NCBI RefSeq assembly: GCF_018977255.1
Contig: NW_024704742.1
Span: 3,968,001 to 4,032,000, forward strand
Direction: 5' to 3'
From: Callorhinchus milii
Lineage: Eukaryota
Length of the DNA: 64,000 nt
Below the pieces are notes generated by a model. The model saw nothing but the letters and a program-made list of their open reading frames with translations. It was not told where the DNA came from and did no database searches. Shown in pieces: positions 1-64,000 of the stretch (position 1 is the stretch's first letter; the number at the start of each line of letters is the position of its first letter). The position numbers and the translations under genes are program-made.

Positions 1-3000
1 GTACCAAAGGCAAGGATTATTTTAGTCCATCCTAAGGAGGAAGTGGGTTGAAACATCTTTTATTGATATCGGTGCAACAGCAATTACACTGTGAACCCTT
101 TTGTATTTTTCTGACCACATAATATAAAGGCTCCACGAAGTTCAATGCATTACTTTAAAACAAATATTTAGCCAAAATGAGAAAGTATAGTATAGGTATT
201 GCACAACCGAGGCAAGAAATATAATGGTGCAACACAAGCCTGCAATTAATTTTAGTTTTTTGTAACAAAAGGAATTTTATTTCACAAGGTAATCTCTGTT
301 TATTGAATCATTCCAGAATTCTGCTTTGGGCTGTATTTTATATTCTCTACTACTCTGTTGTTTTATACAATATTCCCCACAAAATATACAGTCAATTCAC
401 TTTACAGTACAATCTGTGAAGTGGTTTGAGACGCCTCGAAGACGTAATGATTATTGTTATTATTATAATATTGAAGTATCAGCCACTAGCATCAGATGCA
501 TCAATATCATTAATAACTAGAATAACAAGTCGAACAATTTCAGTTGCTAACCTGCTCGCTCTCGCCTCTTGAATCCGAAAGTTGTGGGTTCAAGACCCAT
601 GTCGAGACACGAACTCACAGTCCAGGCTGACACTTAGTATGGCATTTTTGGAGACCCATCCTTCAGGTGGCATCTCCAATTGTCCTGGCCAGTGTCCTGG
701 CCAACAATCTCCCCCGATAAAATGGGTCATTCACTTCATAGCTGTTTGTGGGACGCTGCGTGCAGAAATTGTACGTACAAAATACACAGTCACTACATTT
801 TACAGTAAATCCTGTGAGAAACATGAGAGTAACTCGGCTCATGCAGTCGAACTTCACTCTAACGACCCCTCTCGGGACCAGGAGAAAAGATTCCATCGTG
901 GTATCCATAAGAACGCAAGAATTTGCTAGGTCAACAACAACAGCAACTTGCATTTATACGGCGTATATAGTGCTTTATAGGTCAAGGAAGACCCAGGTCC
1001 ATCCAGTTCGCCTTCCACTATTATGGCAATCGCATTCACATGACATGTCCCAAACGACACACTGTTTATATTTGGCAAAAATTTTGAGGAAAAGTGCGGA
1101 CAAATTCGGTAAAAATTGCGGAGGGTTGATTGGTGCTGTTGAGAAACACATTCTGTGAAACAACCTGGATTAAAACTAAAGGCATATATATCTCCTGAAC
1201 ATGCAGTTATGCTTAAAGTACTAAAAATGTTTGATATGAATGCAATACAATTACAAAAGTGTTCCAACCACTAAGCTACAGGACTCCACATATATCCGAC
1301 TCCTTCATGTTAATTCTGCTGAACACAAGCCAGACAGAATCTGGAGCAAAACGCTTCAGCCACCTTTGCCTCTTGTCGAATCATTTATAAACCCGAGGAG
1401 CAGCTCCCACTTCAGCCATCATCATCATCATCATCCTCCCCTGAGGAAGAGCCCCTATTTGTCACAAGTGGGTTGTTTTGAACGAATTTCCGCAATGACA
1501 TGACAGAACCCAGTCCCATGAAGGTGACAAGTGAGCTGTTAAGGAACAACGAAAACCACAGCAGGTTTACCCTTAAATAAGATATTAGACTGATCCTGTC
1601 GATGTATTGAGTTCCATCTCTCATTTATTTGTTGTCTTTATCCGGAGTGAAAATAAAGTAGTTCAGCACAATAGGGCTTATCACATTAGTGAAAGGATAG
1701 TGTGGGATATGTAATATAAATCCCATAATATCCCCCATGGGGTCGTGGTGGAGGTGGCGGTGTGTGTGCGGGGAGGGTGTGGTTGGGGTGGGGCTGGGGG
1801 TGGGGGTTTACGTGCGTGAGGTGAGGGTCTCTGCTTGGAATCGAGCCTCAAACCCTGGATGCTAAAATTTAAATAGCCAAAGGAATACAAACGAATTTGT
1901 ATTTCCAAGCACTTCTGTCTGGGATCCCACTGAGTTATTTAGAAACTCAAGTGCGTGTGTGCGTGTGTGTGTGTGTGTGTGTTAAAAAGAAGTTATTTGC
2001 TGCCATCACTGCTCACGGCAGAGGGCTGGAATAGGTTCGTGATGCTTTAGATTCAGGCTGCCTTTGTTGCCAGCTAATTCTATTGACTTCAGTTCGTCCA
2101 CGTGTACCAGGAAGAAACGATAGGATATTAACTACTTCTTGCCAATAAAAAAAAATGAAAAGGACGCCACACATTGCCTCTCTTCTTCAGGTTTCCTGCA
2201 GCCCCAGCTTGTCCTTCACACCCAGTGCCAGATGGGGAGTGAGAGCTGATGCAGTTCTTTGTACTGGAAACCCCCAGAGCTTAGTTTGCAGGTTACAGGT
2301 TACTGAGGCCCTCATGAAAAATTCAAAGCTGACTTAACAAGCAGACTGAAAGTAAACATGTCACTTTATCCACCCTCCCTCTTAGCCAGGACAGTACCGT
2401 GACCGACACGCAACAGGTCTTTAAATGGAGAATGCGCTTGCAGTTTGCTATCTCCCCCCCCCCGCCACCACCACCCCCCACCCCCTCTCTCTCTCTCTCT
2501 CTCTCTCGCGTTGATGTAACCAGCTCTGAATAAGAAATCGACTTTCACAGTCAGGAAGGAACAATAGTGACAACAGGGCTAATATTCGCTGTAGCAGAAC
2601 GCTGGTCAGGCAGGTTCAATTTTATTTAGTTGAAGAGCCCGTTTCCGAAACTGCACTTAAAAAAAATAATAGCCTGGCAAGTCCAAAGTTAAAAGGGGGG
2701 GGAAAAAAAGCAGCGAACGACCTAAGGTGACGATAATCCTGTCTGAACTGTTTTTGTTTTCAGTGGGTCTGCGGTTCTGAGCAGCCTTGCTGAAAAATAA
2801 TAGTTTTTTTTTCTTGTTTTGCAATAGGTTTTGCAACGAAATAAACAATTAAATAAATGAATAAATAATCACATAAACTGGTGCATGCCAGGATCCATTG
2901 GCACAATGGTGCAAAAGGATGATAAACAACATAATAAAGATGTGCCATTCTCCGTTATAACAGGCGTGCATAACCATGTCGAAAGCATGTATTCTAATTA

Positions 3001-3469
3001 GGGGAGAGAACAAAGACCCATTAAATTATTCAACTGCCCAAACATGATTACCTAGTTACTTCGGGGGGTGGTCGAAGCATCTGGTCAGCAGTGGAGGGTG
3101 GGGAGTGAAAGCCTCTGTCCAAACCAAGGACACAGCCTGATGCCCAACGTCACTCACAGAGACAGGCGTCGTCCTTGTCATGTACCAAATATTACCATTA
3201 TTCCAAAGGGCCTTTCAGCTTTGTATCACACTGACATGCATTCAGTCTCGGAAGAAAGAAATTCCATATATTTTACATATGGACTATGTGGTATTTATGG
3301 ATTACTTGCCCCCCCCAACCCTCCTCCATACACACACACACATCATTGGATATTCATAGCTATTACAAATACTTAGTGTTGTTTTCTCTTTCTTATCCGA
3401 AAATAATGCATGCAACAATGATGAGTTGTTGATAACAATGATCGCACAACAGTTATGGTGAATCTTTAT

Positions 3470-4035
3470 AAAACACTGGTTAGGCCTCAGTGAGAGACTG
3501 CGTTCAGTTCTGGGCCCCAAACTTTAGGAAGGATGTCAAGGCATTGGAGAGGGTACAAAGGAGATTGACCAGGATGGTACCAGGAATGAGGGACTTCAGT
3601 TATCAGGAGAGGCAGAGAAGCCGGGATTATTCTCATTGGAGCAGAGAAGGTTAAGAGGAGACTTCATAGAAGTTTTCAAAATTGTGAGGGGATTCGAATG
3701 GGTGAACAAGGAGAAACTATTTCCACTGGCGGGTGGGTCGGTAACCCGAGGACACTGATTTAAAATAGTTGATAAAATAAAAGAAACAGGAGAATTTTTT
3801 TCACGCAGCGAGTTGTTCGGATCTGGAATGTGTTGCCTCAAAGGCTGGTGGAAGCCAAGTTGATAACAACTTTTAAGAGAGAAGTAGATAATTATTTGGA
3901 GAGGACAAGTTTGCAGGCCTATGGGGAGAGCGCGGGGGGAGTGAGATTGAATTGATAGCTCTTTTCAAAGAGCCGACACAGATACGATGGGACGAATGGC
4001 CTCCTTCTGTGCTGTATAACTCTATGATTCTATGA
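3470..4035 (+). mobile_element. CR1 LINE 3' fragment (ORF2 end plus 3' UTR)
   Basis: Degenerate LVRP..YCVQFW.P..RKDVKALERVQRR.TRMVPGMR motif typical of the CR1 RT C-terminus; terminal CTATGATTCTATGA repeat. Confidence 0.85.
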
Positions 4036-4252
4036 CAACAAGTTATTTCTTGAGAAAAGTTACACCTCATGACATTGCAGACACCTCGAGGTCAGATTGT
4101 TGCCCTCTAATGACTCCCAGCTACTATAATCCACCTTCAAATAAAAATACGGCCACAAAATAGCCAGACCTACAACAACAACTTGCATTTATATCGTACC
4201 TGTCATGCAGGGTAGCGTCCCAGAGCGCTTGATAGTTGGGGAGCATGATGCC

Positions 4253-4425
4253 GATAATAATAATCCTTGCCTTTGATATAGCGCTTTTCACATCTTCGAG
4301 ACGTCTCAAAGCGCTTCACAGAATATACTGTAAAGTGAATTGACTGTATATTTGTGGGCGAAATGCGGCGGTCAATTGCGCACAGCAATGCCCCACAAAC
4401 AGTCGAGGCTTGAAGTGACCAATTT
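4253..4425 (-). mobile_element. SINE 3' part (similar fragments at ~375-465, 5140-5235, 5590-5695, 11060-11230, 12300-12430, 22835-22955, 39745-39952, 40310-40533, 60770-61030)
   Basis: Matches the family core and tail in reverse orientation. Confidence 0.75.
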
Positions 4426-7400
4426 AATAGGTAGGACCTGGGTATTCCTCCTGCTTTACACTTACAGCTTGAAAATTCCAATTAACATCCATTCACTGAT
4501 TTTGAAACCGAAAATAGCATTGCATCTTAATCTTACAGAGTTATATCACACAGAAGTCAAATTAACCCACTTTCAGACATTATCAGAATAAAATGCAAAT
4601 TCAAAAATACTGTACTGTTGAGTATCTTCTTGACCTAAAACAAATCAATCGCTATGTATTGTGCAACAGAAGTCCAAGTGTTACTCATTAAATCATTCAT
4701 ATCAAAGTACTGTGACTCATAAGAAAAAAAACTACACTATAAATTTATGAATGCTGAACAATATTCTCTCGATTTAAATAGTCATATGTTATCGAGACTG
4801 TCCTGATGTCCCCTTGTGGTTTTTTTCTTCGGTGGAATGGATGCTGGAATCCACAGGAACACATTTCTATGCGAGTACTGATTCAATTAACTTATTGAAA
4901 TCCCGGGGTCGTTTGGTTGTGGTCAATATGTGTGTGTAGATGAGTGTTTATGTGCAAAAGAGAGAGAAGGGCGGGTGAAAGAGAATGTGGTTGTGCATTC
5001 AGCGTATTGTTTAGGTAAGATTATACGTGACTCTGAGACAGTAAAGCTCAGACTAGAGCAAGTAAATAAAAAACTATTAGTAAGGAAGTAAAATTAATTG
5101 TATTCCAAAATCATTTCATGTAACTATATATTGGTTATAGTAATAATAATCCTTGCATTTGATATAGAACCTTTCACCTGGGGAGGACATCTCAAAGTGC
5201 TTCACAGGATTTACTATAAAGCGTAGTGACTGTATGCTTCCAGCTAAATATGGTGATTCTTTTTCTTATGCCTTTAAAAATGGGAAATCCCATCACAAAA
5301 ACGTCGCGAAAACAAATCGCCAGTTTTCACACTTAGTGAAACAGAAAGGAGACAGTGTGAGAGTTCGCACAGTACTGCAGAACCTAAAGGAAGTGTACAA
5401 AAAAAAACTTTATCTTTCTTTTTGAGTGTTTGTCCCACAAACAGTCTTGGATTGAGCAACCAAATTATTATTTTTTAAAGTTTATTTTTATTTGAAAGGA
5501 TTATTACTCCCAGAAAAGCGATCTGCCAATCGACTAACAACCTATTGTTATTAACAGTCGGATTAACCTAATCCTAGTAACAGTTAGGTAAACAGGCATA
5601 TGTAGTAAGGAAATTTGTTTTGTTTTGCTCAGAAATCAAACCCAGGTCCTCTCACTTGCGAGGCGAGTGCTCTAACCAATACGCCACAGGACTCACTACC
5701 CAATGAGGACATAGGGTCACATTGCCAGGGAATCAGGTCCTGACAATCACCTCAAGGTGACCTTTAAGCCAACTCCATGGAAGTTTGAATATCCTCGAGC
5801 AGTGAGGAGGAGGAGTGCTGAAACATCCCACTGTGCTCATAACACCAACCAAAGAGGTGAACTGATGCAACAACTGTGCCCTTTGCACTAACACACACAC
5901 TGTTAAACCCACACATCCCAGTGTCTAGCATCTGTACATGTGAGGGTAAGCTCTCTCACCTGTTTTCTTGGTGGGAGGAATGAGGGATCAGCACTCTGGC
6001 TGTTTTGCACGCTGATGTGTACCATCTATCTGCACCGGTCTATGGATATCTTCAAGCAGTTGGTTGCCACCCTCCTTAGGACTGTACAGAGACATCTTCC
6101 TCTCAGGCCACGATGACTTGTTTCTGCAACTTCAAAGACAAAGATGAAGATATCTAAATATATATTATGTATGTAATTTATCTCAAAATCTGCGGACAAA
6201 AGTCTTCACTTGGGTTTTTTTTTCTCTAACTCCCACAGAACCTGGGATTACCGAACCATTCCTCATCGATCATCTCTCGAAAAACATGGGATCAGTCTTA
6301 ATGCTCTCCTCTGCATTGCCTCTTTACGTCTTGGAGATGAAAGCTCAGAGCTGATCAGAACACTGTACAGTTGCCAACAGTGTCAAGCGCTTTGAGACAT
6401 CCTACTGATGTGCGAGGTCCTATATAAATGTAAATTGTATTGTATAGTTTGAGCATGACACCTGGGGATTTAAATTCAATTAATGTCACCATGTAGCCCA
6501 ACATCCTGTAAGCCTGAGCTATTACTACCTCACACTGATTGGATGTGTTGCGTCAATCAGCACCTCTAAGGCTCTTTCACCTCCCCCTTGGCAAGTTCAT
6601 TTAATGTAATTGTAAGAATGTCCCTTGTCGATAAATTTCTGTTTGCTGCAGTCGGGGGTTGTCCCAAGGCACTGAACAGTCGGGGGAGTGAAGGGAACGG
6701 GCAGGTTTGTGGGTATTTGCTATATGCAGTACTATATTTGTCTGCAGTAACCAGAAATATGTCGAGTCAACCAACCAAACTGTTCTGCAGTGGATTCCTG
6801 TAGGTGAATGCTAAATGGATTTCGTATTAGATCCAATGCGCTCCAGTAGAGTAATGTAGGTCCATAGTCCAGCAACAGTTACCAGACAGGTTTCACCCAC
6901 TTGCCATTTTTTCCACTTTATTGCAAGCACCATTTCTGAATGCCGACGGAAAAGAGGTCATTAGGTTGTGATTGCCATTGCCGCGCGTCGTAGCTGCCTT
7001 TTCTGGTTGAAGCAAATCTGCTAGCAGTACTTTGCTATTGCCACAAGGGACCCGCTGCGCTATCCATTGCCTGCGAAATAAACAAAATCTAAAATTACTC
7101 CGTTTCCTAAGGTCGGCTCCTTTTTAGGTGTCTTTCATGAAAACAAGCACAAGAGTCTGCCGGAGATGAATCAAATTCACAGCGCCACACGTCAAGAGCT
7201 ATTCACTTAATGAAACTCTTTAATAATTTAAGATTTTTTTTCATTTTGCTAAGCTTGTGTAGCTTATGAATCGCTGCCATTTTTCTCGTTTTCAATGTGT
7301 TCATTGTCGTATAACTTAATCCCCTAGTAAAATGGACAAGGCTGCTTTTTGCAGCTCACTATTGTATGCTGAATAAATAATTGATAAGTGATAACTTTCG

Positions 7401-7937
7401 GTTGTAGTCTCTCCCCTTCGATGTTTTATTGCTCTGTCTCACTGGAACTTTCCTCCTGCTACTCATCTTTGTTTACATGCAAGGTATCACTTACCTGTTG
7501 TCTTTCATAATTCTACGAAATAAAATCTGCAGCGAAGGCAGGACGAGTAGATGCGAAAGCTTTGGGTATTTCCTCCTATCAAGAACTTCTCACTAAGCCT
7601 TTTATTTCGCACAAAAGCGGTTAAGATTACGATAAAAAAAAATTGAGCATTTTTACACCAAGTTAACTCGAATTAGCAGACTTGTCATTGATGTTCCTTC
7701 AGCTGGTGCTAACAACACATTACATTTTGCAAGGCTGCCTTAATAGGTCGGTTATGCCACATAGTCCTCATACACTCAAGGTGTCTGTTCACCAATACAT
7801 ACTTCATAGAATAATCGTACAATTGGTAAGTATTAACCCAAATCCACTAAACTAAATATAAATGAATAGAAATCTTCATTTTAAACAAAAAATAAACATT
7901 TCTAACTGGAAATTTTCTCCCTCCCAACATGCCCCAG

Positions 7938-8040
7938 TTCTGACGAAGGGTCGTGGACCCAAAACGTCGACGCACTTTCCTTTCTGTATAGATGCTGCCT
8001 GACCTGCTGAGGGTTCCCAGCCACTTCTGTTTTCATTTCT
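7938..8040 (+). mobile_element. Penelope-like element terminal fragment with a decayed hammerhead motif
   Basis: CTGACGAAGGGTC-GTG-GACCC-AAAAC-GTCGAC followed by AGATGCTGCCTGACCTGCTGAG, a sequence I recall as abundant in cartilaginous-fish Penelope-type repeats. Confidence 0.6.
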
Positions 8041-8079
8041 AATTGGAACTTGTACTGTCAATGCTGTTTAATCTTTTGG

Positions 8080-8736
8080 ACATTTCAAGTGCATTCCTCT
8101 CTGGTCTCTTCAGTTCTACAATCCACAAACTCCAACTTATCCAAAACTCCAACCTGCACCAAACTCCACGTGTCTATCACCCTGTCCTCACCAAGCTCCA
8201 AGGTCCTTACCCTCACCTATTATTCCCTTCACACCCGAACACCTGACCCCATCACCCCCACCATCGCCCGGCTCCACTGGCTCCCCATCCCTCAGAGGAT
8301 AGAATTCAAAATCCTCATCCTCACTTTCAAGACCCTCCATGGCCTTGCCTCCTCCTACCTCTCTGTCCTGCTGACCCCTGTCAACCTGTCCGCTCCCTCT
8401 GCTCAGCGGGCTCTGGCCTGCTCCAGGTCTCCCGGCCAACCCGCCCTACCATCGGCAGCCGGACTTTCAGCGTCTCTGCTCCCACCCTTTGGAACTCCAT
8501 CCCATAGTTCCTTCGCCTCGCTCCCTTCCCTCCATTGCCTCCTTCAAGGCATGACCTAAGACCCTCCTTTTCGACTGTACCTTCAACCGCCCTCCTACGC
8601 CCTCTGCCCTCCCTCATCCCAACCTTGCCCCCTCCCCCACACTCGGGCCCTGATCCCTGACTGTTCAGCGCCTTGGGACGTCCTCCCAACGTGAAAGACG
8701 CTTTAGAAATGTAATTTTGTTGTTGTTGCTGTTGTT
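8080..8736 (+). mobile_element. L2 LINE 3' fragment
   Basis: ORF 8050..8559 contains PITPTIARLHWLPIPQRIEFKILILTFKTLHGLASSYLS (L2 ORF2 C-terminus); tail AGCGCCTTGGGACGTCCTCCC...(GTT)n. Confidence 0.88.
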
Positions 8737-9623
8737 ATCTTGTTTATCACCACCTCCCCCCCTTCCTCTGCTCAGCTAAGATGGGCTTTCCATGCGTTTC
8801 CCCAGCCCCTCCGCACAACCGGGCCTAACCTCCAGAACTCCCTCCTTCTACATCTTCGTATGTCTTCAAGCCCCACCTTAAAACAACAGCACCAACTTAT
8901 ATTTATATAGCGCGGTTCACACAGCAGAGCATCTTGGAGCGCTTAAGCTTAGCGCCTAACACTTTGACCGTACCTATAGCCGATTCGCTTCCCCTCCCCT
9001 CCCCTGCTCGGCATCCAACCTCATCAACATAACGTGCTCTGAGATGTTACCTTACGTGAAGAGAGCTATATAAATGCACGTTGTTGTCATTCCTCTATTC
9101 TTTCGTTATTTGAACTTTGATTGTTGCTATTTTCTTTACCTATTTTAGCCTGAGACCTATCACGTACTCTTCCGATCCTTTCTTCCTGATCCCATCGCCC
9201 CCTGTGAGAAGTAAGAGCTGGCTGAGTGAAATTATTTACAGTCCTTTAAAAGATAATGGTGTTAAACATTATTTGTGAACTGTTCCAGTGGAGTTGGCCA
9301 GATGCCAGAGTGATCCAAATATTTTTCCAAAAGAATGATTATTTTTTCAGGATGTGCTATTTTTAACACGTTTAATGAGATTGGAGGGGATTAATGGGAT
9401 TCAATCACTGTTAACTGGACCCACGCTATTGTCACAACAACATTCCATCATGTTCAAATAATAGTAATAATAACCCTTATATTTGATATAGTCCCTTTCA
9501 TGTCAGGAGGACCTTCCCCTTTTAGCAGGAGACAAACTTGTGTTATTGCACTTGTCTGCACGTTAACTGAGCTCCCAGGTTCAGAACCTCTTGTCCAATT
9601 GATTACTTGGAGCGCTGTGGTGT

Positions 9624-9992
9624 GGAGTCCTGGAGCTCAGTGGTCAGAGCACTCATCTCACAAGCGAGAGACCTGGGTTCGATTCCCAGGCAGGGCAAAA
9701 CCTGAGGCAACTTTCCTTACTCCACACGCCTCTGTTTACCTAGCAGCAAGTAGAAACCCGATTGTTGGTTAATTGGCAGATCACTTTCCGGGGGTAATAA
9801 TCCCTTAAAAAAAAAGTGGTCACTCAATTCACGACTGTTTATAGGATACTGTTGTGTGCAAGTGGTTGTTGCATTTCGCCCCCCAAAAAATATAGTCAAT
9901 TCATTTTATAGTAAATTCTGTGAAGCGCTTTGAGGCATTGCAACGATGTGATAAGGCACTATACCAAATACAAGGATTATTAATATTATATT
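9624..9992 (+). mobile_element. Older full-length SINE of the same superfamily
   Basis: tRNA-like head GGAGTCCTGGAGCTCAGTGG...GTTCGATTCCC, diverged core, (ATT)n tail. Confidence 0.8.
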
Positions 9993-12647
9993 ACTTTGGC
10001 TCCTGCTTTTCTGCAGTCACCGGCATAGAATTTGCAGCTTGCGTTCACAGCTCAATTGCCAAGTTGATGGGATGGATTAACCCTGTGCAAATATGAATAA
10101 GTGCCCTTAATTATTTAACTAACAACCAACAAAAAAGGATTCCAGGTGATTCTGTGACACTTTGTATTGGTTCTTAGTAACATAACTGAGTGCACCTGTA
10201 CGTGTTTGAACATAGCTGAACCCAAACCATAAACTTGTAACGTTGAATGAAGTTTTTTTTTTGGTGGTGTCATTCTCTGTTCTTATTTCTGCGATTTTCT
10301 TATAACACAGATTGAGTAGCAGGATCAAAGGTTCATCAGAGGGTTTGTAAGCTGTGTATATTTATGGCTTGAAATCTCTCATGGGCTTAGTGGTCAGATA
10401 GTAGTCTTAAATTGGGGAGGAAATTCTTAATTGCAGTCTAGATTTACTCGACTTCGGTAATCAAAGTATATAATAAGATGTAATGTGGGGGGAAAAAAAT
10501 CAATTTGTGCATGTACCAGGACACGTCTCAGGCTGTCCTCTTGAGCTCTGTTCAAAATGCTGATCTCAAGCTCGACTTCCCTGAAGTCAGGTCACAGCTA
10601 AAGGAGACGTGAGCAATTGGCAAGACCCTGGTGTTTGAGCGGAGTTCCAGCAGGGCAGGCAACATCCAGGAATGTGTCGGATTCACTGCTTCCAAATCAA
10701 TTGGTGACTCTTGCAACACACACACACACACCCACGACAACCTGCACTTAAATGAATTGCTTTCACGTAGAGATTCAGGTCCCTGTAAATCCAGGGAGTA
10801 TCTCACTTCGAAGCCAACAGGTGGTCCGGGTTGTTCCTAGTGTAGAAATGAACTGGTTTATATTATGTAACTCCAGAGCCAATGTAATAATAAGTCACAA
10901 TTCTTTGCCAGAATCTCTCCAGAAAGTTTTTTTTTTTAAAAAACGCAAGGACACTGGCTTGCAGAAGCACTGTGTCTGCAATGTCTTTTTATTTGATTCG
11001 GTGACTCAGATTCAAATAAGATTCTACAAGTCAAATAGCTTGCCGGTATCTCCTACCCAAATAATAATAATCTTTACATTTGGCGTGGCAACTTTCATAT
11101 CAGGAGGACATCCCAAAGGGCTTCCAAGGAAATACGTAAAGCGCAATGACTGTGGTTTTTGGGGGCCAACACAGCACCCAATTTGTGCACAGCAACGTAT
11201 CACAAAACACAAGAACTGAGTGATCAATTTTATTTTGTGGGCGGTGTTGGCCAGGAGAAACTCCCTTCCCTTTGTGAATCATGCCGTAGGATTTTTAACG
11301 TCCACCTGGACAGACAGACAGACAGACGGGACCTCAGTTTAGCATCATATCCGAAGGAGGGTATCTTTGACGATGCAACACAACTGCAACAGGGTGACAC
11401 ACATGCTCACCTGTGAAGAATGGGTTTCGGGGCGAGTCGGGAAGCCTACATTTGTGGAGCTTTACCCCACCAGCATGCGTCAGCGTTGCAAACATTTCTA
11501 CTGCAGTGGGAGCATTCCCTGACCAACTGCGGGGCAAGAATTTTCCAAGCATACTGTTATGGGTTGAAACTTTTCCGACAACTCTGCGCTAAAGTGCTAA
11601 GGCTCCTTCAAACGTGGATGAATTCATTCACCTTTGTGAGTTCCTCCAAATATGCAAAGATCAGTCGTAGACTCCATGACTACCTTGTGCTATCACCACA
11701 GCCTTGGAAACACCTGTCAGCTTAATGAATTACGATCGCGACCGAGTCAGAGGAGATAAAGGACTCCACTTCAATGCAATTACCAATGGATAGAAGAGTT
11801 TATTGCGGGGCGTGCAACTGAATTTGGATCACAAACAAGGAAACTCGTAATAAATGGAGATTAATGCTCGAGGTGTTCCTTTCATGGCAGCCAATGACTT
11901 TTTCAATCAAATGACATGATGACATGGTGTGTTGCTTGCAACACCAATTGTTGCAACAATGCTGTATGACTTACGTGATATGATGAAATACTGTAATTTG
12001 AATATAATCTTTGAAAAAAATCCCAAACCCGTCTTACGCAACAACATAAAATAAAAGTTATTTTCTGAGCTTGCAATAAAGCGTCTGAGGGAGCATAGGC
12101 CAGGTCCCACCCTAAGTTGTTCCTTTGCCAAGCCCCAGTGATGGCTTAACGTTGCTAGTTTTTGCATTGTGTATCTTTCTTTAGTCAAGTATGTGGAAGA
12201 GTCTGAGCTTCCCAGTTCAGCGTCATCATCAAAGCAAGGCTACGATTTACCTGCTGGAGTCGTAAATTCGAAAGATAAAAAATAATTATTTTATTTGATG
12301 TAGTGGCTGCCGGGTTATCACCTGCAAAGTATATAGTCAATTTGCTTTACAGTATATTCTGGGAAGCGCTTTGAGACGTCTCGAAGACGTGATAAGGCGC
12401 TGTATCAAATGCAAAGATTGTTTTTATTATCGTGCCTCAATACATCGTCAATGTCTCAAAGCGCTTCACAGGATTTTACTGTAAGTTATAGTGACTATGC
12501 TTGTAGGCAAATTCAGTTGGTCCTCCCATTGATTGCCCACCCCCCCTCCCCACCCCCCACCCACCTCTCTTCAGAGTCACAAAGACAGCAGCAATCCAGC
12601 ACCAAGTGAGTTAAGATGACCAATGGAAAGGAAATGAGGAGTCCTGT

Positions 12648-12959
12648 GGAGTCCTGTAGCTCAGTGGTTAGAGCACTCGCTTTGCAAGCGAGAGACCTGA
12701 GTTCAATTCCAGGCAGAGGGCAAAACCTTGGGCAAGTTTCCTTACTCCACACAGAGCCTAATAATAATCCCTCCAAAACAATAATAAATTGGTCATTTTC
12801 AATCTACGACTGTTTGTGGGACATTGCTGTGCGCAATTGGCTGCCGCGTTCGCCCACAAATATATACAGTCAATTCACTTTACAGTGTGTTCTGTGAAGC
12901 GCTTTGGGACGTCCTCCCGACGTGAAAAGCGCTATATCAAATGCAAGGATTATTATTAT
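12648..12959 (+). mobile_element. Full-length tRNA-Ala-derived SINE (Deu-type core, L2-like tail; holocephalan SINE2-like family)
   Basis: A box TAGCTCAGTGG, anticodon arm CTCGC-TTTGCAA-GCGAG, B box GTTCAATTCC, core TTGCTGTGCGCAATTGGCTGCCGCGTT, tail GAAGCGCTTTGGGACG...GCGCTATATCAAATGCAAG(ATT)n. Confidence 0.9.
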
Positions 12960-14539
12960 GATGATGAGCCAAAATTATAGGCAAGACTGTGATTAAGCCT
13001 CTGAGTGACCCCTATCAATCAGTCCTGGAAGACAATAAACTTATGCTTAGAACTACAGCATAGAATATTGACTGACAAAGCTGGAAGTGAAATGAACCTT
13101 GGCTAGTGAACCATCAGCAGTTACCCATGACTCTGGTGAGCATTTCAAGGAATAAAGAATTCATATTAAGTGATACTACATCTGTTGTATTTGCTATTTA
13201 TCTGATTACGTCAGGAAACAGCCGTGTTTAGTCAAACAGTGACATCTGTTCCACTGTATTATTTTAGCGCAGAAAGAATTTGAAAATTAAATCACAGCAA
13301 ACACAATACAAATTTACATTTATACGGCAGCTTTAAACTCGGGAAGACACGCCAAGGCGCTTAGCAGTCCTGGCTAGGCACCTGAGCTGGAGGTGGAGAG
13401 GGGGAAGATAATAATCCTTTGATTTGATATTAGCACCTTATCACTTCGTCATTGTCTCAAAGCTCTTCCCAAGATTTTACTGAAAAGTGTAGTGACTGTG
13501 TATTTGTTGGCAAATCCAGTTGGCCCTCCTATTGATTGCCGCCCGCACCCCCGAAAGTGCGGTCAAAGAGGTAGGTCTTGAGACGGACCTTGAACAAGGT
13601 GAGCAAGGGAACAAGTCAGGGGGACTTGGAGATGGATTTCCAGAGAGTACACACAGATAGACCGAAAGCCTGACCACAACAACAAAGCAAAAATATTATT
13701 TTAGAAACAAGGCACGGTAAACATAGAAATATACCTTGGCATAACGATTAATAACGAAAAATAAACCCCTAACGGCCGTCCTCTTCTGTGATCATGAGCT
13801 TTGCGAATGTTGCCCGCTCAAAGGTTTACAGTACTTGCCACAATCGACCACTACCCAAATAATGTAGGGCGTAACAGTTATGCCTCGTCACTGCACAAAT
13901 TGTCTGGTCCCAATGCAAAAAAAAAAAATCTGTTACGAGGACAGGCTCGTCCACGCTGCTGAAAATGTAACGACCTCAGAACAGTCTCATCTACCGCAGA
14001 GTCACAAAGGAATTCAATGGGATTTGTTGGGCACGGACAATGGTAGGTGGCGTTCTTTTTCAGGTTCAGCGGTGGGTAGAATAGAATGAAGCAAACTTCT
14101 GCTGCTGGTGTGTCATTACTTACTGATAGAATGTCCCTTCAGGCACCTGAGACAACAGATGCCAGGCTGGGAGCTCTCCGAGGCTCTCCTCCCCCTTTCT
14201 CTGGAGCCAGCCAACTTTCATTTCTAGAGTACATCTATTTATCTGGCTGTTTATCGGGCAGCTCCTCCTCAGCAGGATTCCGAGCAGGATCCGCGCTTGT
14301 CTCACTTATAAAACATTTACTAGTTTTAAAGATAACACACAGCCCAAGATCCAGGAGCTGATGAGCAGTGTAAGCATTGATGTACTCCCTGGTGTTGCAA
14401 GCATTGCAAACAATTGTGTGTCTAGTTACGAGGAGAGTTGTTGCTGCACTAAGTGTTGATGCCTAGTTGCTAGGATATTTAGTATTGCCCCAGCTATTTA
14501 GATTCAGCAGTCGTTTAGTTCTTATTTTCCTCCAAAACT

Positions 14540-14700
14540 CACTGATAGGCACCCGCGGTCGTGTCTAGTAGTGACAATTTTCGGTAACGATGACTTCACT
14601 TTTGGCCGCTGCTCGTTTCTCTATCAACAACCTCCTAGATTCAGAATACAGTCAAAAGGCACTTGACGGATTTGATCCGGAAGTAATGACGGAGAGGGAA
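14540..14700. promoter_or_regulatory. Candidate promoter (ETS/GABP site CCGGAAGT, two TGACG half-sites, local CpG enrichment)
   Basis: CCGGAAGT at 14677-14684 flanked by TGACGG motifs; minus-strand GTGAGT donor at 14542. No gene product identified. Confidence 0.35.
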
Positions 14701-14820
14701 ACATGGAATGAAAGTTATTTTTATGGAATTGTTTATGTTTTGTAGTACTACTTACAGCGCAGCTGAAAACTAGCACCGGGTATCAACAAAAACTCTGCTG
14801 AAATGTTAGTTACGCAGAAA

Positions 14821-15271
14821 TCCTGGCTCTTGTTTTTTTTTGGTGAGCGAGGATAGATCTGCTCATCCCTATTGACCGAATTAGACCCAAACGTTCCACT
14901 TTGGGAATGAGGGTTGTCCCCAAAGACAAGCCCCAACAACCTGGGAAAGCCCAGCCTGAGCCTGGTGCGCAAGTGCTCAAGCTCGCTCTGCGTTCCAGTA
15001 TCTTCCTCTGTGTGAGGGCAGATCAAGCGCCTCAGATCAGAACTACTGCAATACTGATCCCAACCAATAGAGGGTCGAAAGCATAGTTGTAGCGAGAAGC
15101 TCATTCCTTCTTATTTTGCCCCAATTATGGGTGAGATTCGATCGTGAGAACCCAGGCAAGCGAAGCTCAACAGGAGAACTTTTCCGGCATTGCTGGCTCA
15201 AAGAGTAACTGATAAGAACAGATACTACTCCTGATCTTAGCCAAAAAGGCCGAGAAGATGCTCCTGGCTCT
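14821..15271 (-). mobile_element. U2-headed chimeric retroposon with A-tail and 10-bp target-site duplication
   Basis: TCCTGGCTCT occurs at 14821-14830 and 15262-15271, flanking the U2 head, a ~365-nt body and an A9 tail (T run 14833-14841). Confidence 0.7.
15207..15259 (-). pseudogene. U2 snRNA 5' fragment (nt ~1-53)
   Basis: Minus strand ATCTTCTCGGCCTTTTTGGCTAAGATCAGGAGTAGTATCTGTTCTTATCAGTT versus U2 ATCGCTTCTCGGCCTTTTGGCTAAGATCAAGTGTAGTATCTGTTCTTATCAGTT. The Sm site and 3' stems are absent. Confidence 0.9.
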
Positions 15272-16554
15272 CATGCTTCAGCTGTGTGATTGCTACACTG
15301 CACACACTGTTAATGTATTTTGCAACAGCTCCAGACAGATCAGAGACAGATGAGTAGTTTCTTACGGTGAAGGTGAGTGGACTTCCTCAAACCCAGCTCG
15401 CTTTATATTTCGCTAATGTTGTCAATTAAAGATCTTTCAAAGCGATGACACCTTGCATTCATTAATATTAATACAGATATCAAAATCTTTCCAGATATGC
15501 GATGTGCAGTGATTCAAAGTCACAGGTGGGACTGAATCCACATTGGCACAGATAGCATCCTAATCACGGCATTGTGGAAATGGAAGGACACAGCAGTGAG
15601 TAGATATTTGCATACACCAGGGAGAATGGAACAGAGGGGTGTGGTAAATGGTATTAAGAGGGTTAGAGGTTCACCTGCAGTATAAACATAAGCATAGACT
15701 AGTTGGGCCAAATGATCTCTTTCCGTGCTATAACGTCCTACAAACAATAATAATAATAATAATAATAATAATACAAATTCAGTCACTACGTTTCACAATT
15801 AAAATCTTGTGGAGCGCTTGAGTCCACCCGACAACATCATCAGGTGCAATGCAAAATGCAAGGATTATTATTATTAATTTTTTAAATTCTAGATTCTGTC
15901 CTTTCCTTTGTTTCTCTCCCTTTCTCTCTCAATCTTTCTCGCTTTCATCCATTCAGATGGTAGTGCTCCGAGACACCGTCCTGCGTAAGGAGCGCTATAT
16001 AAATGAAAGTTGCTGTTGTTGTCCATTGCAATTCTATACGTAGTAGATTGTAGATGGTCAGTGGAGGGAGATGGGCCTAATGGTCTTTTCTTCCTCTATG
16101 GTTCTTATACAGATTAAACGCCTGATTGGAATTCTTATTTTGTTGAATTAAAAAATTAAAAAATTTCTTCGATACTACACATCGACTGACTTAAAATTTG
16201 TTATAATGCCCCCTCTCAAATATCACATTGTTTGCTAACACCCACTTGATTGTTTGCACTGCAACTTGCCATTTGGGCAAAGTACAAGAGTGTTTAGCTC
16301 CTGTTAGAATGATACTGTACTGTAGGATGGATCAGCCACCTTCAGCCAAAAGGGTTAAAACTTGGTAGGGGAAAATTAACCAAATAATGCATCCATGGGG
16401 GGGATGAACGAACAGAGTACAATGAAATTCCAAGACAGATCTCTGCAGGTCAAGTGATACACAATGCATCAGCATCGACCAAATCTTCCTTTACCGGTTT
16501 CAGTGAAGACACTCTCTACAGTCGACCCTTTGTTTCATTTATTGCTCCTTTAGG

Positions 16555-16945
16555 AGGACTTTGAGCTTACAGTCTAAGGTGACACTCCAATGCAGTGTTG
16601 GGAAGGGGGTTGCTCTATATTTTGGGAGTTGGCCCTCTTTGGACGAGATGCTAAAGTGAGGTCCAGTCTGCCTGTTCTGGTGGACGTTAAAAAATCCCAC
16701 GACACTATACAAAAAGAAAAGGGAGTTTCTCCCAGTGTCTTGGCCAGTCATCACTGAAATAAGATTGGTCACTCACTTCATGGCTGTTGGTGGGACATGG
16801 CTATGTGCAAATTGTCTGCCACATTCGCCTAAAAAATACACAGTCCGCTGCACTTCACAGTTAAATGGATGCGAAATGCTTTGAGCCGTGTTGTCAGTGT
16901 GATAAGGCGCCAAGTCCGATGTGAGGAATATGATTATTGTTATAT
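16555..16945 (+). mobile_element. Ancient Deu-domain SINE (SacSINE1-like) remnant; relatives at ~560-830, 37880-38150 and 58340-58720
   Basis: TGACACTCCAATGCAGTG...GAGATGCTAAAGTGAGGTCC...GGTGGACGTTAAAAAATCCCACG...GTGCAAATTGTCTGCC resembles the DeuSINE central domain as recalled. Confidence 0.55.
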
Positions 16946-19399
16946 TTTGGAATGCAGACCCACCATATTGATCGTCTTTAACAAACCCTCACTTCTCTTG
17001 CGTAGACAACATCGGGAGCTCAGGAGGGCAACTGAACAACCTGCATTCACCCTGCCAATAGCCGTCAGCAAAATACCCCTTCACACACGCGCACGCGCAC
17101 GCTTCAGTTGAAATTGTATGTATTAAAAATAAGCACCATACCAAGGAGTTATTTCGCGACTGTAACGCAATATTGCGGTTCGAGTAACAATTATTGTAGC
17201 CTGATATGAATCCCCTCCACTAACCCTGTCCCAAGCTTGTGAACTGGTCCCATATCAGCTATCACAACACCAGGATGGTGTCCAGTTGAAACCAGTGCAT
17301 GGTGAAGCCACTGAGATCATCCACATGGACTGACTGCCTTGAGGAAACCTCGGTGTGTTTGTCTGCTGGGTCCATCTCAAGGAATATCTCGCGGAGAAAA
17401 AAAAACATAACACTTTTGTCCCTCTCGTGGTTCGATCAGTCCCAAGTTTCTGCATGAGAGTTCAGTAAAAAAAAAACTCTGAAGAGAGTCGCTTTTATAC
17501 GTTGCCTTCTCTTCAATGCTGAACAGTGGGGGGGTGGGGGAGAAAAAGAACACACACACAGACACACGCACACAAAAACACGGGGTTGCTCTTTCCTAAG
17601 AGATATTGACGCACAATAAAAGTCGGTGCATAAAACGACATGGCCTCCCTTTTAAGTGTCACAGGTTCAGGCGGTGTTTGTTTCCATGCGTTGCTGTTTA
17701 AATCAAATACACAAGTATTGCGGCAGTTTTTTGCAAGTGTGTAGAGGCCGGGCAGAGAGGCACTCAAGTCGTTGGCTACCCTTGTGGTACCTCTATCAAC
17801 TCCAGGTATTAAAGTACAACGCCACCGCCCTGCTCCTATCCAAATGTCCCATAATTATGCTTTTAAAAAAGAAAGAGATCGAACGATAGCTACAGACCTT
17901 CACAACATAAAATATACATGGAGATTTCCAAAAGGCTGCAGATAACGTTCGACTGATTCATTATTCATGTTGTCTTCCCTGTGTTTTTTTTTATATATTG
18001 CACAATATAAACGTATAACACTTGGAACGCATTGACGCATTCGACCATATATATATATATGTGTGTGTGTACACGTGTGCGCGTGTGTGTATATATATAA
18101 AAAATATTAAACTGGTTGCATTAATTATTGATGTTTAACGATCTGCATGATTAAGAAAGCGGTCGCTGTAGGTGAGTGTGTGTGTAACGTGAAGGGTTTT
18201 CTTTTTCTCCCTTCTGTTTATTGTAAAAGTCACTTGGCCCTTGTTCTTTTGTGAGGCTCTACATTGATTTGACACGCGTGAAGCCCACATGAACAGTGGA
18301 AAGGACAAACGCCAATCTCACCAGCCATTCTCCAGCATTCATTCGTTTAGTCTTATTATTTATTGTCTTGGAAGCCAAAAGGCCATTCATTTGCAGGGCA
18401 AATTTGCACGTTTCGACTTAACTTTCCTCACTCGTTTCTTATCCTGTCTTGGTTTTTTTTATTTATATATATATGCATATAAATGGTCAGGCAGAAAAGT
18501 ACACAGAGAAAATACACGCGTCTGTGACTGCTTTCACGTTCACAGTATAACTGAATTCCTAGTACTTTTGTTGCATTAAAGCAAATGGGTACATAATTAT
18601 ATATTTATATAGATTTAAAAAATGCATCAGTGTTAAAGAGGCGATTTCGTTGCTTCGTGGTATTTTGTTTTAATCCACCAGGTAACCAGGAAATAACTCC
18701 CTCCGGCAAACACACCTTGGTAAAAGTCAACAAAAAAGTCACCCAGGTGCGAATAAATCATTGCTCTGTGGTGGCAAACAATCTATTGCAACTCACCAGG
18801 AGGAAGAAGAAGGAGGAGGAGGAGGAGGAGGAGTGGGAGCTCACAGTTATCTGACAAACTAGCTTTATGGAAGCTTTGTGTCTCAGAGTGTGTACAGGTG
18901 CCATTGAATCTGGGGGAAGAGACAAGAGCCTGTTGTACATTACACTCTTGACAGTTCTGCAAGGGGTGGGGGGGGGGGGAGTAGTCCAGGAAATTCTGGA
19001 GTCTCTAGAGAGAGAGTGAGAGAGAAATAAAAGGTTTTTTTTTCTCAATCTGATTTGTTTTTTTTCTCTCTCTCCCAAGAGAGGGATTTTTTTTAAAAAG
19101 AAACCCCAATGAATTTAATAAATAATACCCCCACCCCAACCACCCGCCGCTCCACCCAAAAAAAAATGTGTGACTGGCCAGTTTGATCAATGGTCAAGTA
19201 AATTTACGTGGAAGAAGGTTGGAGAGACAGAGGCTGAGAGCACTTGTGAGCAGTGCCTTCCTGCGGTCAATTCAATACAGAGCGGTACAATATAAAGCGG
19301 ATAACGTTTCCATCCTCAAGTCTCCTTTTTTTGTCAACCAGAACAATGTGTTGGATTGTGGTTCGGTTTGCAGAGAGAGGGAGTGAAAAAAAAGTGTGT

Positions 19400-19430
<31 letters not shown>

Positions 19431-19632
19431 GGGGGGATCGAGCAAATCCAGTGCGTGTGTGTGTTTTTTTCCACAAAACAACACAAAAAAAAGAAGAAAA
19501 TAGACTGTGAAATAGATTGGCGAATGGAGAAATAAGTCCTATCGCTGATAACGGAGAGTGATCAGCCAGGGCAAGTGTTTCTTTTGGTGGTGAGGGGGTT
19601 AAAAAGTATTAAAAACATACTTTCCCAGGATA

Positions 19633-19855
19633 CCTAATAATAATCCCTCCAAAACCAAAAACAATAATAAATTGGTCGTTTTCAATCCACGACTGTTTGT
19701 GGGACATTGCTGTGCGCAATTGGCTGCCGCGATTCGCCCACAAATATACAGTCAATTCACTTTACGGTGTGTTCTGTGAAGCGCTTTGGGACGTCCTCCC
19801 CGACGTGAAAAGCGCTATATCAAATGCAAGGATTATTATTATTGTTATTATTATT
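19633..19855 (+). mobile_element. 5'-truncated SINE
   Basis: Core and tail near-identical to 25517-25841. Confidence 0.85.
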
Positions 19856-20840
19856 GTACAGAAATTATAATGGACAGGAGGAGAAATGGACTGGAGTTGG
19901 CAAACGCGTGTAAACCCATCAGGGTGGGGTTCAAAAGACACGCCTGCCTGGATTATTGGCCCCTTTCTGAAACAAGAAACCCACACTTGTGCCACACTCA
20001 CTGTCTGTGGTCTCCAGAGCAGTCAATTGGGGGATAAAAACAGCGCATCTTTTGTTTGAGTTACAGGAAGGTTAGATCACACATCGCTGTGGTGGTGGTG
20101 GTGGGGGTGAGAGGAGAGGGAGGGATCTTGCTCAAAACTCAGAGCAAGTGTCACCTATACTCCCCCCCCCCCACCTCTCCTCCCCCCCCCCCCCCCCCCC
20201 ACCCCCCACTTAACTTTTGGTTGTCAATTGCATGGCTTTTTACTAACTTTGTCTCTCCTAAATCATTGTGGCGACACATTTAGGGCAAGTGTTGTCTGTC
20301 TGTCTGTCTCTCTGTCTGGGGCTGTGGGTCTGTGTGTGTGTGTGTGGGTGGTGTGTGTGTGTGGGGGTGGTGTGTGTGTGGGTGGGTGGTGTNNNNNNNN
20401 NNNNNNNNNNNNNNNNNNNNNNNNNNNNNNNNNNNNNNNNNNNNNNNNNNNNNNNNNNNNNNNNNNNNNNNNNNNNNNNNNNNNNNNNNNNNNNNNNNNN
20501 NNNNNNNNNNNNNNNNNNNNNNNNNNNNNNNNNNNNNNNNNNNNNNNNNNNNNNNNNNNNNNNNNNNNNNNNNNNNNNNNNNTGTGTGTGTGGGTGGTGT
20601 NNNNNNNNNNNNNNNNNNNNNNNNNNNNNNNNNNNNNNNNNNNNNNNNNNNNNNNNNNNNNNNNNNNNNNNNNNNNNNNNNNNNNNNNNNNNNNNNNNNN
20701 NNNNNNNNNNNNNNNNNNNNNNNNNNNNNNNNNNNNNNNNNNNNNNNNNNNNAAGTTTGGGTCAGGATCAAGTTAGTGGAGTTGTGCAGATCTTCAGAGA
20801 GAGAGAGGGAGAGAAAGAGAGAGAGAGAAAGACAGGACCC

Positions 20841-20870
20841 TGCGCTCACCAGCTGACAGCGCGTGTTCCC
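20841..20870 (-). promoter_or_regulatory. Atoh1 3' enhancer B core (autoregulatory E-box plus class C site)
   Basis: The minus strand reads CACGCGCTGTCAGCTGGTGAGCGCA, matching the mouse Math1 enhancer B core as I recall it. E-box CAGCTG at 20850-20855, CACGCG at 20860-20865; located 3' of atoh1. Confidence 0.8.
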
Positions 20871-21050
20871 AACCAGTTAACCAAGACACTGACACAACAC
20901 AAAACCACTCCACAAGCCATGTCCCTTTGTCCCGGTCTTAATTAATATCCCCTTCAGCCCAACACCCAGTCACCACACTGACAACAGTCTGAAACCACAG
21001 CATTAACATAAGCCATTATTCATCATAGACAATATCCGGCGCGATAAACA

Positions 21051-21083
<33 letters not shown>

Positions 21084-21569
21084 GTTATAATTATTTTAAT
21101 TATCGCCCCACCATCAGCTTTTATTGTACCTTTTTTTAACGTGATAATACTATATATGTGCGTGTAGTATTATCCAGACGCAAATTATATATTTATTCAC
21201 ATGCATCCCTCTTTTTAATTTTTTTAAGTATTGACCGTCCCCACCACCAGCTTTTATTTGTGACTTTTTTTCCCTGTGGCAGCAAAACCAGCCCTAAGAT
21301 TTCAATCGACCCAATCGAAGTTTCGAGCTGAAGGAAAAAAGGCCAAGTGTTTATCGTCTTCCAAAAGAAAATGCCCAGAAAAGTCATTTCAAGAGAGAGA
21401 GAAAAAAAAACTCCACAAATGATGGCTTTCGGTTTCTTCGAGAAAATTTTTTTTTTTTTTTTTAAATTTGCCCTTTTGATCCTTTTAAAGGTGTTTGTTT
21501 TTTTTAATTAAGAAAAAAAGGTGGTTTATCATAGCAAAAGCTGTGACATGCATTCAACAGTTCCAATCC

Positions 21570-21606
<37 letters not shown>

Positions 21607-21739
21607 AGGGAGAGGGAGAAAGAGAGAGAGATTATAAAATAATAGGGGTAAGTAAGTAAGTCTTTCTCAATCAAGGTCGGGAGCTAATGATAGCCTGTGC
21701 TGATGGGGTCGGTGAGGGATCTCTGCACATCCAGGCGAC

Positions 21740-21965
21740 TGCACACATAGTTGATGCCTTTGCCAGTCTCCTGGATACCCCGGCGGTGTAGTTTAGAGGC
21801 TTGAAGCTAATTACAAATCTCGAGGAGAAAGGAAGCACTCAGCATGTCAGGAGTGGGCTGACATATGGTAAATATGCTCCACGCACCACACAGGCTTAAA
21901 CACTCCAAAGTGTTAATGAGATTATTAAACAAACTCGCAAACAAAGGTTACAGCTTGTTGATGGA
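21740..21965 (-). promoter_or_regulatory. Atoh1 3' enhancer A homologue (conserved non-coding element)
   Basis: The minus strand carries the colinear blocks AACAAGCTGTAAC, ATAATCTCATTAA, CCATATGTCAGCCCACTCCTGACATGCTGA, TTCCTTTCTC, AATTAGCTTC and CAAAGGCATCAACTATGT, which correspond to mouse enhancer A as recalled. Order relative to the gene (A proximal, B distal) agrees. Confidence 0.75.
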
Positions 21966-23639
21966 GCAAAAGAATTTGGGCTTTTTTGTGTATGTGTGTG
22001 TGTGTTTTACTTTGCTTTATCTGCCTCTCCTCGACGTATAAGAGGGTCACACTTTTTACACACTGGCACCCACTTGGACGAACTCTTGATAGACTGCGAG
22101 TATTTATTGAGCCTGATTTGCATCGTTGCGCTTACCACGAAATAAACCTACAACAAAACATCTTTCTGTCTCCAGACTCTTGCCACACCAGGGCGCATTG
22201 AGTTAGCAATATATATATATATATACACACATATATATATTGTTCGTTTACTTTTATGGGATCAATGTCCATAAAAATGCGCCCTGTAATTCAGTCAGAC
22301 GCGGTTAAAAAAAACTCAGGTATATATACATATAAATATATAATATTGATGTTTTAAAGCGTGCAAGTTTAAAAAACAAGGGAGGGTTTGAGAGGCATTT
22401 GGGGTGGTTTGAGAGGTGCGTTCTGCAGCTCATGGTCTGATAATCACAGTGAGTGAGTTTCCACATCTAATCGTGGGTTGCCTGATCCATTCACTCTACT
22501 TATTGAAGCGCTCTCGTCCGACACAGTACTTGTTGCTGAAACCCAGGAAGTTCAGCTTCAAAAGAAATCGAAAGATAAAGTAATGGCCAGTGATAAGAAC
22601 CTGAAGGTGCCCGGTGCGTGGTTGGCAGGTGTAAATCTATCTGAATGACTTTTTATACAGCTTTCATAAGCCTTATTGCATTGTTTATGACGTGACTCAG
22701 GTAACTGATTCCCCTAACGTTTCTTTAACAGTGAAATGACAAAGACCGTGTGAAATCGATTGGTGTTGTGTCATTTCCCCGCACCTTCTAGATCTATATA
22801 TATATAATTGTAAGATTCAAACATTAAATGGCATTGGTTTTGCCCACAAAATTCACAGTCAATCCACTTTACAGTATATTCTGCGAAGCGCTTCGAGAAG
22901 TCTTGAATACGTGATAAGGCCTTATATCAAATGCAAGGATTAGTATTATTATTATATTCTGCAAAGCGCTTTGAGACGGCTCAACGATGTGATAAGCTGC
23001 TGTATCAAACGGCGAGCATCAAATGCAAATAAAATTATTATTAATTGCAGAGACACAGTGCAGAGATTTAAAATAATTTCAACCCATCTGTTCCGGATCA
23101 CATCCCTCTGGCACCTGACTGGTGGAACGTACTTTTTACAACCTGTTTGTTTTTGCAGAGTGACTTTCTTGTGTACCTTGGAATCAGTAGCACAATTCCC
23201 CCAGTCGATAGTTTCTCGAGATGTTTATCTTTACAGCTTATCTGAGGAGAGCGACAAGCCTGCGGGTCGGAGGTTATCTGATGGACAGGTGCTGGACGCA
23301 CTCCTTTGCTGTTAACTAGCAAGCAGTAAACACCTCTGTCTGCGCTAGAAAGGGGGGCGGGGGGGGGGGGGAATTCAGTCCAAAAGGACATGCATTTATT
23401 TTTGAACAGAGAAACGGTGTGATTTGGGTGCAAGTAAATAGCTCATTAACCAAATTTTAAAACATTTAATAAAAATTAAACTTTACCCACAAAATATACA
23501 GTCAATTCACTTTACAGTATATTCCGTGAAGCTCTTTGAGACGGTTCGACAACATGCATTTTTTTATGATTTGTTGCTTGTAATTTGTGTCAAGCACAGC
23601 CAATGTTAAACTCTCCGAGATGCTATCCTACATGAAAGC

Positions 23640-24365
23640 AGATGTATAAATGCCAGTTGTTCCTGTTATAATTGTCGAATGAGGGAATTTGGAAGTGAGT
23701 TCCCGAGAGTGGGGGCAAAATAGTTAAAAACGTACCCACCAATGGTGGGCTGGAGAGAATAGGGAACATGAAGTATGCCAGAGTTGGTGAAGTGTAGAGA
23801 GTAAACAGGAGAGGATGACAAAAAGTGAGTAAACAAGATTGTAGAAATAGTGTGGGACAAGGCCATGGAAGCATTCAAAGGTAAGAATGGAGATCCAAAA
23901 ATTGATGTATTGGGAAATACGGAATCAATAGAGTCTGGCAAGTATCGTGGTGATAGCTCATATAGACTTGTGTCGGAGAGATCTCAACAGCCCGGATGGT
24001 TTATGGAGTCTAGTCTAAGAGAAGGGAGGGGAGGGGAAGGGGGATGGCTGATGACATGGTTGAAGAGGATGGTCTTGAGGCAGGACTTGAAGGAGACTAA
24101 GGAGGGGGCGAGGCGGAGTGATTGGGGGATAGAATTCCAGAGGTTGGAGGCAGAGTGGCTGAGAGGCCATGGAAGGCTTTGTAGGTGAGGACCAGGATCT
24201 TGAATTGGATCCTCTGAAGGATAGGGAGCCAGTGGAGTCGGGCGAGAGTGGGGAGATTGGGTCACGGAGTTTGGTGCGGGAGAGGACACGGGCTGCAGAA
24301 TTCTGGATTATCTGCAGCCTGTGGAGAGAGGAGCCGGGAAGGCCGACAAGCAGAGCGTTTGCTTG
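23640..24365 (-). mobile_element. L2 LINE fragments
   Basis: Minus strand encodes LWNSIPQSLRLAPSLVSFKSCLKTILF and LHWLPI..RIQFKIL-like segments. Confidence 0.8.
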
Positions 24366-25455
24366 AAAGAATAGAGATTCAAGCAGTGACCTCTGGAAAA
24401 CTCACCACATACCTCACTCCCCGCTCCTCCGATGGAAAGGTCAAACTCATGAGATCCATCAATATTCTATAAATAATAGCTTACCGTAGTCTCAACGCGA
24501 AGCCAAATCAGACTTCTAAAATGAATAGGAGTTTATTCTTTTCTGCACTGATCCCTTCATTTTGGCTGCCAAATGTTAGTCTTTGGCGGTTTCAGATATC
24601 CACAACTGGGGAAAGTCCTTCTAGTATACAAAACGTACATAGTCTGATGGAATGCTATAATAATAATAAATAATAATAAGAAAACTTGCATTTGATATAG
24701 AGCCTTATCACATCATTGAGATGTGTCAAAGTACTTCAAGGAATGTACGGTAACTGAGCGGTTTTGACCAGAATTTTGCTACTTTTGTGTGTGTGCGTGT
24801 GTGTGAAAAAACAACTAAAAAAAATGGACGACAACTGTGACATCCCGTAAAGTGGAGTGTCCTACAATAGCGGAAACAAAAAACGACTATTTGGCAAATC
24901 CGACCCATTCTTTCCACCAACCAATTCATTCCCATATCGTGGACTTCACACATTGAGCCACTCCACCTCTGGGGAAAGGTTCTGCATTAACTACAACCCA
25001 AATCCCAAAGATAAACCAAATATATAAAGTTCCATCGTGTTGATCCACCGTGTATATATGGTTCAACCAAGGCCTGGTGTCCTCCATACAACACCTCCTT
25101 TCCCCACACGTCTCTCCCGCCTCAACACAAACTGGTACATTTTATCCACACATTTATAAATACATAAATTACTGTTCTCAAGCAGATACTTGTGCGTGTA
25201 TTGACTGGAATATTAAGCCTCCCCAGATACTACTCAGCTACACACGGCAGGTTACCCTCACGGTTATTTTATTTATTTATTTATTTATCTATTTAATTAA
25301 ATAATTAATTAAATAGATAAATAAATAAATAAATAAAATAAATGAACTTATAACAGGTGCGGTTTTCTGGCAGAAGACGATGGTTGCGTGTTAATTATTA
25401 ACCCATTTCACCTTGTTAGGTAAAGTAATCTGAGGTTTCAAATCCTTGTGTCAAA

Positions 25456-25489
<34 letters not shown>

Positions 25490-25516
25490 CTGAAAAGGTG
25501 CTAAACCACAATTAGC

Positions 25517-25841
25517 GGAGTCCTGTAGCTCAGTGGTTAGAGCACTCGCTTTGCGAGCGAGAGACCTGAATTAAATTCCAGGCAGAGGGTGAAACCTTGG
25601 GCAAGTTTCCTTACTCCACACAGAGCCTAATAATAATCCCTCCAAAACCAAAAACAATAATAAATTGGTCATTTTCAATCCACGACTGTTTGTGGGACAT
25701 TGCTGTGCGCAATTGGCTGCCGCGTTCGCCCACAAATATACAGTCAATTCACTTTACAGTGTGTTCTGTGAAGCGCTTTGGGACGTCCTCCCGACGTGAA
25801 AAGCGCTATATCAAATGCAAGGATTATTATTATTATTATTA
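25517..25841 (+). mobile_element. Full-length SINE of the same family (duplicate at 42021-42341)
   Basis: Near-identical to 12648-12959. Confidence 0.9.
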
Positions 25842-26771
25842 CCAACACATTACTCGGAAGTAACCTGTGTGCATCTGCGTGGCGCTGACACACACTTAAA
25901 ATAGGTAGTAAAGGAGAATTTGTTCCCTCTCCCTGGTGAAGAAGCCACGAGCAATGCACGTTTGCACAGTTCCGATCGCAAGTAATGACTCTCTCCACTC
26001 CATTGAGAAATGCTTCGTGAACCGCAGATCAAACGAGAGGCAGTCCTTTTGTCCTCGACTTGGTCCTTTTGTTGCCACCCCCCACCCCACCCCCACCCCC
26101 CAGTGAATCAACTCAGTCCCCCACACCCCACCCCACCCCCCAGTGAATCAACTCAGTCCTCTTTTGACACTTGCACTAAAGTAATCTACAATTTCAGTCC
26201 CTGGTGTCACAGAAAAGTATGGTCCACACACTCAAAAGTTAATTAAATAGGTCACTTTTTTTAAAAACAAAGGAAAGGGAAAAAAAATGTTTTGCCTCGA
26301 ACGAACGAACGAACGAACGAACCGTTTGCCCATTTTTTCTCCTTGTTAAAAAAAAATGAACTTATTTTAAATATCACAGTTTTCGTTTCGATAAGGAAAT
26401 CGTTCTCATCCCTCGTTGTCGCCATCGATGCGTCTCAAAGCGCTTCTAAGGAATATACTGTGCAGTGAATTGACTGTGTCTGTGTCTGTGTGTGTTTTGT
26501 GTGTGTGTTTTTTTGTGGGCGATGAGTTTTCGTCTCCAAATCGATTTCCTTGGGTTTTTTTTTTTGCTGTGGGTTTATCTCAGCCCCACTGATGGGTGAA
26601 GTGGAGAGATTCTCCTTCAGGTAATAGCGTCGGGACTTCGGAAATACGCACTCGAAAAAAAGTCGGATTTTAACCCACTATTCGCCGATGCGCCTCGAGG
26701 TTTAATTTCGCCCGAAACGTTTCGTTCGCACATCCACAGCACTGACGATGGATTGGGTGAAATAGTGGTCC

Positions 26772-26834
26772 TTTATTTGAAATAAGTCACGACACACACG
26801 GGCTTTCATTTTTTTTAAAAAAGATGTATTTATT
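26772..26834 (-). terminator. Candidate atoh1 polyadenylation signals (two AATAAA on the minus strand)
   Basis: TTTATT at 26772-26777 and 26829-26834, about 1.2 kb past the atoh1 stop codon at the end of a U-rich 3' UTR-like tract. Confidence 0.4.
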
Positions 26835-27463
26835 TAGTCCAAAAAAAATCTCCTGCCTTCCTCCCAACCCCCAACCCCCCCCCCCCCCAAAAAAAAAGGA
26901 GAAACAGTACATAAACCAATAGCAAAAAGTTGCTAACAATAATAATAATTAAAAAAACAACGTTTCGTTCGTGTTCTTTTTAAAAAAAACAAAGGGAAAA
27001 AAAAGATTTCCAGCTCACACACCAAAAAAAACACAGGTACAAAAGCGAACCAAAGCACATACATTGGCTGGAGAGGGAGAGAGAGAGAGAGGAGGATGGA
27101 GGAGGATGGAGGAGGAGAAGGAGAAGAAAAAAAAGGACCACACAGTGTCAGCAAATAAATAATTCTACCTTTTCACTTTGCCAAAAAGAGGAAGAAAAAT
27201 AAGACATATAAATTCCCACTGGAAGACAGAAGGTTTGACACAACCGAATGGAAAATACCTACACACACACTCTCTCTCTCTCTCTATTTATACACATATA
27301 TATATATAAACACATATATATATATTTGAAAACACCCCCAATTGCAGGTGAACTCTCTTTAAATAGTCAGCTCAAAGGATTGGCAGTTTCAACGTCGCTA
27401 TAGGTCGTGGGTTGGGTTTAAAGTGCGCGCATTACAAACAAAAAAAGGATTACAACAACATCA

Positions 27464-27505
<42 letters not shown>

Positions 27506-27975
27506 GGAATCCGTATAAAAATTAGCGATTTTTTTTTTCGTTTGGGAATACATTATTACTATTATTACTATTTATTATTATCATTATTAAGACGACCCAA
27601 AAATAGTTCTATTAGCATTCAGCGTTCATAGCAAATACAAAAACAGCAAAACCAACACCCCCCCCACCACCACCCAGTCACCCCCACCCTCCCACCCAGT
27701 CACCCCCACCCCCACCCAGTCACCCCACCCCACCCCCACACAAATGGATGGAAGACTAAGTTCAATTCTAAAACGTTTCACTTTCTCTTTTTTTTCTTCT
27801 TTCCTTTGCTTTTTATGTGTGTGGGTGTGTGATGGTGGTGGTGGGGGGGGGTATGTGTCTGGGTATGTGTGTGTGGGGGGGTATGTGTGTGAGGGTATGT
27901 GTGTGGGGGTGTGGGTGTGGGGGGGGGGGGGGTATGTGTGTGAGGGTGTGTGATGGGGGGGGTGTGGGTGGGATG

Positions 27976-29357
27976 TTAGTAATTCTGCACCAGTTCAGAG
28001 AGTTCATCACCAACACCAACACCAACACCACCATCCTCATCCTCATCTTCCTCCTCCTCCTCCTCCTCCTCCTCGCTCTGCAGATCCAGGGCCACGTCTG
28101 AGTCGCTGTAGCCCGAGTGAGGGGAGAACTCCCCATCGCTGCGGTGGGACCGAGGGGAAGCCTTCTTCTGCCCCACCAGGGCCGGGGAAGACGACGATGA
28201 CAGATCCTCCTCCTCCTCCTCGCGGTGATGGTGATGGTGGCGGTGTTGGTGATGGTGGTGGTGGTGGTGGTGGGACATGTCCATCTGGTCCCGGTCGAAG
28301 CCGAACTGCAGGGGGTTCAGCTGCACCGAGTAGCCGGCGGTGGGGTACCGCCTGCAACTGGGGGAGGGGGAGGTGATGGAGGAGGGGGAGGAGGTGATGA
28401 TGGAGGAGGTGGAGGAGGTGGAGATGATGGAGGAGGAGGAGGTGGTGGAGGTGGTGATGGAGGAGGTGATGGAGATGGAAGAGTTGGTGGTGGTGGTGTT
28501 GGGTTGGTGTTGGTGTTGGTGTTGGTGGTGGTGGGTACCATCGCCTTTGGGGGGCTGCTCCCCCCCCCTCCCCCCGCTCCCCCCCCTCCCCCTCCCCCCT
28601 GCAGCAGCTCGGCCAGGGCTGTGATGTAGATCTGGGCCATCTGTAAGGTCTCGTACTTGCTGAGCTTCTTGTCGTTGTTGAAGGACGGGATGACGTTCCG
28701 CAGTTGGTCGAAGGCGTGGTTCAGGCCGTGCATCCGCCGCCGCTCCCGGGCGTTGGCCGCCAACCTCCGCTGCTTCTGCACTCCGTTCACCTGCCGACTG
28801 GGGGGCGCCCGCTGCCGGCAGCCCAGCTCCCCCCGGGCCCCCCGGGCCCCCCAGCCCCAGGGCCCCCAGGGACCCCACCCCCAGCCCCAGGGCCCCCAGG
28901 GACCCCACCCCCAGGGCCCCCAGGGACCCCACCCCCAGCCCCAAGCCCTTCAGCCGACACAGCTCCCGCACCTTCATGGGGCTTCTCCCACCAACTCCAA
29001 CTCCTCCATCACCTCCTCCCATCATCATCATCATCTCCTCTTCCTCCTCCTCCTCTTCTTCCTCCTCTTCCTCCTCCTCCTCCTCCTCCAAGTCGCCGTC
29101 GGCTCCCAACAGCGTCTCGTCCGACGATCCGGGCGACAGGTACTCGGCGTGTGCCGGGCAGGTGCCGGGGGGGTACACCGGGGCCAACCAGGCTCGGGGG
29201 TCGGTGTCCAGCAGGGACAAGCCCCCCCCCGGCCCCGCCCCCCCCACACCCCCCACACCCCCCGCCCCGTAGCCCAGGTGAGCCGACAGCCCGGACTGTT
29301 GGTGCTGCAGACACCGCTCGGCCGCCAGTTCCTTCATCTCGGACCATTCGTGGTCAT
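27976..29357 (-). CDS. atoh1: Protein atonal homolog 1 (bHLH), copy 1; single exon, frameshifted as assembled
   Basis: The b[63 protein letters not shown] (~28605-28790) is essentially the vertebrate ATOH1 domain. ATOH1-specific motifs [30 protein letters not shown] and [21 protein letters not shown] are also present. ATG at 29357 is inferred from copy 2 ([11 protein letters not shown]). The indels fall in G/C runs. Confidence 0.96.
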
Positions 29358-32300
29358 TGGCGCACCCGGAGAGGGGGTGTGGGGTGGGGTGGGGTGTGGG
29401 GGTGGGGTGGGGGGGTGGGGGTGTGTGGGGGAAGGGGGGGAAGTGGGGGGAGAGAGGGGATGGGGATGGGGAAGAAGGTGGGTGAAAGGAGGAAGGTGAA
29501 AGGAAAGGAGAGGGAGAAGGGGTAAAACAAGATAAAAGAGAGAGAGGGAGGGAGGGAGGGGGTAAATAAAGAGGGAGAGAGGGGGTAAATAAAGAGGGAG
29601 AGGGGGGTAAATAAAGAGAGGGTAAATAGAGAGAGAGAGGGTAAATAGAGAGAGAGAGAGGGAGAGGGGGTAAATAAAGAGAGAGGACGAAATGAAGTCG
29701 TAACGACCAGAAAAAAAATAATAAGAATAATAAAAGTTTGATGCGGGGGGGGAAAGGGGGGAAGGAGAGAGAGAGGGAGAGAGAGAGTGTGTGTGTGTGG
29801 GAGAGAGGGAAAGGGTAGAAAAAAAGGGGTCAACACCAAAAAAAGGGGGAGAGAGAGAAAGTGGGAGCGAGAGAGGGAGAGAGAGGAGAGAGTAGAGAGG
29901 AGAGGACCACAAATGAAGTCGCTGCAACAACAACGACAAGAAAAATGATAAAATAAAAGTTTGATGGGGAGGAGGAGGAGGAGGACGGGGGGGGGGAGGA
30001 GAGCGAGAGAGTGGGGAGGGCAGAGGGAGGGAGGGAGGGTGGAGGTGGTCGGGGTGGGGGGGGGGTGGGGGGGTAAACTCTGCAGTCCGGATGCTCTTGT
30101 TGCTGACGATGCTCTGAAGTGGCACAAACACACGAAGTTGTCGCAGGTTGNNNNNNNNNNNNNNNNNNNNNNNNNNNNNNNNNNNNNNNNNNNNNNNNNN
30201 NNNNNNNNNNNNNNNNNNNNNNNNNNNNNNNNNNNNNNNNNNNNNNNNNNNNNNNNNNNNNNNNNNNNNNNNNNNNNNNNNNNNNNNNNNNNNNNNNNNN
30301 NNNNNNNNNNNNNNNNNCTCTCTATATCCCTCTCTCTATCCCTCTCTCTAATCTATCTCTAACTCTTTCTCTCTCTCTCTATATATATATACATCAATAT
30401 TCCTCTCTACGTCTATCCCTCTCTCTCTCTCTCTCTATCCCTCTCTCTATAACTATATATACATATCACCTTCTCTCTCTCTATCCCTCTATCTCTACCC
30501 CCCCCACCCCCCCCCTCTCTCTCTCTCTAAATATATATATATATCCCTCTCTCTCTCTGTCTATAAATATATATATATCCCCTTCTCTCTCTTTATTCCC
30601 CCTCTCTCTCTCTCTCTATATATATATAATATATATATATATATCCTTCTCTCTCTTTATCCCTCTCTCTATGCCCTCCCTCCCTCCCTTTTATCTCACT
30701 CACTCACTCACTCACTCACTCGGGGTTTTTTTTTGGAGCAGAGTTTTGTTTGGAAACTTTCGGTGCAGTCCGGATGCTCCTCTCTTTCCCTTCGCTTCTC
30801 TTCTGCTCCGGTGTCGCCGCCGAAGTCGGGGGCAGATTGGGGCAAAAAGGGGCTCTTCTTCTCCTTCTTCTTCCTTTATTTTCTCTCTCTCTCTCTCTCT
30901 CTCACACTCTCTCTCTCTCTCTCTGTCTGTCTGTCACCTTCGGCACGCGTGTCTGTTTGCACAACAACACACACACAGACAGTGGTTCTCGTGACGATGC
31001 TGAATAATAACACGATTGTAGGCAAAAGGTCTGAAAAGGGTTCGGTTTAAACTCGTGCATTCAAACCCTGTCTCCCCTCTCACCCACTTCAAGCCCTACT
31101 TGAGTTTCCTGCTTTTGTACAGCGATCACTCTTTTGATCTCTGGCCGGCGCGCCCTGTTTGAGCGATTCCCCCACCACGTGAATCAGTGAAGTCATCTGG
31201 TCTGACTTTTACAAGGAGTTTATCAGAGCTTTTCTTTTTATTTACCTTAGGTTGCGCTGATTACGAACGTGTGGTGGGGGCGGTGGTGGTGGTGGTGGGG
31301 GGGGGGGGGGGGAATAAAAAAAGGAACTTTACAGTATGTCCCTTAAAGCGCTTTGAGACACCTCAAGGACCGTGACAAGGAGCGATATTAAACGCAAGGA
31401 TTATTATTATTATTATTATTATCCTAGTTAACAGCAGATTCTATGGGAATAATATACATTGTACCACAGTGACATTGACTGGCGTTGGGGGGAAGAGGAG
31501 GGGGGGGTGGGGGTGGAGGGGGGGATGTATATTGGGAAAATGCCAAGGGGACGGGGGAGGGGTGGGGGAATTGAACCCAAATAAGATAAAAGCAATTAAA
31601 CGGGCATTGTCTTGGCTCTGTAAGTCATACAGAGACTTAAGCGTATGCACTTGAGTTTATTATACTCGTTGAACACGGGTGGTCTTGTTTACACGACGTG
31701 TTGGAAGTGAAATCGTAACCTTTTAGCGTTCTCTTTGTGCCCTTCCTGACAAGAGGCGGTTTGCTCACGAAATACCCAGTCACGCCATTCCGCAGTAAAT
31801 CCTGCGAGGTGAGGATGTGAAGCTGAGACGTCGCGACGACGTGACCGGGCCACGCGAGGGTTATTATTAATTCTTATTAAAAAAAACCAACGCTCGTGAT
31901 AAAGCTGCGTCCGCGAGCAGTTACTCTCCGTGTACGGGTGAGGTTGTGCAGCGTGGTTGGAGACTCGGGGCGGAAGCTCACAGCACAACCAGCTCCAAAT
32001 ATAAATCCATTCCATTCCAACAACCTTACCTCTGGAATTCCCACTTGTAGGTGGGATGCATGGAATTCCCAGCACACGGCGATGGGTTTCCCCACCTGTC
32101 GGGCTCCTGGCTGACCGCAAATAAAATCACTGTGAAAGCAGGAGAGGGAAAGGGAATGGCACCGACGCTAGTTAAAAAGGGGACAGGGAGGCAAGACCAG
32201 AAATAATACAACGCGAATAGGTAGGGTGGGCGGTGGGGGTGGGGAGTGGGGGGGGGGGGGATTATTTAGGCTGAGTATAGACGAGCAAGAAATTTAAACA

Positions 32301-32922
32301 CAGTTTCACTGCAACACTTTAAAGTGGGAATTAAGTCGGGAGTCAAGGGCGGTGCCTGTGACTGTGGCACTGGGGTCTTTTGGTCTCCCCTGAGCGCTCA
32401 CTGTTTGCTGTTGATTTTTTTGTGTCACTGGGCCATCCTGTGCAAACACCAGGTTGAACATTGTAACTGGGGATTATTGAAGTGTCCTCCGCACAATGCT
32501 GGTCTGTGTCCCATTCGCCACGCTCGGCTGGCTCCTGCGAGTGTGTGCAGAGAAAATGTGACACGATGTTGGCTTGGACATTATTCAGTCTGGATACCGG
32601 TTAACTCAGCGCTGTCTCCATGGCAATCTCACATCAAGACTCCTTCCCTGCAAAAATCCCAAATCAAGAGACAAGACGTGCGTATGTGTGTGTGCGTGTG
32701 GAGGGGTGGGGGGGGGGGTGGGGGGGGGGAGAAATTCAGAAATAACAATAGGCACACAGCAAGAATAAACTTTGTGCATGGTGTGCAGTTTCAACTCGAA
32801 CAAAACCAATATCATTCATATATTCGAGGACGCGATAAGGCGCTCTATCAGATGCAAGGATTGCATTCGTTCACCGTGTTTCGGTATTCTGATCTGTTTG
32901 TTTTATTTGTGATACTTACTGT

Positions 32923-33281
32923 TTAGTGGTTAGAGCACTCGCCTCGCAAGGGAGAGGACCTGGGTTCAAAATTACGAAACGTTGGGCAAGTTTCCTTACT
33001 GCACACCCCTCTATTTACCCAAGAGCTGTTGTGGTTGTTAGTCGATTGGACTAACCCTAACCCTAACCCTTTTCCAGAGATACTGATTCCTTCAAAAAAA
33101 ATAATAATTTGGTCACTCAATCCACGACTGTGGGGCACTGCTGTGCGCAATTGGCTGTCGTGTTTCGTCTACAAAATATACATTCAATTCACTTTACAGT
33201 ATATTCTGTGAAGTGCTCTGAGATGATTTGAAGACATGATAAGGTGCTGTATCAAATGCAAAGCTCATTATTATTATTGTT
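32923..33281 (+). mobile_element. SINE copy (duplicate at ~48427-48785)
   Basis: Head TAGTGGTTAGAGCACTCGCC, core and tail as in the family. Confidence 0.8.
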
Positions 33282-36200
33282 AAATCTGCTTTGTCTATGC
33301 TCTTCTCTCCCTCACATTCACCAGCATTGTGTTTTATACATATATGATTAAAATTAGGTCTCGCAACACATCGCCGGTTGCTCCCAGTGACAAGAGGGAT
33401 TAAGGGATATGGGGATAGGACGGGTAAATGGAATTAGATCAGCCATGATCTTATTAAACGGCGGGGCAGGCTCGAGGGGGGGAATAGCTTACTCCTGTTT
33501 CTACGTCTTATGGTTTTGTGAATACTGTATAGTTGGCATTGATTTCATGGGGTCTGTGCCTCAAATTACTGTGCAACTTTCAGTGAAAGCCTGGGCTTCA
33601 AATCACATCCATTCTACTTTCCACCCGATCCGAAAGCCACCTGCAGCACCAAACGGAGTGAGTCAATGCCCTCTTGTGGCGGTTTACTTCCAAATCTTTC
33701 GACTCTTTTTTATATAAATAAATCCATCACTTGGCATCAGGTAGAGAAATCTTCTCTGCATCAGGTGCTGGTCTGTGTATATCAGGTGCCAGATCTGTGT
33801 ATAGCAAATCTGGTCCTGTGTATATCAGGTGCTGGTTTGTGTATATGAGGTGAGGGTCTGTGTATATTAGGTGTTGTGGCTTTGTGCATATCGGTTTTTC
33901 CAATGGCTTAACATGAGGAAAATAGATAGATATGGTTGTGTAACAAAATTGTTATGATCTGTACACAAAGTCAGAAAAATAGTTTGCTTCAAGTGTTTCG
34001 TTTACACTTGCAGAAAGCCAAACACTGCGAATACTGCAAATACGGCATATTTATCAAGAGCTTTCAGATGTCCTCCTGATATGAAAGGAGCTGTGTAATA
34101 TGAACGTGAATTGTATTATAAGTTGCAGCGTACGTATTTATAATACAACAGCAGCAAGATTACATTTGTATAGCGCCTTTCACGTCCCAAGGCGTCCTCC
34201 GTGAAATACCTCCATTTCAAGTTACTGTCTGATTAAAAGACGCTCTGCATACTTCTTTTTTGACGGGGGAAGTTTGTCAGAAGAGCCTGAAAAGGACTGC
34301 ATTGTTTTCCTTACGGTGATATCTCTCACAGGGAACAGAACGTTTCGGCATGATTTATTTATGCGGTTCCGAACACACGAAAGAAAGGTTTATCGGAAAG
34401 GTTGGAGACATTTTCATGAAAATGATATCTCCTGCTGTCTGTAAAATTACCGAGGGTCCAGTGCGATTTTATTTATGTGAGGGGAGACCTTACACGACTG
34501 ACGCGAGAACTTGTCGTTGCACCCTTCCAAATGTCACCCGCAATCCTTTTTAAGTGTGTTCCAAACCATTTTTCCGCACAGCTTTGGGAGGAGCGTTCCC
34601 AACAAAAACACATAATGGGCGTCGCGATGTTACCCCCCAGTTGTCATTTGGAAAACATTTTTTATAATTTGACAGTGATCGCTTCAGAAATCATCAATAT
34701 TGCATTGTTGGCATCGGTTTACATTAACACTGCGTTGTTGGCCGACCGTCAGTGTTCGTTTCTGAAATTTTCTGATGGCGAAAATGGTCTCAAAGCTTAA
34801 AGCCTTCGGTGAGTCAATCCATTGGACCGTGTTGTACGCAACGAGAAAATTCCAGGTTTCTTTGCCGGTCGGTCTGTGCCGAATGAGCTGATCCTGGCTG
34901 AGGTGGAATAGAGGTGACCATTGGACTCACCTTTGTTCAGTGAGAGGAGATATGAGTCTGGTTCCAGAGGCTCATAGGTAGTGGTCAAATTAATGAGCTG
35001 TCAGAAAGTTAACGGAACTGAAAATCACCATGAGACCTCCTTTCAGGAAAGTCTTAGAGAGAATAAAGTTCCTAAAAACCAGCTACATACAACAACCCCA
35101 TGGACCTTATAGTCCATATTATTATTATTATTATTATCTGTACTAATAAAGATAACGTGTTTGTCTGTGATCTGTGTATCGAACACTCATGCGATAACCG
35201 ATTGATGTAGACATGAGCTCTATTTAAAAAAATGCTTTAAGTAGGGCTCAGAATATGAAGGATGCACCGTATTCATCCCAAGGCGTCGAGAGGACACCTT
35301 GGGAAGTCCTCCCGATGCGAAAGACGCTATACAAATGTAATTTTGTTGTTGTTGGAGTCGTATTCTGCAACGACATAGCGACAGAGGAAAGCACACCGTT
35401 CGGAGCGATGCATCTATATTATGCAACAAAGGAATGGCACTTTTTTTTTCGGGTTGGCACGGGAGCTAGAGGGCTCCTCTCCTCGCCCGCCACAGCCACA
35501 GCGCTTGTCAGTCGCCCCACCACAGCCGTGCGCCGGAATCCGCTACAAACAACGCCTCTGTTATCAACCCACTAAACAGTGAAGTTTCCGCACGGTGCAG
35601 TGCAGGCGGGAAACGGGCTTCGCTCCACTTGGAGGCCCCGCTGTTGTGATTGTCTGTGTGTGTGTGTGTGTGTGTGCGTGTGCGTGTGCGCGCGAGTGTC
35701 TGTGTGAGTGTTTCCCTCTCTATGTGTTTGTGCGTTTGTGAGTGTCTACCTGAGTGTGTCCATGTCACTCCCCTCTGTACGTGTGTCTGTTTGCGAGTGT
35801 GTCTGTGTGTGTCTCTTCTAGGGGTGTGCGCGTGTGTGTGTGCGTGTGTGTGTGTGTGCGTGTGTGTGTGCGTGTGTGTGTTTATGAGTGTCTCTATGTG
35901 TATATGTCTCTCTCTCCTCTGTCTCTGTGCCCTGAGAGTCAGGAGGTGGTGACCCACTGTAGTCTGGTTGGTGTCCCTCCCACCCCCGGTGCCCACTGAG
36001 CCGGTCTGGTTTACCCCAATCATCTCCAGGCCCCATCCACCGTCTCTGAAAGGATAGACTTCAAGATCCTCATCGTCATCACACAATCCCTTCGCCCCCC
36101 AGTACCACCCCTCTCTACAACCGCTCGCACCCTATTCCTCGGCCGGACCCCTTTGCACAGCTAACAAAGGTGTCCCGGCCCCTCCCTCCGTGTACTTCAA

Positions 36201-36330
36201 CCATTACGCCCAACCTCGGGAACTCCCCCCAATCCCTCGGCTTCGCCCCTCCTTCTCCTCAACCCCCACCGAAGGACCTACATCTTCAACTGCAACAATG
36301 GTCACTCCACACGAATGGCCGGTGGGCAAT

Positions 36331-36840
36331 GCTGGGCTGTGATTGGTCAGTGTGTGAGCTGGGCTGTGATTGGTCAGTGTGTGAGCTGAGCTGTGATTGG
36401 TCAGTGTGTGAGCTGAGCTGTGATTGGTCAGTGTGTGAGCTGAGCTGTGATTGGCCGATGTGTGAGCTGAGCTGTGGTTGGCCAGTGTGTGAGCTGAGCT
36501 GTGATTGGTCAGTGTGTGAGCTGAGCTGTGATTGGTCAGTGTGTGAGCTGAGCTGTGATTGGCCGATGTGTGAGCTGAGCTGTGGTTGGCCAGTGTGTGA
36601 GCTCAGCTGTGATTGGTCGGTGTGTGAGCTGAGCTGTGATTGGTCGTGTGTGAGCTGAGCTGTGATTGGCCGATGTGTGAGCTGAGCTATGATTGGTCAG
36701 TTTGTGAGCTGAGCTATGATTGGCCGATGTGTGAGCTGAGCTGTGATTGGTCAGTTTGTGAGCTGAGCTGTGATTGGTCGGTGTGTGAGCTGAGCTGTGA
36801 TTGGCCGATGTGTGAGCTGAGCTGTGATTGGTCGGTGTGC
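36331..36840 (+). repeat. 27-bp minisatellite, 19 units, each carrying an inverted CCAAT box (tomm5 promoter), copy 1
   Basis: Unit ~GTGTGAGCTGAGCTGTGATTGGTCAGT; 17 of 19 units have ATTGG and 2 have GTTGG. The array ends ~30-40 bp before the tomm5 ATG. Confidence 0.92.
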
Positions 36841-36871
36841 GGTGTTGGCTCAGAGGTCAGTCAGAGCCGCC

Positions 36872-38497
36872 ATGTTGCGCGTGGAGCCGCTCGGGCCTAA
36901 GATGGACCCGGACGAGTTACGCAGGAAAATGCGGGAGGATGTGCTCAGGTCCCTCCGCAACTTCCTCGTCTACGTGGCGCTACTGAGGGCCAGTAAGTGA
37001 CCGGCGGCCCCGCGGCCCTCCCCCCCCCCCCCCCAGCCCGGCCCCCCCCCCCAGCCCGGCCCCCCCCCCAGCCCGGCCCCCCCCCCCCAGCCCGGCCCTC
37101 CCCCCCAGCCCGGCCCCGCGGCCCTCTCTCCCCCCCCCCCCAGCCCGGCCCTCCCCCCCCCAGCCCGGCCCTCCCCCCCCCCCAGCCCGCCCCCCCCCCC
37201 CCAGCCGGCCCCCCCCCCAGCCCGGCCCTCCCCCCCCCAGCCCGGCCCTCCCCCCCCCCCCAGCCCGCCCCCCCCCAGCCCGGCCCTCCCCCCCCCCAGC
37301 CCGGCCCCCCCCCAGCCCGGCCCTCCCCCCCCCCAGCCCGGCCCCCCCCCCCCAGCCCGGCCCCCCCCCCCCCCAGCCCGGCCCTCCCCCCCCCCAGCCC
37401 GGCCCCGCGGCCCTCTCTCCCCCCCCCCCCAGCCCGGCCTCCCCCCCCCAGCCCGGCCCCGCGGCCCTCTCTCCCCCCCCCCCCAGCCCGGCCTCCCCCC
37501 CCCCAGCCCGGCCCCCCCCCCCCCAGCCCCGGCCCTCCCCCCAGCCCGGCCCTTCCCCCCCCCCCCAGCCCGGCCCCGCGGCCCTCTCTCCCCCCCCCCC
37601 CCCAGCCCTCCCCCCCCCCCCAGCCCGGCCCCCCCCCCCAGCCCGGCCCTCCCCCCCCCCCCCAGCCCGGCCCCTCGGCCCTCCCTCCCAGCCCGGCCCC
37701 CCCCCCAGCCCGCCCTTCCCCCCCCCCAGCCCGGCCCGCGGCCCTCCCCCCCCCCCCGCCCCCAGCCCGGCCCCCCCCCAGCCCGGGAAGCGCTTCGAGA
37801 CGGCTCGAAGACGGGTCAAACGCAAGGGTTGTTATTATTATTATTATTATTATTATTGTTGTTGTTGTTGTCTCGGGGCTTCGAGCTCGCGGTCCAGCGC
37901 CGGGACTGGCAGTACAGGAAGCGAGCGAGTGCCGTGCTTCAAGATGAGACATTTAATTACCGAGGGTCCCACCTGTCCGCTCTCGGGGGGGGGGGGGGGA
38001 TGTTAAGATCCCACGGCACTCTCTGTCGGGGGGGGAAAAAAAAAATAGTAGAGGTGTTTCTCCTGGACGTCCTGACCCGATCCCCCGCGGATAAAGTCGG
38101 TTCGCTCACTTCACGGCCGCTCCTGGGACGTCGCCGTGTGTAAAATCTGCTGCGTTGGATGACAATTACAACAACAACTCGCATTTATCGTAGCGTCCTT
38201 CACCCGGGGTAGTACGCTGGGGGGCGCTTCAATTATTCGTGGAGTGACTGGAGGATCAATTTGTCCGCCCAACCATATTGCCCCCTCAAAGGCTCCTTCC
38301 TCCGATGATTGACGTGTAAACTATAATCTGAACTAATGCAGTCCAACGAGATTCGCAGGTCAGACAAATTATATCAAGTCGCCATTGTAGTTTTGGTGTA
38401 TTTGTCTCTATGTCATTTAACAATTCAACCCGGTTTACCTCTGCAGTTCCTTATTTTTTCAGCTCCGTTTATCCTGAAGAAACTGGATAGTATCTGA
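36872..38497 (+). CDS. tomm5: Mitochondrial import receptor subunit TOM5, copy 1; exons 36872-36992 and 38463-38497
   Basis: The spliced translation [51 protein letters not shown] (51 aa) matches human TOMM5 as recalled ([51 protein letters not shown]). Kozak GCCGCCATG, phase-1 intron with GTAAGT donor and TTTTTTCAG acceptor. Confidence 0.97.
37005..37785 (+). repeat. C-rich minisatellite (CAGCCCGGCCCT + poly-C) in tomm5 intron 1; second copy at ~52505-53315
   Basis: Dozens of CAGCCCGGCC units separated by C6-C15 runs, starting right after the donor site. Confidence 0.9.
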
Positions 38498-38766
38498 GCA
38501 TCACGACTGCAAAAACCCGCATGCTGCTTTGAAGTACTCGAGTCGTATTTGAAGAGCCACTGTTTGCATCGACAGAACAAGAACATTCGGGCCTTCTGCT
38601 GCTAAAGAAAGAACCTTTTAAAGCCAACTCTGTAACAAACTCTTAACCATATTCAGTTAATCCCTGTACTTATTCCATTTCCTACACCTAGATTATTTTT
38701 TCCTTGCCTCACTTTGTATCTGATTTTCATGCAGAGTTGTGTGTGTTTTTTTTAACCTATTGGTAC

Positions 38767-38772
38767 AATAAA
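38767..38772 (+). terminator. Probable tomm5 polyadenylation signal AATAAA
   Basis: AATAAA ~270 nt after the stop codon, followed by GT/T-rich sequence; also present in copy 2 (~54293). Confidence 0.55.
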
Positions 38773-40844
38773 TTCCCAATATTACGACATTGTTTGCCTG
38801 TGCTGCTTGAGGATCTGTAACACAGCACCTCGTGTTTGTGCATTCCATAGTACTTTGTTTCCTCGTTTGGATAAATGGGTACAGAAATTTGGTAACACTA
38901 TGTGTTCGAATGATTCAGATCCATCATCGACGTTAGTAACCATGTGGGAGCCTGTAATGCCTGAACAAAATACATTGAGGTGCACTGATACTGCCAGCTG
39001 TCTTGTTTTATTTGACATTTTATGAGCTATGGATTTTTTTTTACAGTTCATAAGTTTGAAACCCACAGTGATCATTGGTCTGGTTAAATTATCTGGTGTA
39101 TAATGGCAGGGCTTGGTTTCAAGATATATTTGCTGACTTGACCACTGATCGTACTGTGTAGCTTTTTGTTGTCGATCAATTTCGAATGAGCTCTCACACG
39201 GTATTTGTTTACACAGTCTAATATTATGATTTGCCTAGAAATGTGAAGCCTGCTCCAATTTGAGCAAAATAATTCATCACAATCGTGTTGGCTATTGCAT
39301 TGATAAGAATATCCAAGCAATTTGCTAATTCCTGAAAGAATCTATCATAACGTCTCTCAGTATGCCTTTTGTGGGCCGCATACGTTCGCAAAAAATGTTT
39401 CCATTAGCACGGTTTCAATAATGGTTGGATGTGATTCTGTCCGAACAGCGGTCCTGAGGGTCCTGAGGTTGAGGGTGAAAACAAAAACGGTATAGGGTTG
39501 AGTGTCAATGCATAGATATGTCTGAGGTTGTCACAAGGGGAGCAATATCCTCGAGAGACAAGCTAACCTCAGGCACCTTTTCTCTACCACCTAATCCCAC
39601 CTTCGTCACTCCCGTCTCAAAAAACCTACAGTAAACTCCCCACACTCCAGTTACCACTCCATTTCCTACCATAAACCATCTCCAACAAGATCAGTATGTT
39701 GATTCAGGTATTTTTCCTCTGTTTAGCAGTAAGTAAAAACCTGGTTGTTAGTCAATTGACGGATTGCTTTACGGGGGCTGGTAATTATCTCTTTAAAAAA
39801 TATATATTTTGGTACTCCACGACTGCTCAATTGGCTGCCGTGTTTCGCCCACAAAATACACAAGTCACTACACGTTACAGTTTATACTGTGGAGCCCTTC
39901 AATATATCTTGAAGACGTGATAAGGCGCTATACAAAATGCAAGGATTATTATAACCCCATCACCTCCATCCGCATTCAGTGCTAATGACTAATCCCAGCA
40001 GATATCCTTTAAAATCCTCATGTTTACCTGTATGTCAGAAAAAGAACACGCTGTTACTGCCTCATATATGTTTATATTATCACTCAAAACAGTAAAGTAA
40101 TTGATAATTGCACATGGTATTGTGTCATTATTATTATTACCTCTGAGACCTGGGTTTAAATCTGCCCAGACTAATGAATGGAATTCTCTTCAGCAAACTC
40201 TAAAAATGCTATGTGAAATGACTGGTGGGAAGTCTTGTCTCAAGTCACCTAATCAGATCCCTGTACTTACTTTATACACACTTCAATATTCCTCCTCTTC
40301 AAGCATCCCAGTTGTTAGTCAAATGGCGGATCGCTTTTCCACAAGTAATCCTTAAAAAAACTAAATTTGTGACTCAATCCAAGACTGTAGGACACTGCTC
40401 TGCGCAATTGGCTGCTGCGTTTCACCCACAAAATATACAGTCAATTCACATTACAGTATATTCTGTGAAGGGCTTTGAAACGTCTCGAAGACGTGATAAG
40501 GCGCTGTATCAAATGCAAAAATAATTATTATTATCCAACATATCTTTTAAAAGAAATGACAACGGAAATCCACAGTAAAATATCTAAAAACATTAACAAG
40601 AAAGAGTTATATAACGTCCTTCATGCAGGCAGCGTCTTGGTGATAAGTGTATTATCGTGGAACCGGTTCAGTTCCAAGGAGACCCCACTTACCTCCCCTT
40701 ATCCCCAAAGAGAATGGTCATTTGATTTCTGGCGAGCATGGGCTTTTGCAGGTACCTGCAAGCTTCCTGGTGAACAACTTGGTCAGTGAAATTAATAACA
40801 ATCTTTCATTTGGTGTAACGCCTTTAATGTCAGTACAAGATAAA

Positions 40845-41165
40845 AAACAACATTACATTTGTATAGCGCCTTTCATGTTGGGAGGACGTCCCAAGGTGCT
40901 GGACAGTCAGAGTTTCGGACCCGAGCTGGGGGTTGGGATTGGGGAGGGTGGAAAGCAGGGTGATCGCAGGGAGGGCTTTTAAGGTGAGGACCAGGATCTT
41001 GAACTGTATCCTCTGTGTGATGGGAAGCCGGTGGAGTCGGGCGAGGGTGGGGGTGATAGGGTCACGGAGCCTGGTGCGGGATATGCAGAGTTCTGGATAA
41101 TCTGCAGCCTATGGAGGGAGGAGTTGGGGAGGGCTGACAAGCAAGGAGTTTGCATAGTCAAGCCT
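40845..41165 (-). mobile_element. L2 LINE 3' fragment (duplicate at ~56375-56700)
   Basis: LHRLQIIQNSA motif and L2 tail, homologous to 8080-8736. Confidence 0.78.
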
Positions 41166-41968
41166 CGATGTGAAGTGTTATAGAGATACAATATAAAATG
41201 GAGAGGAGAACATTTGGGGGTTTAGCATTTTTAACAGGAGAAGTGGTCAATTTAACTCAGGACAGCCACAGCAGGTTGGTGTGGTCCATGGAAAATGGGG
41301 GCTTCGGAGATGTTCTTCTGAGATAGAGACTGAAGCACATTGTAGCAGAGTAGAGGAAGCTTAATTTTGTATCTAATCATTGCTACTATATGACCTGATA
41401 TATTGATAAACATGAGCATCCCTCACCTTAAATAAGGGAAAATCATGCTCCGGTGATGAATGAAGCAACAATGTAATTTGACGCAATCGATAACATTGTC
41501 TCCTTTATTTGCAAATAATTTTTTTAGAAGTTTTTTTTGTGTTAAAATGGTCCTTTTTTGGACGCGCAGGGCCCCCGAGCAGTGATAAGATTTAGTATCA
41601 TCATCCAGTAAAATGTAAGGGCCCCAAAACCGAACTGCCCCCACTGTTTAGAGACAAGAGAATGAATAGCCTTGAAAATGACAGTGTTATCAATGTGTTC
41701 TGCAGCCGGATAAGACGGTGCTCTGATTAAAGTTTCAGACAAATGCAATGGTTTCTCTGTACTGGCACTCAAGGCTGGTCAGGATGACCTACAAGGATGG
41801 CTTCAATTGCGTTGAAAGGTTGAGCTTGCTCTAATATGATTCTGCGGAGATGGAAACTGGAACTTCAAACGTAGTACACCCATGGTACTATTCGAAAAGT
41901 ACCAGTACATACATAATGTGCCAAATAACCTTTTTCTGTGCCGTAGATTTCACACAATTTTATAATAA

Positions 41969-41993
41969 NNNNNNNNNNNNNNNNNNNNNNNNN
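41969..41993. other. 25-N scaffold gap at the duplication junction (other gaps: 20393-20582, 20601-20752, 30151-30317, 46627-46795, 62848-63086, 63316-63468)
   Basis: N runs are directly visible; most lie next to low-complexity repeats. Confidence 0.99.
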
Positions 41994-43967
41994 CTGAAAA
42001 GGTGCTAAACCACAATTAGCGAGTCCTGTAGCTCAGTGGTTAGAGCACTCGCTTTGCGAAGGAGAGACCTGAGTTAAATTCCAGGCAGAGGGAAACCTTG
42101 GGCAAGTTTCCTTACTCCACACAGAGCCTAATAATAATCCCTCCAAAACCAAAAACAATAATAAATTGGTCATTTTCAATCCACGACTGTTTGTGGGACA
42201 TTGCTGTGCGCAATTGGCTGCCGCGTTCGCCCACAAATATACAGTCAATTCACTTTACAGTGTGTTCTGTGAAGCGCTTTGGGACGTCCTCCCGACGTGA
42301 AAAGCGCTATATCAAATGCAAGGATTATTATTATTATTATTACCAACACATTACTCGGAAGTAACCTGTGTGCATCTGCGTGGCGCTGACACACACTTAA
42401 AATAGGTAGTAAAGGAGAATTTGTTCCCTCTCCCTGGTGAAGAAGCCACGAGCAATGCACGTTTGCACAGTTCCGATCGCAAGTAATGACTCTCTCCACT
42501 CCATTGAGAAATGCTTCGTGAACCGCAGATCAAACGAGAGGCAGTCCTTTTGTCCTCGACTTGGTCCTTTTGTTGCCACCCCCACCCCACCCCCACCCCC
42601 AGTGAATCAACTCAGTCCCCACACCCCACCCCACCCCCAGTGAATCAACTCAGTCCTCTTTTGACACTTGCACTAAAGTAATCTACAATTTCAGTCCCTG
42701 GTGTCACAGAAAAGTATGGTCCACACACTCAAAAGTTAATTAAATAGGTCACTTTTTTTAAAAACAAAGGAAAGGGAAAAAAAATGTTTTGCCTCGAACG
42801 AACGAACGAACGAACGAACCGTTTGCCCATTTTTTCTCCTTGTTAAAAAAAAATGAACTTATTTTAAATATCACAGTTTTCGTTTCGATAAGGAAATCGT
42901 TCTCATCCCTCGTTGTCGCCATCGATGCGTCTCAAAGCGCTTCTAAGGAATATACTGTGCAGTGAATTGACTGTGTCTGTGTCTGTGTGTGTTTTGTGTG
43001 TGTGTTTTTTTGTGGGCGATGAGTTTTCGTCTCCAAATCGATTTCCTTGGGTTTTTTTTTTTGCTGTGGGTTTATCTCAGCCCCACTGATGGGTGAAGTG
43101 GAGAGATTCTCCTTCAGGTAATAGCGTCGGGACTTTGGAAATACGCACTCAAAAAAAAGTCGGATTTTAACCCACTATTCGCCGATGCGCCTCGAGGTTT
43201 AATTTCGCCCGAAACGTTTCGTTCGCACATCCACAGCACTGACGATGGATTGGGTGAAATAGTGGTCCTTTATTTGAAATAAGTCACGACACACACGGGC
43301 TTTCATTTTTTTTTAAAAAAGATGTATTTATTTAGTCCAAAAAAAATCTCCTGCCTTCCTCCCAACCCCCAACCCCCCCCCCCCAAAAAAAAAGGAGAAA
43401 CAGTACATAAACCAATAGCAAAAAGTTGCTAACAATAATAATAATTAAAAAAACAACGTTTCGTTCGTGTTCTTTTTAAAAAAAACAAAGGGAAAAAAAG
43501 ATTTCCAGCTCACACACAAAAAAAAACACAGGTACAAAAGCGAACCAAAGCACATACATTGGCTGGAGAGGGAGAGAGAGAGAGAGAGGAGGATGGAGGA
43601 GGATGGAGGAGGAGGAGAAGAAAAAAAAGGACCACACAGTGTCAGCAAATAAATAATTCTACCTTTTCACTTTGCCAAAAAGAGGAAGAAAAATAAGACA
43701 TATAAATTCCCACTGGAAGACAGAAGGTTTGACACAACCGAATGGAAAATACCTACACACACACTCTCTCTCTCTCTCTCTATTTATACACACACATATA
43801 TATATATAAACACATATATATATATTTGAAAACACCCCCAATTGCAGGTGAACTCTCTTTAAATAGTCAGCTCAAAGGATTGGCAGTTTCAACGTCGCTA
43901 TAGGTCGTGGGTTGGGTTTAAAGTGCGCGCATTACAAACAAAAAAAAAGGATTACAACAACATCAGG

Positions 43968-43999
<32 letters not shown>

Positions 44000-44467
44000 G
44001 GAATCCGTATAAAAATTAGCGATTTTTTTTTTCGTTTGGGAATACATTATTACTATTATTACTATTTATTATTATCATTATTAAGACGACCCAAAAATAG
44101 TTCTATTAGCATTCAGCGTTCATAGCAAATACAAAAACAGCAAAACCAACACCCCCCACCACCACCGTCACCCCCACCCTCCCACCCAGTCACCCCCACC
44201 CCCACCCAGTCACCCCCACCCCACCCCCACACAAATGGATGGAAGACTAAGTTCAATTCTAAAACGTTTCACTTTCTCTTTTTTTTCTTCTTTCCTTTGC
44301 TTTTTATGTGTGTAGGTGTGTGATGGTGGTGGTGGGGGGGGGGTATGTGTCTGGGTATGTGTGTGTGGGGGGGTGTGTGTGTGAGGGTATGTGTGTGGGG
44401 GTGTGGGGGTGTGGGGGGGGGGGGGTATGTGTGTGAGGGGTGTGATGGGGGGGGTGTGGGTGGGATG

Positions 44468-45851
44468 TTAGTAATTCTGCACCAGTTCAGAGAGTTCATC
44501 ACCAACACCAACACCACCATCCTCATCCTCATCTTCCTCCTCCTCCTCCTCCTCCTCCTCGCTCTGCAGATCCAGGGCCACGTCTGAGTCGCTGTAGCCC
44601 GAGTGAGGGGAGAACTCCCCATCGCTGCGGTGGGACCGAGGGGAAGCCTTCTTCTGCCCCACCAGGGCCGGGGAAGACGACGATGACAGATCCTCCTCCT
44701 CCTCCTCGCGGTGATGGTGATGGTGGCGGTGTTGGTGATGGTGTGGTGTGGTGGTGGGACATGTCCATCTGGTCCCGGTCGAAGCCGAACTGCAGGGGGT
44801 TCAGCTGCACCGAGTAGCCGGCGGTGGGGTACCGCCTGCAACTGGGGGAGGGGGAGGTGATGGAGGAGGAGGAGGAGGTGATGATGGAGGAGGTGGAGGA
44901 GGTGGAGATGATGGAGGAGGAGGAGGTGGTGGAGGTGGTGATGGAGGAGGTGATGGAGATGGAAGAGTTGGTGGTGGTGGTGTTGGGTTGGTGTTGGTGT
45001 TGGTGTTGGTGGTGGTGGGTACCTCGCCTTTGGGGGCTGCTCCCCCCCCCCCCGCTCCCCCCCTCCCCCTCCCCCCTGCAGCAGCTCGGCCAGGGCTGTG
45101 ATGTAGATCTGGGCCATCTGTAAGGTCTCGTACTTGCTGAGCTTCTTGTCGTTGTTGAAGGACGGGATGACGTTCCGCAGTTGGTCGAAGGCGTGGTTCA
45201 GGCCGTGCATCCGCCGCCGCTCCCGGGCGTTGGCCGCCAACCTCCGCTGCTTCTGCACTCCGTTCACCTGCCGACTGGGGGGCGCCCGCTGCCGGCAGCC
45301 CAGCTCCCCCCGGGCCCCCCGGGCCCCCAGAGACCCCCGGGCCCCAGAGACCCCACCCCAGCCCGGGCCCCAGGGACCCCACCCCCACCCCAGGGCCCCC
45401 AGGGACCCCACCCCAGGGCCCCAGGGACCCCACCCCCAGCCCCAAGCCCTTCAGCCGACACAGCTCCCGCACCTTCATGGGGCTTCTCCACCAACTCCAA
45501 CTCCTCCATCACCTCCTCCCATCATCATCATCATCTCCTCTTCCTCCTCCTCCTCTTCTTCCTCCTCTTCCTCCTCCTCCTCCTCCTCCAAGTCGCCGTC
45601 GGCTCCCAACAGCGTCTCGTCGACGATCCGGGCGACAGGTACTCGGCGTGTGCCGGGCAGGTGCCGGGGGGTACACCGGGGCCAACCAGGCTCGGGGGTC
45701 GGTGTCCAGCAGGGACAAGCCCCCCCCGCCCCCGCCCCCACACCCCCACACCCCCCGCCCCGTAGCCCAGGTGAGCCGACAGCCCGGACTGTTGGTGCTG
45801 CAGACACCGCTCGGCCGCCAGTTCCTTCATCTCGGACCATTCGTGGGTCAT
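44468..45851 (-). CDS. atoh1: Protein atonal homolog 1, copy 2 (duplicate or second haplotype); several homopolymer frameshifts
   Basis: Same bHLH in ORF 44269..45411, N-terminus [16 protein letters not shown] in ORF 45531..45851, and C-terminus [21 protein letters not shown]...ELSELVQNY in ORF 44468..44662. Near-identical to copy 1. Confidence 0.93.
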
Positions 45852-46342
45852 TGGCGCACCCGGAGAGGGGGTGTGGGGTGGGGTGGGTGTGGGGGTGGGG
45901 TGGGGGGTGGGGTGTGTGGGGGAAGGGGGGGAAGTGGGGGGAGAGAGGGGATGGGGATGGGGAAGAAGGTGGGTGAAAGGAGGAAGGTGAAAGGAAAGGA
46001 GAGGGAGAAGGGGTAAAACAAGATAAAAGAGAGAGAGGGAGGGAGGGAGGGGTAAATAAAGAGGGAGAGAGGGGTAAATAAAGAGGGAGAGGGGGGTAAA
46101 TAAAGAGAGGGTAAATAGAGAGAGAGAGGGTAAATAGAGAGAGCGGGAGAGGGGGTAAATAAAGAGAGAGGACGAAATGAAGTCGTAACGACCAGAAAAA
46201 AAAATAATAAGAATAATAAAGTTTGATGCGGGGGGGAAGGGGGAAGGAGAGAGAGAGGGAGAGAGAGAGTGTGTGTGGGAGAGAGGGAAAGGGTAGAAAA
46301 AAAGGGGTCAACACCAAAAAAAGGGGGAGAGAGAGAAAGTGG

Positions 46343-46374
<32 letters not shown>

Positions 46375-47066
46375 AGGAGAGGACCACAAATGAAGTCGCT
46401 GCAACAACAACAAGAAAAATGATAAAATAAAAGTTTGATGGGGAGGAGGAGGAGGAGGAGGACGGGGGGGGGGAGGAGAGCGAGAGAGTGGGGAGGGCAG
46501 AGGGAGGGAGGGAGGGTGGAGGTGGTCGGGGGGGGGGGGGGGTGGGGGGTAAACTCTGCAGTCCGGATGCTCTTGTTGCTGACGATGCTCTGAAGTGGCA
46601 CAAACACACGAAGTTGTCGCAGGTTGNNNNNNNNNNNNNNNNNNNNNNNNNNNNNNNNNNNNNNNNNNNNNNNNNNNNNNNNNNNNNNNNNNNNNNNNNN
46701 NNNNNNNNNNNNNNNNNNNNNNNNNNNNNNNNNNNNNNNNNNNNNNNNNNNNNNNNNNNNNNNNNNNNNNNNNNNNNNNNNNNNNNNNNNNNNNNTATAT
46801 CCCTCTCTCTATTCCTCGCTCTAATCTATCTCTAACTCTTTCTCTCTTTATATATATATATATATCAATATTCCTCTCTACGTCTATCCCTCTCTCTCTC
46901 TCTCTATCCCTCTCTCTATAACTATATATACATATCACCTTCTCTCTCTCTATCCCTCTATCTCTACCCCCCCCCCCCCCCCTCTCTCTCTCTAAATATA
47001 TATATATATCCCTCTCTCTCTCTGTCTATAAATATATATATATCCCCTTCTCTCTCTTTATTCCCC

Positions 47067-47106
<40 letters not shown>

Positions 47107-47459
47107 CTTCTCTCTCTTTATCCCTCTCTCTATGCCTCCCTCCTCCCTTTTATCTCACTCACTCACTCACTCACTCACTCGGGTTTTTTTTGGAGCAGAG
47201 TTTTTTTGGAAACTTTCGGTGCAGTCCGGATGCTCCTCTCTTTCCCTTCGCTTCTCTTCTGCTCCGGTGTCGCCGCCGAAGTCGGGGGCAGATTGGGGCA
47301 AAAAGGGGCTCTTCTCTTCTTCTTCCTTTATTTTTCTCTCTCTTCTCTCTCTCTCACACTCTCTCTCTCTCTCTCTGTCTGTCTGTCACCTTCGGCACGC
47401 GTGTCTGTTTGCACAACACACACACACACACGTGGGGAAAAAAATCAAGACATCCAAGG

Positions 47460-48232
47460 GTCCTGTCTGCTGTCTGCTGGTGGGTCCTGTCTGCTGTCTG
47501 CTGGTGGGTCCTGTCTGCTGTCTGCTGTCTGCTGGTGGGTGCTGTCTGCTGGTGGGTGCTGTCTGCTGTCTGCTGTCTGCTGGTGGGTGCTGTCTGCTGG
47601 TGGGTCCTGTCTGCTGGTGGGTGCTGTCTGCTGGTGGGTGCTGTCTGCTGGTGGGTCCTGTCTGCTGTCTGCTGGTGGGTGCTGTCTGCTGGTGGGTGCT
47701 GTCTGCTGGTGGGTGCTGTCTGCTGGTGGGTGCTGTCTGCTGTCTGCTGGTGGGTGCTGTCTGCTGTCTGCTGGTGGGTGCTGTCTGCGCTGGGGGTTGT
47801 GGAGGTGACTGTCTGTGCTGGGGGAGGTGGGGGGTGTTTGGGGATGGGGGGAGTGGCAGTGGCTGTGGGGGGGGGTGGAGAGGGGTGGGGGCAGTGGCTG
47901 TGTGAGGGTGACTGTCTGTGTTGGGGGGTGTTTGGGGGGTGGGGAGTGGCAGTGGCTGTGGCTGGGGGTGTGTGACTGTAGGGGGGTGTGTGACTATGGG
48001 GGGTGTGACTGTGGGGGGGGGGGTGTGCTGTGGGGGTGGGGGGTGACTGTCGGGGTGTGTGTGGCTGTGGGGGTGTGTGACTGTGGGGGATGTGTGACGG
48101 GGGGTGTGACTGTGGGGGGAGGGGGTGGGGGTGTGACTGTGGGGTGGGGGTGTGACTGTGGGGGAGGGGGTGGGGTGTGACTGTGGGGTGGGGGGGTGAC
48201 TGTAGGGGGCTGTGCTGTGTGGGGGCTGTGCT
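47460..48232 (+). repeat. Copy-2-specific minisatellite (GTCTGCTGGTGGGT(G/C)CT)n followed by (GGGGTGTGACTGT)n
   Basis: Tandem units are directly visible; absent from copy 1. Confidence 0.85.
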
Positions 48233-51200
48233 GAGAAATTCAGAAATAACAATAGGCACACAGCAAGAATAAACTTTGTGCATGGTGTGCAGTTTCAACT
48301 CGAACAAAACCAATATCATTCATATATTCGAGGACGCGATAAGGCGCTCTATCAGATGCAAGGATTGCATTCGTTCACCGTGTTTCGGTATTCTGATCTG
48401 TTTGTTTTATTTGTGATACTTACTGTTTAGTGGTTAGAGCACTCGCCTCGCAAGGGAGAGGACCTGGGTTCAAAATTACGAAACGTTGGGCAAGTTTCCT
48501 TACTGCACACCCCTCTATTTACCCAAGAGCTGTTGTGGTTGTTAGTCGATTGGACTAACCCTAACCCTAACCCTTTTCCAGAGATACTGATTCCTTCAAA
48601 AAAAATAATAATTTGGTCACTCAATCCACGACTGTGGGGCACTGCTGTGCGCAATTGGCTGTCGTGTTTCGTCTACAAAATATACATTCAATTCACTTTA
48701 CAGTATATTCTGTGAAGTGCTCTGAGATGATTTGAAGACATGATAAGGTGCTGTATCAAATGCAAAGCTCATTATTATTATTGTTAAATCTGCTTTGTCT
48801 ATGCTCTTCTCTCCCTCACATTCACCAGCATTGTGTTTTATACATATATGATTAAAATTAGGTCTCGCAACACATCGCCGGTTGCTCCCAGTGACAAGAG
48901 GGATTAAGGGATATGGGGATAGGACGGGTAAATGGAATTAGATCAGCCATGATCTTATTAAACGGCGGGGCAGGCTCGAGGGGGGGGAATAGCTTACTCC
49001 TGTTTCTACGTCTTATGGTTTTGTGAATACTGTATAGTTGGCATTGATTTCATGGGGTCTGTGCCTCAAATTACTGTGCAACTTTCAGTGAAAGCCTGGG
49101 CTTCAAATCACATCCATTCTACTTTCCACCCGATCCGAAAGCCACCTGCAGCACCAAACGGAGTGAGTCAATGCCCTCTTGTGGCGGTTTACTTCCAAAT
49201 CTTTCGACTCTTTTTTATATAAATAAATCCATCACTTGGCATCAGGTAGAGAAATCTTCTCTGCATCAGGTGCTGGTCTGTGTATATCAGGTGCCAGATC
49301 TGTGTATAGCAAATCTGGTCCTGTGTATATCAGGTGCTGGTTTGTGTATATGAGGTGAGGGTCTGTGTATATTAGGTGTTGTGGCTTTGTGCATATCGGT
49401 TTTTCCAATGGCTTAACATGAGGAAAATAGATAGATATGGTTGTGTAACAAAATTGTTATGATCTGTACACAAAGTCAGAAAAATAGTTTGCTTCAAGTG
49501 TTTCGTTTACACTTGCAGAAAGCCAAACACTGCGAATACTGCAAATACGGCATATTTATCAAGAGCTTTCAGATGTCCTCCTGATATAAAAGGAGCTGTA
49601 TGATATGAACGTGAATTGTATTATAAGTTGCAGCGTATGTATTTATAATACAACAGCAGCAAGATTACATTTGTATAGCGCCTTTCACGTCCCAAGGCGT
49701 CCTCCGTGAAATACCTCCATTTCAAGTTACTGTCTGATTAAAAGACGCTCTGCATACTTCTTTTTTGACGGGGGAAGTTTGTCAGAAGAGCCTGAAAAGG
49801 ACTGCATTGTTTTCCTTACGGTGATATCTCTCACAGGGAACAGAACGTTTCGGCATGATTTATTTATGCGGTTCCGAACACACGAAAGAAAGGTTTATCG
49901 GAAAGGTTGGAGACATTTTCATGAAAATGATATCTCCTGCTGTCTGTAAAATTACCGAGGGTCCAGTGCGATTTTATTTATGTGAGGGGAGACCTTACAC
50001 GACTGACGCGAGAACTTGTCGTTGCACCCTTCCAAATGTCACCCGCAATCCTTTTTAAGTGTGTTCCAAACCATTTTTCCGCACAGCTTTGGGAGGAGCG
50101 TTCCCAACAAAAACACATAATGGGCGTCGCGATGTTACCCCCCAGTTGTCATTTGGAATTTTTTTTTTATAATTTGACAGTGATCGCTTCAGAAATCATC
50201 AATATTGCATTGTTGGCATCGGTTTACATTAACACTGCGTTGTTGGCCGACCGTCAGTGTTCGTTTCTGAAATTTTCTGATGGCGAAAAATGGTCTCAAA
50301 GCTTAAAGCCTTCGGTGAGTCAATCCATTGGACCGTGTTGTACGCAACGAGAAAATTCCAGGTTTCTTTGCCGGTCGGTCTGTGCCGAATGAGCTGATCC
50401 TGGCTGAGGTGGAATAGAGGTGACCATTGGACTCACCTTTGTTCAGTGAGAGGAGATATGAGTCTGGTTCCAGAGGCTCATAGGTAGTGGTCAAATTAAT
50501 GAGCTGTCAGAAAGTTAACGGAACTGAAAATCACCATGAGACCTCCTTTCAGGAAAGTCTTAGAGAGAATAAAGTTCCTAAAAACCAGATTGGGAGCTAC
50601 ATACAACAACCCCATGGACCTTATAGTCCATATTATTATTATTAATATTATCTGTACTAATAAAGATAATGTGTTTGTCTGTGATCTGTGTATCGAACAC
50701 TCATGCGATAACCGATTGATGTAGACATGAGCTCTATTAAAAAAAATGCTTTAAGTAGGGCTCAGAATATGAAGGATGCACCGTATTCATCCCAAGGCGT
50801 CGAGAGGACACCTTGGGAAGTCCTCCCGATGCGAAAGACGCTATACAAATGTAATTTTGTTGTTGTTGGAGTCGTATTCTGCAACGACATAGCGACAGAG
50901 GAAAGCACACCGTTCGGAGCGATGCATCTATATTATGCAACAAAGGAATGGCACTTTTTTTTTCGGGTTGGCACGGGAGCTAGAGGGCTCCTCTCCTCGC
51001 CCCGCCACAGCCACAGCGCTTGTCAGTCGCCCCACCACAGCCGTGCGCCGGAATCCGCTACAAACAACGCCCTCTGTTATCAACCCACTAAACAATGAAG
51101 TTTCCGCACGGTGCAGTGCAGGCGGGAAACGGGCTTCGCTCCACTTGGAGGCCCCGCTGTTGTGATTGTCTGTGTGTGTGTGTGTGTGTGTGCGTGTGCG

Positions 51201-51829
51201 TGTGCGCGCGAGTGTCTGTGTGAGTGTTTCACTCTCTATGTGTTTGTGCGTTTGTGAGTGTCTACCTGAGTGTGTCCATGTCACTCCCCTCTGTACGTGT
51301 GTCTGTTTGCGAGTGTGTGTGTGTGTGTCTCTTCTAGGGGTGTGTGCGTGTGCGCGTGTGTGTGTGCGTGTGTGTGTTTATGAGTGTCTCTATGTGTATA
51401 TGTCTCTCTCTCCTCTGTCTTTGTGCCCTGAGAGTCAGGAGGTGGTGACCCACTGTAGTCTGGTTGGTGTCCCTCCCACCCCCGGTGCCCACTGAGCCGG
51501 TCTGGTTTACCCCAATCATCTCCAGGCCCCATCCACCGTCTCTGAAAGGATAGACTTCAAGATCCTCATCGTCATCACACAATCCCTTCGCCCCCCAGTA
51601 CCACCCCCTCTCTACACCGCTCGCACCCTATTCCTCGGCCGGACCCCTTTGCACAGCTAACAAAGGTGTCCCGGCCCCTCCCTCCGTGTACTTCAACCAT
51701 TACGCCCCAACCTCGGGAACTCCCCCCAATCCCTCGGCTTCGCCCCCTCCTTCTCCTCAACCCCCACCGAAGGACCTACATCTTCAACTGCAACAATGGT
51801 CACCTCCACACGAATGGCCGGTGGGCAAT

Positions 51830-52340
51830 GCTGGGCTGTGATTGGTCAGTGTGTGAGCTGGGCTGTGATTGGTCAGTGTGTGAGCTGAGCTGTGATTGGT
51901 CAGTGTGTGAGCTGAGCTGTGATTGGCCAGTGTGTGAGCTGAGCTGTGATTGGCCGATGTGTGAGCTGAGCTGTGATTGGCCAGTGTGTGAGCTGAGCTG
52001 TGATTGGTCAGTGTGTGAGCTGAGCTGTGATTGGTCAGTGTGTGAGCTGAGCTGTGATTGGCCGATGTGTGAGCTGAGCTGTGGTTGGCCAGTGTGTGAG
52101 CTCAGCTGTGATTGGTCGGTGTGTGAGCTGAGCTGTGATTGGTCGGTGTGTGAGCTGAGCTGTGATTGGCCGATGTGTGAGCTGAGCTATGATTGGTCAG
52201 TTTGTGAGCTGAGCTATGATTGGCCGATGTGTGAGCTGAGCTGTGATTGGTCAGTTTGTGAGCTGAGCTGTGATTGGTCGGTGTGTGAGCTGAGCTGTGA
52301 TTGGCCGATGTGTGAGCTGAGCTGTGATTGGTCGGTGTGC
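51830..52340 (+). repeat. 27-bp CCAAT minisatellite, 19 units, copy 2
   Basis: Seen as (CELSCDWSV)n in ORF 51666..52400; 18 of 19 units have ATTGG. Confidence 0.92.
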
Positions 52341-52371
52341 GGTGTTGGCTCAGAGGTCAGTCAGAGCCGCC

Positions 52372-54022
52372 ATGTTGCGCGTGGAGCCGCTCGGGCCTAA
52401 GATGGACCCGGACGAGTTACGCAGGAAAATGCGGGAGGATGTGCTCAGGTCCCTCCGCAACTTCCTCGTCTACGTGGCGCTACTGAGGGCCAGTAAGTGA
52501 CCGGCGGCCCCGCGGCCCTCCCCCCCCCCCCCCCAGCCCGGCCCCCCCCCCCAGCCCGGCCCTCCCCCCCCAGCCCGGCCCCCCCCCCCCCAGCCCGGCC
52601 CTCCCCCCCAGCCCGGCCCCGCGGCCCTCTCCCCCCCCCCCCCAGCCCGGCCCTCCCCCCCCCCCAGCCCGGCCCTCCCCCCCCCCCCCCAGCCCGCCCC
52701 CCCCCCCCCCCCCCCCCCCCCAGCCCGGCCCTCCCCCCCCCCCAGCCCGGCCCTCCCCCCCCCCCCAGCCCGCCCCCCCCCCCCAGCCCGGCCCTCCCCC
52801 CCCCCCAGCCCGCCCCCCCCCCCAGCCCGGCCCTCCCCCCCCCCAGCCCGGCCCTCCCCCCCCCCCAGCCCGGCCCCCCCCCCCCCCCCAGCCCGGCCCT
52901 CCCCCCCCCCAGCCCGCCCCGCGGCCCTCTCTCCCCCCCCCCCCCAGCCCGGCCCTCCCCCCCCCCAGCCCGGCCCCGCGGCCCTCTCTCCCCCCCCCCC
53001 CAGCCCGGCCCTCCCCCCCCCCAGCCCGGCCTCCCCCCCCCCCCAGCCCGGCCCTCCCCCCCAGCCCGGCCCTTCCCCCCCCCCCCCAGCCCGGCCCCGC
53101 GGCCCTCTCTCCCCCCCCCCCCCCAGCCCTCCCCCCCCCCCCAGCCCGGCCCCCCCCCCCAGCCCGGCCCTCCCCCCCCCCCCCCAGCCCGGCCCCTCGG
53201 CCCTCCCTCCCAGCCCGGCCCCCCCCCCAGCCCGGCCCTTCCCCCCCCCCCCCCAGCCCGGCCCGCGGCCCTCCCCCCCCCACCCCCAGCCCGGCCCCCC
53301 CCCCCCCCAGCCCGGGAAGCGCTTCGAGACGGCTCGAAGACGGGTCAAACGCAAGGGTTGTTGTTATTATTATTATTATTGTTGTTGTTGTCTCGGGGCT
53401 TCGAGCTCGCGGTCCAGCGCCGGGACTGGCAGTACAGGAAGCGAGCGAGTGCCGTGCTTCAAGATGAGACATTTAATTACCGAGGGTCCCACCTGTCCGC
53501 TCTCGGGGGGGGGGGGGGGGATGTTAAGAGATCCCACGGCACTCTCTGTCGGGGGGGGGAAAAAAAAAGAGTAGAGGTGTTTCTCCTGGACGTCCTGACC
53601 CGATCCCCCGCGGATAAAGTCGGTTCGCTCACTTCACGGCCGCTCCTGGGACGTCGCCGTGTGTAAAATCTGCTGCGTTGGATGACAATTACAACAACAA
53701 CTCGCATTTATCGTAGCGTCCTTCACCCGGGGTAGTACGCTGGGGGGCGCTTCAATTATTCGTGGAGTGACTGGAGGATCAATTTGTCCGCCCAACCATA
53801 TTGCCCCCTCAAAGGCTCCTTCCTCCGATGATTGACGTGTAAACTATAATCTGAACTAATGCAGTCCAACGAGATTCGCAGGTCAGACAAATTATATCAA
53901 GTCGCCATTGTAGTTTTGGTGTATTTGTCTCTATGTCATTTAACAATTCAACCCGGTTTACCTCTGCAGTTCCTTTATTTTTTTCAGCTCCGTTTATCCT
54001 GAAGAAACTGGATAGTATCTGA
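52372..54022 (+). CDS. tomm5: TOM5, copy 2; exons 52372-52492 and 53988-54022
   Basis: Coding sequence and splice sites are the same as copy 1, with an intact 51-codon ORF. Confidence 0.95.
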
Positions 54023-57000
54023 GCATCACGACTGCAAAAACCCGCATGCTGCTTTGAAGTACTCGAGTCGTATTTGAAGAGCCACTGTTTGCATCGACAG
54101 AACAAGAACATTCGGGCCTTCTGCTGCTAAAGAAAGAACCTTTTAAAGCCAACTCTGTAACAAACTCTTAACCATATTCAGTTAATCCCTGTACTTATTC
54201 CATTTCCTACACCTAGATTATTTTTTCCTTGCCTCACTTTGTATCTGATTTTCATGCAGAGTTGTGTGTGTTTTTTTTAACCTAATTGGTACAATAAATT
54301 CCCAATATTACGACATTGTTTGCCTGTGCTGCTTGAGGATCTGTAACACAGCACCTCGTGTTTGTGCATTCCATAGTACTTTGTTTCCTCGTTTGGATAA
54401 ATGGGTACAGAAATTTGGTAACACTATGTGTTCGAATGATTCAGATCCATCATCGGACGTTAGTAACCATGTGGGAGCCTGTAATGCCTGAACAAAATAC
54501 ATTGAGGTGCACTGATACTGCCAGCTGTCTTGTTTTATTTGACATTTTATGAGCTATGGATTTTTTTTTACAGTTCATAAGTTTGAAACCCACAGTGATC
54601 ATTGGTCTGGTTAAATTATCTGGTGTATAATGGCAGGGCTTGGTTTCAAGATATATTTGCTGACTTGACCACTGATCGGTACTGTGTAGCTTTTTGTTGT
54701 CGATCAATTTCGAATGAGCTCTCACACGGTATTTGTTTACACAGTCTAATATTATGATTTGCCTAGAAATGTGGAGCCTGCTCCAATTTGAGCAAAATAA
54801 TTCATCACAATCCTGTTGGCTATTGCATTGATAAGAATATCCAAGCAATTTGCTAATTCCTGAAAGAATCTATCATAACGTCTCTCAGTATGCCTTTTGT
54901 GGGCCGCATACGTTCGCAAAAAATGTTTCCATTAGCACGGTTTCAATAATGGTTGGATGTGATTCTGTCCGAACAGCGGTCCTGAGGGTCCTGAGGTTGA
55001 GGGTGAAAACAAAAACGGTATAGGGTTGAGTGTCAATGCATAGATATGTCTGAGGATGTCACAAGGGGGAGCAATATCCTCGAGAGACAAGCTAACCTCA
55101 GGCACCTTTTCTCTACCACCTAATCCCACCTTCGTCACTCCCGTCTCAAAAAACCTACAGTAAACTCCCCACACTCCAGTTACCACTCCATTTCCTACCA
55201 TAAACCATCTCCAACAAGATCAGTATGTTGATTCAGGTATTTTTCCTCTGTTTAGCAGTAAGTAAAAACCTGGTTGTTAGTCAATTGACGGATTGCTTTA
55301 CGGGGGCTGGTAATTATCTCTTTAAAAAATATATATTTTGGTCACTCCACGACTGCTCAATTGGCTGCCGTGTTTCGCCCACAAAATACACAAGTCACTA
55401 CACGTTACAGTTTATACTGTGGAGCCCTTCAATATATCTTGAAGACGTGATAAGGCGCTATACAAAATGCAAGGATTATTATAACCCCATCACCTCCATC
55501 CGCATTCAGTGCTAATGACTAATCCCAGCAGATATCCTTTAAAATCCTCATGTTTACCTGTATGTCAGAAAAAGAACACGCTGTTACTGCCTCATATATG
55601 TTTATATTATCACTCAAAACAGTAAAGTAATTGATAATTGCACATGGTATTGTGTCATTATTATTATTACCTCTGAGACCTGGGTTTAAATCTGCCCAGA
55701 CTAATGAATGGAATTCTCTTCAGCAAACTCTAAAAATGCTATGTGAAATGACTGGTGGGAAGTCTTGTCTCAAGTCACCTAATCAGATCCCTGTACTTAC
55801 TCTATACACACTTCAATATTCCTCCTCTTCAAGCATCCCGGTTGTTAGTCAAATGGCGGATCGCTTTTCCACAAGTAATCCTAAAAAAAAACTAAATTTG
55901 TGAGTCAATCCAAGACTGTAGGACACTGCTCTGCGCAATTGGCTGCTGCGTTTCACCCACAAAATATACAGTCAATTCACATTACAGTATATTCTGTGAA
56001 GGGCTTTGAAACGTCTCGAAGACGTGATAAGGCGCTGTATCAAATGCAAAAATAATTATTATTATCCAACGTATCTTTTAAAAGAAATGACAACGGAAAT
56101 CCACAGTAAAATATCTAAAAACATTAACAAGAAAGAGTTATATAACGTCCTTCATGCAGGCAGCGTCTTGGTGATAAGTGTATTATCGTGGAACCGGTTC
56201 AGTTCCAAGGAGACCCCACTTACCTCCCCTTATCCCCAAAGAGAATGGTCATTTGATTTCTGGCGAGCATAGGCTTTTGCAGGTATCTGCAAGCCTCCTG
56301 GTGAACAACTTGGTCAGTGAAATTAATAACAATCTTTCATTTGGTGTAACGCCTTTAATGTCAGTACAAGATAAAAAACAACATTACATTTGTATAGCGC
56401 CTTTCATGTTGGGAGGACGTCCCAAGGTGCTGGACAGTCAGAGTTTCGGACCCGAGCTGGGGGTTGGGATTGGGGAGGGTGGAAAGCAGGGTGATCGCAG
56501 GGAGGGCTTTTAAGGTGAGGACCAGGATCTTGAACTGTATCCTCTGTGTGATGGGAAGCCGGTGGAGTCGGGCGAGGGTGGGGGTGATAGGGTCACGGAG
56601 CCTGGTGCGGGATATGCAGAGTTCTGGATAATCTGCAGCCTATGGAGGGAGGAGTTGGGGAGGGCTGACAAGCAAGGAGTTTGCATAGTCAAGCCTCGAT
56701 GTGAAGTGTTATAGAGATACAATATAAAATGGAGAGGAGAACATTTGGGGGTTTAGCATTTTTAACAGGAGAAGTGGTCAATTTAACTCAGGACAGCCAC
56801 AGCAGGTTGGTGTGGTCCATGGAAAATGGGGGCTTCGGAGATGTTCTTCTGAGATAGAGACTGAAGCACATTGTAGCAGAGTAGAGGAAGCTTAATTTTG
56901 TATCTAATCATTGCTACTATATGACCTGATATATTGATAAACATGAGCATCCCTCACCTTAAATAAGGGAAAATCATGCTCCGGTGATGAATGAAGCAAC

Positions 57001-57492
57001 AATGTAATTTGACGCAATCGATAACATTGTCTCCTTTATTTGCAAATAATTTTTTTAGAAGTTTTTTTTGTGTTAAAATGGTCCTTTTTTGGACGCGCAG
57101 GGCCCCCGAGCAGTGATAAGATTTAGTATCATCATCCAGTAAAATGTAAGGGCCCCAAAACCGAACTGCCCCCACTGTTTAGAGACAAGAGAATGAATAG
57201 CCTTGAAAATGACAGTGTTATCAATGTGTTCTGCAGCCGGATAAGACGGTGCTCTGATTAAAGTTTCAGACAAATGCAATGGTTTCTCTGTACTGGCACT
57301 CAAGGCTGGTCAGGATGACCTACAAGGATGGCTTCAATTGCGTTGAAAGGTTGAGCTTGCTCTAATATGATTCTGCGGAGATGGAAACTGGAACTTCAAA
57401 CGTAGTACACCCATGGTACTATTCGAAAAGTACCAGTACATACATAATGTGCCAAATAACCTTTTTCTGTGCAGTAGATTTCACACAATTTT

Positions 57493-57795
57493 ATAATAAT
57501 AATAATCCTGGCATTTGATAAAGCGCTTTTCACGTCTTCTCGACGTCCCAAAGCGCTTCACAGAAATAGACTGTAAAGTGAATTGACCGTATATTTATGG
57601 GCGAAATGTGGCAGCCAATTGCGCACAGCGGCGTCCCCGCAAACAGTCGTGGATTGAAAATGGCCAATTTTATTATTGTTTTGTTTTGGAGGGATTATTA
57701 TTAGGCTCTGTGTGGAGCAAGGAAACTTGCCCAAGGTTTTGCCCTCTGCCTGGAATTGAACCCAGGTGTCTCGCTTGCAAGGCGAGTGCTCTAAC
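57493..57795 (-). mobile_element. SINE copy, minus strand
   Basis: Reverse complement of the family consensus from (ATT)n tail to tRNA head. Confidence 0.85.
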
Positions 57796-57799
57796 AGCT

Positions 57800-57955
57800 T
57801 TTAGGAGAAGTAGATAATTATTTGGACAAGGACAAGTTTGCAGTGCTATGGGGAGAGCGCGCAGGTGTGGGATTGAATTGGATAGATCTTTTCAAAGAGC
57901 CGGCACAGACATGATGGGCCGAATGACCTCCCTCTGTTCTGTATAATTTTATGAC
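57800..57955 (+). mobile_element. CR1 3' UTR fragment (others at ~15600-15745 and 33395-33515)
   Basis: Homologous to 3870-4035 (GACAAGTTTGCAG...GAGCCGGCACAGAC..GATGGGCCGAATG.CCTCC). Confidence 0.7.
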
Positions 57956-60900
57956 CATCTGGAAACAGGATTCCAGGAACTACAGTATTGCATTACTGAG
58001 TCATACGTAGCAACAATTAAAATGGTTATTGTCTAAACAATTTTAATCAACTGATCTCTAAGCCCAGAGGCTTGTACCACACTAACAATAATAATAATCC
58101 TTATCCCGTCTTAGAGAAGTCTCAAAACGCTTCACAGCATATAAAACAAAGTGAACTGACTGCACGTTCCGCGGGTGAAACACAGCAGCCATCTACAGCA
58201 GTGTCCCATAAACAGTTGTGGACTGAGCGACCAAATTATTATAATTTTTGTATATGTGTTGAATCAAGTGCCCTCCATTCTTCCCCATCAATGTTCCTCA
58301 GCAAGTGCTGCTAACTCCTCACCACATCCTCGCCCGGTTGGTTCAACTTTTGCCTTTTAAGTCAGAGTCTGGGTTCAAGCCCCACGAATCCGTCTTTGAA
58401 CTCACAAAGTTGACACCCCAATAGAGTTCTGCCATGACGGAGGAGCCATCATTCAGATGAGACATCAAACTGAGATTTTATCTGGTAGACATTAAAGATC
58501 CCACGGTGCTATTTGAAAAGAGAAGGAAGTTTCTGGTAAACAATCCACCAGAAAAAAAAGAATGTTTACTACGCGGTTATTTGTGGGATATTGCTTCGTA
58601 AAACTTGGCTACTGCTTTTGCCTACAAAATACCCAGTCGCCTACACCTTACTTTTGTTAATCTTGTTTTGAGATGTCTTCTCGATGTGAAAGACACTGCT
58701 GTATATCAAGTTCAACAACTATTTTTATTAGTTTATCCTCCTTACTATGTCACTTATTTCCTTAAAGGAGCAGAGGATGTATTGAGCTCTGTTGCCAGCA
58801 TTCAAACTCTGGTCAATTTTGTAATACTTGTGATGAGTCAGCGGGATTAGCCTCATCACTCTCTCCATAGAGATAAAAGGATAGTCCATGGAAGAATGAA
58901 GGATATTCTTGTCTAATATGCAGAGCTGAAGCAGTGCCAGACTGTGCAGCATACCTTGCTTGTAAAACATTGTTGGTTTGACTTTATGCAACAGAGTTTA
59001 AATAATCTAGAACGTATGTTGGTATATTGAGTCATGGAGTTAAAAAATGATCTCAGCTTGTGAATATATTAAAGTTTTAGGTCAAGGCAGTGGATCCATT
59101 TAACTTTGCATTCTACATTAGAGGAACTAATACTGGAAAATGTTCGGGAAAGATATTTCAAGAAAGAGACAACTCAGATAATCTGAGGACATTAAGCACC
59201 TTCCGTGTTGGTAATATTCTTTGTTAAATGTGGATTTTAATATGTTAAGATTAAACAAAGCATTATTTTTCCCATTAATTATGAATGCATTGTATAAGCA
59301 GAGTCCTGTACTCCGTGGGGACTGTGGAAGACATAATTTATTCTGCTCATGAAGAAAGCTTTAACCACACAACTGTTCTCTGTGGATTAGGCTTCACCTC
59401 TGTAGGGAGAGTGATAATTTGCACAGACCAAAGTTATTTTGGGCAAGTGACGGTAGAAAGGATTCATTTTACACAAGAGAGATAACATTTTCCATTAGTT
59501 ACCTGACGTACCAGAAAATAATGGAACGCTATTGAAAAAGAACCCACAGACTAAATGCAATAATTTCCTGAGGCTCTTCAAATAAAAAATATATATACAT
59601 ATTCACTTTTTGCATCCATCATTCCCCACTCCACACATAGAATCTCTTCAACGTGGCTGCACCGCAGAATGTTGTCTCCACCAAGTCGCTTGTATCTCCT
59701 GGTGGCTATGGAAGAGTCACTGATGAAGGTACACACCACACCCCCAAGCGACAACAACAACTCGCATTTATATAGCGCCCTTCACGAGGGGTAGAGTCCT
59801 GGAGCGCTTAAGGCAGAGGAGAGGGAGAGGAAGCAGAGCAGAGGAGAGGAAACGGTTATTCTGTCCACGCTCTGTTTTCCATCACTGTCCCTCTCTTCCC
59901 GCAAGATATTTTTCTCTGTTCTTCGTTCCTTTCCTTCCTTCCTTCTTGGATATTTTTTTTCTTCTGATTTGTCTTCCTCCATTTACTTTCAATTGAAAAT
60001 AAAAATGTATAGCTTGATTTTTTTAAAAAAAACTTTTTTTTTAACCTATGGTAACAGCTGGATTATCGCAATAATCTTTTTCCATTCCTGTATACTCTTA
60101 TCTTCTAACGCAGTGTTCTATTTTCTAACCCCTTTCACTTTGTTTGTTGACATATTGCTCTTCTTCAGACATTGTTTTCTATTTTCTAACGCAATGTTAG
60201 AAAACAAGTGTGAATATCCAAACACAAAAATACTAAATTTACACAAACAAAGAAACAAAATAATGTATGTTATCTGCAACATATCCCAGTGAGACTTGTA
60301 GAACTGTCTTAAAATGATACCACGAAACAAGATTCAATATTATACACTATTATTATTAATTTCCAGATCATCAATCACCCCATTCTTTGAATGCGCTACT
60401 GTTAGAATCCGTCTTCCTTGCGACTCAGGTGAAAGTAAAGCTACTCAATTGCTATGTCGAAGAAATGTGAAGTCTTTCTCCTGGTTCCTGTTTTATATTC
60501 CAAATTTCAATTAAGTGGCTGCTCATCTACCTGTTGTTTATGGATTCTTGCTGATACGATTAGCTGTTTATAATCAATTATATTTGCTTACTACAAATAC
60601 GCAACACTTACAGTACGTTCCTTCAAAGCACTTTTGGGATACTTTGAAGATTTAAGGTGATTTATCAAATGCCAAGTGTTTCGGGACCTTTCTTTTGACA
60701 TGAAAGGTGCTATACAAATGCAAGTTATTGTTATTTATCATTAAAACATCTGTTGTGAAATTCATTGTAGGAACCCGGTTGTTGGTCGAATGGCAGGTCG
60801 CTTTTCCAGGGGTAATAATCCCTTAAAAGAACTGCTACTACTAATTATTTGGTCACTCAATCCACGACTATTTGTGGGGACGCTGCTGTGCCCGATTGGC

Positions 60901-61279
60901 TGCTGAGTTTCGCCCACGCAATATACAGTCGATTCACTTTACAGTAATATGCGGTGAAGCGCTTTGAGACGTCTCGGTGATGTGACAAGGCGCTGTATCA
61001 AACGCAGAGATTATTATTATTATTATTATAGAGGGAGGTGAGGACAATAATCCACGATAGCTTTGGCACACAGCGCAGGAGCAGGACTCTGCAATCTGTG
61101 ACAGTAACCGCCTTCAGCAAACCGTGAATCAGTGTTTCTGTCGCCCCTTTTCGCTCTGTTTGCTGACATCCGCTCTTCTTTGGACACCGGCTCCGGGTTT
61201 GCCCACAGTTACCTCCTTCGCTACTGGAGCAGTTGCTAAGTGATGTCCCCTGGCGCTGGGAACTGACTGTGGGCTGGTA

Positions 61280-62300
61280 GGGGGGTGGGGGGGGGTCTGC
61301 ACTAGGCTGGGTCTGCATTAGGTTGCACTAGGCTGGGGTCTGAGTCTGCACTAGACTGGGGTCTGGGGTGGGTCTGCACTAGGCTGGGTTGGGGTGGGGT
61401 CTGTACCAGGCTGGGGTGGGGTCTGTACCAGGCTGGGGGGGGGGGTCTGCACTAGGCTGGGGGGGGTCTGCACTAGGCTGGGGGGGGTGTACAGTAGGCT
61501 GGGGGGGGTTGCACTAGGCTGGGGGGGGGTCTGCACTAGGCTGGGGGGGGGGGGTTGCACCAGGCTGGGGGGGGGTTGCACTAGGCTGGGGGGGGGTTGC
61601 ACTAGGCTGGGGGGGTCTGCACTAGGCTGGGGGGGGGGGTCTGCACTAGGCTGGGGGGGGGGTTGCACTAGGCTGGGGGGGGTGCACTAGGCTGGGGGGG
61701 GGGTCTGCACTAGGCTGGGGGGGGTTGCACTAGGCTGGGGGGGGTGTACACTAGGCTGGGGGGGGGGTTGCACTAGGCTGGGGGGGGGTGGTTGCACTAG
61801 GCTGGGGGGGGTTGCACTAGGCTGGGGGGGGGTTGCACTAGGCTGGGGGGGGGTTGCACTAGGCTGGGGGGGGGGGGGGTTGCACTAGGCTGGGGGGGGG
61901 GGGGTTGCACTAGGCTGGGGGGGGGGTTGCACTAGGCTGGGGCGGGGGGGTCTGCACTAGGCTGGGGGGGGGGATTGCACTAGGCTGGGGGGGGGTCTGC
62001 ACTAGGCTGGGGGGGTCTGGATAGCTGGGGGGGTCTGCACTAGGCTGGGGGGGGTCTGCACTAGGCTGGGGGGTCTGCACTAGGCTGGGGGGGGTCTGCA
62101 CTAGGCTGGGGGGGGGTTGCACTAGGCTGGGGGGGGATTGCACTAGGCTGGGGGGGGGGTCTGCACTAGGCTTGGGGGGGGGGGGTTGCACTAGGCTGGG
62201 GGGGGGGTTGCACTAGGCTGGGGGGGGGGGTTGCACTAGGCTGGGGGGGGTCTGCACCAGGCTGGGGGGGGGGGTCTGCAGTGTGGAGCAGGCTGGGAGG
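61280..62300 (+). repeat. ~20-bp G-rich minisatellite (GCACTAGGCT-G7..13-T[C/T]T)
   Basis: Roughly 45 tandem units with variable G-run length. Confidence 0.9.
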
Positions 62301-62559
62301 GAGGGGGGTGGGGGAAGCCTACAGCAGTGGGGTGGGGGGAGCTACAGTCTGGGACAGGGGCTGGTGCTCTGTGGACAGACAGACAGACACACAGACAGAC
62401 TCGCTCTGCTCTGCTCTGCTCGGGCTCTCCCCCCTCCCCTCAGAGGAGCCGCATAGCCCCCCGGAGGCTCTGTGTGTGTGTGTGTGTGTGTGGAGACACT
62501 GAAGTGCGATGTGTTGGGGCCTCGTTGAAGAAATTATAATAAAGGGTAAGTTTGAGCTC

Positions 62560-63980
62560 ATGTGGGTGTGTGTGTATGTGTGTGTGTGTGTGGGGGGTGT
62601 GGGGTGTGGGGAGGGGTGTATGTGGGGGGGGTGTATGTGGGGGGGGGTGGGGTGTGTGTGGGGGGTGTATGTGGGGGGGGGGGGTGTGGGGGGGGGTGGG
62701 GGTGGTGTGTGGGGGGGTGTATGTGGGGGGGGGTGTGGGGTGTGTGTGTGGGGGGGTGTATGTGGGGGGCGGTGTGGGGTGTGTGGGGGGGGGTGTGGGG
62801 TGTGTGTGTGGGGGGTGTATGTGGGGGGCGGTGTGGGGTGTGTGGGGNNNNNNNNNNNNNNNNNNNNNNNNNNNNNNNNNNNNNNNNNNNNNNNNNNNNN
62901 NNNNNNNNNNNNNNNNNNNNNNNNNNNNNNNNNNNNNNNNNNNNNNNNNNNNNNNNNNNNNNNNNNNNNNNNNNNNNNNNNNNNNNNNNNNNNNNNNNNN
63001 NNNNNNNNNNNNNNNNNNNNNNNNNNNNNNNNNNNNNNNNNNNNNNNNNNNNNNNNNNNNNNNNNNNNNNNNNNNNNNNNNNNNNNGTGGGGGTGTATGT
63101 GGGGGGTGTATGGGGGGGGTGTGGGGTGTGTGTGTGGGGGGGTGTATGTGGGGGGGGGTGTGTATGTGGGGGGGTGTATGTGGGGGGGGTGTGGGGTGTG
63201 TGTGGGGGGGTGTATGTGGGGGGGGGTGTGGGGGTGTGTGTGTGGGGGGGTGTATGTGGGGTGTGGGGTGTGTGTGGGGGGGTGTATGTGGGGGGGGTGT
63301 GGGGTGTGTGTGGGGNNNNNNNNNNNNNNNNNNNNNNNNNNNNNNNNNNNNNNNNNNNNNNNNNNNNNNNNNNNNNNNNNNNNNNNNNNNNNNNNNNNNN
63401 NNNNNNNNNNNNNNNNNNNNNNNNNNNNNNNNNNNNNNNNNNNNNNNNNNNNNNNNNNNNNNNNNNNNGGCGTGAGGTGTGTGGGGTGGGGTGGGGGGGT
63501 GTGGTGTGTGTGTGGGGGGGGTGTATGTGGGGGGGGTGAGGTGTGTGGGGGGGGGTGTATGTGGGGGGGAGTGTATGTGGGGGGGGGTGAGGTGTGTGGG
63601 GGGGGTGTATGTGGGGGGGGGTGAGGTGTGTGGGGGGTGTGTGTGTGGGGGGGGTGTATGTGGGGGGGGGTGAGGTGTGTGGGGGGGGTGTGTGTGTGGG
63701 GGGGGTGTATGTGGGGTGGGGGGGGTGTGGTGTGTGTGTGGGGGGGTGTGTGTGTGGGGGGGTGTATGTGGGGGGGGGTGTATGTGGGGGGGGTGAGGTG
63801 TGTGTGTGGGGGGGTGTATGTGGGGGGGTGAGGTGTGTGGGGATGTGTGTGTGTGGGGGGGGTGTATGTGGGGGGGGTGTATGTGTGGGGGGGTGTATGT
63901 GGGGGGGTGAGGTGTGTGGGGTGAGGTGTGTGGGGGGGGGGGTGTGGGGGGGGGGGTGTATGTGGGGGGGGGTGTGGGGG
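62560..63980 (+). repeat. G/T-rich satellite (GGGGGGTGTATGT / GGGGTGTG)n with N gaps
   Basis: Low-complexity tandem units interrupted by gaps at 62848-63086 and 63316-63468. Confidence 0.9.
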
Positions 63981-64000
63981 GTCTCTCTATGACCTGCATC

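What the first reader, a model, noticed from the sequence alone, without database searches (positions are those of the whole stretch)
14821..15271. U2 snRNA-headed, A-tailed retroposon with a 10-bp TSD: possible undescribed U2-derived SINE or chimeric retrocopy
Seen (minus strand): AGAGCCAGGA, then GC, U2 nt ~1-53 (branch-point recognition GTAGTA retained), ~365 nt of non-U2 sequence unrelated to the other repeats I can see here, A9CA, and AGAGCCAGGA again. Known: snRNA-LINE/mRNA chimeras arise by template switching during target-primed reverse transcription; U1/U2-headed SINEU families exist in crocodilians; Keno (Tx1) and Utopia elements target U2 genes. Inference: this is one insertion of a fused U2 + unknown RNA. 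It may be a member of a U2-headed SINE family in cartilaginous fish, a U2-targeting element derivative, or a one-off chimera. I do not recognise the body, which carries a 118-codon minus-strand ORF (14748..15104).
Basis: partly seen in the sequence, partly recalled or inferred. Interest (0 to 1): 0.75.

Follow-up and report, generated by a model that had tools for sequence, protein, structure and literature searches.

The report
U2-derived SINE-like retroposon family copy
This is one inserted copy of a dispersed repeat family whose members begin with the front end of the U2 splicing RNA, likely a short mobile element of a kind so far reported in print only from crocodilians, here in what is probably a cartilaginous fish.

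Summary
The architecture is real: an exact 10-bp duplication (14821-14830, 15262-15271) brackets a 431-nt minus-strand insert with a U2 5' head (48 of 51 columns match fish-type U2; GTAGTA kept) and an A9CA tail. It is not a one-off chimera. In DNA contigs of the same species the flanks are single-copy, while 18-22 other contigs cover the head/body junction, the middle and the 3' end; 7 DNA contigs carry head and downstream pieces in order. The body is not wholly non-U2: it keeps U2 stem-loop IV, and the letters other copies carry there are the U2 letters. Majority letters also restore hairpins, so the master RNA was likely structured. Best reading: a dead copy of a SINEU-type family born from a remodelled U2 gene, likely inserted by an L1/Tx1-type LINE. 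Whether the master was a selfish SINE or a host variant-snRNA gene is open. A U1 origin of the 3' half, a Keno/Utopia origin and the ORF found no support. Nine literature searches found no such element in cartilaginous fish; Repbase and Dfam were not available. This scan noted U2-headed SINE-like elements in other genomes (e1-7834116, e1-7596276), both lacking the branch-point region kept here.

The parts
15262..15271 (-). 5' copy of the 10-bp target-site duplication AGAGCCAGGA
   Evidence: sequence; chance 8 of 20,000
15258..15261 (-). el 1-4, occupying the place of U2 nt 1-4 but different in sequence
   Evidence: alignment to fetched U2 genes starts at el 5
15207..15257 (-). U2 5' head (U2 nt 5-54): stem I, branch-point recognition GTAGTA (15228-15223), 5' arm of stem IIa; contains a T5 run
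   Evidence: 48 of 51 columns against L131, L194, L183; Rfam RF00004; T run
15060..15206 (-). family-specific middle (el 56-202) standing where U2 has stems IIa/IIb, the Sm site and stem III; includes a predicted long hairpin at el 93-130 (15169-15132); no canonical Sm site in this copy
   Evidence: 22 contigs in X1 and 21 in X2 share one letter at el 60, past the U2 match; local fold -8.0 kcal/mol in this copy, -17.9 with majority letters; U2 homology here is not significant alone; Sm scan
15035..15059 (-). U2 stem-loop IV-like hairpin with ATTGCAGTA loop (el 203-227)
   Evidence: Rfam alignment; own U2 3' model hits 15036-15058, 10.7 bits, E 0.88; the only BLAST hits of the body in 207 loci are U2 stem-loop IV, best 19 of 21, E 0.044; other copies carry the U2 majority letter at el 207, 219, 223
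14842..15034 (-). 3' domain of unknown origin (el 228-420), multi-copy, several predicted hairpins, ending in a predicted terminal hairpin (14868-14842)
   Evidence: 20-22 contigs at each of 14866, 14870, 14874; terminal fold -7.6 in this copy, -11.4 with majority letters; U1 origin not shown
14831..14841 (-). A9CA tail
   Evidence: sequence
14821..14830 (-). 3' copy of the target-site duplication
   Evidence: sequence

Best explanation
The 431-nt insert is one copy of a dispersed, U2-headed, A-tailed repeat family in this genome, likely a SINEU-type non-autonomous retroposon that arose from a remodelled U2 snRNA gene and was likely pasted here by a LINE enzyme. Shown: duplication, head, tail, single-copy flanks, about twenty or more related loci sharing the head/body junction, and U2 stem-loop IV inside the body. 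Inferred steps: (1) a U2 gene copy acquired a new middle and a ~190-nt 3' extension while keeping the 5' domain and stem-loop IV; (2) the master was transcribed by polymerase II from a promoter outside the element (an snRNA-type or flanking promoter), because the T5 run in the head would stop polymerase III and no A box was found; (3) the A-tailed RNA was captured in trans and inserted by target-primed reverse transcription, giving the 10-bp duplication; an L1/Tx1-type LINE fits better than L2/CR1, since the tRNA-SINEs of this window end in ATT repeats instead; (4) this copy has no promoter of its own and is decaying. The head is far closer to U2 than the 3' U2 remnant, which either constraint or repeated re-addition of fresh U2 5' ends (described for SINEU) would explain.
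For: Duplication beyond chance. Summed contig depth in X1 is 11.6-13 in the flanks and 55-606 in the nine element bins; X2 shows the same pattern (depth is not a copy number). Shared letters stand in 18-22 X1 contigs at 14866, 14870, 14874, 15039, 15043, 15068 and 15202. The el-60 letter is not the one fish-type U2 has in that column (alignments), so those contigs are not plain U2 copies. 8 of 15 joints shown (18 in all) tie a head piece to a downstream piece in order on one contig, 7 in DNA run X1; one reaches the 3' end and also appears in X2 and X7. At el 207, 219 and 223 the other copies' letter is the U2 majority letter (16, 17 and 14 of 20 real U2 genes). Fourteen majority letters improve the predicted fold from -138.8 to -147.4 kcal/mol; 1 of 300 random same-type sets did as well; z -2.85, 0 of 150 shuffles. 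CpG-decay letters at 25-31% of depth at el 271, 384, 385 fit old methylated copies. SINEU elements have U1/U2 heads, poly(A), occasional ~10-bp duplications and length under 500 bp (PMC4494074).
Against: No full-length second copy was seen: pieces are 80-160 nt and what lies between joined pieces is not known. The middle (15084-15181) has far fewer related contigs (depth 55-78), so members differ there. With the head removed, U2 homology is weak: no Rfam hit, no HMM hit, pairwise z from -0.4 to 3.1, own model E 0.88 and ranked sixth of 20 matches. The fold of this copy alone is unremarkable (z -1.19). The majority letters come from 35 element rows shown, with 83 rows hidden, and the fold test was chosen after seeing them. 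Three minority letters near the loop (el 215, 217, and 198) do not move toward U2. No partner LINE was identified, no empty site was seen, and nothing shows that copies gave rise to further copies, which is what separates a SINE from retrocopies of one gene. Some of the 16 contigs ending at the U2 5' end may be ordinary U2 pseudogenes.
Confidence: 0.65

Rival explanations
1. The copies are processed pseudogenes of one host gene for a long variant U2 snRNA (about 420 nt) that is or was functional; the family is a by-product, not a self-propagating SINE.
For: The branch-point region and stem-loop IV are kept; majority letters restore hairpins, including a 3'-terminal one directly before the A tail; no internal promoter found; the number of related contigs seen is only in the tens. 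One related sequence with intact CpGs around stem-loop IV appears in two runs guessed to be RNA from two studies (X7 record 30, X12 record 9). PMC7245038 (passage) notes that small-RNA retrocopy sets can be mistaken for SINEs.
Against: This copy has no canonical Sm site. The sequence in the two RNA-guessed runs has no listed head piece, changes a loop letter that is invariant in 20 of 20 real U2 genes (el 215) and, in X12, leaves the family sequence after el 256, so it may be a fragment in another transcript. Indels and uneven sharing of the middle suggest several structural forms. Only contigs at 80% or more to this old copy were laid, so the count is a floor.
Confidence: 0.2
2. Independent template-switch chimeras: U2 5' ends were added, once here or many times, to an existing headless repeat during reverse transcription.
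For: The head is much closer to U2 than the rest; repeated 5' addition of U1/U2 sequence is documented for SINEU (PMC4494074); notes on this genome list other RNA-LINE chimeras (unchecked).
Against: 22 contigs share sequence past the U2 match at el 60, and head pieces run to el 55-71, pointing to one inherited junction; the body holds U2 stem-loop IV in the U2 order. A strictly one-off event with a single-copy body is excluded.
Confidence: 0.08
3. A derivative of a U2-targeting retrotransposon (Keno or Utopia) inserted in a U2 gene and re-mobilised with its flanks.
For: U2 resumes at nt 39 after these elements and reptile Utopia makes 20-bp duplications (PMC4640811 section 6), which would leave an upstream U2 piece ending near nt 58, close to the junction at nt 54-56.
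Against: No second copy of U2 from nt 39: best match 12 of 17 at el 193-209, and two letters of other copies (el 194, 207) move away from it. No coding remnant in the one long ORF.
Confidence: 0.04
4. The 118-codon ORF is a real small gene.
For: It is the second-longest ATG-started ORF in window 1-19,000.
Against: It crosses the tail, the duplication and the flank; 4 ATG-started ORFs of 100 codons or more occur in those 19 kb; no Pfam match; no homologue among proteins of 64-207 residues; other copies have frame-changing indels in it (table 4).
Confidence: 0.01

Closest known systems
SINEU-3 of crocodilians (Kojima 2015, PMC4494074; parts 1-4 of 5 of the text read, supplements not available)
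   Same: Built from U2 with a 5' piece and a downstream U2 piece in order, followed by a non-U2 3' part and poly(A); multi-copy; internal T run and no recognised internal promoter.
   Different: SINEU-3 is about 170 nt, keeps only the first 32 nt and loses about 50 nt after them (so, by inference, the branch-point region); this element is 431 nt, keeps U2 to nt 54, replaces and enlarges the middle and adds about 190 nt. SINEU-3 sits in Mariner-N4_AMi; these flanks are single-copy at 80% likeness. The paper found no SINEU outside crocodilians.
SINEU-1 (U2-headed subfamilies such as SINEU-1J, 1F, 1C/H) and SINEU-2 (same paper)
   Same: U2 head plus a body of unknown origin, poly(A), occasional ~10-bp duplications, under 500 bp.
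   Different: Here the body itself retains U2 stem-loop IV. SINEU-2 is U1 followed by U2; a U2-then-U1 layout was tested here and not shown. Sequence comparison with SINEU bodies was not possible.
Keno (Tx1) and Utopia U2-targeting retrotransposons (PMC4640811; passages and section 6 read)
   Same: U2 5' sequence lies directly upstream of foreign sequence.
   Different: They are coding elements inside U2 genes with U2 resuming at nt 39; here there is no coding region or resumed U2, and the whole unit has its own duplication at a non-U2 site.
snRNA retropseudogenes and snRNA/L1 template-switch chimeras (as summarised in PMC4494074, discussion read)
   Same: snRNA-derived 5' end, poly(A), target-site duplication.
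   Different: Those are independent events with variable junctions; here about twenty loci share sequence across the junction.
CmiSINEs and SacSINE1-CM of the elephant shark (PMC5499810; passages read)
   Same: Short non-autonomous retroposons, probably of the same kind of host.
   Different: They share an L2-derived tail; the paper has no occurrence of snRNA, SINEU or Tx1. The element matches none of the tRNA-SINEs in the window.

Membership tests
SINEU class (snRNA-headed SINEs) | 5' head derived from U1 or U2 snRNA | tested here: met
   48 of 51 columns against fish-type U2; Rfam 48.3 bits
SINEU class (snRNA-headed SINEs) | short (under 500 bp), non-coding, 3' poly(A) | tested here: met
   431 nt, A9CA; ORF unsupported
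SINEU class (snRNA-headed SINEs) | signs of LINE-type insertion (about 10-bp duplication) | tested here: met
   exact 10-bp repeat, 8 of 20,000 by chance; shown for this copy only
SINEU class (snRNA-headed SINEs) | dispersed multi-copy family with shared structure, not a sum of independent chimeras | tested here: met
   18-22 contigs at diagnostic sites, shared junction letter, 8 of 15 shown joints link head to body; from contig pieces, not whole copies
SINEU class (snRNA-headed SINEs) | copies can act as masters (subfamilies), as opposed to retrocopies of one gene | tested here: inconclusive
   uneven variant frequencies and indels but no copy sequences for a tree; no genome held
SINEU-1/2/3 families proper | sequence homology to the crocodilian consensus bodies | not testable with these tools
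   no Repbase; supplements unavailable
SINEU-1/2/3 families proper | insertion preference for Mariner-N4_AMi | tested here: inconclusive
   flanks single-copy at 80% likeness and unrepeated in the window; one locus only, older repeats would be missed
SINEU-1/2/3 families proper | mobilisation by Tx1-Mar | not testable with these tools
   no partner LINE sequence at hand
SINEU-3 | U2 5' 32 nt followed by a ~50-nt internal deletion | tested here: not met
   U2 match runs to nt 54
SINEU-2-like U1/U2 fusion | a recognisable U1-derived segment | tested here: inconclusive
   no Rfam hit, no HMM hit, no hit with own U1 model, filters off; pairwise z 0.8-2.7
Keno/Utopia insertion in U2 | U2 sequence resumes at nt 39 downstream of the insert | tested here: not met
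   best 12 of 17; site from PMC4640811 section 6
functional U2 snRNA gene (this locus) | Sm site, stems IIa/IIb/III and upstream promoter elements | tested here: not met
   no Sm consensus in the element and no octamer in 300 nt upstream (PSE itself not modelled); duplication and A tail mark a retrocopy

The most novel reading that the evidence does not exclude
This genome encodes, at another locus, an expressed ~400-nt variant spliceosomal RNA that keeps the U2 catalytic and branch-point domain and stem-loop IV but carries a new structured middle and a 3' domain ending in an Sm-like site and terminal hairpin (possibly a heavily diverged U1, i.e. a U2-U1 fusion); the dispersed copies are its retropseudogenes.
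Probability: 0.1. Interest if true: 0.85.

Novelty: new variant of a known kind. Interest (0 to 1): 0.52.

Why it matters
The paper defining SINEU found none outside crocodilians and left open how such elements are transcribed without an internal promoter (PMC4494074). A family in a cartilaginous fish, with a different layout (U2 expanded rather than deleted, branch-point region kept), would be a likely independent origin in a second vertebrate lineage. It offers a direct test of that open question: finding the master locus would show whether an snRNA promoter or flanking read-through drives it. An A tail with a 10-bp duplication also points to an L1/Tx1-type partner in a genome described as dominated by L2 and CR1 (PMC5381603, passage). 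If the master is a working variant snRNA, the interest is much higher.

Tried and rejected
Own genome not held, so no genome-wide BLAST or copy extraction. Run search: no RNA holder listed; 5 of 24 listed rows hold the stretch, all one organism label, 2 studies; this says nothing on expression or on other species. Empty site: no joint skipping the element among the 15 of 18 joints shown for X1 and X2; contigs show presence, not absence. Exact-pattern scans for relatives found 0 matches in viral contigs and metagenome contigs; plasmids gave 2 chance hits, E 0.4. Earlier scan notes had no look-alike by sequence. U1 origin of the 3' half (a lead from recalled resemblance): tested with 93 distinct U1 sequences from 119 loci; cmscan, nhmmer and a 36-sequence model found nothing; pairwise scores were weakly above shuffles (12-28 and 4 of 500; 30-263 of 1000), so not claimed. 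U2 homology of stem III and the Sm region: not significant alone; one search used gap costs too cheap to be informative. For the U2 profiles 20 of 35 distinct fetched sequences were used; near-duplicates, broken copies and non-U2 matches were left out. A B-box-like 9-mer at el 119-127 has no A box and is expected by chance about one time in five by my estimate; rejected as a promoter. ORF: rejected. Literature: searches (listings and abstract starts) showed no snRNA-headed SINE in cartilaginous fish; Repbase Reports, Dfam and subscription journals were not searchable, and the SINEU supplements could bear on sequence similarity.

Full report
Observation. On the minus strand the window reads: 10-bp repeat (15271-15262), four non-U2 letters, U2 nt 5-54 (15257-15207), a 365-nt body, A9CA (14841-14831), the same 10-bp repeat (14830-14821). 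The 10-mer occurs only at these two places; a comparable repeat arose in 8 of 20,000 random pairs given 5 nt of slack each side. The head matches three vertebrate-like U2 genes, fetched as contaminants in bacterial assemblies, at 48 of 51 columns with GTAGTA intact. Positions written el count from 15261.

Setting. The window holds a bHLH gene (PF00010) that looks like ATOH1 (name from recall) and tRNA-headed SINEs ending in ATT repeats. Earlier notes call this a chimaera or elephant-shark genome; I did not test that.

It is a family. Four runs were laid on 14300-15740 at 80% likeness. The locus itself is covered by overlapping near-identical contigs in both DNA-like runs (X1 records 1 and 3; X2 records 18 and 20), crossing both junctions, so it is not an assembly artefact. 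Summed depth in X1 is 11.6-13 in the flanks and 55-606 over the element; the tool warns that this is no copy number, so I rely on contig counts. Shared differences from this copy stand in 20, 22 and 21 contigs near the 3' end, 19, 21 and 18 around stem-loop IV, and 22 at el 60 (21 in X2). El 60 lies five letters beyond the U2 match, and the shared letter is not what fish-type U2 has in that column, so these are family members with the same junction. Of 15 joints shown (18 in all), 8 link a head piece ending at el 55-71 to a piece further down in the same order, 7 of them in X1; one reaches the 3' end and recurs in X2 and X7. Listed pieces differ from this copy at roughly 12-20% of letters, and CpG-decay letters are common, so the family is old. 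Limits: pieces only, most table rows hidden (83 of 123 differences, 986 of 1018 pieces), human-like contigs may have been dropped, and about half of the 461 records laid in X1 belong, by my estimate from depth, to an unrelated repeat at the right edge.

The body is partly U2. The Rfam U2 model aligns 1-192 over 15261-15021 and places stem-loop IV on el 203-227. Taken alone this is weak: without the head Rfam finds nothing, HMMs of the U2 3' part find nothing, and my 3'-domain model scores the hairpin at E 0.88 over 128 kb, sixth of 20; restricted to the 360 nt behind the head that would be about 0.003 by simple scaling. Two further results support it. The only BLAST hits of the body among 207 fetched loci are U2 stem-loop IV (best 19 of 21, E 0.044). 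And at el 207, 219 and 223, where this copy departs from the majority of 20 real U2 genes, the other copies carry the U2 letter. Homology of the Sm and stem III region is visible by eye but not significant.

The master was likely structured. This copy folds no better than shuffles (z -1.19). With the 14 majority letters visible the predicted energy goes from -138.8 to -147.4 kcal/mol; 1 of 300 random same-type sets did as well, and z becomes -2.85. The gain lies in a hairpin at el 93-130 and in the 3'-terminal hairpin; stem-loop IV itself does not gain (-12.3 to -10.1). This is prediction on a partial letter set chosen after inspection.

What failed. The 3' half reminded me of U1. With 93 distinct U1 sequences neither profile nor covariance model hit it, and pairwise scores were marginal. 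Keno and Utopia leave U2 resuming at nt 39 (PMC4640811); no such copy follows. The ORF crosses the insertion boundary and has no family or homologue.

Mechanism. Most likely a U2 gene copy was remodelled and extended, transcribed by polymerase II from outside the element (the T5 run argues against polymerase III, as Kojima argued for SINEU), and its A-tailed RNA was inserted many times by a LINE enzyme, probably of L1/Tx1 type. All of these steps are inferred; the products are shown. The main open point is whether copies became masters (SINE) or all derive from one host gene (variant snRNA). A related sequence occurs in two runs guessed to be RNA, from two studies, with contigs ending 192 and 194 nt upstream of 15110, but it lacks a listed head piece and alters an invariant loop letter, so it is only a lead.

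Comparison and novelty. It works like a SINEU and meets the class features that could be tested, except master competence, which is inconclusive. It is not SINEU-3 (no deletion after nt 32), and homology to SINEU-1/2 bodies could not be tested. The defining paper reports none outside crocodilians (parts 1-4 of 5 read). Passages of PMC7245038, PMC4758252, PMC5381603, PMC5499810 and PMC7922186 and nine searches added no case in cartilaginous fish; Repbase and Dfam were not available, so a catalogued entry cannot be excluded. Unchecked scan notes report U2-headed elements in other genomes that lack the branch-point region.

Verdict. Real; a copy of a multi-copy U2-derived retroposon family; new variant of a known kind; interest 0.52.

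Noticed in passing
window 25490-41968 versus 41994-57499: A ~16-kb block containing the bHLH (ATOH1-like) gene appears twice in tandem at 95-98.5% identity, joined at a 25-N gap (41969-41993); probably both haplotypes assembled in series rather than a true duplication.
   Followed up: partly
runs X7 record 30 and X12 record 9, matching window 15006-15110: The same family-related sequence appears in two RNA-guessed runs of different studies with the highest listed depth over the element, intact CpGs around stem-loop IV, a changed loop letter, and contig ends 192 and 194 nt upstream; could be a source gene or a fragment in another transcript.
   Followed up: partly
window 9627-9990, 12648-12965, 25517-25840, 42021-42340, 57493-57795: tRNA-headed SINE copies with ATT-repeat tails, some about 94% alike, plus many tail fragments.
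   Followed up: no
window 15623-15773: A high-copy repeat tail next to an (AAT)n run, 350 nt upstream of the element; summed depth up to 2915 in X1.
   Followed up: no
window 36331-36839, 37016-37779, 47458-48225, 61286-62272: Minisatellites (27-bp unit, C-rich units, 21-bp unit) around the bHLH gene.
   Followed up: no
L120-L205, e.g. L120-L130: 86 stretches of bacterial genome assemblies hold the U2 motif, many as tandem arrays of complete U2 genes at about 1.4-kb spacing: eukaryotic host contamination in those assemblies.
   Followed up: no
L029 and L037: Loci fetched for U1 also carry a U2 motif within a few hundred bases, i.e. linked U1 and U2 genes.
   Followed up: no
L207:248-442 (-): A viral-collection contig holds only the first ~40 nt of U2 followed by unrelated AT-rich sequence, near the Keno/Utopia site.
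   Followed up: no
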